NCBI GenBank assembly: GCA_964477125.1
Contig: CAYZCZ010000001.1
Location: forward strand, 43,790-107,789
DNA: 64,000 nt
Direction of reading: 5' to 3'
Origin: an uncultured Candidatus Saccharibacteria bacterium
Lineage (GTDB): Bacteria > Patescibacteriota > Saccharimonadia > Saccharimonadales > CAIOMD01
Shown in pieces: positions 1 to 64,000 of this stretch; position 1 is the stretch's first letter, and every line of letters starts with the position of its first letter. Below the pieces are notes generated by a model, which saw only the letters and a list, made by a program, of their open reading frames with translations, ran no database searches and had not been told where the DNA came from. The translations under genes and the position numbers were made by a program.

Positions 1-77
1 AAAAAGCTAACAAAGAAGATGCAGAGGCTGCCAAGAAAACTCTTGAAGCCGCCGGTGCTACTGTTGAACTAGCCTAG
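1..77 (+). CDS. rplL: 50S ribosomal protein L7/L12, C-terminal fragment (5' end outside window)
   Basis: Frame 3 translates to ...KANKEDAEAAKKTLEAAGATVELA*, matching the conserved L7/L12 C-terminus; the stop codon is at 75-77. Confidence 0.7.
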   Translation, partial: KANKEDAEAAKKTLEAAGATVELA

Positions 78-97
78 TAAGTTAGTCAAAAATATAT

Positions 98-127
98 AAC
101 CACGCTATTAAATTAGCGTGGTTTTTG
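98..127 (+). terminator. Rho-independent terminator after rplL
   Basis: Inverted repeat aaccacgcta/tagcgtggtt (98-107 / 114-123) with a 6-nt loop, followed by a T-run. Confidence 0.7.
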
Positions 128-182
128 ATAATTAAGAAACACCTTATATTTATAATAAATACTAACAGGGTAAAATAGTGTA

Positions 183-211
183 TTGACTTATCCACAACAT
201 ATAAATAATAT
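183..211 (+). promoter_or_regulatory. Putative sigma70-type promoter (TTGACT-17-TAATAT)
   Basis: -35 TTGACT at 183-188, a 17-nt spacer, -10 TAATAT at 206-211, upstream of the 297 ORF. Confidence 0.4.
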
Positions 212-296
212 TACTAGACAATAGTGTTTGATTGTGATATTTTAAAGACAATAATAGTAAGTGGAGATAACAAACACAAGATAAGGATAAGCTGCG

Positions 297-806
297 ATGT
301 CCGATATACCCGAGAAACAAATCAAGAGGCTTAAAAGCCTAATAACAGAAGCCGAGACTAATTTGGCTGCTGCTAAAGAATTATTAGTTAGCTTAGTCGG
401 TGAAGACCCAGCTGTAACTTCTACTGCTAGGGAGAGTGTGTCTGGTAAAGTGCTAGAAGGTGTTTTTGATGGTCAAAATATGGTCGGTAGCGATGGTAAA
501 ACCTACCCTGTACCTGCAAATTACGCCAGTAAGTCTAAGCTAGTGCAAGGCGATATACTTAAGCTAACAATTGGCGATGATGGTGCTTTCTTATACAAGC
601 AAATCGGTCCAATACCTCGCAAGCAACTTGTCGGGGTGCTAATTCAAAAAGAAGGTCACTATTACGTTGATGTTAGTACTCGAACTTACCGCGTATTATT
701 GGCTAGTGTAACCTACTTTAAAGCGAAACCAGGCGACCAAATAAGCATTAACGTACCAGAAGATGACATTGATGCTGAATGGGCTGCAATCGAAGCTGCA
801 CTGTAG
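297..806 (+). CDS. hypothetical protein (169 aa)
   Basis: Intact ORF with an AAGGA-like RBS and its own terminator; I recognise no motif. Confidence 0.6.
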   Translation: MSDIPEKQIKRLKSLITEAETNLAAAKELLVSLVGEDPAVTSTARESVSGKVLEGVFDGQNMVGSDGKTYPVPANYASKSKLVQGDILKLTIGDDGAFLYKQIGPIPRKQLVGVLIQKEGHYYVDVSTRTYRVLLASVTYFKAKPGDQISINVPEDDIDAEWAAIEAAL

Positions 807-830
807 TTATTGAGTAAGATTGTAAATTAA

Positions 831-852
831 CCGTCCCAAGGGACGGTTTTTT
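831..852 (+). terminator. Rho-independent terminator
   Basis: ccgtccc-aag-ggacgg hairpin followed by TTTTTT. Confidence 0.75.
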
Positions 853-938
853 GTAGTAACTACAACAGACATTTACTTGCAATAGGTTTATAATTGGAAA
901 TAGAAAAATAAAAGACAAATGTTAAATAGGGGTAGTAA

Positions 939-2480
939 ATGTCACAGGCTCTATACAGAAAGTATCGTTCAAGGTCGCTTAATGAAATAGTTGGTCAAAA
1001 ACCAATAGTAACTGCATTGACTAATGCGCTACAGTCAAATGAAATTAGCCACGCATACTTGTTCACAGGGCCTAGGGGTGTAGGTAAAACATCAATAGCA
1101 CGTATTTTAGCCTTTGAAATAAACGATTTACCCTATAGCGATAATTTGCCTATAGACATCATAGAAATAGATGCAGCTTCTAATAGAAGAATCGACGAAA
1201 TTCGAAATTTGCGTGAAAAAGTCATGATTGCTCCTGTTAGTGCAAAGTATAAAGTTTATATAATAGATGAAGTTCACATGCTTACCAAAGAAGCATTTAA
1301 TGCCCTATTAAAGACTCTTGAAGAACCGCCTCAGCATGTTGTTTTTATACTGGCTACTACTGAATCGCATAAACTGCCCGATACAATTATTTCTCGAACA
1401 CAACAATACAATTTTAAGTTAGCCGAACCCAGCGAAGTAGTAGATCATCTAACGAAAATATCTAAAAAAGAAAATATAATCATTGAACAAGATGCTCTAA
1501 AAACTTTAGCAATACATAGTGGCGGTAGTTTAAGAGATGCCTTAAGTTTATTGGACCAAGTAAGGCATAGTGGCGGTAAAGAGATTACGAATAAACAAAT
1601 AGAGCAAGTTCTCGGCCTCCCACCAGAATCAGTTATAGATGGTATTTTGGAATGTATTTCGGATAACAATGCATCAAAACTAATCAATATTTTAAAAGAT
1701 GCCAGTGATAACGGTGTATCTGCAAGCTTAATAGCTGATTCTTTAATAAATAAGCTTCGGGGATTACTAGTTTATGGTGATGCGCACCTTTCTAGAAAAG
1801 TAGTTATAGAACTACTTCGGAATTTAGTAAATATCGACCAAAGCCCTAGGCCAAGTGTCCAGCTTGAAATTGAAACTTTACAGGCATTATTCGATAATCA
1901 TCCGGATACTATAGCTAAGAGTACACAAACCGTAAGCCCAGCGTTAACTGTATCAGCACCTGCTAGTAAGGTTAAGCAAATAATTTCTGAAGCCAAACAT
2001 ATAGTAGAGCAAGATGCTCCTGTTGCTAAACGAAAATCGCAAGATAAACCCGATATCAAAAAATTAGAAACTGAAACTCCTAAGCCCACACGCGAGAAAA
2101 CAAGCATGAGTGTTCAGCAGTGGCAAATTGTGTTAGAAGAGCTTCGGCAAACTCACAATACCCTTTACAGTGTTTTACGTATGGCTAGCCTTAAGGAAGA
2201 AAAACTCAGCAAACATATAATAGAACTTGAGTTTGGCTTTCCTTTCCACCAAAAAAGAATGTCAGACCAGAAAAACCAACAGCCTGTACATGAGGTTATG
2301 GAAAAATTAGGCTTAGCAGGCTATACAATTGTATGCAACTTAGGCGATAAAGGTTCTAGGCGCGTACCAGCTTTGGTGAATGCATCACCATCAATAGTTA
2401 ATGAAACACAGCCAAATAGCGATAATATTATGCTAGATCAAGTAAAAAATATTTTTGGTGGCGCTGAAGTGTTAGAATAG
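939..2480 (+). CDS. dnaX: DNA polymerase III subunit gamma/tau
   Basis: N-terminal AAA+ clamp-loader motifs: GPRGVGKTS Walker A, IIDEVHML, and an SRT/SRC box (TIISRTQQY). Confidence 0.9.
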   Translation: MSQALYRKYRSRSLNEIVGQKPIVTALTNALQSNEISHAYLFTGPRGVGKTSIARILAFEINDLPYSDNLPIDIIEIDAASNRRIDEIRNLREKVMIAPVSAKYKVYIIDEVHMLTKEAFNALLKTLEEPPQHVVFILATTESHKLPDTIISRTQQYNFKLAEPSEVVDHLTKISKKENIIIEQDALKTLAIHSGGSLRDALSLLDQVRHSGGKEITNKQIEQVLGLPPESVIDGILECISDNNASKLINILKDASDNGVSASLIADSLINKLRGLLVYGDAHLSRKVVIELLRNLVNIDQSPRPSVQLEIETLQALFDNHPDTIAKSTQTVSPALTVSAPASKVKQIISEAKHIVEQDAPVAKRKSQDKPDIKKLETETPKPTREKTSMSVQQWQIVLEELRQTHNTLYSVLRMASLKEEKLSKHIIELEFGFPFHQKRMSDQKNQQPVHEVMEKLGLAGYTIVCNLGDKGSRRVPALVNASPSIVNETQPNSDNIMLDQVKNIFGGAEVLE

Positions 2481-2487
2481 TTATACC

Positions 2488-3870
2488 ATGGCCAAAGCCA
2501 ATACAAGCACTGCTAAACTACCACCACAAAACTTAGATGCTGAAAGCTCACTTTTAGGCTCTATTCTTATAGATAGCGACGCTATCGTAAGGGTTGCTGA
2601 TATAGTAACAGTTAAGGACTTTTACGATGAGCGTCATGAACGTATCTATGAAGCTATTTCTAAGCTTTATAACAAACACAGCCCAATTGATATTTTAACT
2701 TTATCAAACCAACTAAAAGACGATGATTTTCTAGATATTGTTGGAGGAGCAAGTTATTTAACTGAACTAACTAACTACGTTCCTACTGCTGCACATGTTG
2801 AGCATTACGCTGAAATTGTTGCTCAAAAAGCCTTAAGGCGTCGACTCATTAATGCCAGCCAAGAAATGGTTGGCTTGGGTTATGACGAATCAAAAACTAT
2901 TCAGTCATTAATAGAAGAAGCTGAAGCCCAACTATTCCAAGTTAGCCAGCAACATGTTAAACAAGATATCGCATCAATTGAAGATATATTAGCTGAAAGC
3001 TTTGAAAGGTTAGATGACCTGCATAAAGACAAGGGCAAAATTAGAGGTGTGCCGACAGGCTTTAAAGACCTTGATAACATTTTAGCTGGTTTACAAAGGA
3101 GTGACCTTATAATTATTGCAGCAAGGCCTAGCATGGGTAAAACTGCTCTTAGCCTTAACTTAGCCCATAATATTGCCACTAAATCTGACCAGCCGGTATT
3201 GGTGTTTAGTTTAGAAATGAGTAAAGAACAGTTAGTAGACCGTATGCTGTCTATGGAATCTGGCGTAGACGCTTGGAACATTAGAACTGGCAACCTAAGT
3301 GATAAAGATTTTGAAAAAATTGGGCATGCAATGGGGACTTTAAGTGAAGCCCCAATATTTATTGATGATAGCCCTGGGATTACTGTCAGCGACCTACGAA
3401 CGAAAGCCAGGCGCGAACAACATAAAAGACAACTAGGCTTAATATTAGTTGACTACCTACAACTTATGAGTGGTGGTTCGCGTTTTAGTAGCGATGGCAA
3501 TAGGGTCCAAGAAATTTCTGAAATTAGTCGTGGTCTAAAATCTATAGCCAGGGAACTAAATGTACCGGTAATTGCCCTAAGTCAGCTAAGTCGTTCAGTA
3601 GAATCACGTAGTCCGCAAATACCTCAGCTTGCTGATTTACGTGAATCTGGATCTATAGAGCAAGATGCCGACGTTGTAGCATTTATTTATCGTGAAGACT
3701 ATTACAACCCAGAAACAGATCGGAAAAATATTACAGATATTCTAATTAAAAAGCATCGTAATGGTCCAACCGGTAATGTAGAACTTTATTTTGATAGGGA
3801 ACGTCAAAAATTTAAAAGCCTTGATAAACGCCAATCTGGTGGGGGTATAAAAGATCCTTTTGACTCGTAG
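2488..3870 (+). CDS. dnaB: replicative DNA helicase DnaB
   Basis: DnaB N-terminal domain followed by a RecA-like core: ARPSMGKTAL Walker A, SLEMS, and a characteristic C-terminus. Confidence 0.9.
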   Translation: MAKANTSTAKLPPQNLDAESSLLGSILIDSDAIVRVADIVTVKDFYDERHERIYEAISKLYNKHSPIDILTLSNQLKDDDFLDIVGGASYLTELTNYVPTAAHVEHYAEIVAQKALRRRLINASQEMVGLGYDESKTIQSLIEEAEAQLFQVSQQHVKQDIASIEDILAESFERLDDLHKDKGKIRGVPTGFKDLDNILAGLQRSDLIIIAARPSMGKTALSLNLAHNIATKSDQPVLVFSLEMSKEQLVDRMLSMESGVDAWNIRTGNLSDKDFEKIGHAMGTLSEAPIFIDDSPGITVSDLRTKARREQHKRQLGLILVDYLQLMSGGSRFSSDGNRVQEISEISRGLKSIARELNVPVIALSQLSRSVESRSPQIPQLADLRESGSIEQDADVVAFIYREDYYNPETDRKNITDILIKKHRNGPTGNVELYFDRERQKFKSLDKRQSGGGIKDPFDS

Positions 3871-3920
3871 ATATATACCGTTATACATCTATCGCCTGTG
3901 ATATACTTATCGTAAAGAAT

Positions 3921-5129
3921 ATGAAAGTCTATTTTAAGAAATTTACTAGTTTCGTGGGAAGCAACTGGCAAAATTTGGTTGTTGGTTTTTTGGTTATTAC
4001 TGTTAGTATTCTTACCTTAGCTATACAACCAACCGTTATACAGCACCACGCCAATATCTATGAAGCGTCAACAATTCAAAAATTAGTAGATCCAGATATG
4101 CCTTGGTATCGAGCTGTAAATGCACCTTATTTAATTGGCGCCCGTGTTGCTGGCCTAGCGACAGATAGTTCGCTAATGGCCGCAAGGTTAACTAGTACTC
4201 TATTGACTTTAGCGTCGATCGGACTTTTTTATCTACTAATTAGAATATGGTTTAATTCCAAAATGGCTATGGTTGGATCTCTGTTATTTCTAACGAGTAG
4301 CCTAGCCTTAAATACTGCGCATCAGGCTACTTTTGTTTCAATGTTAATGTTCTGCCCTTTACTTATCTTTGCCACTTTTACGTGGTTAATGAGAACAAAA
4401 ACAAATCAATATATTAGTTTTCTAGCTTTTATATCTTCATTAGCCATTAGTGCTTATACACCATATATGCTTTGGTTTATTTTAATTGCTGTTACGGCCA
4501 TAAGTGTATACGCCAGGAATAAACTAAAAAAACTTAAGATATGGCAACTCCTAAGCGGAGCTGCGCTTTACATACTAATACTTTTACCGCTATTCGTAAG
4601 CTTGTTGGGTGCTCCAGGACAACTGAAAGAATTACTTGGCATGCCTACATATGGGCTAGCCAATATTACAGAGTATTTAATAAATATAATACAAATAATT
4701 TCCAGTACTTTCTTCTACGCATCTACTATGCCAGTTACTTTCTTAGGAAACTTGCCGGTACTAGATGTATTTAGCGCTGCATGTGCAATATTAGGTATAT
4801 ACTATTTTATAAAAAGATTTAGGCATAGGCGGTCAATAATCATTTTTGCTGGTATAAGTTTTTCAATATTACTCTTAGCACTGTCAAATAATTTTCAACT
4901 TTTCTTTGCCTTGTTGTTACCATTTTTGTATATATTTGTTATTGCAGGAATCATTGAGTTATTAAAACAATGGTTCCAATTTTTCCCTAGGAATCCACTA
5001 GCTAGAAATTTTGGAGTAGCTTTAGTTGTTATTGCCATTGGGTTAGTTAGTTTTTATCAATTACAAAGATACTACGTAGCTTGGGCCAATGCACCTGAGA
5101 CAAAAGCCGTTTACGTGATAAAATATTAG
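3921..5129 (+). CDS. polytopic integral membrane protein (about 11 TM), function unknown; possibly a GT-C-like glycosyltransferase
   Basis: Long hydrophobic segments throughout; no catalytic motif I can confirm. Confidence 0.5.
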   Translation: MKVYFKKFTSFVGSNWQNLVVGFLVITVSILTLAIQPTVIQHHANIYEASTIQKLVDPDMPWYRAVNAPYLIGARVAGLATDSSLMAARLTSTLLTLASIGLFYLLIRIWFNSKMAMVGSLLFLTSSLALNTAHQATFVSMLMFCPLLIFATFTWLMRTKTNQYISFLAFISSLAISAYTPYMLWFILIAVTAISVYARNKLKKLKIWQLLSGAALYILILLPLFVSLLGAPGQLKELLGMPTYGLANITEYLINIIQIISSTFFYASTMPVTFLGNLPVLDVFSAACAILGIYYFIKRFRHRRSIIIFAGISFSILLLALSNNFQLFFALLLPFLYIFVIAGIIELLKQWFQFFPRNPLARNFGVALVVIAIGLVSFYQLQRYYVAWANAPETKAVYVIKY

Positions 5130-5162
5130 TTAAGTTAATAAAATATTGATAAGGGAGAATAT

Positions 5163-5456
5163 ATGGGTAAGCTTGATCAAGCAAAGATGTTAATGAAAGT
5201 CCGCAAATTGCAAAAAGAATTGCAAAAAATGATTATCGAAGCGAGCGCTGGTGATGGCGCAGTTATTGTAGAAATCACAGGCGAACAAAAAATTAAGAAA
5301 ATACATATCGATCCAGAATATGTTGACTTAGATGATATTGGCCAGCTTGAAAAATGGGTTGAAGAAGCAGTAAAAGACGCCATTCAAAAGAGTCAAAAAA
5401 TTGCAGCCGAAAAAATGCAACCAATGCTAGGTGGCCTTGGCGAGTTAGGTCTTTAA
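5163..5456 (+). CDS. ybaB: nucleoid-associated protein YbaB/EbfC
   Basis: About 100-aa protein with the conserved YbaB pattern (MLMKVRKLQKELQK...VIVEITGEQKI..). Confidence 0.85.
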   Translation: MGKLDQAKMLMKVRKLQKELQKMIIEASAGDGAVIVEITGEQKIKKIHIDPEYVDLDDIGQLEKWVEEAVKDAIQKSQKIAAEKMQPMLGGLGELGL

Positions 5457-5496
5457 ACATTACCAACAATAGAGAATTAGCTATAAAGGAATATAA

Positions 5497-6105
5497 ATGA
5501 GTCAGGTGCTCCCAAAAGCACTTCAAAAGAGCATAGAAGCGATTGGCTGTTTGCCAGGCGTTGGGTCTAGAACTGCTGAAAGATATGCTTATTTTTTACT
5601 TAAATCCGATAAAACTAATAGTGAAAAAATCGCAGATTCAATATTGCAACTACATAGTAAAATTAAAATTTGCCCAAAAACTTTTGCTATTATTGATGCT
5701 GATTTGGATGTCTCGCCACTATACAGTGACCTAGGACGTGATAAACAGCTAGTTGCAATAGTTGCCGAACCTTTTGACATTGTCGCTCTAGAAAAGACTG
5801 CCAGTTTTAAGGGGACCTACCATGTACTTGGTGGTCTTATCTCTCCAATTGATGGTGTTGGCCCAGATAATTTACGCATTAATGAACTAAAACAACGTAT
5901 TGAAGAAGATAGCGTTAAAGAAGTGATATTGGCGACAAATGCCAGTGTTGAGGGTGAAACAACAGCATTATATTTACAGCAACAATTAGCTGGTATGAAT
6001 TTAAGACTAACCAGGCTAGCTCGTGGAATTCCTATTGGCCTCGATCTTGAATACACAGACCAAATAACCCTAACTAGGGCCCTAGAAGGCAGAACGGGAT
6101 TATAA
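5497..6105 (+). CDS. recR: recombination protein RecR (lacks the canonical C4 zinc finger)
   Basis: N-terminal HhH (LPGVGSRTAERYAYFLL) and Toprim with YHVLGGLISPIDGVGP. There are only two Cys in the whole protein, so no CxxC...CxxC finger. Confidence 0.85.
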   Translation: MSQVLPKALQKSIEAIGCLPGVGSRTAERYAYFLLKSDKTNSEKIADSILQLHSKIKICPKTFAIIDADLDVSPLYSDLGRDKQLVAIVAEPFDIVALEKTASFKGTYHVLGGLISPIDGVGPDNLRINELKQRIEEDSVKEVILATNASVEGETTALYLQQQLAGMNLRLTRLARGIPIGLDLEYTDQITLTRALEGRTGL

Positions 6106-7100
6106 TGATACCTAAACTAAATGAAATTAAAGAGTTTATAGCTAACAATAACAGTTTTGTAGTAGTGCAGGCCGATAACCCAGATGGAGATAGCCTAGCA
6201 ACAGCGCTAGCATTAGAAGCAATTCTTGGCGATATGGGCAAAACAGTTAACTTATATTGTGGCGTGGAAATGCCAGGTTACCTAAAATTCATAAGTGGCT
6301 GGGAAAAAATAGATAAATATTTCTTAGCAGAATTCGATGCAACAATAATTGTTGATACATCCGCTAATAACTTATTAGAAAAATTGAACGAAAGCCAAGC
6401 AAAAATGTGGGTAGCATCTAAACCAGTATTAGTACTAGATCATCACAGTGAGGTAGAATGTGATATTCCATATGCAAATATAGTTTGTAACCCAAAAAAT
6501 TATGCTTCTACAGGCGAACTTGTATATGACATTGTAAAAAGTAGTGGATGGTCTATTAGCAAAGAAAGTGGAGAGCTAATTCTACAAAGTATACTTTCAG
6601 ACAGCCTAGGTCTAACTAGCGATATTGCCGGACCTGATACTTACCGACGAGTGGCAGAATTACTTGAAATGGGTATTAAACGTTCAAAGCTAGAAGAAGC
6701 TAGGAGAGAACTTTCCAAAATGGACCCAGATGTTTTCCGCTATAAAGCAAAACTTATTGAAAGAACAGAGTTTTTCTATGACAATAAAATAGCTGTAACA
6801 ATAATTCCTGAAAATGAATTGTTTGATGTTGGCACATTATATAACCCTGGGCCACTAATAATAAGTGAGCTACTTAACGTAAGTGGAGTCCAAGTTGCAA
6901 TAGCACTAAAAACTTACTCCAATAAGCTTACAGGCTCAATCAGGTGTGCTTCCGGTATAGAAATTGCTAATAAGCTAGCAACAAACTATGGAGGCGGAGG
7001 TCACCCATATGCTGCAGGTTTTAAAATTGATAAATTTAGTAAAAATATTAAAGACTTTAAATATAGCTTAGTGAAACAAACTATTGAGCTGATAAAATAA
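6105..7100 (+). CDS. DHH/DHHA1 family phosphoesterase (NrnA-like nanoRNase / pAp phosphatase)
   Basis: DxD (ADNPDGDS), LDHH, and a GGGGH DHHA1 motif. Confidence 0.75.
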   Translation: MIPKLNEIKEFIANNNSFVVVQADNPDGDSLATALALEAILGDMGKTVNLYCGVEMPGYLKFISGWEKIDKYFLAEFDATIIVDTSANNLLEKLNESQAKMWVASKPVLVLDHHSEVECDIPYANIVCNPKNYASTGELVYDIVKSSGWSISKESGELILQSILSDSLGLTSDIAGPDTYRRVAELLEMGIKRSKLEEARRELSKMDPDVFRYKAKLIERTEFFYDNKIAVTIIPENELFDVGTLYNPGPLIISELLNVSGVQVAIALKTYSNKLTGSIRCASGIEIANKLATNYGGGGHPYAAGFKIDKFSKNIKDFKYSLVKQTIELIK

Positions 7101-7106
7101 TTAAAT

Positions 7107-8531
7107 ATGATAAATTTATATAATACGAAAAATAAACAAATCGAAGAATTTGTTTCTATTAATAAAAATGAAGTACTTTTATATACTTGTGGCCCTACTG
7201 TATATAACTATTTGCATGTAGGTAATTGGGTTGCATACATTCGATGGGATATTTTAGTTCGAACTCTTTTAGCCAATGGCTATGATGTGAAAAGAGTTAT
7301 GAACATTACTGATGTTGGTCATTTGGTTAGCGACGCCGATGATGGTGAAGATAAAATGGAAAAAGGGGCCAAACGAGAGGGTAAAACAGCCTGGGAAGTT
7401 GCCAAAATGTATACCGACGATTTTTTAGACGGCATGAACAAACTAAATTTAATTAAACCTACATATATTACAAAAGCAACAGATTACATACAGGAGCAAA
7501 TCAATTTAGTTAAATCCTTAGAGCAAAAAGGCTACACCTACGTTATTGATGATGGAGTGTATTTTGATACTAGCAAATTCAAACGCTATGCCAAATTTGC
7601 CAATCTTAATTTGGAAGAAATAAAACAGGGAGCCCGGGTAGAATTTAATCAGCAAAAAAAGAACCCAAGCGATTTTGCCTTGTGGAAATTCAGCCCCAAA
7701 GATGAAGTACGCGACATGGAATGGGATAGTCCCTGGGGTATGGGTTTTCCGGGTTGGCATTTAGAATGTTCAGCAATGGCATTATGTAAACTAGGGGATA
7801 CAATAGACATCCACACTGGTGGAATAGATCATATACCTGTGCACCACACAAACGAAATAGCACAAAGCGAAAGTGCCACAGGTCAAACATTCTCTAACTA
7901 TTGGTTGCACAACAACTTTTTGCTTATAGACAATACTAAAGTAAGTAAAAGTATTGGCAACACATATACGCTCCAAGACATTGCTGAAAAAGGATACTCG
8001 CCAGATGATTTTAAAATGTTTGTTCTACAAAGCCATTATCGAAAAGAAAGTAACTTTACTTGGAAAAATCTACAATCGGCCAAAAACCGTTTACAAAATT
8101 GGAAAAAAATAGCTTGTCTAAGGTGGCAAGCAATTGAAACACTCGAAAATTGCGACGAAGCCTGTATTACTGATAGTAACCTAATATATATGCATTCGAT
8201 ATCCGGTTTACAAAACGCACTGAATACCGACCTAGATACTCCTAATGCACTCGTATGTGCCGAAGAAGGCTTAAACTATGCAGAAGTAAATAACTTACAT
8301 TTGCAGGAATTAGATAATTTTAATAAACTTCTAGATAATATTGAAGATTACTTAGGTTTAGAAATTAAATCGGATGATATTACCGCCAATCAAAAACAAA
8401 TTATTATCGACCGAAATATCGCCAGAGATAATAAAGATTACTTAAAATCAGATGAACTTAGGCTTATGTTAGAAAAGCAAGGCATTGAAATACGAGATAC
8501 TCCTGATGGGCAGATTTGGCACAGGTCATAG
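7107..8531 (+). CDS. cysS: cysteine--tRNA ligase
   Basis: Class I aaRS HIGH-type motif (YTCGPTVYNYLHVGN) and KMSKS-type motif (KVSKSIGN). Confidence 0.9.
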   Translation: MINLYNTKNKQIEEFVSINKNEVLLYTCGPTVYNYLHVGNWVAYIRWDILVRTLLANGYDVKRVMNITDVGHLVSDADDGEDKMEKGAKREGKTAWEVAKMYTDDFLDGMNKLNLIKPTYITKATDYIQEQINLVKSLEQKGYTYVIDDGVYFDTSKFKRYAKFANLNLEEIKQGARVEFNQQKKNPSDFALWKFSPKDEVRDMEWDSPWGMGFPGWHLECSAMALCKLGDTIDIHTGGIDHIPVHHTNEIAQSESATGQTFSNYWLHNNFLLIDNTKVSKSIGNTYTLQDIAEKGYSPDDFKMFVLQSHYRKESNFTWKNLQSAKNRLQNWKKIACLRWQAIETLENCDEACITDSNLIYMHSISGLQNALNTDLDTPNALVCAEEGLNYAEVNNLHLQELDNFNKLLDNIEDYLGLEIKSDDITANQKQIIIDRNIARDNKDYLKSDELRLMLEKQGIEIRDTPDGQIWHRS

Positions 8532-8591
8532 CATTATGATAAAATTCTCTAGAATTAATTAAAAAACCAATAGCATTGAGGTGACATTTAA

Positions 8592-9350
8592 ATGCTTTCC
8601 AAATGTGAAAGGTATTTTATGTCAAAGAAACGGGCCATTGGCGTCAATGAATATACGTCAAAAAAGTCAAATCCCAAAGGCTCGAAATATTACGATATTA
8701 TATTGGCTAGTTTTGTAGCTTTTTTACTAGTATCTAATATTGGGGCAGTAAAAATTATTGACATCCATGGCTTTTTAACGGACGGTGGCGCAATATTGTT
8801 TCCATTAACCTACATATTTGGCGATATTTTAACAGAAGTTTACGGATTTAAATATGCCCGGCGAGCAATTTGGACAGCTTTTGCCATTATGGCCCTTGCT
8901 AGTATTGTGTTTTTACTCGTTGGGAAAGCACCAGCTGGTGCCGAGTGGGGATTGCAATCCTCCTGGGATGATATATTAGGATTTGTACCAAGAATTGTCA
9001 TAGCCAGTCTCGTTGCTTTTTTAGTAGGGCAATTTATGAACGCGTTTGTACTTGCTAAGTTAAAAGTTAAATATGGTAAAGACAAGCTATGGGTTAGGCT
9101 TACCGGCTCTACAATTGTTGGTGAACTTTTTGACACCGCAGTATTCACGCTTGTTGCGTTTACCGCATCTGGCTTCATGTCTGGACCGCAAATGGTGAAG
9201 TTTATAATACAGGGTTGGATATTCAAAACAGTAGTCGAAATTATTATGCTACCAATAACTTACAAAATAATTGCCTTCCTTAAAAAAGAAGAAAACCGCG
9301 ATGCATTGGATACAAATACTAACTTTTCACCATTCCGTCTTAACATTTAA
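8592..9350 (+). CDS. yhhQ: queuosine-precursor transporter (YhhQ/Vut_1 family)
   Basis: Polytopic membrane protein with the YhhQ-family signature FPLTYIFGDILTEVYGF. The true start may be the internal Met at about 8619. Confidence 0.65.
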   Translation: MLSKCERYFMSKKRAIGVNEYTSKKSNPKGSKYYDIILASFVAFLLVSNIGAVKIIDIHGFLTDGGAILFPLTYIFGDILTEVYGFKYARRAIWTAFAIMALASIVFLLVGKAPAGAEWGLQSSWDDILGFVPRIVIASLVAFLVGQFMNAFVLAKLKVKYGKDKLWVRLTGSTIVGELFDTAVFTLVAFTASGFMSGPQMVKFIIQGWIFKTVVEIIMLPITYKIIAFLKKEENRDALDTNTNFSPFRLNI

Positions 9351-10552
9351 TTCTTATAGTACCGTTTTAACCACTCATCTTTAATTTCAAAAAAGTTATC
9401 GTCTATAATACTTTGACGAATATCGTCTACAAGTTTTACTATGAAATGTTCGTTATGAATGGTGGCTAATGTAGAAGCTAATCTTTCACCAGATTTAAAA
9501 AGATGATGTAGGTATGCTTTAGAATAATTTGAACATGTATAGCACAAACAATTTTCAACTAATTGGCTGAAATCGTCGACAAATCTTGCGTTAGTAACAG
9601 TGAAACGCCCATCTAAAGTATATATTGAACCATTACGGCCTATTCGGGCAGGGGATACGCAATCGAAAGTATCTATACCATTTTCTATACCAATAAAAAT
9701 ATCATCAGGTTCGCTTAAACCTAGTAAGTGCTTAGGTTTATTTTCAGGTAAAATATCATTGCACCATTTAACTATAGTTGCTAATTTTTCTTTTTCCAAA
9801 GCCCCACCAATACCATAGCCATCAAAGGGAAGTGCTCCCATAAACTTGCTAGCCTTTTCCCTCAGGTTTTGATAGTTTGCTCCCTGAATTACGCCATATA
9901 ATGCCTGATAGGGCTTATCGGTTCTTGCATGCGTAAGTATTTCATGTTCAGATAGGCATCTTTCAGCCCATTTATGGGTTCGCTCTAAAGATAAACATTG
10001 GTAGCTATATGGTTGAGCAATTGATGTACATTCATCAAAGGCAAACATAATATCAGCACCTAGTTCATGTTGTATTTGCATTGAACTTTCTGGAGTAAAA
10101 CGATGCATACTCCCATCTATATGAGATTTAAAAGTAACGCCTTCATCATCTACCCGGGCAAGCCTTTCGCCTTTACGTGTAGTGGCATTTTTTTCTTCGG
10201 CATTTCCGTCCATTGTAATAACTTTCTTAAATCCAACACCAAGGCTAAGTACCTGGAAGCCTCCACTATCCGTAAAGGTAGGTCCTTGCCAATTCATAAA
10301 CTTACCAACACCACCAGCCATGTCAATTCTTTTTGAGCCAGGCTGTAGATATAGGTGGTAAGCATTGGCTAAGACTGCTTGGGCCCCAGTTTGTTTAATT
10401 TGTTCAGGTGTTAATGCTTTAACAGTAGCTTTCGTACCTACGACAATAAATGCTGGAGTTTTAATATCACCATGAGGTGTATGTATCACGCCGGCCCTAG
10501 CAAGTGATCCGCTTAATTTCTTTTCAATTGTAAAATCAAAATTATTTAACAT
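9347..10552 (-). CDS. tgt: queuine/preQ1 tRNA-ribosyltransferase (tRNA-guanine transglycosylase)
   Basis: TDSGGFQV catalytic region and a CxCxxC...H zinc site (CLCYTCSNY...HHL). Confidence 0.9.
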   Translation of the reverse strand: MLNNFDFTIEKKLSGSLARAGVIHTPHGDIKTPAFIVVGTKATVKALTPEQIKQTGAQAVLANAYHLYLQPGSKRIDMAGGVGKFMNWQGPTFTDSGGFQVLSLGVGFKKVITMDGNAEEKNATTRKGERLARVDDEGVTFKSHIDGSMHRFTPESSMQIQHELGADIMFAFDECTSIAQPYSYQCLSLERTHKWAERCLSEHEILTHARTDKPYQALYGVIQGANYQNLREKASKFMGALPFDGYGIGGALEKEKLATIVKWCNDILPENKPKHLLGLSEPDDIFIGIENGIDTFDCVSPARIGRNGSIYTLDGRFTVTNARFVDDFSQLVENCLCYTCSNYSKAYLHHLFKSGERLASTLATIHNEHFIVKLVDDIRQSIIDDNFFEIKDEWLKRYYKN

Positions 10553-10575
10553 CTGTATAAGTATAGCTGATTAGT

Positions 10576-10746
10576 TTAGTAGTTTTGGATAATTTTGTAA
10601 GCTACGAACAAACCTAAAAACGCACCTATGATACTGCCTATGATACTCATAACACTAAAACCATCTACATGGAATAAAACAACAGGTAGATATGCACCAA
10701 CTAAACCGCCAACTCCAATTGCTAGGTAGACTAGTTTTTTATCCAT
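10576..10746 (-). CDS. possible 56-aa hydrophobic mini-protein (not in the ORF track)
   Basis: ATG...TAA ORF, MDKKLVYLAIGVGGLVGAYLPVVLFHVDGFSVMSIIGSIIGAFLGLFVAYKIIQNY, with two predicted TM helices, in the gap between tgt and the GT4 gene. Confidence 0.25.
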   Translation of the reverse strand: MDKKLVYLAIGVGGLVGAYLPVVLFHVDGFSVMSIIGSIIGAFLGLFVAYKIIQNY

Positions 10747-10751
10747 ACAAA

Positions 10752-11879
10752 TTAGCTCCTATACAATTTTAATATTTGTTTTCCTACATGCTCTACATCA
10801 AACTGTTGAACAAATTCACTGGCCCATTTAGCCGCTAATAAACGACTTTCTGGGTGTTCTAAATAGTATTGTATCCTACCAGCAAATGTAATCGGATCAT
10901 TAGGATCTATAAGCAAATCGGGGTAATCTTCCAACACTGTCCTATAGCCTACATTATTACCACCCATTACAACCCTGGACCCAGACGCCATTGCCTCAAT
11001 TAAAACTATACCAAAACTTTCACCACCTGTACTAGGGAAGACGGCAATATCGGCGCCTGCTAATAATTTTGGTTTTTCTGCCTCAGAAACAAAACCTATA
11101 AAAGTAACTTTCTTAATATTATTTTTAATAGCATACATAGCTAATTCGGTTTTTAATGGTCCCGTGCCAGCAATCACTACTTTATAGGGCCCAGTGTAAG
11201 TGTTTTGTAATACCAAAAGCGCATCTAGTAGTTGCTTGCATCCTTTACGTTCCACCAATCTACCCAAGAACACAATTGTCGGTACAACGTGGTTCACTGG
11301 CTTGTGAAAATACTTTTTAGTGTCTACTACATTAGGAATAACTACAGAGTCATACCCAAAGGCTGATTTTGCAAAACTTCCTGCTGCGGTAGAAACACAG
11401 ACTATTTTATTGAATCTTTTAGCTGTTTTTTGGTTTAAGTATTTAAGCCCAGTGGAACTAGCAGAATGTAGTCTGTTAGCGGGGACAATATGGAATGTTC
11501 CTACAACCTGCACCTTAGATCCAACGGCTTCAATTACTCGACCCGCAAATAATGGGCTATAAGGCATTTGAACATGTAGCACGTCGAGGTTTAAATCTTT
11601 TAGTTTTTGTATAATTTGTTTCTTACTTGATGGCAGGGGAATGCTCAAACGGTTTTTATTAAATCTTACCTTAACGTTTTTCGCCATAGAATGTACGTTA
11701 TCAATATCTTTACGTTTAGTTTGCCCAACCAAATAATGGACATCGTGCCCTTGGCTTGATAACCATTTACCTAAACTAATAACATACTGCTGAACACCAT
11801 CTGTGGTATCTAATGTGTCATCTAACACGAATCCAATGTTTAGTTTAGTTTTATTTTTTATAGTATTTTTTGTTTCCAT
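10752..11879 (-). CDS. GT4-family glycosyltransferase
   Basis: C-terminal GT-B motif E-x7-E region (GESFGIVLIEAMASGSRVV). Confidence 0.8.
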   Translation of the reverse strand: METKNTIKNKTKLNIGFVLDDTLDTTDGVQQYVISLGKWLSSQGHDVHYLVGQTKRKDIDNVHSMAKNVKVRFNKNRLSIPLPSSKKQIIQKLKDLNLDVLHVQMPYSPLFAGRVIEAVGSKVQVVGTFHIVPANRLHSASSTGLKYLNQKTAKRFNKIVCVSTAAGSFAKSAFGYDSVVIPNVVDTKKYFHKPVNHVVPTIVFLGRLVERKGCKQLLDALLVLQNTYTGPYKVVIAGTGPLKTELAMYAIKNNIKKVTFIGFVSEAEKPKLLAGADIAVFPSTGGESFGIVLIEAMASGSRVVMGGNNVGYRTVLEDYPDLLIDPNDPITFAGRIQYYLEHPESRLLAAKWASEFVQQFDVEHVGKQILKLYRS

Positions 11880-11886
11880 AAATTAA

Positions 11887-13011
11887 TTATCTATTATTGT
11901 CTTTTAATGCTTTTTTATAGACATCCTCATACATATTAGCAATTATTTCTGATCTGTACTTTTCAACTTCTTCCTTAGCCCACTTTTTCCATATTTTACG
12001 GATATCCTGATCATATAGCATCAGTTCTAGCCGCTGAGCAAAATCAACACAAGATTTAGGGTTTACTAAACTTAGCCTTCCTTTGCCAGTCATTACGCTT
12101 GCATATCCTACATTATTACCAGCTACAACAGGAGTACTAACGGCCATTGCCTCCAACAAAACAATCCCAAAACTTTCACCATAAGGGGCAGGGGAACAGT
12201 ATAAATCGGCATCAGACATAAGCTTGACCTTTTCGTTCTCTGGGATATAACCTAAAAATTCAACGTTTTTAATTTTATGCTGGCTAACATATTTTTCCAA
12301 TGTTTTACGTTTAACACCACTGCCAGCAATTTTAAGCTGAACGTCCGTATGATACTTGCTTAAATATTGAAATGCATCTAATAAATACTCGAGCCCTTTT
12401 CGTTTTTCTAATCGGCCTAGGAATAGAATCGTTTTCATTGTTCTATCTTTTTTAGTTGGCATTACTTGAAATTTATTTAAGTCAATGCCGTTAGGAACAA
12501 TCTCCAATGGTCTATTTGTCATATTGGCCACATACTCGGATGCAGCCTCAGAAACAGCTGTAAGTTCGTGTAAATAGCTTAGAACGCTCTTTGTATACGG
12601 ACCAACAGAGCCTATTAATGATTTACTCATAAAAGTTTCTGGACTTTTTGCATGGAAAGTTGCGATATTTACCGCCGAAGAACGTGTAAGAATTTGTCTT
12701 GAAAGTAGTGGAACCCATGGTTCATGAAAATGTAATATATCAAACTTTTCATTTGCAAGTATATTCTCTATTTCATCTCCCCCGGCTTCGAAACCAATAT
12801 CTACCATAGTGGCCATAGTATTTACCTTGGCGCTGCGGCCCAATAGAATAAAATCTTTCGGAGTCTCACCGTTAAAAGCACGTGGCTTAGGGGTGATAAT
12901 CCTAACCTCATATCCTTTTTGTACTAAATTATTATGTAGCTGTACTACTACATCCTGAACGCCTCCCGCAAACTGAAACATGTTATAGGGGCAGACAATG
13001 CCAATTTTCAT
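11887..13011 (-). CDS. GT4-family glycosyltransferase, paralog of the preceding gene
   Basis: GESFGIVLLEAMAVSTPVV, with the same architecture as the neighbouring gene. Confidence 0.8.
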   Translation of the reverse strand: MKIGIVCPYNMFQFAGGVQDVVVQLHNNLVQKGYEVRIITPKPRAFNGETPKDFILLGRSAKVNTMATMVDIGFEAGGDEIENILANEKFDILHFHEPWVPLLSRQILTRSSAVNIATFHAKSPETFMSKSLIGSVGPYTKSVLSYLHELTAVSEAASEYVANMTNRPLEIVPNGIDLNKFQVMPTKKDRTMKTILFLGRLEKRKGLEYLLDAFQYLSKYHTDVQLKIAGSGVKRKTLEKYVSQHKIKNVEFLGYIPENEKVKLMSDADLYCSPAPYGESFGIVLLEAMAVSTPVVAGNNVGYASVMTGKGRLSLVNPKSCVDFAQRLELMLYDQDIRKIWKKWAKEEVEKYRSEIIANMYEDVYKKALKDNNR

Positions 13012-13059
13012 ATGCTCATTATATCAAAATAAGGTATGAAGGCATACTCGAAGGCTTTT

Positions 13060-14001
13060 CTAAGATATTTTAGACAGACGTTTTCTTAATTCTTTTGGAA
13101 TAAATGACTTAGCACTTTCGGCGTCGCCAATAACAGTTGGAGCATGGTTGCCTAAACCAGCTTTCATTACTTCAACTTTGTTAAATATCTTTTTTAAATT
13201 CTTTTTAACAGAAGCATTATTAAAATATTGGTCTACACCTACCGTGATGTGTAAAAGGCTATGGTCAACCTTAGTATTGGTTAGATCCAGGCTCATCATT
13301 TCAGCTGTGGTTAACATATGGGTCCGTACATCATTGCAATGCCACAAATATACTTCAAACTTTGTCCTTTTACGCAGTTCTTTTAAGTCTGCACCTTTCA
13401 TTTTAGGATGTATTTTTGATACTGACCAGTAACCGAATCGTATTGCTGGCCCGTTAAGAAAAACATACCTCACAATTGGCGCAGATAGTTTGGTACTACA
13501 TATTAAACTTGCGAATCTAAATGAGCTCTTCATGCGTTTGCTAAATTTAAAATCATCAGAATTTGCAAAACCAACCAAGCTTACTAGTAAAACTATTTTT
13601 TTAGAAAGCTCTGGGTACTTTTGCAACATTCTGGTTACGACTACAAACCCAAAACTCATCCCAACTATAGAAACTTTTTTATTTCGGTAATGTAGTTTTA
13701 TAAAAGTTGCTAGGTAATCGGCAAAATTATCAATACTAGGTTTTTTATGAAGTACATCAAAACTATCCATGCCTCCAAACCCTGGTAAGTCAGGCATTAA
13801 GACATTTCCATATTCAGAAATATTTTCAACAATTCCATACATACGCTCCAAACTAGAGTGATGACCGTAGATTACCAATATATGCTGTTTGGAAAACTTA
13901 GGTTTTTTAGCAGGTACTTTTAAAAGACGTCCATTTAAGCCGTTAATATTAAGTTGGCTAATAAGCCCCTCGGGTACTGTTACTATGTTTTGTTTCATCA
14001 A
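13060..14001 (-). CDS. alpha/beta-fold hydrolase
   Basis: GxSxG nucleophile elbow (VGMSFGFV), with the expected placement of the Asp/His. Confidence 0.65.
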   Translation of the reverse strand: MMKQNIVTVPEGLISQLNINGLNGRLLKVPAKKPKFSKQHILVIYGHHSSLERMYGIVENISEYGNVLMPDLPGFGGMDSFDVLHKKPSIDNFADYLATFIKLHYRNKKVSIVGMSFGFVVVTRMLQKYPELSKKIVLLVSLVGFANSDDFKFSKRMKSSFRFASLICSTKLSAPIVRYVFLNGPAIRFGYWSVSKIHPKMKGADLKELRKRTKFEVYLWHCNDVRTHMLTTAEMMSLDLTNTKVDHSLLHITVGVDQYFNNASVKKNLKKIFNKVEVMKAGLGNHAPTVIGDAESAKSFIPKELRKRLSKIS

Positions 14002-14082
14002 TAAAAAACCTTAACTAACAGTGTACCTAAAAAGGGGTTCGTTTGTCTAACTACTTATATAAAATTTTTTGATATAAATGAA

Positions 14083-14583
14083 TTAAGGGTTAACTGTAAT
14101 CGAGATGTCATTACACTTGGTTCCACATGCATTTTTTAATTGCTTGGCAACTGTCGATAGAGACTCATTTTGTTTGGTTAGTAAAATAACTTTCGTTGAG
14201 TTATCTTTACTATCATACGTTAGGCTGTAATTTTCCGCTTTTAACTTGGTAATTTCGGCGTTAGCGGTATCGGCATCTTTGTGTAGTTTTTGGATTTGAG
14301 TATACTGGTAAGCTGCAAAAGCTCCAGTTGCCAAAAATAGTACAGCAAATAATACAGTAAGTACCTTAAATTTCTTGCCCGAACCACTATTTCCATTGCC
14401 ACTAATTGGCAAATTGTTAGGGTGGCTTTCAAAGCTAGGAGCTGGTTGGTCGTTAGCTGGGCCTAAATCTGTTAAATTATCGCTTTCGTAGCTAACATTT
14501 GCTGGCTGAGTATCAGGCGCTCTTGGTGGCAACGGGCCACCTGACATTCCATCTACACTTCTATTCGGCTTAAAATCGTCCAC
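14083..14583 (-). CDS. membrane-anchored protein with a disordered N-terminus, one TM helix and a coiled-coil ectodomain
   Basis: Pro/Ser/Asn-rich N-terminus, the hydrophobic stretch VLTVLFAVLFLATGAFAAY, then KLKAEN-type heptads. Confidence 0.5.
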   Translation of the reverse strand: MDDFKPNRSVDGMSGGPLPPRAPDTQPANVSYESDNLTDLGPANDQPAPSFESHPNNLPISGNGNSGSGKKFKVLTVLFAVLFLATGAFAAYQYTQIQKLHKDADTANAEITKLKAENYSLTYDSKDNSTKVILLTKQNESLSTVAKQLKNACGTKCNDISITVNP

Positions 14584-14654
14584 TCTGTTCCCCCCATTTA
14601 AGAACTAATATTTTATATGTCTAGTATAAGCGACACTCTTTAAAAATACAACGC

Positions 14655-15740
14655 TTACGCTTCAGAAACTAAAAATACTTTTTGGCTACCATTGGTTAAT
14701 GTTGCAGATGAAGCAAGAGTGTATACTAGTTCGCCATAAAATGCTTTCGAGGCAACATCATCACTACCTTGACCTATTCTTTCTGCAATTTTCATAACAG
14801 CTGGCATATCATATGAAAATGCTTGATAATAACCTGAAGTGATTTCATCAACCTTTCTTTGATTAAACGTTATTCCTCCGACTAAATTAATTACTATAGC
14901 TCGTTCTTTGTGAGAAGAGCTTTTATTTAAAGAAGGGATTACAGCGCCTGATTGCTCAGATACATTTTTAGCAAAATTTCCATTATATTCTGAAAAGCCA
15001 ATAGCCTGAAAAGCCCGCAGATAATTATCCATAACCTCATCCATTATACTTTGGTTATACTTCACGTCTGGAGAATCAATTGCCTCAATTATATCTTGGA
15101 TAGAAAGTTCAATTTGACTCCGGTATTTTTGGCTGTTTGAAATAATATTCGGAAAATTATCTACCGCTCCACAACCTGTTCTTGATTGATCAGCATTATC
15201 ATCAATATGACCACCAAATTCAATGTTATTTTCTTTCATAAAATTTGCAGCAAGAGAAATTTGATTTCTATAATCAGGCTCAATATGTCCGCAACCTATT
15301 AATGCAGCAGTTGTATGCATTAAGCTTCCGCCAGCTACCTTATACCTTGCTTCTATGAGCTCTTCGGCTATACGCCCATCTATACAGCCACAAGCACGAA
15401 CAACTATACCACTTGGGTCTTCATCTACTATTAAAAAATTGTTTGGACCATTAACAATAAAATTATCTCCAATTTCTAAAGTATCTGGCGATTCAACTTC
15501 CGAACCCTCAGATTGATTTCGGTCAATTGCACCTTCACCAAATCCCAAGCCGGGGTGTCCCGCGAAGTATAATTCTTTAACTTTTATCGAAATTGCTAAC
15601 TCTGTCGTATCTTGCTGGCTTTCAGCATACGTATTTTGAGACATGTCTAAAAAACCTTCTTTTTCCATATTATTTTGCCTTAGATGCTTAATATTTATAG
15701 TACAAATACCAACATACCACCAAATTATAGTATTCACCAC
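14655..15740 (-). CDS. hypothetical soluble protein with conserved Cys/His clusters (possible metal site)
   Basis: Intact 361-aa ORF containing ACGCIDGR, GCGH and GGHIDD...TGCGA motifs. The start may be the internal Met (MEKEGF, about 15668). Confidence 0.5.
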   Translation of the reverse strand: MVNTIIWWYVGICTINIKHLRQNNMEKEGFLDMSQNTYAESQQDTTELAISIKVKELYFAGHPGLGFGEGAIDRNQSEGSEVESPDTLEIGDNFIVNGPNNFLIVDEDPSGIVVRACGCIDGRIAEELIEARYKVAGGSLMHTTAALIGCGHIEPDYRNQISLAANFMKENNIEFGGHIDDNADQSRTGCGAVDNFPNIISNSQKYRSQIELSIQDIIEAIDSPDVKYNQSIMDEVMDNYLRAFQAIGFSEYNGNFAKNVSEQSGAVIPSLNKSSSHKERAIVINLVGGITFNQRKVDEITSGYYQAFSYDMPAVMKIAERIGQGSDDVASKAFYGELVYTLASSATLTNGSQKVFLVSEA

Positions 15741-15799
15741 TCTATATATAGTGATTTTTCATAAGTGACTACGCTATTAAGAAGTGGTAATATTTATAC

Positions 15800-16081
15800 A
15801 TGACTAGCCCTTGGGAGAAATTATCAATCGGCAATATTAGCGAACGAGCATTAAGCGAACTTAGTTATATTGAGTTTGAAGATCCAGGTATGAAAAAAAA
15901 TATATTTGAGTTTTCTCAAAAAAATCCAAAATTGTTTCAAATTTTGACAAAACTAGCCTATGAAATGTCAGAAGCAAAGCGTTTATCTAGTTCGCAATCA
16001 GCAAGCTATGAAGATCTTGTAAAATATGCTACGAAGCTAGTCTTGCTAATTCAACTAGCAAATGAAGACCTCGATAATTAA
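15800..16081 (+). CDS. hypothetical protein (93 aa)
   Basis: Intact ORF convergent with atpC; no motif recognised. Confidence 0.35.
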   Translation: MTSPWEKLSIGNISERALSELSYIEFEDPGMKKNIFEFSQKNPKLFQILTKLAYEMSEAKRLSSSQSASYEDLVKYATKLVLLIQLANEDLDN

Positions 16082-16490
16082 TTTTTCTTACGGCGTCGGA
16101 CACGGGAAACATTAAGTCGGACGCTGTGTCTATCAATTAGATCTTGCGCTTGGCTTAAGGCATGCCTATCTTTGGCAGATTCCTTTAGTTCATGTGCAAG
16201 CTCTAGAGCCTGTTTAATTTCTTCTTCAATGAGTTCATCAACGTGCTCGGCTTCATCAACCAGTATCTTAACCTGCGAATCGCTTGAAACATTTACCACA
16301 CCACCAAATACAGAAAAGACGTCATCATTACCTTTATCATCAATTATAGTTAAAGCACCCGGTTCAATAACACCCATGAAAGGTTCATGGCCAGTTAGTA
16401 TTACCATATCTCCCTCAGTAGTTCGTAGCATAACCTCTTTTGCGGGGCTACTAAACTTTTCTCCAGATAATGTTAATACTTTTACATCCA

Positions 16491-16491
<1 letters not shown>
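16078..16491 (-). CDS. atpC: F1 ATP synthase subunit epsilon
   Basis: Last gene of the atp operon; beta-sandwich plus C-terminal helical region typical of epsilon. Confidence 0.85.
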
Positions 16492-18109
<1,618 letters not shown>

Positions 18110-18121
18110 TACTAATTCCTT

Positions 18122-19003
18122 TTACTTTATTGCCTGAGCTCCGGCACTTATTTCTGCTAATTCTTGTGTAATCGCCGCCTGGCGGGCATTATTAAATGCT
18201 AACGTTAAATCATCTATTAAGTCGCTAGCATTATCAGTAGCATTCTTCATTGCTAACATTCGTGACGCATGCTCGCTGGCAATAGACTCTAAAATAAATT
18301 GAGTAAGGCTAGCTTCTAAGTACAGTTTAGAAACATAATCTACTAAATACTCACCACTTGGCTCGTAAGTTTTCTCTAATACACTTGAATTATTACTATC
18401 CGGAGACGAAAGGGGCAAAATTTTTTCAGTGACAGTTTCTTGCTTAACAGTAGATGTGAATTTAGTATAAATTACATAAACTTCACTAACTTGGCCACTA
18501 GTAAATAAATCTATAGATTCTTTTAAAATAGGTTGGGCTAATCCACTATCGGCGTCTGCAACAGAAAGGGAGTAGGCGGCAATTTCATCTACTTCCTCTA
18601 AATTATAAGGGTCATCAACACCATTAATTTTGGTAACAAATAAGGAAGCGTAGCGACCTACACTTATAATTTTATGCCTAGTGGATCCTTCTTTTAAATG
18701 CTTCGTTAATGCTCTAATTACATTACTGTTGTAGGCACCAGCCAAACCACGGTCACTACTAATGGCAATAACTAGGGTGTGCTTGGCTTTATTCGTAGAA
18801 AATAATTTAGAACTGATAGAAGCGTTAGAGGCAGATAGCTCGCTAATTATTGATTTGGTAGCTTCTAAATAAGCCCTTGGGCCAGTGGCTGCTTCTTGGG
18901 CTTTTCTAAGCTTGCTAGCGGCAACTAATTGCATGGCTTTAGTAATCTGCCTAGTATTCGAGACAGATCCAATTCTTCCTTTAATTCCTTGCCCGGATGC
19001 CAT
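18122..19003 (-). CDS. atpG: F1 ATP synthase subunit gamma
   Basis: Conserved N-terminus (IKGRIGSVSNTRQITKAMQLVAASKLRKAQ) and C-terminus (ITQELAEI..GA.A). Confidence 0.9.
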   Translation of the reverse strand: MASGQGIKGRIGSVSNTRQITKAMQLVAASKLRKAQEAATGPRAYLEATKSIISELSASNASISSKLFSTNKAKHTLVIAISSDRGLAGAYNSNVIRALTKHLKEGSTRHKIISVGRYASLFVTKINGVDDPYNLEEVDEIAAYSLSVADADSGLAQPILKESIDLFTSGQVSEVYVIYTKFTSTVKQETVTEKILPLSSPDSNNSSVLEKTYEPSGEYLVDYVSKLYLEASLTQFILESIASEHASRMLAMKNATDNASDLIDDLTLAFNNARQAAITQELAEISAGAQAIK

Positions 19004-19009
19004 TAAGTT

Positions 19010-20557
19010 TTAAGCCTTTTTCCTTTCGCCAAAACTACTAGCTACTTTAACTGCAAGTTCGGAAATCACATTTAAATCTGATTTTTCCGGTTTTGTGCCA
19101 TCGTTAAGTGAGTTATACAGTTTCTTATGGTTTTCTTTAACGTTACTTATTAACTGATGAGCAGCCGGTTGTATATCTTTTTCATTCAATTCATCAAAAG
19201 CACCACTTGTAGCACCAATTAGAATTATCACTTGCTCGGCAACACTTAATGGCTGGTACTGTTTTTGCTTTAGAACTTCCGTTAACAAACGGCCCCTAGC
19301 AATACGTTTTTTAGTGTCTTCGTCTAAATCACTGGCGAACTGAGCAAAACTAGCAAGTTCCCTAAACTGGGCGAGTTCTAGCCTTAATGTTCCAGCAACA
19401 CTTTTAGTAGCTTTTGTTTGGGCAGCCCCACCAACACGGCTTACACTCAAACCAACAGAAATAGCTGGTCTTATGCCTTGATAGAATAAATTAGTCTCAA
19501 GAAATATCTGACCATCAGTAATTGAAATAACATTTGTTGGTATATAAGCACTAACATCGCCTGCTTGTGTTTCAATAATTGGCAATGCAGTAAGACTACC
19601 AGCACCGAGTTCGTCAGATAATTTGGCCGCTCGTTCCAATAAACGGGAATGCAAATAAAAAACATCACCAGGGTAAGCTTCACGGCCTGGTGGACGCTTT
19701 AATAGCAGTGACATTTGCCGGTAGGCAACAGCGTGCTTTGATAAATCATCATAGATAATTAATGAATGCCCCTTGGTATCACGAAAATATTCAGCCATAG
19801 CGGTACCAGAATATGGGGCTAAATATAGTAAGCTAGCAGGGTCGGCAGGGCTTGTAGCCACAACAATTGTTTGGTCCATTACTCCTTCGGTTTTTAGCCG
19901 ATCAACTAACGCAGCCACTTTTGCACGTTTTTGGCCTATAGCAACATATACGTTTACTACGCCAGTTTTTTGCTTGGCCTGGTTAATCATTGTATCTATA
20001 GCGATAGCTGTCTTACCAGTTTGGCGATCACCAATAATAAGTTCACGCTGACCACGTCCAATAGGAACCATTGTATCTATAGCAATAATACCGGTCGCCA
20101 ATGGTTCGTGGACGCTTTTACGATCCATAACACCAGGAGCATTACGTTCAATAAGGCCTTTTTTAGCAGTCTTAATTGGTCCTAATCCATCTAGCGGTCG
20201 ACCCAATGGGTCTACAACACGTCCAATAAGTTCTGAACCTACTGGAACTTCTAGCGTAGTGCCAGTAAGTGTTGCCTTGGCACCAGCACTTACGCCAATT
20301 TCACTGTCTAAAAGTACAGCACCAATTTCGTCTTCATTAAGGTTCAAGGCAAAAGCACGAGCAGGTGCAGATCCCTTAATTTCTATTTCAATTACATCAC
20401 TATAGCCACACTTTTTTAAACCATATACCCAAACAACACCATCACTAACCCTAGTGACAACGCCTGATGACTCAAAATCACCAGTTTGGCTAATGCCAGA
20501 AATGGCCGCCTCAAGCTCTTGGCTCAAATTTTTAACATTTAAATCATTCACATTCAT
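19010..20557 (-). CDS. atpA: F1 ATP synthase subunit alpha
   Basis: GDRQTGKT Walker A and the rest of the alpha-subunit core. Confidence 0.95.
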
Positions 20558-20568
20558 ACCTCTTTCAA

Positions 20569-20964
20569 CTATCCAATATTTTCAACTAGCTTTGCTAAGC
20601 TTCTTTTTACCGAACTATCTAACATGCCTTCTGGTAGTTCAATTTTTATGCCACCAATTAAGCTTTCGTCGCATAAAAACACAACTTCCATTTTTTCGGC
20701 ATTCATTTTTTTCTTTAACGACTCAGTGACATTTTTCTGCTCACTACTACTTAGTGGTTTTGCTGTTGAAACTTTGGCAAAATAGTATCCAGAATCGTCA
20801 GCAAGTACCTTGGCCACATCTAAGCTCAAATATTTTAATTCTTTAGATCGACCAGCATTCTTCATCCAGGCAGCAGCTCTATCTATGGCAATTTTGCGTG
20901 CCTTAGGATTACCAGATTTAATCTGTGTAGCCAAGTATTGAGCTGTTTGTGTCCTAGATGGCAT
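20569..20964 (-). CDS. atpH: F1 ATP synthase subunit delta (OSCP), unusually short at 131 aa
   Basis: C-terminal SLIGGIKIE... block typical of delta; the N-terminal domain is truncated relative to the usual 175-180 aa. Confidence 0.75.
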
Positions 20965-20967
20965 TTC

Positions 20968-21495
20968 TTACCTTAAAGCCTTTTCTATTAGTGCCTTATC
21001 TTTAGCAGTGTCCATTTTGTCACCAATAATTTCGGCGGATACTTCAGCAATTAACTTAGCATTTTCTTTCTTTAAGGCAACTTTTGCTTTATCTACTTCA
21101 ACTTTTAGCTGTTCTTTAGCTTCAAAAATAATGCGTTCCGACTTAACATTCGCTTTATCCTCAACCTGTTTTAACATTTTCGAAGCATCGTTTTGTGCAC
21201 TATGCAATAAATCTTCAGCTTGAGACCTAGCCTCTTTAAGTAAATCTTCGGCCTTAGCTTCGGCTTGATTTAGCTCATCAGACGCTTGTTTAGAGCGTTC
21301 TAGTCCAGCATCAATTTCTGCTCTACGCTCATCAATAGCTTTAAACAGTTTTTTCAAAACAAATTTATTTAAAAAGTAAACAATTATAGCAAAAGTGATT
21401 AACTGAAAAAGGAAAGCTTTCCAGTTTAAGCCAAGGGCACCGATACCACTAGCTTCTGGCTGGCTGGCTGTTTCTGAGGCAATATAATTTATCAC
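20968..21495 (-). CDS. atpF: Fo ATP synthase subunit b
   Basis: Single N-terminal TM helix followed by a long charged helix rich in A/E/K. Confidence 0.8.
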   Translation of the reverse strand: MINYIASETASQPEASGIGALGLNWKAFLFQLITFAIIVYFLNKFVLKKLFKAIDERRAEIDAGLERSKQASDELNQAEAKAEDLLKEARSQAEDLLHSAQNDASKMLKQVEDKANVKSERIIFEAKEQLKVEVDKAKVALKKENAKLIAEVSAEIIGDKMDTAKDKALIEKALR

Positions 21496-21523
21496 TATTT
21501 CTTACTAATCCTTATTAATTAAC

Positions 21524-21739
21524 TTACTTGGTTGTGAACACAATAAGTAGAACAAATACCATAATGGCGTCTACTAAGCCGGCCATAACAAGAGCCATAG
21601 TTAAGATTTTACTTTGGGCTTCTGGGTTACGACCTACAGAATTTACTGCAGCTGCTCCAATTAAACCCAAGCCTATAGCAGGCCCTACGGCGCCAATGGC
21701 AATTGTTATTCCTTTTACTAGTTCTGGTGTTATTTCCAT
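21524..21739 (-). CDS. atpE: Fo ATP synthase subunit c
   Basis: 71-aa two-helix hairpin protein with a conserved carboxylate in helix 2. Confidence 0.9.
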   Translation of the reverse strand: MEITPELVKGITIAIGAVGPAIGLGLIGAAAVNSVGRNPEAQSKILTMALVMAGLVDAIMVFVLLIVFTTK

Positions 21740-21761
21740 AATTTCTCCTTAACTTACTTGA

Positions 21762-22616
21762 TTAGGCTTTGGCACCTGCGGTGCTTTTAGCAATTTTATT
21801 AACTTTATTCTTACTATGGTCTTCCTTGTCGTGATTTTCATCATGCGCAGTACCCATAGCCAAATAAACGGACGATAACATAATAAACAAATATGCCTGA
21901 ATAAGCGAAAAGAATATTTCAAGCAATATTATAGGAATAGTCATAACAGGGGCCAAATTACCTGCAAGGCTGGTAATAACGTGTAGTAAGACCTCACCAG
22001 CATATATAACACCAAATAACCTTAAGGCCAAGGTAAGTAAGCGCACAAGCTCACTAAGTATTTCGATAAACCCTATAAAGAAGTTCATTGGGTTCCACCA
22101 TGGGGTCATAATACTAAAGTAATGTTTAATGTGCCCAAAAAATCCACGTTCTTTGATTGCAAAATACTGAACAGTCGCAATAGCAATAAATGCTAGTGCT
22201 AGCGTGCCATTAAGGTCAGTAGTGAATGGCCGTAGTAAGGCTGCCTTAATCCCTTCAGACGTTTCCACGTATATAGATCCGCCCATTCCGGGCAAAAGAC
22301 CACCTAGATTATTAATGAGTATAAAGGTAAAAAATGCTAAAAATAAGCCTAAAAACTTACGAGCCTTTTTTTCATCACCCATAAAGTTATTTTTTATTTC
22401 ACCCATTATAAAAATAGCTAGTATTTCAGTTGTAAACGCAAATTTAGAATTCGGCCTAGCCTTTATAAACAAGGCCATTGCACCAAAAATAACCATAATT
22501 ATAAGTGCAGTTAAGACACCCATTATCATTGAGTTGGTAATGGGGAAGTTGCCTATAGTAAAAATGGTTTCAGCACTTAAAGGTACAGTATCTCCACTTG
22601 CAAAAAAAGGTAACAT
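21762..22616 (-). CDS. atpB: Fo ATP synthase subunit a
   Basis: Polytopic protein with the conserved Arg-containing helix (LSLALRLFGVIYAGE). Confidence 0.9.
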   Translation of the reverse strand: MLPFFASGDTVPLSAETIFTIGNFPITNSMIMGVLTALIIMVIFGAMALFIKARPNSKFAFTTEILAIFIMGEIKNNFMGDEKKARKFLGLFLAFFTFILINNLGGLLPGMGGSIYVETSEGIKAALLRPFTTDLNGTLALAFIAIATVQYFAIKERGFFGHIKHYFSIMTPWWNPMNFFIGFIEILSELVRLLTLALRLFGVIYAGEVLLHVITSLAGNLAPVMTIPIILLEIFFSLIQAYLFIMLSSVYLAMGTAHDENHDKEDHSKNKVNKIAKSTAGAKA

Positions 22617-22873
22617 TAATTAACCTCTTTCAGGCACACAAAATCAATAAGTGAAGCATTTAAACTTTTTTTCATTCTATTTAACGTTAGTCTAACAGAT
22701 AATAGACTGTGTTTCAATAAAAAAATAACTGGTTTTTACTTTTTTAGGTATTCAATATAAAAAACACCCAATATCACATGCTATTCACTGACTTGTCTAA
22801 CAACCCATTTTAATAGTATGAATTGAATCTTGATATTTACTACTAATATGTATTATCTAACCGTTGATGCCAT

Positions 22874-23260
22874 TTAAATTATTTTATGTTCAAGTTCGGC
22901 AATTCTTTTATGATTAAGACCATAGTAGTGGGCAACTTCATGCCAAACAGTGTTATAAAGTTGGATTTTTAAACTTTTCAAGTTATCTGTATTCTGTACG
23001 TGAGCTAGCCTAAAAATAGTTATTTTATCTGGTAATGTTAGGGCATAGCCTCCGTGTCTTTCTGTTAGGGGGACTCCTTCGTACAATCCGTATAAACTTT
23101 CGCATGGCCTTAGGTTCAGTTTTTCCCTTTGCTCTTGGCTAGGTTCATCTTCGACAAAAAAAGCAATATTATTTAGATTCTCCTGGTACAAGGTTGGTAT
23201 TTTACTAATAGACTCTGTAACAAGTTTTTCGAAGTCGGATTCAGAAATACTAAAAGCCAT
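22874..23260 (-). CDS. small zincin-like metallopeptidase-family protein (DUF1025/MtfA-like)
   Basis: HEVAHYYGLNH (HExxH...H) motif near the C-terminus of a 128-aa protein. Confidence 0.6.
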   Translation of the reverse strand: MAFSISESDFEKLVTESISKIPTLYQENLNNIAFFVEDEPSQEQREKLNLRPCESLYGLYEGVPLTERHGGYALTLPDKITIFRLAHVQNTDNLKSLKIQLYNTVWHEVAHYYGLNHKRIAELEHKII

Positions 23261-24732
23261 TACTGTAATGCCGATGTTAACCTGGCTAAATTATCAACAA
23301 CTTTTTGTCTATACGGTCGATTCACCCAATCTTTAAGATGCAACTTTTTACTTGAAGAGCGATAACTTGCTTCTACAGCATGCATCCTATTGGCAAAATC
23401 TTCACTATGGAACATAGCTGTTACCTCCATATTTAAACCAAAGGATCGGATATCCATGTTACTCGAACCAATTATCGAAACTTTATTATCTATAGTCATG
23501 TGCTTAGCATGTAGCACGGCAGGGCTTTTATATAGGAATATTTTGACTCCCGCCCTTAGTAAAGTTTCATAATAAGACCTTTGAGCATGATAAACCATAA
23601 ATTGATCACCAATTTCTGAAACAAATAATTCAACGTTAATGCCTCTTTCTGACGCTGTAGTTAATGCCATAAGCATAGATTCTTCAGGAACGAAATAGGG
23701 GCTCGAAATTATAATATCTTTTTGCGCATTGTACATTAGCGAATTAAACAATTTTAAATTATTTTCCGAATCAAAACCTGGTCCACTTGGAATAATCTGG
23801 CAATCTACATCTCCGTAGTCTTTAACCTTAGATAAAATCTGCTTGTTATGCCTAATTATATTTTCATTGGTTTCAGCATACCAGTCCGAAGCAAAAAGGC
23901 CATTAAGTTCCGTAGCTACTAAGCCCTCTACTCGGACCATTAGCTCCTTCCAATAAACGCCTTTTTTAATGTTCTTCTTTTTGTTATAACTTTTATCTAT
24001 TATATTCTGTGAGCCGGTATATCCAACGGTTCCATCGCATACTAATATTTTTCGGTGGTTTCTTAAATCTGGTCTTTGAAATTTTCCCTTAAGTGGCTGG
24101 ACAGGCAACATTAAATGCCAGTCAATACCAGCTTCGTTTAAAAATTTTACAGTTTTTTTATAATCAGGATATTGCAAAGAACCAACATGGTCGAATAATA
24201 CCCGAACTTTGACACCTTTTTTATGAACTGTTACAAGTGCATCAAAAAAATCTTTAGTAGTTTTATCTAAAGACATTATATAGAAACTAACATTAACGAA
24301 ATCTTTAGCTTTTAGAATATCTTTAGTCATAGCTTTAATAGAATTCTCGTAACCTTCAACTAAATCAGCTCTATTGCCACCTACTAAAGGTAATGCTCCA
24401 AGATTAGCGTTTAATTTTGCAACTAATAGTAGCCAATTAGGTGCTGGAATCTCATCGTTAATTGTTATAGCATTGTCGGTTAGTTTACGTATTTCACTAG
24501 TGATGTAAGCTTGTTTTTTACGCCTTTTCTTGGGAAGTTTTGGACTACCAATTAACCAAAAAGCTATTACACCCAAAACTGGAATAAAGAATATTGCCAA
24601 CAACCAGGCCGCCGCCGATGAGGGGCGACGATTATTCGGAATAATTAGTAAAGCCGCAATTCTAAGGCCAATATCTAATGCTATTAAAAATATGGCAATC
24701 GAACCAGAAATATCAGTATAAAATAAATTCAT
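23260..24732 (-). CDS. cls: cardiolipin synthase (phospholipase D superfamily)
   Basis: Two N-terminal TM helices and two HKD motifs; the second is HAKHMTIDNKVSIIGSSNMD. Confidence 0.85.
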   Translation of the reverse strand: MNLFYTDISGSIAIFLIALDIGLRIAALLIIPNNRRPSSAAAWLLAIFFIPVLGVIAFWLIGSPKLPKKRRKKQAYITSEIRKLTDNAITINDEIPAPNWLLLVAKLNANLGALPLVGGNRADLVEGYENSIKAMTKDILKAKDFVNVSFYIMSLDKTTKDFFDALVTVHKKGVKVRVLFDHVGSLQYPDYKKTVKFLNEAGIDWHLMLPVQPLKGKFQRPDLRNHRKILVCDGTVGYTGSQNIIDKSYNKKKNIKKGVYWKELMVRVEGLVATELNGLFASDWYAETNENIIRHNKQILSKVKDYGDVDCQIIPSGPGFDSENNLKLFNSLMYNAQKDIIISSPYFVPEESMLMALTTASERGINVELFVSEIGDQFMVYHAQRSYYETLLRAGVKIFLYKSPAVLHAKHMTIDNKVSIIGSSNMDIRSFGLNMEVTAMFHSEDFANRMHAVEASYRSSSKKLHLKDWVNRPYRQKVVDNLARLTSALQ

Positions 24733-24807
24733 TCAATGTTTAGTATATCTTATTCATCCTTAAGATGTGTTTGTTTAAGAACATGTTTTTTTATGTACTT
24801 TCATATC

Positions 24808-25482
24808 CTAACCGTAACTGTTATATGCTTTTAGAAGCAGTATAGAAAAAATATAAGTAGCAATGATGAATAGCCAAACATAGTGTCTATATACGTATTT
24901 ATGTAGCTTTGGGTATAGTGCAAGTAACAAGCCGTACGCAAATAAGTAGCGCACTATCCTAACTGTGACGGCGACTATTAAAAAGGCAAGTAGGTTGTAT
25001 TTATATTGCCAGGCTAGGTGGGTAAAAGTTTTATAAGGCACACCCGAGAATGGCTGGTTTGCTAAACCCATTATTCCCATTTTGTCGTACCAAATTTTTG
25101 TTTGCGTAATCATTTTTTCTTGTATATAGGGCAAGTTATCAATGTATTTTTCTGGCAATCTAATCATTATGGCAATAATTGTTCCAGCTACCGTTCCTGC
25201 AATATCGTACATAAGCATTTGGCGTTTTTTGTGGACCCTCATAAAAATAACCAAAACAAGTAAAAACTCCGGAATAACATACCAAACCAGTGCCTCGCCG
25301 GCAGCCCAAGCAAAAACCAACCAGTTAGCTTGCTTGCTAGAGAAAAAGTTTTCTAAATAATGATTAAAGCCTAAAACTTTTAGAGAATCTTTATGGCGCC
25401 ACCAATACCAAGCAAAAAAGGGTACGATAAACAAAACAATGGAGACGAAAACAAATAAGAAATTTACCAAATATATAAGCAT
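24808..25482 (-). CDS. YqaA/DedA-like (SNARE-associated domain) membrane protein
   Basis: Polytopic, with a central VLVIFMRV...DIAGTVAGT region that resembles YqaA-family proteins (weak). Confidence 0.4.
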   Translation of the reverse strand: MLIYLVNFLFVFVSIVLFIVPFFAWYWWRHKDSLKVLGFNHYLENFFSSKQANWLVFAWAAGEALVWYVIPEFLLVLVIFMRVHKKRQMLMYDIAGTVAGTIIAIMIRLPEKYIDNLPYIQEKMITQTKIWYDKMGIMGLANQPFSGVPYKTFTHLAWQYKYNLLAFLIVAVTVRIVRYLFAYGLLLALYPKLHKYVYRHYVWLFIIATYIFSILLLKAYNSYG

Positions 25483-26360
25483 AGAAGAATCCCAAAGCTA
25501 TATATCAAGTCCAATTTAATTATTTTGTGAAACAGCTTGTTATTAAACTTATTTTGCCAACCACTTTTTAGGCTAAAGTGCACAAAAACTATGTATAAAC
25601 TAAAAAGGGATAGAGTACATAGCACCAACATACTAGCCATATTTTTACTAATGATACCGTATATTCCAGCTCCTATTAACAAATAGCCAAATATAGAAAC
25701 AATAATACTTACAAACCTAGTTATGCGTGGCCCAAAAGCAATTAAAAATGTTTTTTTATTATGTTCTTTATCTCCCTTAACATCTTTATAGTCTTTGAGC
25801 ATTGAAATCGCAAACCTCTGTAAAAATGTTCCTACTAGAATGGATACAAGTATTAAATAAGAATATGACGAACCGATACTACCTAAATAATATCCCAGAA
25901 GGAGCGGCAGAGTAGCCATGCAAAAAGTGAGTGAAATAATAGATAAATTTGGTTTTCTTGAAAGCCTTAGTGGCTTGCTGTTATAAGCATAAGCAAATAA
26001 TAAAGATAAAATTGCAAAAATACTTACTATTTCAAATTGTCCAGAAAGAAAAGCGCTAAATAATGTACCTAAAATCAACAACCAGCAGAATTGTTTGACA
26101 GTCTTTTTTTCAACTGCGTCCTTGCCATGCAAGCCATAATCACGGCCATTTGCTTTATCTATAGAGTAATCTTCAAGGTCATTATGTAATGTAGCAAACA
26201 TACTTAAGAATAAAACGGTTAAAAAAGAATAATAGTAGGTTCTGTCATTTAAAACTTCAATATAGGGATTCCCAATAAATGAACCAAAAAAAAATGCCGT
26301 TACTGGCATCAAGGCATTTTGTGGCCTAGACATTTTGATTAAATTTTGGAATGTCTCCAT
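25464..26360 (-). CDS. UbiA-superfamily aromatic/isoprenoid prenyltransferase
   Basis: NDLEDYSIDKAN (NDxxDxxxD) motif and about 8 TM helices. Confidence 0.7.
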   Translation of the reverse strand: METFQNLIKMSRPQNALMPVTAFFFGSFIGNPYIEVLNDRTYYYSFLTVLFLSMFATLHNDLEDYSIDKANGRDYGLHGKDAVEKKTVKQFCWLLILGTLFSAFLSGQFEIVSIFAILSLLFAYAYNSKPLRLSRKPNLSIISLTFCMATLPLLLGYYLGSIGSSYSYLILVSILVGTFLQRFAISMLKDYKDVKGDKEHNKKTFLIAFGPRITRFVSIIVSIFGYLLIGAGIYGIISKNMASMLVLCTLSLFSLYIVFVHFSLKSGWQNKFNNKLFHKIIKLDLIYSFGILLCLYIW

Positions 26361-26824
26361 TAACTATTTAATTCCCATAACCCCATAAACAAAGTGACAA
26401 TCCAAAAAGCCCCAATAGCCGTATAGCCCAATATTGGCATAACAATGATTAAAACAATTATCGAACCTAGTATTGCTCTATTTTTATTTGGCTTTTGGCT
26501 TTTTACATTTCTTACAACCTGTTTTATCAAAGAGTAACCTACAGAGGCTATGCCAATGATAAAGAAAAAGGCAACACCAATCATACTAGTTTTTTTATTA
26601 CCTACAATATAGCCAAAGATTACAACGACTGCAGCGAAAAATAAAAATAATTGAAATAGTCTCGATCGCATACCTGAGTCTAAGGTATCAAAAGGGTTCG
26701 GCTCACGAGGAGTAACATTTCCTTGGGCCAAAATAATATCTTTTTGTACTTTATCAATATTATTTTCTATAGATATATGATCAACATCATTATTTATTAT
26801 TGGACTTTTTTTATCTTCATTCAT
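26360..26824 (-). CDS. small 4-TM membrane protein, paralog 1 of 3
   Basis: Soluble N-terminal domain, then TM-TM, a basic linker and TM-TM; same layout as the next two genes. Confidence 0.5.
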   Translation of the reverse strand: MNEDKKSPIINNDVDHISIENNIDKVQKDIILAQGNVTPREPNPFDTLDSGMRSRLFQLFLFFAAVVVIFGYIVGNKKTSMIGVAFFFIIGIASVGYSLIKQVVRNVKSQKPNKNRAILGSIIVLIIVMPILGYTAIGAFWIVTLFMGLWELNS

Positions 26825-26858
26825 ACTAATATCCTATTAAATTTAATATTTATATAAC

Positions 26859-27365
26859 CTATGAGTTTGGCCCACCCGAAACAACCATTACAAACATAAG
26901 TACCACAACAAGGGAACCAATCGCAATTATCGGTCCGAATACAACTATCAGAAAAACCGAACCTAAGATTTTAATTAATTTTCCTAGTCCTTTATTTTCT
27001 ATGGGCTCAAAATCTAGTGATTTTTTTGGCTTGTGTAGAAAACTACCTACTAATGTTGAGGTCCCTAGTATAGTAACCGCAATTATTCCAATAACAGCAA
27101 TAGGAAAAACTTGAAAAATAAATGATAATACAGTGATGCATCCTAAGGCTAATAGAGCTGTTTCATTAGTTGAGCTTTTTACCTGTATATTGCTATTAAT
27201 TATCTGTATATTGCCTTGATATGCTTTTGACTCACCCTTATCAACATCAAAGATAGTAACTTGCTTTTGGCTATTGTTAAATGGTTGTCGGGCTCCATTA
27301 TCTTGCTGCATAAATTTATGACCCTTCGGGGTTAGATGCAGACCTACCCTCACAAGCATGACCAC
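26859..27365 (-). CDS. small 4-TM membrane protein, paralog 2 of 3
   Basis: Same architecture. The real start is probably the internal Met (MQQDNG, about 27311), which would remove the overlap with the next gene. Confidence 0.5.
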   Translation of the reverse strand: MVMLVRVGLHLTPKGHKFMQQDNGARQPFNNSQKQVTIFDVDKGESKAYQGNIQIINSNIQVKSSTNETALLALGCITVLSFIFQVFPIAVIGIIAVTILGTSTLVGSFLHKPKKSLDFEPIENKGLGKLIKILGSVFLIVVFGPIIAIGSLVVVLMFVMVVSGGPNS

Positions 27366-27729
27366 ATCTTATTAATGCAATAACAATAATAGCAACTACT
27401 AAAGGAGGTATTATGGCCACAAATAACCCTATCGCCACGAATACGACCTTTAACAATCTTGATTTGCGATCATCTGTTGAATTACTTACAGCGGGTCGAA
27501 TTATCGCATTTGCAAGGCTGGCTACACCAAGAATAAATAAAATTGGAATTGAAATCATTAGAATTTGAGGCGATGGAATAATAAACCCAACGACAGTGAT
27601 TATTCCTAAAAACAATAGTACGTAGTTAACGTATTGTTGGTACTTATTTTTTTTAGGTAAATCAGAGTTAATGCTATCTACATTATTATCAAAAGCTGTT
27701 CTCTCGGTACTAAGATTATCGTTTTCCAT
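27316..27729 (-). CDS. small 4-TM membrane protein, paralog 3 of 3
   Basis: Same architecture, with the basic linker STDDRKSR between the helix pairs. Confidence 0.5.
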   Translation of the reverse strand: MENDNLSTERTAFDNNVDSINSDLPKKNKYQQYVNYVLLFLGIITVVGFIIPSPQILMISIPILFILGVASLANAIIRPAVSNSTDDRKSRLLKVVFVAIGLFVAIIPPLVVAIIVIALIRCGHACEGRSASNPEGS

Positions 27730-28387
27730 GCTTCTTTATGCCTTTGCTGTATAAGTACACTATTGCTAGCATGGTTAGATATCCTATAACTACCAAAGTG
27801 AAAGAAAAAGAAATTGTTAAAGGTTTTTTTGCAATGATAAAACCACAAAAACCAATAAAAGCTATCAAATTAGCAAAATACCAACTAGGCCATAAGGGTT
27901 TTAGTTCTTTTTTTTCATGTATTAAAGCTTTGCCAAGTTTAAAATTAGCCAGTAACCATACACCCAAAAAAACCAAAGCCAAACCCACAGATATTATCCT
28001 GGGTGTATTAAATATTAAGATTCCGCTTTGCATGTATGGTTCTGGTTTTATGCCGAATAACCGTACAACTATAAAAACTGCACCTACTAAGACGGTACTA
28101 TATTCAACTATTTTCCAATTTTTTGCCGGAACAAATGATTCTAATAGCAAAATAGTTGCCACCACAAGCATTAAATCGCCAAATATAACCGCCGGTACAA
28201 GTGCGTCTATGGTTCCGCTAATAGATGCAAAGGCCCAAGCTGTACAAGCACCTACCATTAGAACATAAGCATATGCCAATGGTTTGGTTTTAAATCTAAT
28301 TTTTTTATTTAATTTGATCTTGTCAGTAACAACTGCAAACAAGCCAAAAGTTATGGCTAAAGATATAAACCCTACTGCTCCCCACAT
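27716..28387 (-). CDS. polytopic membrane protein (223 aa), unknown function
   Basis: Six or more hydrophobic helices; heads the minus-strand run of membrane genes. Confidence 0.5.
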   Translation of the reverse strand: MWGAVGFISLAITFGLFAVVTDKIKLNKKIRFKTKPLAYAYVLMVGACTAWAFASISGTIDALVPAVIFGDLMLVVATILLLESFVPAKNWKIVEYSTVLVGAVFIVVRLFGIKPEPYMQSGILIFNTPRIISVGLALVFLGVWLLANFKLGKALIHEKKELKPLWPSWYFANLIAFIGFCGFIIAKKPLTISFSFTLVVIGYLTMLAIVYLYSKGIKKHGKR

Positions 28388-28440
28388 ATTTTTTCCTTTT
28401 GATTAGGCTAATGCTAATAGTGTAATATTAAATATATCAA

Positions 28441-29007
28441 ATGCAAACAATAATTTTAGTAGTTTTCGCTTATCTATGTGGTTCAATTCCTTTTGGTAAA
28501 ATCTTTGGTTTACTAAAAGGAATAGATATACAAAAAAGAGGAAGCGGTAATATTGGCTTTGCCAATGCAGTGCGCGTTCTTGGATGGCCACTAGGTGTTG
28601 CTGTTTTAGTTGGCGATGTGCTAAAAGGTTTTATACCAGTTTATATTGCAAACAATATTTTAGGAATTAGTGGAAATCAAATACTTTTGATAGGCCTAGC
28701 ACCAATAATTGGTCATGCCTTTCCAATATGGCTTAAATTCAGGGGAGGTAAGTCAATAGCAACAGGTCTTGGGGTTACCGCTGTGATTAGCCCTGTTTTG
28801 GCAGTTTGTGGGATTCTAACATATTTAATAGCGTTTTCCGTGATAAAAAAGTCTGCTCCTTCATCATTAATTGGTACCTGGCTACTACCAATTTATGCAG
28901 TATTCATTAACCCACAGCTGGTTAATTATTTTGTTATATTGGCATTATTTGCTACATATACCCACAGATCCAATATTAAGCAGTTTACTAATGCCAAATT
29001 TAACTAA
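28441..29007 (+). CDS. plsY: glycerol-3-phosphate acyltransferase PlsY
   Basis: GSGNIGFAN motif and conserved PlsY topology. Confidence 0.8.
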   Translation: MQTIILVVFAYLCGSIPFGKIFGLLKGIDIQKRGSGNIGFANAVRVLGWPLGVAVLVGDVLKGFIPVYIANNILGISGNQILLIGLAPIIGHAFPIWLKFRGGKSIATGLGVTAVISPVLAVCGILTYLIAFSVIKKSAPSSLIGTWLLPIYAVFINPQLVNYFVILALFATYTHRSNIKQFTNAKFN

Positions 29008-29698
29008 CTTATTAATTATATTCACAGTTATATTTGTTGTTGGATATTTTTTGTCATATTATCTGTACAAAATAAACAATAAACAATTCAAAAAATCAGC
29101 TTTGCAAATAAAAATACTACTTTGGATTCCTATTTTTGCAGTGTTTTTAGTATTTATTTATGGGAATATAGCAATTAAATATATAGTTATTACATTTATT
29201 CTAATAAATGTAATAGTAGAAGTACTAAATAACTATCAAAAATCTAAACAAAAATCTGTAGTTGTAGCATACGGATTATTAATAAGCCTATGTATTCTAA
29301 CCATATTACCCATTAGCGTAAATAGCAATGTACTAGTAATAGCCCTTTGTTTTAGCTCCGTTATGTCTGATGTATTCGCATTTTTCTTTGGCAATTTTTT
29401 TGGCAGACATAAATTACCACCATTTATTAACAATAAGAAGAACTGGGAAGGGGTAATCGGCCAAATTGTTGGCGCATTTATTGGAATAGTGCTAATAAAT
29501 TCTTTTGTAGGACATATCAACTTACTAATATTTATTCCAATTGCCCTTGGCTCTGCTTTAGGGGATCTTATTAACAGCACAGTTAAAAGAAAAGAAAACA
29601 TAAAAGATTGGTCTAGCTCTTTGCCGGGTCACGGTGGGTATTTAGATAGATTTAGCAGTCTTGGCATTGCATGCCTATTAGTTTTCTTAACACTCTAA
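28991..29698 (+). CDS. cdsA: phosphatidate cytidylyltransferase (CDP-diglyceride synthase)
   Basis: C-terminal signature KRKENIKDWSSSLPGHGGYLDRFSS. Start placed at the internal ATG (MPNLTN) rather than the tracked 28871, which would overlap plsY by 137 nt. Confidence 0.85.
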   Translation: MPNLTNLLIIFTVIFVVGYFLSYYLYKINNKQFKKSALQIKILLWIPIFAVFLVFIYGNIAIKYIVITFILINVIVEVLNNYQKSKQKSVVVAYGLLISLCILTILPISVNSNVLVIALCFSSVMSDVFAFFFGNFFGRHKLPPFINNKKNWEGVIGQIVGAFIGIVLINSFVGHINLLIFIPIALGSALGDLINSTVKRKENIKDWSSSLPGHGGYLDRFSSLGIACLLVFLTL

Positions 29699-30120
29699 TT
29701 ATTAATTAATATGTACGGCTTCTTAATAAAAAGAAAAGATTTTATATGCTTACCTGAAGCTTTAATAATATGAGTGTGTTGGTGGGCTGGCACCGTTTTA
29801 GTAGTATTGTTAATTCCGCGTGCGAAAACATCGTAGCCGTTACTTTCGTATTTAGACATTAAACCAAATATTTCATTTTTTTCTACAGAATCCAAATCGT
29901 TGAACGTACCAACGTGCCGTTTCGGAACAATCATTAGATGATCTATTACAATTTGCTGATCCCAATAACTATATGGGAAGTCATTTTTAATCACATAACA
30001 ACTTTCAAGTTTTTCAACTATTTCTCGTTTATTCATATCTTCACAAAAAGGGCAGTGGTTGTTATCTACGGTTTGTAAAAATTTTTTATAATTATTTCTA
30101 GATTGTCTATTTCTGTACAT
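29695..30120 (-). CDS. HIT-family (histidine triad) nucleotide hydrolase/transferase
   Basis: HQHTHII histidine-triad motif near the C-terminus. Confidence 0.65.
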   Translation of the reverse strand: MYRNRQSRNNYKKFLQTVDNNHCPFCEDMNKREIVEKLESCYVIKNDFPYSYWDQQIVIDHLMIVPKRHVGTFNDLDSVEKNEIFGLMSKYESNGYDVFARGINNTTKTVPAHQHTHIIKASGKHIKSFLFIKKPYILINN

Positions 30121-30182
30121 CCAACACTAGTATAAATGAACCAAAGTTTATTGCAAAATTGCATTAGGTATATAATACAATT

Positions 30183-30767
30183 ATGAAAAATAAGCATAAC
30201 TTTAACAGAAAATATACTTGGGCAATTCTTTTATTAAGTTCAGTAATTGGGCTTATAGCCTCTTTCGTACAAGCAATAGAAAGGATAGACTACGCTAAAA
30301 ATCCCAAGCTTCCATTAAGCTGTGATGTAAATTCAGTATTTAGCTGTAGTAATGTTTTTGATGCTTGGCAATCTTCGGTCTTTGGTTTTTCTAACAGCCT
30401 AATGTGCATAGTCTTTTTCACCCTTATATTAGGAGTAGCCTTGGCCGGTATTACTGGGAGTTTAATAAAAACCAAACTTAAGTATTTAATGCAGTTTTTT
30501 TCTATATTTTTCTTGGGTTTTGGAGCCTGGTATTTACACCAAAGCGCATTTGTTATTGATAGCCTCTGTATTTTTTGTATATTCTGCTACAGTGCAGTTA
30601 TTGCAATTAACTGGGCTTGGCTGAGGTTAAACGTGGCTGACTATAAACTGTCTCAAAACAGTAGAAATAAAGTTAATAAAGCTCTTAGTAGCGGTATTGA
30701 TACATTTTTATGGGTACTATGGGCAATCATTATTGCCAGTATGTTATACGTAGGAATTAAATACTAA
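30183..30767 (+). CDS. vitamin K epoxide reductase (VKOR) family protein
   Basis: Four to five TM helices, a CxxC (CIFC) in the last helix, and Cys pairs in the loop. Confidence 0.6.
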   Translation: MKNKHNFNRKYTWAILLLSSVIGLIASFVQAIERIDYAKNPKLPLSCDVNSVFSCSNVFDAWQSSVFGFSNSLMCIVFFTLILGVALAGITGSLIKTKLKYLMQFFSIFFLGFGAWYLHQSAFVIDSLCIFCIFCYSAVIAINWAWLRLNVADYKLSQNSRNKVNKALSSGIDTFLWVLWAIIIASMLYVGIKY

Positions 30768-30770
30768 GTT

Positions 30771-31937
30771 TTACAACTTTTTAAGGCTAGATTCTAGTGA
30801 CTTAATAATATCTTGGGCACCTTCGAACCCTACCGATAACCTAAAGAAACTTTTACTAATGCCAAGGCTTTGACGTTTTTCGTCCGATAAACTTCTATGG
30901 CTCATTGTAGCTGGGTGTGAAATTATCGTTTCCGGGCTAGCTAAGCTTTCGGCAAATACAATAATTTCATTCTTTTGAATATCTGTTACAAATTTTTTCA
31001 GATTCTCATACCTGGTTTCGTTGAGCTCTAGTGAAATAACTCCGCCAAATCCGTTTTTTGCATAAACTGCATCAAAACTATTTTGTTTCTTTAACGCAGG
31101 ATAATTAACCTTTTTTATCTTAGGGTGAGTTTGTAAAAATTTAGCAACCTCATCAGCAGTGTCGCTTACTCTACGCCATCTTAAACCCAATGTTTTTAGC
31201 TCTTGTATAAATCTGTAGCTTTCGTCGGGGCTCAACAGGGCACCAACCGACCACTGCAACCAAACATGACGTTCGTGCCATTTTTTGTTTTTGGTAATTA
31301 AAGCCCCACCTAAGCAATCGTTGTGACCACCAAAATATTTGCTTAAACTATATAAAACGGTACCAGCTCCGTAATCAAATGGATTAATGCTCGAGGGTGG
31401 TGTAAAAGTAGCGTCAACAACAAGTTCTAGCTTATGTTTTTTAGCAATTTTTGAAACTCTCGTTAAGTCAGTAACATTTAAAGATGGGTTAGTTATTGTT
31501 TCTACAAAAATTGCCTTGGTAGTTGGCTTGAACGCTTTGGCTACTTCTTTTTCATTCTCAACATCTATGTGACTTACCAATATGCCATAATCTTTAAAAA
31601 GCTGTTCTAAAAGCCGTACAGTTCCACCATATAGTTCTTTCCCGCAAATAATATGGTCGCCAGGCAAAAAATTAAACAATAACATTGTTGTTGCAGCGTC
31701 GCCTGAACCGAAAACAGTTGCTTGGCCTTGGCCTAGGATTAACTCAAGCTTTTTTTCTAAAATACTTCGTGTTGGGTTTTTGCCACGTGAATATGCCCAA
31801 GCAGATTCAACTCCAAATTCTGGCTGTCTGAAAGTTTTAGTCCTAACCAACAGTGGAGCAATTGCCCCAAACTGGGCATCAGGTGATTCACCGGCATGGA
31901 CAAACTTAGTGTTAAGAGATTGATAATTTTTTGACAT
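30771..31937 (-). CDS. PLP-dependent Cys/Met-metabolism enzyme (cystathionine gamma-synthase / O-acylhomoserine sulfhydrylase family)
   Basis: SLSKYFGGHNDCLGGAL PLP-lysine region and overall family pattern; preceded by a SAM riboswitch. Confidence 0.85.
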   Translation of the reverse strand: MSKNYQSLNTKFVHAGESPDAQFGAIAPLLVRTKTFRQPEFGVESAWAYSRGKNPTRSILEKKLELILGQGQATVFGSGDAATTMLLFNFLPGDHIICGKELYGGTVRLLEQLFKDYGILVSHIDVENEKEVAKAFKPTTKAIFVETITNPSLNVTDLTRVSKIAKKHKLELVVDATFTPPSSINPFDYGAGTVLYSLSKYFGGHNDCLGGALITKNKKWHERHVWLQWSVGALLSPDESYRFIQELKTLGLRWRRVSDTADEVAKFLQTHPKIKKVNYPALKKQNSFDAVYAKNGFGGVISLELNETRYENLKKFVTDIQKNEIIVFAESLASPETIISHPATMSHRSLSDEKRQSLGISKSFFRLSVGFEGAQDIIKSLESSLKKL

Positions 31938-31939
31938 TT

Positions 31940-32085
31940 ATATCCTTTCATATACAAGTGTGAAAAGATATAAATGCATATCATTGCCACACTTGTGGCC
32001 TAGTTGGAGCACCTTTCCCAATATTGTTGGATAGGTTGCTGACAGGTCGTTGGGCTAGATCCCTCGCTGCACTCTTGATATTAAA
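31940..32085 (-). promoter_or_regulatory. SAM-I (S-box) riboswitch in the leader of the Met-pathway gene
   Basis: Minus-strand RNA reads AUAUCAAGAG-UGCAG-CGAGGGA-UCUAGCCC-AACGACC-UGUCAGCAACC-[P3 CCAAcaauaUUGG]-GGUGCUCCAACUAGGCC-[P4 CCACAagUGUGG]-CAAUGAUAU. The AUAUC/GAUAU pair closes P1; the rest is a following AU hairpin, a U-run and the AAAGGA RBS. Confidence 0.8.
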
Positions 32086-32164
32086 TTGTTAATGAACTTA
32101 AAGCTTAGCAGTATATTTAGTTAAGCACAACTACTATGTTAATTTATGGTACTATTCAATCATT

Positions 32165-33379
32165 GTGATTGTGGTAAAAAGCAATAAAAAACGACGCCGA
32201 ATAATTATTGCATGCGCAGTAATACTTTTAATCAGTTCAGCTATCTTGACTTTTTACTGGAACAAAAACCAATCTAATTCCAAAATAGAACCAGCAGTAT
32301 ATGGTCAGGAAATAAAAAAACCAACAATAGTGTCTGCAAGCAGTAGGTTACTAATAGTGGGGGATGTTTTTTGGGGCAGACAATATGAAAGAAAACGACT
32401 GAACAACGAACCGAATGCAATTCAATTCCCATTTTCTGGTTTAGCGTCTTACGATAAAGCTAAATATAACTCCTGGATTGCGGACGTAGAATGCCCAATT
32501 ACAGACAGAAATATTGATTTTCAAACACAATGGGATGCCATAGCTCTTAACTGCCGACCTGAATTTACCAGCGAATTTGCAAAATGGTTCGATATTGCCA
32601 CTCTAGCCAATAACCATATGTATGATATTGACCAAGAAGTTGGCTATGAATCTACCACCGCTAACCTAGACAAAAATAATATTCAGTATTTTGGTCATTA
32701 CCTTGCTTCAAAGCACGATAAAGCATGCAAAGTTATTACTGTAGGTATAGATTTAAAATACTCAGACAATACAAATAAGAAATCTAAGCTACCCCTTGCT
32801 ATGTGTGGTTACCACGGAGTAATATCTATACCAACTCCTGAAGACATCGCTGAAATAAGTAAATACTCTGATAAGTTTATTACTATTGTCATGCCTCATA
32901 TGGGAGTTGAATATCAGGCTAAAGCTGATGGTATTAAAACTACAACTTACCGTGCAATGGTAGACGCTGGAGCCGACTTAATTGCTGGGGGCCATCCGCA
33001 CTGGGTGCAAAATACTGAGGTCTATAAAAATAAATTAATTGTTTACAGCCTAGGAAACTTTATCTTTGACCAGCAAGGAAGCAATGATGTTCAAAGATCA
33101 ATTGCTTTAGACGCCACTATGGAATTTTCATCTCCAGAACAAATTAATATTTTGGAAAAATGGCTAGCACTATCAGGTGATTGTATGAATATTGCTAGTT
33201 GTTCGAATGAAAAATTAGCCAATGTTTCAAAAGCTGTATCGTTGCCAAAAATAAACTATGACCTTATAGTTGGCCAGCAAAAAGGTTTGGTTCAGGCAAA
33301 ATCAACGGACATTGCGACCATCAACCAAGTTTTGACAAGGGCTTCATGGGCCAGCACCAAAGCCAATTTAGGCCAATAA
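32165..33379 (+). CDS. CapA-family protein (poly-gamma-glutamate synthesis / metallophosphatase fold)
   Basis: N-terminal TM anchor and a metallophosphoesterase signature (GGHPHWVQ, GNFIFDQ). Confidence 0.7.
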   Translation: MIVVKSNKKRRRIIIACAVILLISSAILTFYWNKNQSNSKIEPAVYGQEIKKPTIVSASSRLLIVGDVFWGRQYERKRLNNEPNAIQFPFSGLASYDKAKYNSWIADVECPITDRNIDFQTQWDAIALNCRPEFTSEFAKWFDIATLANNHMYDIDQEVGYESTTANLDKNNIQYFGHYLASKHDKACKVITVGIDLKYSDNTNKKSKLPLAMCGYHGVISIPTPEDIAEISKYSDKFITIVMPHMGVEYQAKADGIKTTTYRAMVDAGADLIAGGHPHWVQNTEVYKNKLIVYSLGNFIFDQQGSNDVQRSIALDATMEFSSPEQINILEKWLALSGDCMNIASCSNEKLANVSKAVSLPKINYDLIVGQQKGLVQAKSTDIATINQVLTRASWASTKANLGQ

Positions 33380-33623
33380 ATATTTGTTAGATAATATTAA
33401 ACATAAGAAATATTTGTTAAATTTTAAGTATTGTGCTATAGTTAATTGTTATTCAATGAACCCGTAGTGTTTGGATATTAAGTTTTTTAGTTAATGCAAC
33501 CCTCACAATACGGCTTACAAGCAATTTTTCGCTTGTGCATATTATGAGTTCGTTGTTTGCCAACTTATCAAACACAATGGCTAGATATATATTTAGTCTA
33601 ATTACGAAAGGGTTCATTTTTTT

Positions 33624-34832
33624 ATGGGCTATTACCAAAACAACCGTGCTGGATCACGGAATAATTCAAGAAACTCAAACCGCAGTTATGGTGGTGGAGG
33701 CGGTCGCCGTAAGGGACCAAATAAACAGTACATTCACCCTTCAAAATTCGTTAAGGCTGCAAAGCCAGTTGAAGTAACTGAATATACACCAATGCATACT
33801 TTTGCAGACTTTAATTTGCACGAGCTTTTACAAAATAACTTAGATACGCTTGGATATACATATCCATCTGCCATTCAAGACCAAGCACTACAACCTGGTT
33901 TAGCCGGCAAAGATGTAGTTGGTGTTGCTAACACTGGTACGGGTAAAACTGCTGCCTTTGGGATACCTATGTTACACAAACTTATTAGTGAGCGTGGTCA
34001 TAGAGCACTTATAATGGCTCCAACACGTGAACTTGCCCAACAGATTGAACGAGAACTTAAGGCAATAGGTAAAGGCTGTGGGGTTCAAGGGGCATTATTA
34101 ATTGGTGGAACACCAATGAGACCTCAATTAGATGATTTACGTCGTAACCCTGATATTATCGTGGGTACGCCTGGCCGTATTAAAGACCATATGGAACGCG
34201 GTACTCTTAAGCTAGAGGACGTTAACCTTATCGCTCTCGATGAAGTAGATCGCATGTTAGACATGGGTTTTGTACACGATATGCGTGATATATTAAAGCA
34301 CGCAAGCTCTGAACGTCAGTCATTCTTTTTCTCTGCTACATTAGACCGTACCGTTCGTCAGTTAATTAACGACTTTTCAAAAGAACCTGTAGAAATTCAA
34401 GTGAAAACAGGTGAAACATGTGATAATGTCGAGCAAGATATTGTTCCTTACACAAGAGACGATAATAAAATTGATCTTTTACATGAACTTCTTATTAAAG
34501 ATGGCACTACTAAAGCTATCATCTTTGACGAAACTCAACGTAGTGTAGAAAAGCTTCACATGGACTTAACAAACCGTGGCTTTAAAACCGACGCTATCCA
34601 TGGCGCAAAAAGCCAAGGCCAACGTCAACGAGCATTACGTAAATTTACCGATAACCAGGTTAACATTCTTGTTGCAACAGACGTTGCGGCCAGGGGAATT
34701 GATGTTGCTGATATAACTCATGTTATTAACTACACAACTCCACAAACCTATGATGATTACGTTCACCGTATCGGCCGAACCGGTCGTGCTGGTAAAACTG
34801 GATTTGCATTTACATTTGTAGAAGCACGTTAA
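33624..34832 (+). CDS. DEAD-box ATP-dependent RNA helicase with a RGG/Gly-rich N-terminal tail
   Basis: Q-motif, ANTGTGKT, DEVD (DEAD variant), SAT, HRIGRTGRAG; N-terminal SRNNSRNSNRSYGGGGGRRKG. Confidence 0.9.
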   Translation: MGYYQNNRAGSRNNSRNSNRSYGGGGGRRKGPNKQYIHPSKFVKAAKPVEVTEYTPMHTFADFNLHELLQNNLDTLGYTYPSAIQDQALQPGLAGKDVVGVANTGTGKTAAFGIPMLHKLISERGHRALIMAPTRELAQQIERELKAIGKGCGVQGALLIGGTPMRPQLDDLRRNPDIIVGTPGRIKDHMERGTLKLEDVNLIALDEVDRMLDMGFVHDMRDILKHASSERQSFFFSATLDRTVRQLINDFSKEPVEIQVKTGETCDNVEQDIVPYTRDDNKIDLLHELLIKDGTTKAIIFDETQRSVEKLHMDLTNRGFKTDAIHGAKSQGQRQRALRKFTDNQVNILVATDVAARGIDVADITHVINYTTPQTYDDYVHRIGRTGRAGKTGFAFTFVEAR

Positions 34833-34848
34833 ATAGACAGTTTCTTTA

Positions 34849-34887
34849 TTAAAAACACTCAGAATTACAAGCTGAGTGTTTTTTTAA
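34849..34887. terminator. Bidirectional rho-independent terminator between the helicase and ackA
   Basis: aacactcag / ctgagtgtt stem, with an A-run upstream and a T-run downstream. Confidence 0.75.
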
Positions 34888-34895
34888 TTATAACT

Positions 34896-36068
34896 TTAAT
34901 TATAGATTCGAGTTAGCCTAGCTATCTCGGCTTCTTCATCAGTAGGCACTACTATTACTTGATTAACCCTTGTTCTGGTACTGATAACTGTTGGCACTAA
35001 TGGATCATAGCACTTATTATTCCGTCTATTATCAATATTCAAACCAAAAGAATCTAAATCACTGACTATTAATCTACGCATAAATGCCGATCTGGTTCCG
35101 GCCGTTCCAGTGAAAACTAAGGTATCGATACCATTAAGCGTAGCCACCATTTGCCCAATAGCTTTTTTAACACTATAGGCATAGGTTTTTAATGCTAAAC
35201 GTGCCAATGGGTCATCTGCCTCATGTCTTTCAATTAAATATCTAATATCATCTGATTGTTTACTTAAGCCAAGAAGGCCACATTCTTTATTTAGATAGTT
35301 TTCAATACCAGCGTCATCCATTTGTAAGTGTTGTTTGATGGCCATCGCTGCACCAAAGTCTAGGCTTCCAGATCTGGTTGACATTACTAAACCTTCTAAA
35401 GGGGAATATCCCATCGTGTTATCTACACTAATGCCTTGTTTGACAGCCGTAACACTCGCCCCGCTACCAAGATGACAAATAACCATTCGGTTTGGTAAAT
35501 CATAGCTCATCTTTCTAGTTACCGATGAAGCCGATAAACCATGATAGCCATAACGTTTAATCCCAATAGAATTTGCAAGCTCAATATCAACCCCGTAGTT
35601 CCAGGCAAAGTCCGGCTTGGTAACGTGGAATGAACTGTCGCTTACTCCAATAACATCTAGGCTACCAAAATGGCTTCTTATCGCATTTAATTCATTTATC
35701 GATGCGGTTATATGTAACGGAGCGCGTGATTTTAGAATTTTTAGCTGTTTTAAAGCTTCGTCATCTATCAACCGGTTTTGTAAGAAATATTCGCTTGGTG
35801 CTACTATTCGTAAACCAACCCTAACTATAATATCTTTTTCAGAGACAAGATTTAGCTCACGTAAAATTGGCTCTACAAGCTTAATACTGTCTTCTATACT
35901 ATTAATATCACAAATACGCGTTTCGTTTATTTTAACAGATATAATATGACATTTAATTTGTAATCTTTCATATTCAAAATGTATCTTTACTCGCTGAACG
36001 CCTTTTTTATATAAAGCATACTTCCGGCTTGATGTCCCGGGATTAGATACAAGTATTAATGAGTCCAT
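34896..36068 (-). CDS. ackA: acetate kinase
   Basis: N-terminal ILVSNPGTSSRKYAL and the conserved HLGSGAS and VVPTDEE regions. Confidence 0.85.
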   Translation of the reverse strand: MDSLILVSNPGTSSRKYALYKKGVQRVKIHFEYERLQIKCHIISVKINETRICDINSIEDSIKLVEPILRELNLVSEKDIIVRVGLRIVAPSEYFLQNRLIDDEALKQLKILKSRAPLHITASINELNAIRSHFGSLDVIGVSDSSFHVTKPDFAWNYGVDIELANSIGIKRYGYHGLSASSVTRKMSYDLPNRMVICHLGSGASVTAVKQGISVDNTMGYSPLEGLVMSTRSGSLDFGAAMAIKQHLQMDDAGIENYLNKECGLLGLSKQSDDIRYLIERHEADDPLARLALKTYAYSVKKAIGQMVATLNGIDTLVFTGTAGTRSAFMRRLIVSDLDSFGLNIDNRRNNKCYDPLVPTVISTRTRVNQVIVVPTDEEAEIARLTRIYN

Positions 36069-36252
36069 TTGATCCCAATATTTTTTAAAACATGAAAAAA
36101 ATTTATATGCGCTACAAAACTAGCATTGTTTGTAAACAATAATTTGTAATTTCTCACCTAGAATTATCCACCCCTATATTAATATAAAGCTCTAATGCTT
36201 ACATAGTAGCATCTAAAAATGTAAATGTTAAGCAACACGCTCATGTCTAAAT

Positions 36253-36286
36253 TTAAAAAATACAGCGCCAAACTTGACGCTGTATT
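36253..36286 (-). terminator. Rho-independent terminator for the repeat-protein gene
   Basis: On the minus strand, AUACAGCG-ucaaguuugg-CGCUGUAU followed by UUUUUAAAUUU. Confidence 0.7.
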
Positions 36287-36303
36287 ATAAAGAGCATTAC
36301 TTA

Positions 36304-36906
36304 CTATTTCTCGTCGTGACCTTTGATGGCAGATTCAACTACATCACGAGGAAGGGAAGCTGCATTTAGCAGTGCTTCTCGTACCTTTTCGGCAGTGTCT
36401 CCGCCAATTGAGGTAGCTGCTTCTAACGTTCCACCAACCGCTGCCTTGGCAGCATCTGCTGTATTCGTACCGGTTTCGCCAGCTGCCTTAATCGCACCTT
36501 GCACAGCGCCAACTGCAGCCTGACCTACGTCACCACCTGTTTCTGAAACACCCTTTACTATACCTTGAGCACCACCAGAAATTGCTTCTATTACATCTCC
36601 ACCTACCTGAGAAACACCTGCTACAACGCCACTCATTGTGTTTATTGAAACGTCAACTATAGAGCCACCTACTTGGCCGGCACCTTTTACAATTCCATCA
36701 GCTACAGAAGCTACTGTTTCAACAGTTGTACTTCCAACTTCACCAACTCCTTGTAACACATTAACAACTTGGTGCTTAGCAGTGCCAGTAACGGCACCTA
36801 AGACATCATCCACGCCATTTATAGCAGAAACAACCGCTCCTGAAGCTTCATCAATAATCTTTGCTAACATTTTACATCTCCTTATATTACTTATGCTTAT
36901 CAACAT
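36304..36906 (-). CDS. Gly/Val/Ala-rich protein built from about 13 tandem 11-residue repeats (LEA/synuclein/apolipoprotein-like amphipathic repeat protein)
   Basis: The sequence can be cut into 11-mers (VVSAINGVDDV LGAVTGTAKHQ VVNVLQGVGEV GSTTVETVASV ...). The locus is noticeably more G+C-rich and has its own terminator. The start is probably the second Met (MLAKII). Confidence 0.6.
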   Translation of the reverse strand: MLISISNIRRCKMLAKIIDEASGAVVSAINGVDDVLGAVTGTAKHQVVNVLQGVGEVGSTTVETVASVADGIVKGAGQVGGSIVDVSINTMSGVVAGVSQVGGDVIEAISGGAQGIVKGVSETGGDVGQAAVGAVQGAIKAAGETGTNTADAAKAAVGGTLEAATSIGGDTAEKVREALLNAASLPRDVVESAIKGHDEK

Positions 36907-36969
36907 AATATAACATAAAATATTATCCTAATAACTACTTTTCTATTATAGGTACATTAAACAGATAAA

Positions 36970-37764
36970 TTAATGTAAATCGCGATTTCTAAACAACAAT
37001 ATTGCTATTAACGTAGAAACTATTAGTATCCCAAATAATACTGCAATATGTGCTAAATTTAGGCTTCCCTTAACTAATCCGGTTGCATCGTAATAATGCA
37101 ATAAAGATAGCTTTTCGTAGGGCTTAAGCCAATTTACTGCAATGCCAAAAGTACTTAAAATAAAACTACCAATTGTAATAATTAATGCAATAGCCGTTGT
37201 AGGGCCACGATTACCGCTTGCAAAACCTATTGCTATCACCGTGCCAACAGTAACGCCTCCAAACACGCATGATAGCGTAAAAAGTTCCCAAATTAAGGAA
37301 TTAGTTATCTGTTCATGAATTGATATTAAGCCAATATAAGTTGCAATAATTGTGGCTAAAGAAACAAAGCACAATATAACGAACCCAGCCAATTGTTTTT
37401 GAAGTAAAATTTTAATTCTACCAACTGGTGTTGCTGCCAAAGTTCTTAATCTACCTGACTCTTCATCAGATATTGATAGGTTCAAACCTAAAACAATTGA
37501 CATAATAAGAATGAATAACGGAATCCGAATATTAAACAACTGCTCAGCTAAATATCCATTAATATTTTTTAGATTAGCTGCATCTCCAATAAGACCTTTT
37601 AAGGCTGACGGGAAGTTTGCCGTAAGTTGATCTACCTGAAAACTAGAGTTGAAAGAAGGGTAAAAGATGACAACTAGCAAGGACATGAATGCAAAAGCCG
37701 ATGCCCAACCAAGCGTAAACCATCTTTTATCGTACAATGTCTTTAAAAATAGATTCTGCATCAT
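36970..37764 (-). CDS. ABC-2 family transporter permease
   Basis: Six-TM permease immediately downstream of, and overlapping, an ABC ATPase. Confidence 0.7.
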   Translation of the reverse strand: MMQNLFLKTLYDKRWFTLGWASAFAFMSLLVVIFYPSFNSSFQVDQLTANFPSALKGLIGDAANLKNINGYLAEQLFNIRIPLFILIMSIVLGLNLSISDEESGRLRTLAATPVGRIKILLQKQLAGFVILCFVSLATIIATYIGLISIHEQITNSLIWELFTLSCVFGGVTVGTVIAIGFASGNRGPTTAIALIITIGSFILSTFGIAVNWLKPYEKLSLLHYYDATGLVKGSLNLAHIAVLFGILIVSTLIAILLFRNRDLH

Positions 37765-38660
37765 ACCGATGGCTCCTTATCATTTTCTTCGTAAAGACTG
37801 TCGAATATATCGTCTAGTGTTTCATCCTGTACGTTAAAATCTGTGATGTGTTTATCTCCTAGGATTTTTAATAACTCATTATTATACCCAAAATATCTGA
37901 ACTGCATAAATTTGGGCGAAGAAACAATAACTTCACTATTCTCAGGAATCGAAATTTTTGCGTCTTTGGCCAAATGCAAACTAACAATTTTACCTTTCTT
38001 TTGTAAAACAGACTCAATATCTTTATCAATTAGTATGCTTCCTTCTCTTAAAAAGATAACTCTCTGAGCAATTTCAGCAACTTCCATTAAGATGTGCGAC
38101 GACATAAATATTGTCACACCAGCTTCTTTCTGGCTCACAATTATTTCTAAAAATATTTTTTGCATTAGTGGATCTAGGCCACTGGTTGGTTCATCTAAAA
38201 TAACGATATCTGGTCGATGTTGCATAGCACCAATAAGTGCAATTTTTTGCTTATTTCCCCTAGACAAATTACCAAGCTTGGAGCTTAAGTTAGGTTTTAA
38301 TAATTTTATAAGTTCTTCTCTATAGTCAGAACTTTTATATTGATTGGCCAAAAAATTTAAATATTGAAGTCCAGTTAAGTTATCAAACAAAGCCATATCA
38401 CCAGAAGCAAACCCAACTTTGCCATGATGCTTATGTGCATTAGATGGGATAACAATATTGCCAAACAATTTAACGGTCCCAGCTGTTGGTTTAATAAATC
38501 CTAGAAGCATACTAATGGTAGTTGTTTTGCCGGCACCATTAGGTCCAACGAAACCAACAATTTCACCTCTATTCACTTCAAAAGATATATTATTGACAGC
38601 ATTAACATTATTAAACTTTTTTGACAAATTGTTAACTTGAATTTTTATATTATCAGACAT
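37761..38660 (-). CDS. ABC transporter ATP-binding protein
   Basis: GPNGAGKTT Walker A, LSRGNKQK signature, ILDEPTSGLD Walker B. Confidence 0.9.
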   Translation of the reverse strand: MSDNIKIQVNNLSKKFNNVNAVNNISFEVNRGEIVGFVGPNGAGKTTTISMLLGFIKPTAGTVKLFGNIVIPSNAHKHHGKVGFASGDMALFDNLTGLQYLNFLANQYKSSDYREELIKLLKPNLSSKLGNLSRGNKQKIALIGAMQHRPDIVILDEPTSGLDPLMQKIFLEIIVSQKEAGVTIFMSSHILMEVAEIAQRVIFLREGSILIDKDIESVLQKKGKIVSLHLAKDAKISIPENSEVIVSSPKFMQFRYFGYNNELLKILGDKHITDFNVQDETLDDIFDSLYEENDKEPSV

Positions 38661-38722
38661 ATCTAATTTTATTATATACCCAAATACTACTAATAACTTT
38701 GAACGAATTACGTTCGTAGATA

Positions 38723-40420
38723 TTACGGTATTTTAATATTATATTTTTCTTTATATTCCTCTAAAGCATCGCCTAAGGTTGTAAAATGTGGTGCCCGTTG
38801 TAAGTAGCCGGATAGGGGGCTGGTATGACTGACAGTTGTTCTAACAGTGCCTTTCATTCTGGCAACTGCTAATACAATTTTACGTTTTTTTAATTCTGCA
38901 ATTACACCTGAAAGCATTTGAGCAGAAGTAGAATCTATTGAAGTTATAGTTTCAGCATCCCATAAAAACCATTTTATGGGTTCTTCAGACTCACTAATTA
39001 GTCGCAGAATTCTCTCACGGAAATAGCTAGAATTGCCAAAGAATAAAGGTGCATCAAACCTATATATTATAAGACCCTCTATGGCTACGGTTTTCGGTGG
39101 ACGAGCCATGTCCCTAAAGCTTCCATCTTTTGCTAAACCAAGTACTGCATCTTTAGGAAAAGCTGTTCTTCGAATAAGATTGCCAATAGCCAGTAACACA
39201 GCTAGCATTAGGCCCTGAAATATACCTAAGGTTATTACCCCTATTACAGTTACTATTGCCAAAATTGCTTCGCTTTTCCAAGCTTTCCATATGGCTTTAA
39301 GTTCTACATAGTCAAACAATTTACTAATAGCTAAAATAATTATTACTGCTAATGCAGATACAGGTAAGTTAGATAAGAATGACCCTAAAAATAATAGTGA
39401 TAAGGCAATTACGGCAGCTCCAAATATTTGGGAGACTTGCGTTTTTGGTTTACTATCAAAATTTACAGCCGATCGGGACGCGCTAGCAGATACGGGCATG
39501 CCACCAAATAAGCCACTTGCTATATTAGATGCTCCTAAACCGAAAAACTCTTGGTTTGGTTTAACTTCTTCGTTCTTTTTAGCTGCGTAGGTTCTAGATA
39601 TTGCAATAGTGTTAGCGTAGCCTATAACAGTAATCGCTAACGCTGGCACTATTAAGTTTTGCAAATCTATCGGTTGGACTGACGGTAAATGCGGAAATGG
39701 CAAGCCAGTAGGAACATAGCCTAAAACCGTGATGCCACTGGCATTAAAATTGAAAATTATTGAAACTATGGTTGCCCCTAACAAAAGTAACAACGCCACA
39801 GGCATTCTTCTAAACTTCATTCCTAGCAGTATACCTATACACATTAGAGTAAAGCTAAGAGCCATAGTGGCAGCGTTCCAAGAATAGACATTACTTAAAA
39901 TATATGTAATCGAACCGAAGAAATTAGTATTAACAGGAATTTCTAGCCCGAATAGTTTTGGCACTTGGCTGGCAATTACTACCAAAGCTAAGCCCGCCAT
40001 ATAACCAAGCATTATTGGTCTTGACAAAAATTCACCGATAAAACTTAACCGCGCAAATACTGCAATAATACAAAAAATACCTATAAATATTGACAGCAAA
40101 ACAATGAGAGCAGCGGTTCTAGACGCATCACCTCCAGCAAGTGGTATTACCGTAGCACCGGCGAGTGCCGCCATTGCTGCATCTGGGCCTACTGTAACAT
40201 AACGGGTACTACTAAATACTGCAAAAACCAGCATGCCAATTAGTGCAGCGTATAAACCCATTGCGATTTCAACGCCTGCTAATTGGGCATAAGCCATAGA
40301 TTGAGGTATTGCAACCGCCGCAACCGTTGCACCTGCCAAGATATCTCTTCTAAGCCAACGAGTTGGATACGTTTTTAAAGTTTTGAGCAAGTTAAGCTTT
40401 ATATTTATTTTTTCTTGCAT
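38723..40420 (-). CDS. SulP-family anion transporter with a C-terminal STAS domain
   Basis: N-terminal sulfate-transporter motifs (AGxTVAAVAIPQSMAYA), about 11 TM helices, and a C-terminal STAS domain. Confidence 0.85.
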   Translation of the reverse strand: MQEKINIKLNLLKTLKTYPTRWLRRDILAGATVAAVAIPQSMAYAQLAGVEIAMGLYAALIGMLVFAVFSSTRYVTVGPDAAMAALAGATVIPLAGGDASRTAALIVLLSIFIGIFCIIAVFARLSFIGEFLSRPIMLGYMAGLALVVIASQVPKLFGLEIPVNTNFFGSITYILSNVYSWNAATMALSFTLMCIGILLGMKFRRMPVALLLLLGATIVSIIFNFNASGITVLGYVPTGLPFPHLPSVQPIDLQNLIVPALAITVIGYANTIAISRTYAAKKNEEVKPNQEFFGLGASNIASGLFGGMPVSASASRSAVNFDSKPKTQVSQIFGAAVIALSLLFLGSFLSNLPVSALAVIIILAISKLFDYVELKAIWKAWKSEAILAIVTVIGVITLGIFQGLMLAVLLAIGNLIRRTAFPKDAVLGLAKDGSFRDMARPPKTVAIEGLIIYRFDAPLFFGNSSYFRERILRLISESEEPIKWFLWDAETITSIDSTSAQMLSGVIAELKKRKIVLAVARMKGTVRTTVSHTSPLSGYLQRAPHFTTLGDALEEYKEKYNIKIP

Positions 40421-40523
40421 TTACAGTCTATATTGTAGCAAATAGCACAAGCATTATAAATAAAGTATCTATTTTTTATATTGCTACCGATTTATTATTT
40501 AATGACTACTAACGGGAGGAATC

Positions 40524-40853
40524 ATGGCTCAATTTATATTACTCTACAAAGGTCCTGCAACACCAATGGAAGAAATGACTCCAGATAAAAGCGAAGAAAT
40601 CACTAAGGCATGGCAAGATTGGATGGATGAAATTGGAGTTAGCCTTGTTGAAATGGGGTCGCCAATGGCTAAGGGGGTAACAGTAATTGATGACGGAACT
40701 GAAGATGTTGCTACCGAACTAACTGGCTACAGCATTATTGAAGCGGATAGTTTGGAGGATGCAAAAAAACTCCTGCATAATCATCCATTTTTATCTGACA
40801 GCAATGGAGATTACGCCATTGAAATATTCGTGCTACAGCCCGTCGTTATGTAA
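40524..40853 (+). CDS. YciI-like (dimeric alpha/beta-barrel) protein
   Basis: About 110 aa, starting MAQFILLYKG...; the GYSIIEADSLEDAKKLL...P pattern is typical of YCII-related domains. Confidence 0.55.
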   Translation: MAQFILLYKGPATPMEEMTPDKSEEITKAWQDWMDEIGVSLVEMGSPMAKGVTVIDDGTEDVATELTGYSIIEADSLEDAKKLLHNHPFLSDSNGDYAIEIFVLQPVVM

Positions 40854-41135
40854 ATAACGACGATTAAACTTTTCTGTGGCAAGCTTACGGTTTGCTGATA
40901 TTACTAATACGAGAGTAGTACCCACATATGCTAAGCCAACTAAACAGCTTTCTAAAATATGCCCAGGAGTTAAATACACTAGCACGGTACCGGAAATCAT
41001 GGTCAACGCAAGCATAATATAGCTTCCTTTAATCTTTGCCTGTGATGGCTTAAAAAAAGATAAGGAAGAAAGTACAAGACTGGTAATGGCTATTATAATG
41101 TGTGCTATTAAAATCATTAGCATTATTATACACAA
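40833..41135 (-). CDS. small 3-TM membrane protein, last gene of the quinol-oxidase operon
   Basis: 100-aa hydrophobic ORF, 4 nt downstream of cyoE on the same strand. Confidence 0.45.
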   Translation of the reverse strand: MCIIMLMILIAHIIIAITSLVLSSLSFFKPSQAKIKGSYIMLALTMISGTVLVYLTPGHILESCLVGLAYVGTTLVLVISANRKLATEKFNRRYLHNDGL

Positions 41136-41139
41136 TTAT

Positions 41140-42009
41140 TTATGGCAACCAAGCATTTAATGAAATTAACGTGCTAAAAACTAATAAAACAACTAATGAA
41201 AAACTAAACATGGTATGTGCCCATTTTATACCTTCTTCTGACCGAATGGCTTTTAGTCCTAAAAATAGCCAGTAAATAGTAACTCCTAACATTACAATTA
41301 GGTAGATATAACTCAGTTCAGCAACAAAGAAAAGCATAGTCATGGTCATTCCTAGGGCGATTATATATGCGTTAATTTGCTTCTTGGTTTTTTGTAATCC
41401 CTTAATAGCGGGTAATACTGGTACCCCAGCTTTTTTATAATCATTTAGCCTAAATATTGCTATGGCATAAAAATGAGGCATTTGCCAAAAAACTAATATC
41501 AAAAATAATAGTCCCGCGGTAATGTCTATTTGATTTGTCACTGCAGTATAACCTGCAACCGGAGGCACGGCTCCGGAAACAGAGCCAACTAAAGTACCGT
41601 AAATATTTTTCCGCTTAAATATACTGTACATCACCAAATAAAAAAATAATCCAACCAGCCCACATGCAAGAGTTAGATAGTTCGTAAAGAAAGCAAGCAA
41701 TAGAGCGCCAGCAATTCCTAAAATACTGCCATAAATAATTGCATTTCTATTACTAATAGTTCCTGTAACGAGAGCTCTTTTTTTTGTACGAGACATATAT
41801 ATATCAATATCTTTATCAAGATAATTATTTATAACGCATCCGCAAGCAATGATTAACGAAGTTCCACCTAAAAGAGCCAGCATTAGACTAAAATTAATAA
41901 CCCCGTCACTAGCTAGTAAAAAACCTGCTAGAGCAACAATTAAATTACCCCTTATAATTCCTGGCTTTGTAAGCAAATAGTATTGTCGTAAGGTTTTTAT
42001 GAAAATCAC
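41140..42009 (-). CDS. cyoE: protoheme IX farnesyltransferase (heme O synthase)
   Basis: UbiA-fold protein with the CyoE/CtaB motifs (NNYLDKDIDIYMSRTKKR). Confidence 0.85.
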   Translation of the reverse strand: MIFIKTLRQYYLLTKPGIIRGNLIVALAGFLLASDGVINFSLMLALLGGTSLIIACGCVINNYLDKDIDIYMSRTKKRALVTGTISNRNAIIYGSILGIAGALLLAFFTNYLTLACGLVGLFFYLVMYSIFKRKNIYGTLVGSVSGAVPPVAGYTAVTNQIDITAGLLFLILVFWQMPHFYAIAIFRLNDYKKAGVPVLPAIKGLQKTKKQINAYIIALGMTMTMLFFVAELSYIYLIVMLGVTIYWLFLGLKAIRSEEGIKWAHTMFSFSLVVLLVFSTLISLNAWLP

Positions 42010-42389
42010 TCTTTATGGATTAATTCATCATCAATTAATTTTTGATCAGTTTCGTGGGCGGGGGACATATTGTAATCTAGGTTATACATAATCCACATTG
42101 ATCCAATGAATATTATTGCCACAACCATTGCTCCAAACAGAAAAGCCATTAATTTCCATCTTGGTCTAGTCTCTTGGCCAATATGTAAAAAGAATATCAG
42201 CTGTACAATAAGCTGAATAAAAGCTAGCCCCAAAATTATAGGCACAACTAATTCATGCTTCAGGGTTTCGTGGCCCGAAACTACATGTAACTGCACTATA
42301 CCGAACGCGATTAGTGTCATTAAAATGGATAAACTAAATCCAGCAATATACTGCCTTATATTTGGCTGATGCATTTTCAAATTTTTCAT
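42006..42389 (-). CDS. cyoD: quinol oxidase subunit IV
   Basis: 127-aa 3-TM protein in the operon position of cyoD/qoxD. Confidence 0.7.
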   Translation of the reverse strand: MKNLKMHQPNIRQYIAGFSLSILMTLIAFGIVQLHVVSGHETLKHELVVPIILGLAFIQLIVQLIFFLHIGQETRPRWKLMAFLFGAMVVAIIFIGSMWIMYNLDYNMSPAHETDQKLIDDELIHKE

Positions 42390-43006
42390 GAGCTAACCGC
42401 TCCTATTAGATAAACAAAACTAAATATAAATATCCAAACTATGTCCAAAAAATGCCAGAATAAACTAAATAATGTCAGCCTTAAAACAGTCGAGCTTGTA
42501 AGTCCTTTTTTGACTATCATTACTACTAATACCGCCAACCAGGTAAGGCCAATAGTAATATGAAGCCCGTGAGTGCCAACTAGGGTAAAGAATGATGATA
42601 AAAATGCACTGGCTTTCCAGCTATAACCTTCTTTAACCAAATTACTAAACTCAGCAATTTCCATACCTACAAAGGCAATACCCAATAGAAAGGATACAAA
42701 CAGCCACAGTAGCGTTTTAGAGGTATCTCGTTGGCGGGCGGATAAAATTGCTAACCCAGTAACAAAACTGCTAGTTAGCAACAGCATTGTTTCGATAAAC
42801 ACGTAAGGTAAGCTGAATAATTCACTAGCGTCAGGTCCACCATTAGTATTTTTATGCAATACAGCGTATACCGCAAATAAGCAAGCAAAAATAACCAAGT
42901 CGGTCATTAAATAAATCCAAAAGCCCAAGGTTACCTTAGAATTATTTTCCTCAATACGCTTGCTACTAATATTACTCATAGATAACCCCCCTAGCTTTGC
43001 CTTCAA
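42386..43006 (-). CDS. cyoC: quinol oxidase subunit III
   Basis: 5-TM subunit III fold. The start is probably the internal Met (MSNISSK, about 42979), which would remove the overlap with cyoB. Confidence 0.8.
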
Positions 43007-44948
43007 GTAGGGCGACAGTTTTTGCTGGCATTACATATTCTGTATGATCATCGAACGAACGAACAATAATTGTTACGACAGTACTTATAAAAGCAAATAT
43101 AGCTAGCCACCAAATATGCCATACCACGCAAAAACCAAACAAAGTTACCAGGCCTGCAATAATAACTGCCAACGGAGTGTTCTTTGGCATTTCAATATCA
43201 TGATATTTTGGTTTTTCTAGTCCAGTAACTTTAGCCGTTTTAGAAACCCAAAAAGCATCACGTGCATAGACATTTGGAATTAGAGCAAAATTATATATTT
43301 TAGCAGGCGATGAGGTAGCCCATTCTAAGGTTCTACCATCCCATGGATCACCACTTTTATCAATATTTTTCTTTCGCTGCAAGACACTAACCACTAATTG
43401 CAATACAGTGAAGCCTACGCCGGCTCCAATTATTAATAATCCCACACCGGAAACAATAAACAAACCTTGCCAACCCATAGAACTATCGTAATGGTTCAAC
43501 CTACGCGTTGCCCCCATAATTCCTAATGCATAAATAGGTAGGAAAGTAACCATAAAACCAATTATCCAACACCAAGCCGAGTATCTTCCAAGCCTATCGT
43601 TTAGTTTAAAGCCAAATATCTTAGGGAACCAGTATACTAGCCCTGCCATATAAGTAAATACTACTCCTCCTATGACCATATTATGGAAATGAGCCACTAA
43701 GAATAAGCTATTATGAACCTGAAAATCTATAGCTGGCACAGCCATTAAAACACCAGTCACTCCGCCAATGGTAAAGGTTACAATAAAGCCCAAAAACCAT
43801 ACCATTGGTGTAGGGAAAGTTATTTTACCCCTGTACATTGTAAATAACCAGTTGAATACTTTAACGCCCGTGGGAATGGCAATAACCATGGTCATTATTC
43901 CAAAAAAGGCGTTAACATTTGCGCCTGCACCCATAGTAAAGAAATGATGAAGCCAAACAACGTAGGATAAAAAGGTAATTGCGACAATTGCCCAAACCAT
44001 ACTGGTATATCCAAATAGTCTTTTACGACTAAACGTGGCTACTACCTCAGACAAAATCCCAAAACCTGGGAGCATTAATATGTATACCTCTGGGTGACCC
44101 CAAGCCCAAATTAAATTTACATACATCATTGGGTTACCACCGGCTGTAGATGTGAAGAAATTCATTCCCATAAGCCTGTCTAATGACAATAAAGCTAAAC
44201 TAACTGTTAGTATGGGGAAAGCGAACAATATAAGAACCATGCTTCCTAGTACCGTCCAAACAAATATTGGCATTTTCATGAGTGTCATACCTGGTGCGCG
44301 CATTTTTAGAATTGTTGTGGTGAAGTTTATCCCTGAGAGCAGGCTACCAATACCAGCAATCTGCAGGGCCCAAATCCAGTAATCTACACCAACACCAGGG
44401 CTATATTGTATGCCAGAAAGTGGCGGGTAGGCTAACCATCCAGCAGCTGAAAACTCGCCAATACCTAATGATACATTTACCAAAATCATGCCCCCGGTGA
44501 ATAACCAAAAACTAACTGCATTCAAAAATGGGAAGGCAACATCGCGTGAACCGATCATAAGTGGCAATACAACATTAATCAGCCCAAACATCAGTCCCAT
44601 AGCTACAAAAAATATCATTATTGTACCGTGTGCCGTAAATATTTGCTGGAAATGATCGGCATCTAAAAAGCCTTGGCTAGAGCCAGAAGCAATAGCTTGC
44701 TGAGCTTTTAGCATCACAGCGTCGGCAAATCCACGCAGTAGCATCACAAAAGCAACCACAATATACATAATTCCAATTTTTTTGTGGTCTGTTGTTGTTA
44801 TATAGTTCTTCCACAACCAACCCCACTTTTTAAAATAGGTAAGGCCGGCAATAATCGCTATAAGGCTTAATATCATGCCAGCAACAGCACCCATTATTAC
44901 AATGTCATGCTGGAATGCGTCAATGCCTAGTTTACCTGTAATACTCAT
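42972..44948 (-). CDS. cyoB: heme-copper quinol oxidase subunit I
   Basis: 658 aa with 12+ TM helices and the heme/CuB His ligands (WAHHMF..., HHFFTMG...) conserved. Confidence 0.9.
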
Positions 44949-45875
44949 TTATTCAGTTCCATGGCTATTCATTTCTTTCGTTTCTGTATGATTACCCACA
45001 TTGCTAGAGCCCTTAAAAGTTGGCTCCATATACTTCATAATTATTTCATTATACAGATTATTATCTTTTAGCGAATAAATTACTACAGAGTTATTTGTAG
45101 AAGGCTCAGCAAGTTTTTGATATTCTGCCCAGCTCAAATATGAAGAAGATTCCTGAGATTTTGCAACCCAGTTTTCGAATTCAGTTTTAGTCGTTGCGTT
45201 AGTTTTAAAATCCATACCGGCAAAACCTTGGCCACTTAAATTAGCTGATGAACCGTCATACACACCAGGCTTATCAGCAATGAGATGCAACTTTGTTTGC
45301 ATGCCTGCCATTGCATAAATTTGACCACCAAGCTGTGGTATCCAAAACGAGTTCATTGGTGCATCGGCTGTAATTTCAAAATTTATAGGAGTATTTATTG
45401 GTATATTCAATTCATTTACACTGGCAATGTTTTGCTCTGGATAAATAAATAACCATTTCCAGTCCATTGCAACAACCTGAACTGTCAAAGGCTTAACAGA
45501 AGACTCAAGTTTTTTATATGGGTCCAAAGAATGACTTGTCTTCCAGGTTACAATACTTAAAATTAGAATAATTACTATTGGTATTGTCCACCATACAAAT
45601 TCAAGTTTTTTGTTTGAGTCCCATTCGGGCATATATTTTGCCTTTGAATTATTTGCTCTATATTTCCAAGCGAAAACAAAAGTCATAATAAACACTGGAA
45701 CTACTATTAACAATGACAAAGCTAGCGTAAACATAATTAAATTTTTTTGTTTTTGGGCAATTTCACCAGCAGGATTTAGAACAGCAAAATTTAATCCATT
45801 TAGTAGGAAGTAAGAACCAATTAATGACAAAATGCCAATGATTAATACTAAAAATATTACTGCTTTATTTTTCAT
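44949..45875 (-). CDS. cyoA: quinol oxidase subunit II (no CuA site)
   Basis: Signal/TM anchor plus a cupredoxin-like domain lacking the CuA Cys/His cluster, as expected for quinol (not cytochrome c) oxidases. Confidence 0.8.
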   Translation of the reverse strand: MKNKAVIFLVLIIGILSLIGSYFLLNGLNFAVLNPAGEIAQKQKNLIMFTLALSLLIVVPVFIMTFVFAWKYRANNSKAKYMPEWDSNKKLEFVWWTIPIVIILILSIVTWKTSHSLDPYKKLESSVKPLTVQVVAMDWKWLFIYPEQNIASVNELNIPINTPINFEITADAPMNSFWIPQLGGQIYAMAGMQTKLHLIADKPGVYDGSSANLSGQGFAGMDFKTNATTKTEFENWVAKSQESSSYLSWAEYQKLAEPSTNNSVVIYSLKDNNLYNEIIMKYMEPTFKGSSNVGNHTETKEMNSHGTE

Positions 45876-46013
45876 AATAACTTAGGTAAATAATACCATA
45901 AGCAAAATAGATAACTAACAAATACTATTTACTGCAATACTATTGGTGGTATTACATTATTCTTTTTTAAATATTGCTTATCATGGCTAAAAACAATTTT
46001 TGAAATTTATCCT

Positions 46014-46040
46014 ACCATTCCAGGGAATGGTGATTTTTTT
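46014..46040 (+). terminator. Orphan rho-independent terminator-like hairpin
   Basis: accattc-cagg-gaatggt hairpin followed by gaTTTTTTT; no plus-strand gene lies upstream. Confidence 0.4.
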
Positions 46041-46068
46041 GTACAGCAAAATCTATAGGTTATATACT

Positions 46069-46650
46069 CTAGATTTTTGAGCTTGCAGATTGTAATATTT
46101 TTTCTTCAAGATCTGGGTCGTTCCAGCCTAAAATTCTAGGAACATTTGGAACACGGCTATTCCATGGTTGGCTAAAAATCAAATGGTTCCATTTAGTTTC
46201 ATTGGTTCTTTTAATATTAGGCTTATCGTCTATCAATACAGAACCAACATACCTTTGCTTTTCCGAATCTATAATAGCTTCGTTTAAAATAAATTTTTCC
46301 AGACTTGGTACTAAGTTCGCATCTATCCATTCTAGCTTTTCGGGCTTAGAAAACTTATTCCTAAGTGGAGAAGATAAAATACGTGGCTGGAAACCAACAT
46401 CACATAAACGTAAAAGTCCCTCAGTAGCCATTTGTATTTGTGGTATATTTCTTGCAAAACCTTCTTTATCGTATATTTCCGCTATCAAATCTTTATACTC
46501 TTCTTCTTGGTAATTATCAGCCAAATAAAATTCAGACAATTCAACCCTAGGGAGTGGCTTACCAAGATTATTTGCTTCTAGGAATACTGCACCATTGAAA
46601 TCGGCAAGCACACCATCTATATCAACAAAAATCGTACTTTTCTCACTCAT
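46069..46650 (-). CDS. 5'(3')-deoxyribonucleotidase (HAD superfamily, NT5C-like)
   Basis: N-terminal DxD motif (IFVDIDGVLADF) and the rest of the HAD core. Confidence 0.65.
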   Translation of the reverse strand: MSEKSTIFVDIDGVLADFNGAVFLEANNLGKPLPRVELSEFYLADNYQEEEYKDLIAEIYDKEGFARNIPQIQMATEGLLRLCDVGFQPRILSSPLRNKFSKPEKLEWIDANLVPSLEKFILNEAIIDSEKQRYVGSVLIDDKPNIKRTNETKWNHLIFSQPWNSRVPNVPRILGWNDPDLEEKILQSASSKI

Positions 46651-46948
46651 TGCTTTCTATTATACATATCAAGTCCAAACCTAGAGACCGCATTATAATA
46701 TCAATCATAACTAGTTCTACGACTTTGGCCTCACTAAGACGAATGCAATGCGAAACAGTAAAAATTGCACCATCAATAGTATTTTGTATGGCATATTAGT
46801 CACATTTTTATCATAAAATAGTCGAATATTCATTCCAGCTATACTGTACAATTATTTGCATTTTTTTCAATGTACAAAATTTTCTATATTTACTAGGTAA
46901 AATATAGCGCATACAATCAGAGCATAGATTTATGAGAAGGATATTTAT

Positions 46949-48409
46949 ATGAAAAAAACGGGAAAAAATATCCAGCATGCAACTACCGAGGAAACTAAAG
47001 AGTCCTTGGATGGCTTAGATAATCCTGCAGATAAAACTAGGTTAGGTGTAGCAAAAAATTTGGGTTCTACTATTTTAGAAACAACAGTCTACCGAAAAAT
47101 TAGTCAATTAATATCATATGCCATAGATAAAACATACGAGACAGGGCCATTCCTTGAAAATAATATTGACTCAAAAAGACTTATTCGCATCATCGAGGGG
47201 GTTAATGATGCAGTTTATATGATAAGTCCAGAAGGAAAAATTGAATATATGAGTCCAGTTATAGAAAAGATCTCGCCAGGCTTTATAACGAAAGATATAA
47301 TTAACACCAATTTTATAGATTATGTATTCCCAGACGATATACCAAAAGTCCAAGAAGCTTTCTCTGAAATGGTAACAAATAAATCAGAAAGTGTTAGCGA
47401 ATTTAGAACTATAGATAAAAAAGGCGAATTAAGATGGCTAAGAGGCTCTGGGAATGTTATTTTAAAGGATGAAGCTGTTGTTGGCATTGTAGGCGTGCTA
47501 ACAGACATTACAGACAATAAAATACTTGAAGAAAAATTGAAGAAAAGTAATGAATTATTCGAAGATGTATCAGAAATTGCAAAAATTGGTGGTTGGGAGC
47601 TAGATACTATCACAAACGAAATAGTATGGACTAAGCAAATGTACAAAATTTCCGGCATTGAACCAGATGGACATCCACCAAGCCTAGAAGATGGCCTAGC
47701 CCTATTAGATGAAGATTCACAAAATATACTTAATAATGCCATTGATAAAGCTATGTCAGAAACTCTGCCATTTAATTTAGAACTACCTGTAAATATGCCC
47801 GACGGAAGTAAAAAATGGTTAAACATAGTTGGTAAAGTGAATTCAAGCAATGGAAAAGTAAAAAAATTAGCTGGCACTGTCCAGGACATAACTGTCCATA
47901 AAAAACTAGAAGAACTACTTAAAGAAAAAAATTCAAAAGACGAGCTAACCGGATTATTTAATAGAAATTACTACGAACAAAAAATACAAGAATATATTAA
48001 AGAAGCTAAGCCTGTTAGCGTAGTTTATATAGACGTTGATGGTCTGCATTCCATTAATAATAACTATGGCCACTTAGAAGGTGACAATTTGTTAATAGAT
48101 TTATCGAATATACTTATTACTAATTTCCGTGAAAATGATATTGTGTTTAGAACAGGGGGCGACGAATTTGTCACCATTATTCCATCCGACGAAGACGAAA
48201 TAATATTAACTATTATTAAAAGAATAAAAAATGCTGTAGAGGTATACAATAAAATAAAAAATCATCCCCAGTTATCTATATCTATGGGCTACGAAAGCTC
48301 AAGTTCAAGCCAAAATTTATTGGCTATTATCGCAAAAGCAGATGAAGCAATGTTAGAATCAAAAAGGTCAAAAATGAATGGAAGAGATAGCGATAAATTT
48401 ACAATCTAA
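46949..48409 (+). CDS. PAS/PAC sensor-containing diguanylate cyclase (GGDEF)
   Basis: Two PAS-like regions, then a GGDEF domain with an intact RTGGDEF active-site motif and YIDVDGL. Confidence 0.85.
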   Translation: MKKTGKNIQHATTEETKESLDGLDNPADKTRLGVAKNLGSTILETTVYRKISQLISYAIDKTYETGPFLENNIDSKRLIRIIEGVNDAVYMISPEGKIEYMSPVIEKISPGFITKDIINTNFIDYVFPDDIPKVQEAFSEMVTNKSESVSEFRTIDKKGELRWLRGSGNVILKDEAVVGIVGVLTDITDNKILEEKLKKSNELFEDVSEIAKIGGWELDTITNEIVWTKQMYKISGIEPDGHPPSLEDGLALLDEDSQNILNNAIDKAMSETLPFNLELPVNMPDGSKKWLNIVGKVNSSNGKVKKLAGTVQDITVHKKLEELLKEKNSKDELTGLFNRNYYEQKIQEYIKEAKPVSVVYIDVDGLHSINNNYGHLEGDNLLIDLSNILITNFRENDIVFRTGGDEFVTIIPSDEDEIILTIIKRIKNAVEVYNKIKNHPQLSISMGYESSSSSQNLLAIIAKADEAMLESKRSKMNGRDSDKFTI

Positions 48410-48421
48410 ATAAAATATATC

Positions 48422-48685
48422 TTAAGTGATTGTCTTTTTAATTTTATCAAATTCTTCCTCATTAATTTCACCTTTAGCATAACGTTCTTTAATAATACCC
48501 AACGGATCATTAGTGTCGTTTGTACTACCAATCCAGCCTTGGCTATGAGAATATTTACCAATTAGTATTACAAGCAAAAATATAACTCCTGCAATAAAAA
48601 GCACCGACACTGCTCCAATAAGTAAGTTACTGAAATCATTGCTACTTTCAACCATATGTCTTGGTTCGTAATATGCACTGTTCAT
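48422..48685 (-). CDS. SHOCT-domain membrane protein
   Basis: One TM helix, then a C-terminal ERYAKGEINEEEFDKIKKTI SHOCT motif. Confidence 0.6.
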   Translation of the reverse strand: MNSAYYEPRHMVESSNDFSNLLIGAVSVLFIAGVIFLLVILIGKYSHSQGWIGSTNDTNDPLGIIKERYAKGEINEEEFDKIKKTIT

Positions 48686-48804
48686 TTTTTTCTCCTAAGT
48701 TATTATTTTTATAAAATACTACTCATTACTTAAAACTCGCTTAAAACTAAAAATTATTTAAATGACGTAATAAATACTCCTTATTGGATTAACTCGCAAT
48801 AAAG

Positions 48805-50274
48805 TTGTATAGTCAGATAAATATGGAGTATAAATACTATCAAGGTAAACCCGCTGAAAAATGTGGGGTAGCGGCTGTATCAATTACGGATATAGATGAC
48901 CAGCCAGCTTCCGTATATGTCGCTAGAATTCTTAGCCGCCTACAGCACCGAGGAGCCGAGGCTACTGGTATAACTAGCTATAACCCAAATACTGAATACC
49001 TGGAAAGTCTAAGGAAAATTGGCTTAGTACGCGATGTTTACACTGATAATGCCATGGAAGGTTTAGTTGGTAAGCTTGCTATAGGTCATAACAAATACTC
49101 TACATCCGGCCGGAAAGATGCGCATTTACAACCTTTTACAGACTACCAAACCGGGCTTGCACTTGCCCATAATGGAAATTTACCAAATACAGCTAGCCTA
49201 GACGAAGAACTAGAGAAAAGTTTTATAAAAATTCGTCACTGGAATGATTCTGAAAAAATGGGATTACTGCTATCTAATAATATTAGAAAAGGTATGGATC
49301 TAAAAGAGAGTATTACCGAGGCTTACCCATTTTTAGTTGGTGCTTTTTCGTGCGTAGCTTTGTACAACAAACAAATTGCCGCTTTTCGTGACCCTTATGG
49401 TATTAGGCCATTAGAGCTAGGATGTGCAAACAACGGGACAATGGTGTCGTCAGAAACTATTGGTTTAGAAATAGTCAATGCACAGCATGTTCGGAGTATT
49501 GAGCCGGGTGAACTAGTCATAATTGAAGACGGGACAGTACAGTCATACCAAATTGCTGAGCCAAAGCCTAAATTAGATATTTTTGAATTTGTATATTTCG
49601 CAAGGCATGACAGTGTTTTATACGGGAAAAGCGTCAACCAAGTACGCCAGTCTTTTGGTAGAAAATTGGCAGAAGCACATCCGCCAAAATACCTAGAAAA
49701 AGAAAACATAATAGTAGTAGCCGTGCCAGATACTTCAATACCGGCAAGTGAAGGTTATGCAGATGCTCTTGGACTTCAGCATACTCAAGCAATTTTAAAA
49801 GACCGTTTTACTAGTGGAAGGAGCTTTATGCAACCAACCCAAAAAGAGCGTGAATCGTACGTGAATTTAAAACATAATATTATGAGCGAGCAAATCGAAG
49901 GAAAAGACGTGGTCTTAATTGATGATTCAATAGTTCGGCTAAATACAATGCCTGGCTTAGTTAAAAGACTATACAAGCTAGGCGCTAAAAGTGTAAACGT
50001 GTTAATAGCTTCTCCACCAGTGAGGTATCCAGATTTTTACGGCATTGATACTCCCGACCAAAAAGAGTTGGCTGCAGCAAATATGACTGTAGAAGAAATG
50101 AAGGAAAAAATTGGTTGTCGTTATTTAGGATTTCTGTCAATAGATGAGATGGTTGAGGCTACTGGTATAGCTAAAGATAAATTTAACCTAAGCCCCTTCA
50201 ACGGCATATACCCAATAGATATTGGCGACAATAAAAATAAGCTATACGAACCAACCGACAAACAATATATATAA
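48805..50274 (+). CDS. purF: amidophosphoribosyltransferase
   Basis: N-terminal Cys nucleophile right after the initiator region (..KCGVAAV), Ntn-glutaminase domain plus PRTase domain (VLIDDSIVRLNT). Confidence 0.85.
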   Translation: MYSQINMEYKYYQGKPAEKCGVAAVSITDIDDQPASVYVARILSRLQHRGAEATGITSYNPNTEYLESLRKIGLVRDVYTDNAMEGLVGKLAIGHNKYSTSGRKDAHLQPFTDYQTGLALAHNGNLPNTASLDEELEKSFIKIRHWNDSEKMGLLLSNNIRKGMDLKESITEAYPFLVGAFSCVALYNKQIAAFRDPYGIRPLELGCANNGTMVSSETIGLEIVNAQHVRSIEPGELVIIEDGTVQSYQIAEPKPKLDIFEFVYFARHDSVLYGKSVNQVRQSFGRKLAEAHPPKYLEKENIIVVAVPDTSIPASEGYADALGLQHTQAILKDRFTSGRSFMQPTQKERESYVNLKHNIMSEQIEGKDVVLIDDSIVRLNTMPGLVKRLYKLGAKSVNVLIASPPVRYPDFYGIDTPDQKELAAANMTVEEMKEKIGCRYLGFLSIDEMVEATGIAKDKFNLSPFNGIYPIDIGDNKNKLYEPTDKQYI

Positions 50275-50350
50275 ATAATAATTTAGTTCCTACGTTATTA
50301 AGAATACTGTTATATATAAATATCTACCCAACTTGTGTAAATAGATGACA

Positions 50351-50379
50351 TTGACAAAATACCTTTTACTTTTTATAAT
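50351..50379 (+). promoter_or_regulatory. Perfect-consensus sigma70 promoter (TTGACA-17-TATAAT)
   Basis: TTGACA at 50351-50356, a 17-nt spacer, TATAAT at 50374-50379; about 40 nt upstream of a GGAGGTGA SD. Confidence 0.65.
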
Positions 50380-50419
50380 ATAATTATCATCTACACCCTA
50401 GCCCTTGGAGGTGATCGAG

Positions 50420-50761
50420 ATGGTGAAAGATGAAGAAGACATCCTGACGCTTATTGAGCAGGCAGGATTGTTGGATTACCTCCTAGACTTTAGGGACGTG
50501 ACAAAGCATACAAGCTATGAACCGTTCATCGAGGGAAGGAGGTACGAATTGGTCTTCGATGATAAGGCTGATATAAGGCCTATCATCGCAAACGAGAAGC
50601 TTACAATCAGAAGCTTCAGTCGCAAAGATGACGGAACCCTTAAAGTTGTGGTCGTGATACTAGCAGAACCACAGATGCTAGGACACTACAACACCGAGCA
50701 GTTCGTCAAGAAACCATACCTTTCAGACCTAGAGGGTATGTCAAAAGAAAATTCCTGGTAA
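50420..50761 (+). CDS. hypothetical protein (113 aa) with foreign-looking codon usage
   Basis: ATG at 50420, 5 nt after the SD GGAGGTGA (the ORF track used an upstream TTG at 50405). Rich in GAG/AAG/GAC/AGG/CTG codons that are rare in neighbouring genes; visibly higher G+C. Confidence 0.6.
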   Translation: MVKDEEDILTLIEQAGLLDYLLDFRDVTKHTSYEPFIEGRRYELVFDDKADIRPIIANEKLTIRSFSRKDDGTLKVVVVILAEPQMLGHYNTEQFVKKPYLSDLEGMSKENSW

Positions 50762-50771
50762 ATCACCAGGT

Positions 50772-50804
50772 CCCGCATCTTGAAATATAGGTGCGGGTTT
50801 TTTC
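50772..50804 (+). terminator. Strong rho-independent terminator
   Basis: cccgcatct...aggtgcggg stem followed by TTTTTTC. Confidence 0.8.
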
Positions 50805-50852
50805 TTTACAATCTTATTGCATTATATTCATTTTTATTATATTATCTTTTTC

Positions 50853-52739
50853 ATGACGACTAGTACCATCACTGCTGAATATCCAATAGATAGCAGGAGC
50901 GTAGAATTCCATCCAAGGATTAAGGCGATTGCCCTAATGATAGGTAAAGCAATCACTTGTTCTGATGTTTATTCTGAGCAAGAAGCTTCAGAAATTGCAC
51001 ATGCGATTGCCAGCAAAGATTTCGCTAAAGTTTTAGAAATTACAGATTCCTTAAATAGGATTAATCTTTCATCTGAGATTATTCGTGATGATAAAATATC
51101 TAAATATATTCCTGTTTGGAGTATTAGTAGTAATTTTATAAAAGAATATGAAGGTAAGGGTGGACTATTATACTTAATCGAACCTGAAAATTTACCAAAA
51201 CTTAGCACAATAATTGATGAGCTACAGTTAAAATATATAAGTAATGAACTTAGCAAAGATGAGAAAATTGCTTACGTAAAATTACTTGAAACTCTTTTCT
51301 ACATTTCATATTGCCAACAATCTAGTACCGGTCAGGATATTCCAACAAGAAACCAATGCACAGAGCCAAATGATAATATATTCACTGGTCAAAATATAAT
51401 TCCGAGTAGATTTAAACATGGTAGAGGTGGTCTTCAAGGCCTTGCGTTTAGATCAGGTCGGTACCTTTCTTACATAGCATCTTCAAATGATTCTGAAAAC
51501 TTACCACTAGGAAGACTTAGAGATGAATTATTAGATAATACAAAAGACACCATAGAAACAATTAATTCATTTGTATTACGTAAAGTACTAGGTGACAGTG
51601 CAAACTCTATGATTCAAGACATTAAAGAAATACTAGAAAATGAAGAGCTTTTAGAATTATTCCATGAAACTAAAGTAAATATCCTAGAAGAAATTGATGC
51701 GTACAACAATAAAGAAATCGTCAAAGCAAATCCTACAAATATTGAGTGGGACCCTACAGTCGACTTTTTAACGGCAGATTTAAGCGAAATTGATATTTTC
51801 CAAAATCCAAGCTCGCCTACGGATTTGTATTCACCCACCGAAACAAATAACGAAGATACTGATAGAGTTCGGTTAGATTATGATCGTATAAAATTTCTCC
51901 GTGAATTAGGAATTTTAATCATAGAATCGGGAAGAAATGCTTCTTTATTTAGGTCATTTAGCCTAGGCAACAGCAGACGTAGTGTGCACGATAGATACTT
52001 CTGTCTAAGTGTTGAGCACCCAGAGGACCCTACGAAAACCATTGCAATTGCCGATAATCCAGTAATGAGGCACAACGCCATCTATGTTGTCGATGAAGCC
52101 TGTACAAAAATAGATCCTGACAGTGGTATAACCTATGAATGGAAAGATGTAATTGGCTGTGGAAATAAACGTGATGCATATGAAATGGGTGCATACATTT
52201 TGTATCATAGTGGCAATTGGAAGGATGACATAATAAAAATAGTGCAAAATGGTTTAGAGCATAGGGTGTCTAGGCCTATAGTAGTATCTGCTCTAGATGC
52301 ACCAGAAAATGAAGAAGATACTATTATAGATCTTACTACTTCAAATAATGATGAAGCTACCAAAGATGATACCGAAAGCCCATCAGAACCAAGTTTACAA
52401 GATGAAATTAAGGATAAAGAGCCAGAGCAAGAAATTGAAGAGGAAATAAATTTAGTAAATGAAGTGCTCAACGATATTGCCCGGCTAAAGAATGAGCGTG
52501 ATCAGTTAAAGAGAGAAGTTGAAGAAGCTACAGCAACTAATTTGGAGCTAGTTAGGCAAAAAGAAATTGCTTTAAATCGGCAAAAAGAAATTGAACGTAT
52601 GCATGCTGAAGAAATAAAGAAAATCCAAGAAGATTCTGAAGCAAAATCTAAAGAAGATAAAAAGCGTATAGAAGTTTTAGAAGCTCAAAGAGATTCATTA
52701 CAAAAAAGTCTCAAAAACATTATCGACGCTTTAAACTAA
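50853..52739 (+). CDS. large hypothetical protein: about 480-aa N-terminal domain, acidic linker, about 100-aa C-terminal coiled coil
   Basis: Intact ORF; probable start MTTSTITAEYP (the track's 50817 start adds a junk hydrophobic leader). No signal peptide or TM helix. C-terminus is KNERDQLKREVEEATATNLELVRQKEIALNRQKEIERMHAEEIKK... No motif I can place. Confidence 0.6.
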   Translation: MTTSTITAEYPIDSRSVEFHPRIKAIALMIGKAITCSDVYSEQEASEIAHAIASKDFAKVLEITDSLNRINLSSEIIRDDKISKYIPVWSISSNFIKEYEGKGGLLYLIEPENLPKLSTIIDELQLKYISNELSKDEKIAYVKLLETLFYISYCQQSSTGQDIPTRNQCTEPNDNIFTGQNIIPSRFKHGRGGLQGLAFRSGRYLSYIASSNDSENLPLGRLRDELLDNTKDTIETINSFVLRKVLGDSANSMIQDIKEILENEELLELFHETKVNILEEIDAYNNKEIVKANPTNIEWDPTVDFLTADLSEIDIFQNPSSPTDLYSPTETNNEDTDRVRLDYDRIKFLRELGILIIESGRNASLFRSFSLGNSRRSVHDRYFCLSVEHPEDPTKTIAIADNPVMRHNAIYVVDEACTKIDPDSGITYEWKDVIGCGNKRDAYEMGAYILYHSGNWKDDIIKIVQNGLEHRVSRPIVVSALDAPENEEDTIIDLTTSNNDEATKDDTESPSEPSLQDEIKDKEPEQEIEEEINLVNEVLNDIARLKNERDQLKREVEEATATNLELVRQKEIALNRQKEIERMHAEEIKKIQEDSEAKSKEDKKRIEVLEAQRDSLQKSLKNIIDALN

Positions 52740-52754
52740 CTTATAATTTATTGC

Positions 52755-53516
52755 TCATATGCTCAGCAAATATTTTGGTATTGGGTCGGTATTTACGTCC
52801 CCAATTATTATATCGGCTTCATCCTTAAGTTCTTGCACCGCATTATCTACAGCAACCTTAGTACCAACTGCATCAAAAATCTGTAGGTCATTATAGCCAT
52901 TTCCTATTCCAATAGTTTCAGTTCTTTCAATACCATTCTGTGTCTGAATTCTTTCAATAGCTTTCGTCTTACTAGCTTCTTTATGTGCAACTAAGACATC
53001 AACCCCATCAATACTATACCCGTTCATTTTTACCGCACGAACATCATCTAACTCATTGAAGTTATCAATTAGCTCGTTGGCACGCTCGTGGCTTAGCCCT
53101 ATAATGTCCATTAATAAACACGTTTCGCTTTTTAATAAACGATTAAGCTCCCAACCACCGTTTTCATAATCTTCCGCCTTATAATCATTAAATAATATCT
53201 TAGTTTCGGGATATTTACTTAGGATTGATTTGATTTTATTTAACTGGTAATTAGGTAAGTAAAATGATTCTGTAATTTGATAGGTGTATGGGTTCACAAT
53301 CATAGAACCACCACCCAAAATACATGGTGCAGTAAAATGTGCCGATTGAAGCACGGGTAAAGACCAACTATAAGACCTACCAGTCGCACAGCCAACTATA
53401 ATATCATCACGAATTTGCTGTACAGTATTTATAAATTTCAGGCTTGGTAACTGTTTAGTAGGGGAATCCAATAATGTTTGATCTAAATCTAAAATTACAA
53501 GCTTAGGTTTATTCAT
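52755..53516 (-). CDS. Cof-type HAD-IIB phosphatase
   Basis: LVILDLDQTLLD motif I, and GDGxND-like motif IV (IGIGNGYNDLQIF). Confidence 0.75.
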   Translation of the reverse strand: MNKPKLVILDLDQTLLDSPTKQLPSLKFINTVQQIRDDIIVGCATGRSYSWSLPVLQSAHFTAPCILGGGSMIVNPYTYQITESFYLPNYQLNKIKSILSKYPETKILFNDYKAEDYENGGWELNRLLKSETCLLMDIIGLSHERANELIDNFNELDDVRAVKMNGYSIDGVDVLVAHKEASKTKAIERIQTQNGIERTETIGIGNGYNDLQIFDAVGTKVAVDNAVQELKDEADIIIGDVNTDPIPKYLLSI

Positions 53517-53569
53517 TTGTAATAATTATACATATAGTCTAGCAAGATCATATATAATAATTTCTAAAT

Positions 53570-53611
53570 ATGAAAAATGGACATCCTTCTATCAGCAGAA
53601 TGTCCATTTTA
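53570..53611 (-). terminator. Rho-independent terminator at the 3' end of the ECF-sigma operon
   Basis: atggacat / atgtccat stem flanked by an A-run and a T-run, so it could act in both directions. Confidence 0.55.
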
Positions 53612-53627
53612 ATAACCTAGCTAATGG

Positions 53628-54089
53628 CTATCTATTTTGGCGACCGTATCCACCTTGGCCTTGCATTGTACCATCGTGTGTTGCAGTTGCATGACGATTA
53701 TTTTGCCATTCAACTCTTTTTTGAACTTCTTCGGCACTTAGGCCCTTAGCTTGCCAACGCGCTTTAGAGGCTTCAGTCATTTTAGCCTGATAATCGGCAG
53801 TGCTAATTTTCTTATCAGCAATAATTTTATCCATTGTCTTACTTTTTAGTGCTTCAGTTAGCTCAGCTGAAGACATGCCAACTGCTTTTGCTCGAGCATC
53901 TAAAGATGCCTGATAGCCACTACCCGCACCCATACCAGCTCCAGATCCATCATGTAAACCTACGCTACTTCCAGAACGAGCCTGTTGTTGCGCTGTCTGG
54001 GCATTTGCTACAAATGGAACAGCCGCAAAAGCTCCTATTACCGCAAAACCAGCTATGCTACCTAGTATTAATTTATTTTTCATACGCAA
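53628..54089 (-). CDS. secreted protein (signal peptide), unknown function, last gene of the sigma operon
   Basis: MRMKNKLILGSIAGFAVIGAFAAVPFVANA signal peptide, then a Gly/Ala/Gln-rich mature part. Confidence 0.5.
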   Translation of the reverse strand: MRMKNKLILGSIAGFAVIGAFAAVPFVANAQTAQQQARSGSSVGLHDGSGAGMGAGSGYQASLDARAKAVGMSSAELTEALKSKTMDKIIADKKISTADYQAKMTEASKARWQAKGLSAEEVQKRVEWQNNRHATATHDGTMQGQGGYGRQNR

Positions 54090-54143
54090 CTCCTATTCTT
54101 ATTATATTTGCATATATATTACAGTTGATCCTACAAAATTATT

Positions 54144-54650
54144 TCAATAATTATTTTGTAAATTATAGCCTCGGCCATTGCCAGGGCCATTTCGCTGTAC
54201 ACTACTATTACCTGAATGATTATTTTGTTTAGTATGGTGACCAATATTGGTATATGACAACCCTATACCAATAAACACTGAAACTATTAAAAATATTAAA
54301 ATAATTGTGCTGATTTTATACCTGTACAGTCGGCTATATTTACGTAATAACCAGAAGGCCATACCAGCTAGTAATAATGACAATACAACTGACCACCATG
54401 GAAATGTGGCTATTGTTTCACTAAGATTTTGTCGAGCACCATAAGCAGGGGTAGAAGCAGTTTGTATACGAATTAAAAACGTTAGTATGCTTATAAAGTA
54501 TGCAAATGCCAAACCAGCACCCAAACTTGCTACAATACCTAAAAGCCAAAGAAAAGTGAAAAATAGACGTGGCTTCATTCGGACAGAACCACTATGTATT
54601 TTATTCATTACCTCGGATTGTATTTCTGTTGTATTGCTCTTTTTAGTCAT
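54144..54650 (-). CDS. putative membrane anti-sigma factor
   Basis: Start overlaps the sigma-factor stop (ATGA). Cytoplasmic N-terminus, three TM helices, extracytoplasmic tail. Confidence 0.5.
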   Translation of the reverse strand: MTKKSNTTEIQSEVMNKIHSGSVRMKPRLFFTFLWLLGIVASLGAGLAFAYFISILTFLIRIQTASTPAYGARQNLSETIATFPWWSVVLSLLLAGMAFWLLRKYSRLYRYKISTIILIFLIVSVFIGIGLSYTNIGHHTKQNNHSGNSSVQRNGPGNGRGYNLQNNY

Positions 54651-55210
54651 CGCTTTAATCCTTTCTTCTCACAAATCCGCTTAAGCATACTTTTGCCCCT
54701 CGAAGCCCATACCCCAACAGTTGAAGCGGGTATATGCAATACATCTGCAATTTCGTTATATTTCATATTCTCATAATACTGAAGCATTAATACCTCGCGA
54801 TATTTAATATCTAGGCTATCCAAGCAGGCTTTCACATCTCCTTGTAATATTGCTGTATCAATATCTTGAATTGTGCTGGCCTCATAGGTTCCTTCGGCGA
54901 TCTCTTCGACATCTAATCCGCCAACAATATGTTTGTCACGCTTCACCGCATTCATTGCCTCGTTATGAGCTATACGATAAATCCATGAAGAAAATTTATA
55001 CTTTGCGTTAAAACCTTGTAAATTTTTGTAACATTTAATAAAGGTGTCTTGAACCACGTCGCTAGACATTGCCTCGTTGTGTATTAAGTAAATAACATAT
55101 CTCATAAGTCTGGGCTCATACCTATGCATAAGTTCAGCAAAAGCATCTACATCGCCATTGATTACTTTTAATACAATTTCTTCGTCTTTTGTATCGGACA
55201 ATTTATGCAT
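54647..55210 (-). CDS. ECF-type RNA polymerase sigma-70 family factor
   Basis: Region 2 (YIRLAHNEAMNAVKR-like) and region 4 HTH (YNEIADVLHIPASTVGVWASRG). Confidence 0.8.
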   Translation of the reverse strand: MHKLSDTKDEEIVLKVINGDVDAFAELMHRYEPRLMRYVIYLIHNEAMSSDVVQDTFIKCYKNLQGFNAKYKFSSWIYRIAHNEAMNAVKRDKHIVGGLDVEEIAEGTYEASTIQDIDTAILQGDVKACLDSLDIKYREVLMLQYYENMKYNEIADVLHIPASTVGVWASRGKSMLKRICEKKGLKR

Positions 55211-55219
55211 ATATATAGT

Positions 55220-55876
55220 TTAACGCGATAATTGCCTATTAAATGCAGATAGATGTTTTTTTGATCCACTTAACAATGATCCATAAACAGATTTTATATC
55301 TGTATCAGAACTGCTTAAGCTTGAAAGGGAACTATTTAAATTTGCAATATCCAGTTCTTCTATAGCTACTCCAACCTTGAGTGCATCAATGGAACTATTA
55401 TTGCCTTGGGCAATTAATTTATTGTATAAATCTTGTAGAGATTGATCTTTAAAGACGCCTGCAGATGCACTCCTTGGGTCAGATATATTTCTGCTTTGCA
55501 TAACGCTAAGTAACTGGTTCTGATGGTTTTGCTCACTATTTTGAATATTACTAAAAACTCGTGATCCCCATTTATCATATATAGCTACATAAACATCATG
55601 GGCTAGTTTTTCTTCTTCTATCATATATTCTAATGACCTAGAGCTTGTAGTTACATTTACTGGAGCAACAGTATTGGCGCTAGGTTCAGTAGGAGTAAAT
55701 TTTGTATCATTATTAATCCTTTGGCCACCATTACGCCCCTTGCCCTGGATATTTTGTGCAACCGTCTTGCTATCTTTTTGCACAATAATTAAGCCACCAA
55801 TAATAACTAACGTTGCAATAATGAATATAGACAATGCTTGATTCTTAGATATCCTTGTGATTTTAGCTAACTTCAT
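55220..55876 (-). CDS. ferritin-like DUF2202-type protein with an N-terminal membrane anchor
   Basis: MIEEEKLAHDVYVAIYDKWG motif typical of DUF2202. Start placed at the internal Met (MKLAKI) because of the AAAGG RBS 5 nt upstream; the track's 56017 start adds a low-complexity leader. Confidence 0.55.
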   Translation of the reverse strand: MKLAKITRISKNQALSIFIIATLVIIGGLIIVQKDSKTVAQNIQGKGRNGGQRINNDTKFTPTEPSANTVAPVNVTTSSRSLEYMIEEEKLAHDVYVAIYDKWGSRVFSNIQNSEQNHQNQLLSVMQSRNISDPRSASAGVFKDQSLQDLYNKLIAQGNNSSIDALKVGVAIEELDIANLNSSLSSLSSSDTDIKSVYGSLLSGSKKHLSAFNRQLSR

Positions 55877-56159
55877 ATATAAACCTTTCTGCTCATACTT
55901 GTAATACAACTTACGAATGTAATATATTTCAACAATATTAATCCAATAACTTTGATAGTTTAGCAAGGCAACTTTATTGCGTAAAAAAAGTATATTAATG
56001 AGCGAACAACTCCTCACTAATTAAGGTTGTGTTTTTGACCATGCTGATACCCCGCCAGAAACAATAGGCCTAAAATAGCAAGCTACTTTTTATTAAGACA
56101 AAAGGACTACAAAAACGATATTGAATGTTGATATACTAAAGCTGTAACTAAAGGAGGTC

Positions 56160-56495
56160 TTGGTGAATTGTCCAGTAGATAACGAACAGCTATTAATGTC
56201 AGATAAGCAAGGCGTAGAAATAGATTATTGTCCAAAATGTCGCGGAGTATGGTTGGATAGGGGGGAGCTAGATAAAATTATCGACAAAGCTAGTAGCCTA
56301 CCTGGCTCAGGTAGTGTATATCAACAACCAACCCCTAGCCAACAACCACCACAGTACAATAATTATCAGCAGCAGCGCTCCGAGCCTCAACCACAATACG
56401 ACCAAAGGCAATATTCTGATAAACACGATGATGATTATAAATACAAGAAAAAGAAGAAAAAAGAAAACTTTCTGGGCGATTTATTTGATTTCTAG
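56160..56495 (+). CDS. zinc-ribbon (zf-TFIIB-like) protein with a Q/P-rich tail and poly-Lys C-terminus
   Basis: CPxD...CPKCRGVWLD ribbon, then QQPTPSQQPPQYNNYQQQRSEPQPQYDQRQ and KKKKKKE. Start may be the GTG at 56163, after the AAGGAGG SD. Confidence 0.55.
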   Translation: MVNCPVDNEQLLMSDKQGVEIDYCPKCRGVWLDRGELDKIIDKASSLPGSGSVYQQPTPSQQPPQYNNYQQQRSEPQPQYDQRQYSDKHDDDYKYKKKKKKENFLGDLFDF

Positions 56496-56543
56496 CCTGC
56501 TATAATAAAACATAATAATATGGCTGAAACGAAAAATTATTAG

Positions 56544-57872
56544 GTGACAACTATTCTGCTATTCTGTTTATTTATATTTCTTGTTATTTTATGTGGCTTT
56601 TTTGTAGCTTCTGAATTTGCACTATTAACAGTTCAAAAACAAACAATACAAAAACAAGCCAATAGTGGTGATAAAAAAGCTAAAGGCGTGCTGACTGCAC
56701 TTTCTACCTTATCAACACAATTATCGGGCACACAAATTGGCATTACTGTATCTTCGCTCGCCATTGGTTTAATAAGCGAGCCATTGCTGGGGCCAATAAT
56801 TGAAGAGCTATTAAATTTTACAAATATTAGCGAAAAACAGGTTTCGTTCATTGCCGTTATTGTTGGGACAATTACGGCTACTGTCATTACAATGCTTTTC
56901 GGTGAATTAATACCTAAGAATATAGCAATAGCAAAACCAGTAGCAGTAGTAAAGTTTGTTCAGGGAAAACTACGTATTTTCAATAAAATTATGTATTTTC
57001 CAATAAAATTTCTTAAAAAAAGTGCAAATTTATTTTTAATACTAGTTGGTGTTAAGCCCAAAGACAAACTGGCATCGGCAAGATCGGCAGATGAATTAAT
57101 GTCAGTGGTTCGTCGCTCAGCCGAAATGGGCATGCTACCAAAACAAACTGCTTTGTTATTAGAAAGATCAATGCAATTCGACGACATGATAACTAAAGAT
57201 GTTATGACGCCCCTATTTAGAATAAAAACTATAAATAGCGATGAAAGTATTAACGATTTATTTAAACTTTCAAAAAAAACCGGACATTCTCGCTTCCCAG
57301 TCTATAAAAACAACGAAATTATTGGGCTAGTACACATTAAGCAAGCGCTATCTATTCCAAATGAAAAACGAACCATAACAGCAATAGAAAAAATATTAAC
57401 AAAACCAATTTTTATTCCTTCTGTGTTAAAGCTAGATTCATTATTACCCCTTCTGCAAAAAAGCAAATTTCAAACTGGTATAGTCATTGACGAATACGGC
57501 GACATAGACGGTATGGTAACCATTGAAGATCTTATAGAAGAACTAGTCGGAGAGGTGCATGACGAGCACGATCCAACAAGCAAAAGAGTAGTAAAGCTTA
57601 CAAAAAATAGTTGGCGACTTGCTGGCATATTACGCCTTGATGAAATAGCAATACAAACCGACATTTATTTGCCTGAAAACGAGGAATACGAAACTATAGG
57701 TGGCTTATTATTCGACAAGCTAGAACGTTTGCCAATTGTTAACGATCAAATAACTGTCGATGCTGTCAATCGAAGTGGGACTAAAATTATAGCAACACTA
57801 GCAGTACAGGCTATGGATAACCGCCGAGTTGATCAAGTTATTATGAAAATCAGGAAAGTGAACAATAAATAA
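56544..57872 (+). CDS. CNNM/CorC-family protein (DUF21 TM domain + CBS pair + CorC_HlyC domain)
   Basis: Four-TM DUF21 N-terminus, paired CBS, and a C-terminal transporter-associated domain (GTKIIATLAVQAM..). Confidence 0.8.
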   Translation: MTTILLFCLFIFLVILCGFFVASEFALLTVQKQTIQKQANSGDKKAKGVLTALSTLSTQLSGTQIGITVSSLAIGLISEPLLGPIIEELLNFTNISEKQVSFIAVIVGTITATVITMLFGELIPKNIAIAKPVAVVKFVQGKLRIFNKIMYFPIKFLKKSANLFLILVGVKPKDKLASARSADELMSVVRRSAEMGMLPKQTALLLERSMQFDDMITKDVMTPLFRIKTINSDESINDLFKLSKKTGHSRFPVYKNNEIIGLVHIKQALSIPNEKRTITAIEKILTKPIFIPSVLKLDSLLPLLQKSKFQTGIVIDEYGDIDGMVTIEDLIEELVGEVHDEHDPTSKRVVKLTKNSWRLAGILRLDEIAIQTDIYLPENEEYETIGGLLFDKLERLPIVNDQITVDAVNRSGTKIIATLAVQAMDNRRVDQVIMKIRKVNNK

Positions 57873-58909
57873 TGTCTATTGGTTTGGCTATTATTATTGG
57901 ATTTTTAGCCTTAGCTGGAAATGCTTTTTTTGTCGGCGCAGAATTCGGTTTGGTATCTGCTAGAAGGAGTAGTATAGAGAACCTTGCTAACAAAGGCTCC
58001 AAATATGCAAAGAAAACTTTATTTGCTATGGAAAATGTTTCAATAATGTTAACCACGGCTCAATTTGCAATAACATTATTTTCACTTATATTAGGTGCAG
58101 TTTCCGAACCTTTAATTGCCAACCTACTAGCAAAGCCTCTCGGTAATTTAGGCTTAAATAGTACAGGCGTGCACATTATTTCTATAGGTATGGCTCTTTC
58201 AATTATGACTTATATACACGTTGTTATAGGTGAAATGATTCCAAAATATTTAGCCATAGCACGGCCTGAAAAAACTGCAATAATGCTTGTCCCAGGGCTA
58301 GTGTTTGTATTTCAGTTGCTAAAACCAATAGTATTTGCACTTAATAGTTTTGCGAATGTATTTTTAAAAATGATTAAAGTTACTCCAAAAGACGAAATAA
58401 CAAGCGTGTACACTAGGGACGAAGTTGCAGGTTTTATATATGAATCAGCTAACGAAGGGCTAATAGACGATGAAGAAGTTGAATTATTAAAAGGAGCATT
58501 ACTACTAGATGAAGTTGCGCTCGAAAAAATACTTATAACCTTAGATAGTGTCATTGCAATTAACCCAAAAAGTACAGTTAAAGATATTCAATTATTAGTT
58601 AATAAATATGGCTTTTCGAGATATCCAGTAATTTACAACAATGAATGTACTGGCTATGTACACATTAAAGATTGTATTGATATAGACGAAAGCAACCTAA
58701 ATGAACCACTTAACAATAAATATATTAGACCATTGTCAAAAATTAGTACTAATGAATCTTTAAGAAGTGTTCTATCAAAAATGCAAAACGAGCGCTGTCA
58801 TCTTGGCTTAGTGTATAACAAAAATAAAGCAATCGGTGTAATTGCCCTTGAAGATGTACTAGAAATACTAGTTGGTACAATCCACGACCAAACTCATCGA
58901 AAGTTTTAA
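57872..58909 (+). CDS. CNNM/CorC-family paralog (DUF21 + CBS pair, no CorC_HlyC domain)
   Basis: Same N-terminal architecture, 345 aa, ending after the CBS pair. Its ATG overlaps the upstream stop (TAATG). Confidence 0.75.
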   Translation: MSIGLAIIIGFLALAGNAFFVGAEFGLVSARRSSIENLANKGSKYAKKTLFAMENVSIMLTTAQFAITLFSLILGAVSEPLIANLLAKPLGNLGLNSTGVHIISIGMALSIMTYIHVVIGEMIPKYLAIARPEKTAIMLVPGLVFVFQLLKPIVFALNSFANVFLKMIKVTPKDEITSVYTRDEVAGFIYESANEGLIDDEEVELLKGALLLDEVALEKILITLDSVIAINPKSTVKDIQLLVNKYGFSRYPVIYNNECTGYVHIKDCIDIDESNLNEPLNNKYIRPLSKISTNESLRSVLSKMQNERCHLGLVYNKNKAIGVIALEDVLEILVGTIHDQTHRKF

Positions 58910-59022
58910 AATTTATATTTTTGCTAATTATAACTTGCAATTCACATGCCTAAAGCAAATAAGTAGATGCGCGAAAATTATATTGATATTTATTGAAATG
59001 CTATTGTGATTTGTTTACAATC

Positions 59023-59358
59023 ATGGCTGTGAAGACAAATAAAAAGTATTTTATAATAGGACCAGTAATATTAATAGCAATAATTATTGTTTGCGCCGTT
59101 TTGTTTAGTAAAAATAGCCATAATAACGACATAAAAGACGACCCTCCGACTGGAAGGGTGAGTGAATGTCAACAATTTGCAAGTTCTTACATTGGCTTAA
59201 ATGAGCAAGATGCCATTACAACAGCCAATAAAGATAATCTTACATACCGGGTTACAGAACGTAACGGTGAAGGTTTGCCGTCAACTATGGATTATTCACC
59301 GAATAGGCTAAACTTTGCTGTAACAAACAATAAAATTGTATCTGCTAATTGCGGCTAA
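59023..59358 (+). CDS. peptidase inhibitor I78-like small secreted protein
   Basis: TM/signal anchor, then C...GLNEQDA...R...G...C pattern reminiscent of the I78 family. Start is probably MAVKTNKKYF. Confidence 0.45.
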   Translation: MAVKTNKKYFIIGPVILIAIIIVCAVLFSKNSHNNDIKDDPPTGRVSECQQFASSYIGLNEQDAITTANKDNLTYRVTERNGEGLPSTMDYSPNRLNFAVTNNKIVSANCG

Positions 59359-59408
59359 TAATATAAGCTTGGGCCTTAGCTTATAAAAAATTAGGATATT
59401 TTGTGATT

Positions 59409-60377
59409 TTAAAATTTTAAACTAAATTTATGCAAAACTGACTTTCGCAAGTGCCAAAAGGCGATATATCCTGGGAGTAATGGTATCCAGTAGCTTATTA
59501 ACCTATACAGCATAGTAACGCTAATTGCATCTACAGTACTTAGTCCCGCAATAGTTAAGCCGGCATATATTCCGGCTTCCGCGGAACCTAAGCCACCCGG
59601 AGTTGGTACCAATGATGCCATAATATTACCTGCCGTATATACTAACAACGCTTGGACCAGGGTTAAATCCACACCCAAAGCCTGCGCGCTTGCATATATT
59701 GCGAAGATTCCGGTAAATGTCCCCAGCCCGTTTAGTAATACCGCCAAGGCCAAGTCTTTTGGTCTATTTCTATAACTTTGTATATTACTTAACAGACTTT
59801 TTATAAAAGTATTAACTTTATTTTTTATAGAGGGTATTTGATATATTAAGAATATTAAAAATATGATCGCTATTATTATATAGATTATCTTATTTATATG
59901 TATGTTGTACGATTGAGTATCGACAATATCAAATGTAAATCCACTGATAACAAACCCAATTATTATTATAATAATGTAAGCTACTGCATTAGTAAGCCCA
60001 TTTGCTGCAATAACTGCCGTAGCTTGTGTAGCTGTATGCTTTTTTTGATTAAGGTAGTACATATTTAAAGCAACAGTACCTAATCCGCTAGGTAAAATTC
60101 TACTAACAAATAGTTCGGCGCATTCTACTTGCAAGGTTAGCTTAAACACTAGTTTATGCAAAGCTAATATAATATACTGCAATGTTAAGGCCAAAACTCC
60201 AGAAAAGAATACAACCAACCCCAATATAACCCACACAAGATCAGCATTTTTTAATGCTAATAAACTTGCTTTCAGTGCATCTATCTGCGGTATTAATACC
60301 CATAGGGCTAAAGTTAAGATTAAAGCTAGGATAATAAAGTTTTTGTATCGCTTAGCTAGGTTTTTAAAAGTTTGCAT
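59409..60377 (-). CDS. flippase-like / lysylphosphatidylglycerol-synthase TM-region family membrane protein (UPF0104)
   Basis: Eight TM helices with a conserved PTPGGLGSAEAG motif near the C-terminus. Confidence 0.5.
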   Translation of the reverse strand: MQTFKNLAKRYKNFIILALILTLALWVLIPQIDALKASLLALKNADLVWVILGLVVFFSGVLALTLQYIILALHKLVFKLTLQVECAELFVSRILPSGLGTVALNMYYLNQKKHTATQATAVIAANGLTNAVAYIIIIIIGFVISGFTFDIVDTQSYNIHINKIIYIIIAIIFLIFLIYQIPSIKNKVNTFIKSLLSNIQSYRNRPKDLALAVLLNGLGTFTGIFAIYASAQALGVDLTLVQALLVYTAGNIMASLVPTPGGLGSAEAGIYAGLTIAGLSTVDAISVTMLYRLISYWIPLLPGYIAFWHLRKSVLHKFSLKF

Positions 60378-60734
60378 ACATGCATAAGTATATACTTACA
60401 CTGAAGTTTTTGTGGCAAATTGAAAATACATTTGCCAAAAACACCCTTACGGGCTAAAGGGCGGGGAAGACAATACTTTGTCTTCCCGTTCGAATCCCAG
60501 CCAACGCTTGTCATGAAAAAAGCCGGACATAAAAGTCCGAATATTTTCTTGGCTAGGCATAATTGACGAAGTTAGAACTGCATTGGTTTCTTCCTAATTT
60601 AAAGATTAAATTGTTTATATGTATATTTGTTACATCTTTTTGTTACTAAATTGGTAATTTAATGAGTTGTTTTTGAAATAATTATCAGTGAATTGATGTA
60701 TTACAAATATGATAGAGAAAAATCGGTCTATTTA

Positions 60735-61934
60735 ATGAAACAAAAACGTCTATTTAAAGAAGCAATACGGAGTATTTGGTCGCAAAGAGCGCGATCTTTC
60801 TTAACTTCGCTTGGAATTATTATTGGGGCAGCTACTGTAATACTTGTAATAGATTTTGGCGAAGGAGCGAAGGCTGATATTGCAAAACAATTCTCCAATT
60901 TATCAGTTACTACAATATTTATCAACGCGCCATCAAATTCTGACGGCACTGAATCTAAGCTCAGCTACGAAGATTCAATTATAATTCGTGAAAAGGCAGA
61001 GAACATTTCTGGGGTTGCGCCAGTTCTAAGCGGAAAGGTATCAGTTGCATCAGAATCCGCTGCCGAACAAATCAATGTTGTGGGCACTAGCGTTGATTTT
61101 GCTAAACTTTCCAACTTAAGCTATAGCTCAGGTAATTTTTTCAGTTCTGAACAAGAAGAGTCGAAAAAAAGAGTAGTTGTTATAGGGTCTGGTGCAGCAG
61201 AGATATTGTTTGGTGATAATACAAGTAACGTTATTGGCCAAAAGGTTAACATCAATAAAAAAACTTACGAAGTAATTGGTGTTACGGCAGAAAAAGGTGG
61301 ATCTTTTGGGCCTATCAGTATAGACGATAGTGTTTTTATGCCATTTCTAACAGCAGAAAGATATGCACTTAATAGTGGGGGTAAAATGACTATCAATGCT
61401 TCTGCGACAGACCTAAAATCAATAGATATAGCAATGGACGAAATAACTACAATATTGCGCGATGAACACAACCTAGCTCCTGGATCGATAGATGATTTTA
61501 AGTTAAAAGATATGGGCAGTAATGTGGTCGCGGCCAAAGAATCAACTAAGACCATGACACTATTGCTAAGTGCAGTTGCAGCAATTGTACTACTAGTTGG
61601 CGGCATTGGCATTATGAATGTAATGTATATTAACGTTACAGAAAGAACGCGAGAGATAGGTCTCCGCAAAGCTTTGGGTGCTAAGAAAAAACAAATTATG
61701 TTGCAATTTTTGACTGAGGCTATCGTCATTTCATTAGTTGGTAGCTTAGTGGGCATAGCGCTTGGGCTTGCTCTTTATCCGCTAGCTGATCATTTTGGGA
61801 TGAAGGTTGCACATACCTGGTGGGGCGTATTTGTGGCGTTGGCATTTTCGTTGAGTATTGGGATCTTCTTTGGCTATAACCCAGCCAAGAAAGCTGCAAA
61901 TTTAAACCCAATAGAAGCACTAAGGTATGAATAG
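60735..61934 (+). CDS. MacB-like ABC transporter permease (FtsX domain with a large periplasmic domain)
   Basis: N-terminal TM helix, about 250-aa extracytoplasmic domain, C-terminal FtsX 3-TM bundle (ERTREIGLRKALGAKKKQI). Confidence 0.8.
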   Translation: MKQKRLFKEAIRSIWSQRARSFLTSLGIIIGAATVILVIDFGEGAKADIAKQFSNLSVTTIFINAPSNSDGTESKLSYEDSIIIREKAENISGVAPVLSGKVSVASESAAEQINVVGTSVDFAKLSNLSYSSGNFFSSEQEESKKRVVVIGSGAAEILFGDNTSNVIGQKVNINKKTYEVIGVTAEKGGSFGPISIDDSVFMPFLTAERYALNSGGKMTINASATDLKSIDIAMDEITTILRDEHNLAPGSIDDFKLKDMGSNVVAAKESTKTMTLLLSAVAAIVLLVGGIGIMNVMYINVTERTREIGLRKALGAKKKQIMLQFLTEAIVISLVGSLVGIALGLALYPLADHFGMKVAHTWWGVFVALAFSLSIGIFFGYNPAKKAANLNPIEALRYE

Positions 61935-61955
61935 TAAAAGAATAAGGAGTTACAA

Positions 61956-62480
61956 ATGAAGAAAATAATAATTATAGTATTAGTGGCAGTAGTTTTGGTT
62001 GCTGGTGGAATATTTGGATATATTGTAACTAGGCCAAAGAATATAACAGCAGCTAAGAACTCAACTAGCACGTCACCAACACCGGCTCAGGAACAGGGCC
62101 AACCAGCAAGATCTGCAGAAATAAAAGGAATCGTCAAATCAATAGAAGGTAATGAAATGCTTGTTGCGAATGAAATTGATTCAGTTGAGCTAACCCCAGA
62201 ACAACAAGCGGCTAAAAAAGCTGAAAGACAGGCTATGAGCCAGGAAGAAAGACAGGCGCTTAAAGCCCAAGAAACAGCCGTAGCAAAAATTGAAAATTCA
62301 AATATTATGATTCCTGTTGGTGTGCCAATCAAAAAAACTACCGGAGATGCAAGTGGAACGCTTGTCGGGTCTGAATTATCTGAGATCAAAGAAGGTAGCT
62401 ATGTATCAATATGGGTTGATAATTATAAAGCCAATAGTCAATCAGTTGTATTTGTAAAATTAAAGTCAACGGCAAACTAG
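61956..62480 (+). CDS. membrane-anchored secreted protein, unknown function (efflux operon)
   Basis: N-terminal TM anchor, then a soluble domain; sits between the permease and adaptor genes. Confidence 0.5.
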   Translation: MKKIIIIVLVAVVLVAGGIFGYIVTRPKNITAAKNSTSTSPTPAQEQGQPARSAEIKGIVKSIEGNEMLVANEIDSVELTPEQQAAKKAERQAMSQEERQALKAQETAVAKIENSNIMIPVGVPIKKTTGDASGTLVGSELSEIKEGSYVSIWVDNYKANSQSVVFVKLKSTAN

Positions 62481-62489
62481 GATAAGAAA

Positions 62490-63680
62490 ATGATAAATAT
62501 AATTAAAGAACATAAAAAATTATTCGCAGCAATAGCTATTGGTCTAGCGATACTAGTTGTATTTTTATGGTTGTTCATATTTAATAAATCATCTGAAGCT
62601 AAGCCAAAAATTTCTGAAGGCAAAGCAAAAATAGACAGTATATACGTATCTGTTGAAAATGATGGTGTAGTAACAGCAGAAAAAGTTGTACTTAACTTCG
62701 CGCAAGCCGGTACGCTTAAGGGCCTAAACTATAAAGTCGGGGACAAGGTTCAAGCTGGTGATCAACTGGCAGAATTGGATGAGTCAAAGCTAATAGCACA
62801 AGTTAGCCAGGCACAGTCTACATATTACGCAAATCTAGAAAAAGCTAATAGACTTTCACCTGGCGGTGAAGAAGTTGTATTGAAACAACGTGCGCTAGAT
62901 GCAACGCGTAGCGCACTGGCTGCAGAACAAAACATATACAATGATGTAGTCTCAAAATCCGGAGTAGGTAGTTCACAGGAGCTGGCAGAAGCCGCTAAGT
63001 TACGAAAAGCTGAAGCAGACGTAGCCAGTGCAGAAGCACAGCTAGCATTAACCAGTGCATCTAAAACTGATGCTCAGTACATAGCTAATGCTTCATATGC
63101 GAATCTACAGATTGCTAGAACGGCTGTTTATGATACAAGAATAATATCGCCAATATCAGGAATTATCACTGCTGTAAATGGTGCTATTGGCCAAACCGTA
63201 GGTGGAACCCAAGCAAATACTGCCGGTTTCATTACTGTTGCAAATCCAGCTTCGGCTGTATTAGTAAGTAACTTCGACGAAGAGGATATTGCCAAGATTA
63301 AAGTTGGACAGTCTATCAAAGCAGAGTTCACTTCCCTGAACACAACGTTAAACGGCACGGTCACTTATGTATCACCTATAGCTAAAATCGACCAGAACGG
63401 GGCCGCAACATATGAGGTAAGATCAACCTTTGACCCGAAGAACTATACTGTTCTCGACGGTATGAACGCGTCTATCAAATTCATCACTAAACAAGTAGAG
63501 AAAACTGTTGTTATCCCAAATAAAGCAGTAAAAATATCAGATGGCAAATCTTACGTTTCATTCTATGATGACAATCGTAATATAGCGACAAAGGCCGTAA
63601 CCACTGGATTTACAGATGGCAAATCCGTTAGCGTCACAACAGGCATGAATAGTGGTGATGAATATTTAATAATCGAATAA
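62490..63680 (+). CDS. HlyD/MacA-family periplasmic adaptor (membrane-fusion protein)
   Basis: TM anchor, biotinyl/lipoyl-like half-motifs, a long alpha-helical hairpin and a beta-barrel region. Confidence 0.8.
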   Translation: MINIIKEHKKLFAAIAIGLAILVVFLWLFIFNKSSEAKPKISEGKAKIDSIYVSVENDGVVTAEKVVLNFAQAGTLKGLNYKVGDKVQAGDQLAELDESKLIAQVSQAQSTYYANLEKANRLSPGGEEVVLKQRALDATRSALAAEQNIYNDVVSKSGVGSSQELAEAAKLRKAEADVASAEAQLALTSASKTDAQYIANASYANLQIARTAVYDTRIISPISGIITAVNGAIGQTVGGTQANTAGFITVANPASAVLVSNFDEEDIAKIKVGQSIKAEFTSLNTTLNGTVTYVSPIAKIDQNGAATYEVRSTFDPKNYTVLDGMNASIKFITKQVEKTVVIPNKAVKISDGKSYVSFYDDNRNIATKAVTTGFTDGKSVSVTTGMNSGDEYLIIE

Positions 63681-63682
63681 TT

Positions 63683-64000
63683 ATGTTAAAACCTATTATA
63701 AAAACCGATCATTTGTCAAAAAGCTATTTTCTAGGCAAGCAAAAGATAGATATTCTATTAGACATAAACTTCAGCATTATGCCAGGTGAATTTGTGGCTC
63801 TCATGGGTCCGTCAGGCTCTGGTAAATCGACGCTTATGAATATAATTGGCTGCTTAGATACTGTAAGTACAGGAGAATATTATTTAAATGGTCAGAATAT
63901 TGCAAGCAAAAATGATGACCAGCTAGCAGATATACGTAATAAAACAATTGGCTTTGTGTTCCAAACATTTAATTTGCTGCCTAAACTTAGTGCCTTAGAA
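63683..64000 (+). CDS. MacB-type ABC transporter ATP-binding protein, 5' part (runs off the window end)
   Basis: MLKPIIKTDHLSKSY..., with a GPSGSGKST Walker A. Confidence 0.85.
   Translation, partial: MLKPIIKTDHLSKSYFLGKQKIDILLDINFSIMPGEFVALMGPSGSGKSTLMNIIGCLDTVSTGEYYLNGQNIASKNDDQLADIRNKTIGFVFQTFNLLPKLSALE

Follow-up and report, generated by a model that had tools for sequence, protein, structure and literature searches.

A class I SAM riboswitch, probably acting on translation, in the leader of a Cys/Met-metabolism PLP-dependent enzyme gene of Saccharimonadia

The window, meaning the whole 64-kb stretch of DNA that was analysed, carries on its minus strand a gene for a 388-aa PLP-dependent enzyme of cysteine/methionine metabolism, preceded by a structured leader (Table 1). 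The gene is monocistronic, since the next gene downstream, encoding a VKOR protein (30183–30767), is convergent; the upstream neighbour, a PGA_cap gene (32165–33379), is divergent. It had been described in a first-pass annotation of the sequence as the only methionine-pathway gene, which holds for the window: Pfam scans of the 55 other window ORFs detected no other gene of the Met/SAM cycle, with no match for metK, metE/H, metA/X, luxS, pfs or ahcY. The N-terminus of the enzyme aligns with those of 38 homologues, M1 being nearly invariant. No NCBIfam equivalog passes its cut-off for the enzyme, the best partial matches being to cystathionine gamma-synthase, bifunctional cystathionine gamma-lyase/homocysteine desulfhydrase and cystathionine beta-lyase. 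The nearest solved structures are mixed (MccB-type CGL/homocysteine desulfhydrase, CGS, CBL and MGL), and with no equivalog cut-off reached and such mixed PDB neighbours, assignment to a single subfamily was dropped.

The named relatives of two window proteins place the host in Saccharimonadia (TM7, CPR), which agrees with the genome-reduced organism assumed earlier. Most homologues of the PLP enzyme at 54–68% identity derive from MAGs that bear the name Candidatus Saccharimonadales or Patescibacteria, and the named homologues of the ATP synthase beta subunit (AtpD) of the window, at 83–85% identity, belong to Candidatus Saccharibacteria, Saccharimonadia or Patescibacteria, with an identical copy present in public assemblies. 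A scan with the enzyme of a set of representative genome contigs, from which the species is absent, gave matches of at most 38% identity (Victivallales and others), and these loci were not used. With regard to the remainder of the window, an F1Fo ATP synthase operon is located at 16491–22616 and a quinol-oxidase-type haem-copper oxidase cluster at 41140–45875 (minus strand), comprising COX3, COX1 and COX2 with a COX_ARM motif and adjoined by a UbiA-family gene, probably for haem O synthase. The oxidase cluster and the ATP synthase suggest a capacity for aerobic respiration in a Saccharimonadia genome. At 8592–10552 a gene for a Vut_1 transporter (putative queuosine-precursor/vitamin uptake) overlaps tail-to-tail with a gene for TGT (tRNA-guanine transglycosylase), a pair consistent with queuine/preQ salvage. 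A PAS-GGDEF diguanylate cyclase gene (46949–48409, plus strand) would imply cyclic-di-GMP signalling in a CPR genome. Two further minus-strand regions encode proteins with no Pfam match: three consecutive ORFs of 154, 168 and 137 aa at 26360–27729, with hydrophobic, membrane-like C-terminal halves, which may be a paralogous membrane-protein cluster, and a 200-aa Gly/Ala/Val-rich protein with repetitive G-x-V-G-style segments at 36304–36906.

Table 1. Features of the leader and of the gene that it precedes, in order along the transcript (CM, covariance model; MFE, minimum free energy fold; R1, covariance model built for the lineage).
Feature	Position in window	Strand	Basis
SAM-I aptamer, complete P1–P4 four-way junction	31975..32084	−	RF00162 52.4 bits; R1 92 bits; MFE
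P1 5' strand UUAAUAUC	32077..32084	−	CM alignment
AUCAAGAG block	32079-32072	−	sequence
P2 (GCAG/CUGU + GGG/CCC)	32041..32072	−	CM alignment, covariation
GAGGGA block	32065-32060	−	sequence
P2 loop CUAG, pseudoknot strand	32058-32055	−	pairs with J3/4 CUAG
AGCCC block	32056-32052	−	sequence
P3, with the conserved GCAACC and GGUGC blocks	32008..32040	−	CM alignment, covariation
GCAACC block	32039-32034	−	sequence
GGUGC block	32013-32009	−	sequence
J3/4 CUAG, pseudoknot partner of P2 loop	32000..32003	−	covariation
P4 hairpin GCCAC-AAGU-GUGGC, closed by an A-U pair	31983..32004	−	CM alignment, MFE, covariation
Anti-sequestor 5' strand ACAAGUGUGGCAAUGAUAU (P4 loop/3' strand + J4/1 + P1 3' strand)	31978..31996	−	pairing search, folding
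GAUAU block	31982-31978	−	sequence
P1 3' strand GAUAUGCA	31975..31982	−	CM alignment, MFE
Sequestor 5' arm GCAUUUAUAUCUUUUCA (anti-AUG + anti-SD)	31961..31977	−	hairpin fold
Anti-sequestor 3' strand AUAUCUUUUCACACUUGU (anti-SD arm + sequestor loop)	31954..31971	−	duplex energy, nascent folding
Sequestor 3' arm UGAAAGGAUAUAAAUGU, holds SD and start codon	31934..31950	−	hairpin fold
Shine-Dalgarno (SD) GAAAGGA, 5 nt 5' of AUG	31943..31949	−	sequence
AUG start codon of PLP enzyme	31935..31937	−	ORF list
388-aa Cys/Met-metabolism PLP-dependent enzyme (CGS/CGL/CBL-like)	30771..31937	−	PF01053 (Cys_Met_Meta_PP) 1e-106

To identify the leader, both strands of the window were searched with Rfam cmscan, and RF00162 (SAM-I, S-box leader) was the sole family above its gathering threshold. 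The match, at 32084–31975 on the minus strand (E 3.4e-9), spans positions 1–108 of the 108 of the model and is not truncated. The first-pass annotation had recognised an S-box leader from its sequence blocks, and all of these blocks were found on the minus strand and in order. Neither of the two outcomes that it had named as refuting was seen: the RF00162 score exceeds gathering (52.4 versus 44.4 bits), and the alignment to the covariance model contains the P1–P4 four-way junction, for which 23 orthologous leaders supply covariation. Known examples of RF00162 are the yitJ and metI leaders of B. subtilis, together with the structure of the T. tengcongensis metF aptamer. The related families SAM-IV and SAM-I-IV (clan CL00012) gave no better match than RF00162, it being noted that cmscan reports only the best overlapping clan member, and the canonical P4 is situated between J3/4 and P1, unlike the SAM-IV/SAM-I-IV arrangement. 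An MFE fold made blind to the family also recovered P1, P2, P3 and P4 (z −3.6), with none of 200 shuffles folding as well.

The effective helix of P1 consists of AUAUC/GAUAU and a single U-A pair at the end. It is short and AU-rich, and the covariance-model alignment marks two pairs of P1 as non-canonical, which counts against the mechanism proposed below. The 3' strand is common to P1, to the anti-sequestor described below and, through GCA, to the base of the sequestor. The ligand-pocket blocks UAUCAAGAG, GCAACC, GGUGC and GAU (in P1, J1/2 and P3) are all present in the window, most of their positions being invariant or nearly so across the 23 orthologues, and they include what we take to be the ligand contacts of the T. 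tengcongensis aptamer, namely A6, U7, G11, C44–A46, U57, G58, A87 and U88. In the putative kink-turn region of P2, where tandem sheared G-A pairs would be expected, an asymmetric internal loop is present with CGAC in the window versus the consensus UGAA; the majority of the 23 sequences have G and A at columns 46 and 47, G46 being nearly invariant.

To further investigate the conservation of the leader, related loci were collected, 71 of them from a metagenome scan with alignment of the enzyme and six from context look-ups. Of 40 loci scanned with Rfam, 24 have an RF00162 match above gathering immediately 5' of the gene and in its orientation. Of these aptamers 23 were then aligned and the pairs counted for an explicit structure of P1–P4 plus the pseudoknot. 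Standard pairs occupy 88.5% of cells, as against 31–44% when the 3' partners were slid by 1–3 columns, and changes on both sides were seen for 18 pairs, the pseudoknot included; the observed covariation score was reached by none of 500 shuffles. Column 4–155 of P1 shows UA/AU/GC exchanges among relatives, P2 is paired in 100% and 97% of cells with compensatory CG↔UA, GC↔AU and GC↔AU changes, P3 is 92% paired with both-side changes in six of its ten pairs, and the pseudoknot between the P2 loop and J3/4 is paired in 93% of cells, with pair 35–126 changing from AU to GC in four sequences. By every criterion that can be tested on sequence the element is thereby confirmed as a genuine SAM-I (RF00162) riboswitch, and as such it would be expected to bind SAM.

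With the lineage covariance model R1 the aptamer was detected in 43 of 81 sources; in every case it lies 5' of the gene on the same strand, and the window has a single match, with a score in the middle of the range of the orthologous matches. By our count R1 found the aptamer at 42 of the 59 orthologous loci whose upstream sequence reaches 150 nt or more, which indicates that the association of aptamer and gene is an ancestral feature widely retained in Saccharimonadia. The remaining 17 of the 59 (L015, L017, L026, L030, L033–L038, L042, L046 and L052–L056) gave no SAM-I match, and no other Rfam family exceeded gathering upstream of the gene at the aptamer-less loci L015, L017, L026, L030, L033, L034, L036–L038, L042 and L046. 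Part of the lineage has either lost the riboswitch or never possessed it. An independent metagenome assembly (L005) carries the leader of the window unchanged; its contig is near-identical, syntenic and from an aquatic metagenome. It should also be noted that at three loci (L039:128–550, L045:2071–2492 and L024:2152–2477) the aptamer lies 190–300 nt 5' of the enzyme start, with a long structured spacer after a hairpin, and that a 125-nt aptamer match at L060:2372–2496 reaches or passes the enzyme start expected from the alignment (~2492).

Between the aptamer and the AUG there are 37 nt, and the expression platform includes a 17-bp hairpin, referred to here as the sequestor, which adjoins P1 directly with a gap of 0 nt. 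Its stability was calculated as −17.3 kcal/mol (z −5.2), and none of 200 shuffles was as stable. The GAAAGGA of its 3' arm forms a duplex of −9.4 kcal/mol with a generic anti-SD, and relatives carry the same GAAAGGA in the 3' arm of their hairpin. An AU hairpin, a U-run and an RBS had previously been described as following the aptamer; all three are present, but they are not successive, being parts of this one hairpin with the U-run (UCUUUUC) in the 5' arm and the RBS and AUG in the 3' arm. The 3' arm ends in AUAAAUGU and continues with CAAAAAAUUAUC (CAAAAAA), without a U-tract, and a terminator scan detected no terminator in the window leader. No convincing sigma-70-like promoter was found between 32085 and 32164. 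With no terminator in the leader, and with both SD and AUG inside the sequestor, control at the level of translation is favoured over control at the level of transcription, a choice that the first-pass annotation had left to be made.

A second helix, the anti-sequestor, can form between the 3' part of the aptamer and the anti-SD arm of the platform. It comprises 17 pairs, including a perfect 9-mer (ACAAGUGUG/CACACUUGU), and it excludes both the sequestor and P1, as it shares the P1 3' strand and P4. The duplex energy was −18.3 kcal/mol versus −8.7 ± 2.2 kcal/mol for dinucleotide shuffles of the platform strand, only one of 2000 being as good. In simulated nascent transcripts ending at 31952–31944, an interval in which the anti-SD arm is already made and the SD arm is incomplete, the anti-sequestor is the MFE structure; afterwards the combination of aptamer and sequestor takes over. 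For the full-length apo RNA, aptamer plus sequestor was computed at −45.3 kcal/mol and the anti-sequestor state at −37.2 kcal/mol, a gap of ~8 kcal/mol, and the computed probability of being unpaired is ~0 from the SD to the AUG even without SAM. Switching at equilibrium was rejected on this account, the apo full-length ensemble keeping SD and AUG paired.

The platforms of the related leaders fall into two groups. In one (for example L013, L016, L018, L023, L027–29, L032 and L040) a GC-rich hairpin with a U-tract lies 20–40 nt before the AUG, and a simple scanner scored the leader of L028 as terminator-like. The second group, to which the nearest relatives of the window belong, has the same aptamer and gene together with a hairpin of the form (U)AUCCUUUC–loop–GAAAGGAU(A), in which the anti-SD pairs with the SD as 3' arm; in L007–L012, L014, L049, L064, L069, L071 and L078–L081 this is followed by U5–7 and then by the AUG. 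Leaders of this kind were not called as terminators by the simple scanner (L014 and L080), and on that result a role as 'dual terminators', with termination of transcription as an additional activity, is no more than possible. The window and L006 fall into the second group as well, with two differences: GGAUAUAAAUG stands in place of the U-tract GGAUAUUUUUAUG of the relatives, and the stem extends over the AUG. By sequence these two platforms look like purely translational derivatives.

The alternative pairing also recurs in the second group. In 16 of 17 SD-hairpin leaders the nascent MFE structure holds a helix of 8–23 pairs between the 3' part of the aptamer and the anti-SD arm. In most of these leaders the aptamer ends in a conserved GGGAAAGAUAU, an SD look-alike similar to the SD arm GAAAGGAUAU, which pairs with the anti-SD of that arm and could thereby titrate it. 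In L006, the closest divergent relative, both partner segments differ from those of the window and the outer helix is kept through one A-U to U-A exchange.

Built from an identified aptamer and two alternative helices that have statistical support and are conserved, the leader is best read as a class I SAM riboswitch that acts as a translational OFF switch for a single Cys/Met PLP enzyme, a reading to which we assign a probability of roughly 0.8. With SAM bound, P1 (AUAUC/GAUAU) and P4 would be locked in the aptamer, leaving 31977–31961 free to pair with 31950–31934 as the 17-bp hairpin abutting P1, which would bury GAAAGGA and the AUG and so block 30S initiation. When SAM is scarce, 31996–31978 would capture 31971–31954 co-transcriptionally, and once the anti-sequestor has formed the SD and AUG would emerge single-stranded. 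The OFF logic of SAM proposed in the first-pass annotation fits this anatomy with its SD/AUG sequestor. The parts of the scheme that we infer are the binding of SAM, the direction in which it regulates and the kinetic nature of an ON state reached during transcription. The main weakness is thermodynamic: as the SD stays paired at the computed apo equilibrium, the ON state must, on these models, either be kinetic or need help, and would depend on a kinetic trap of which coupled translation makes use, on ribosome capture or on an unmodelled factor.

The classical S-box arrangement, in which binding of SAM allows a terminator to fold behind the aptamer and transcription to end ahead of the gene, has precedent in that most characterised SAM-I switches work in this manner (PMC7270179), and the U-tracts behind the GC-rich hairpins of many orthologous leaders, as well as those placed straight after the SD-containing hairpin of closer relatives, point the same way. 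At the window locus, however, the hairpin runs into CAAAAAA, the stem is AU-rich and itself contains SD and AUG, and the U-tract of the relatives has been replaced. Attenuation of transcription was rejected here on the lack of a terminator in the leader, and we consider it very unlikely. The 8 kcal/mol gap, which keeps SD and AUG paired without ligand at equilibrium, can also be taken to mean that the aptamer binds SAM but that derepression needs a second input, the hairpin otherwise being a near-constitutive brake on translation. Such a situation is known from the SAM-I_Xcc riboswitch of Xanthomonas campestris, where the SD is likewise sequestered when SAM-free and is freed by a tRNA (PMC7270179). 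Against it, the statistically unusual anti-sequestor and its recurrence in 16 of 17 relatives suffice for a conventional kinetic switch, and nothing in the window points to a tRNA-binding site; a second input is considered unlikely.

The aptamer might also be a decaying, non-functional relic kept in a reduced genome. Its Rfam score lies just 8 bits over gathering, P1 has two mismatches, and the orthologous loci without an aptamer imply that loss is possible. Yet the conserved blocks are all complete, as is the pseudoknot, the R1 score of 92 bits is mid-range among orthologous matches, the platform holds two coordinated alternative helices and the leader recurs unchanged in the L005 assembly, which together make decay highly improbable.

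The proposed translational OFF switch may be compared more closely with SAM-I_Xcc, the single translational SAM-I that is well characterised. In that riboswitch the SAM-bound state sequesters both SD and AUG, and without SAM the SD stays paired until uncharged tRNAfMet binds the anti-SD and relieves it (PMC7270179). Both are mainly translational SAM-I elements with SD and AUG held in a hairpin in the SAM-bound form and with no Rho-independent terminator, and in both the SD of the apo form is paired, as observed in Xcc and as predicted in the window. They differ in that the Xcc platform is long (P5–P7) and takes uncharged tRNAfMet as a second signal, whereas the platform of the window is much more compact and consists of the single 17-bp hairpin and a simple anti-sequestor, with no second signal indicated. 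With the S-box leaders of RF00162 the element shares the P1–P4 junction, the P2-loop/J3-4 pseudoknot, the conserved pocket nucleotides, a regulated Cys/Met PLP enzyme as for B. subtilis metI/metC, and a P1 3' strand that is shared with an alternative helix. It differs from them in having alternative helices that control access to SD and AUG in place of an intrinsic terminator, and in its host, which belongs to the Saccharimonadia (CPR/Patescibacteria) and is not a Firmicute.

Repression by SAM would imply, on the S-box precedent only, that the PLP enzyme works toward homocysteine/methionine supply and not toward degradation. The gene neighbours in three relatives suggest the same role. In L058 the aptamer (646–743) is followed by a terminator-like hairpin, by a gene for a Sat-CysC fusion of 559 aa combining ATP-sulfurylase and APS-kinase (PUA_2/ATP-sulfurylase/APS_kinase; 807–2486) and by the PLP enzyme gene (2492–3658), and by its gene content L058:646–3658 would seem to be a CPR operon for sulfate activation under the control of SAM. 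In L079:7180–9221 the aptamer precedes a PAPS_reduct-family gene and then the PLP enzyme gene, and in L081:7849–11004 the order on one strand is aptamer, PLP enzyme, PAPS_reduct-family gene (218 aa) and metK. Among the loci examined these partners are not conserved, PAPS_reduct being restricted to L079 and L081, metK to L081 and Sat-CysC to L058, with none in the window; sulfate-activation and metK partners were therefore rejected as a general feature, being confined to three loci. The apparent link of riboswitch and enzyme to sulfate assimilation is no more than a lead. The coupling to sulfate-activation genes and metK in relatives hints at methionine synthesis rather than at import alone, which the first-pass annotation had raised as a possibility. 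It was also observed that a HIT-family gene lies just upstream in L078, L079 and L081, and that a weak HIT-like ORF (29695–30120, with an HQHTH motif) lies nearby in the window. A gene for a SulP-family sulfate permease with a STAS domain is located at 38723–40420 on the minus strand of the window, ~7 kb from the riboswitch-controlled gene.

Taken further, it may be proposed, tentatively and with considerable doubt, that in environmental Saccharimonadia the SAM-I element marks a small SAM-repressed module leading from sulfur assimilation through homocysteine/methionine to SAM, the parts of which would be the Sat-CysC fusion, the PAPS-reductase-like protein, the PLP enzyme and MetK, as found in riboswitch units of relatives, and the SulP of the window. 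CPR bacteria are generally regarded as amino-acid auxotrophs. If the proposal were true, some of them would synthesise methionine with sulfur of inorganic or host origin, and the PLP enzyme would be a sulfhydrylase or gamma-synthase and not a degradative lyase.

With regard to riboswitch biology, the element belongs to the known SAM-I class and nothing in it is categorically new. A literature search of limited coverage found no description of natural riboswitches in Saccharibacteria/Patescibacteria, returning only mentions of synthetic tools and unrelated text; riboswitches have been named by Patescibacteria researchers as candidate tools for the control of expression (PMC11665869). The present analysis documents the SAM-I riboswitch as widespread in Saccharimonadia and describes a compact platform in which one hairpin abutting P1 sequesters both SD and AUG. 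A single orthologous gene offers a natural series of platforms, from the terminator through the SD-in-hairpin with U-tract to the pure SD/AUG sequestor. A SAM-repressed PLP enzyme would provide a handle on the sulfur and methionine metabolism of CPR bacteria and may be of use for CPR genetics.
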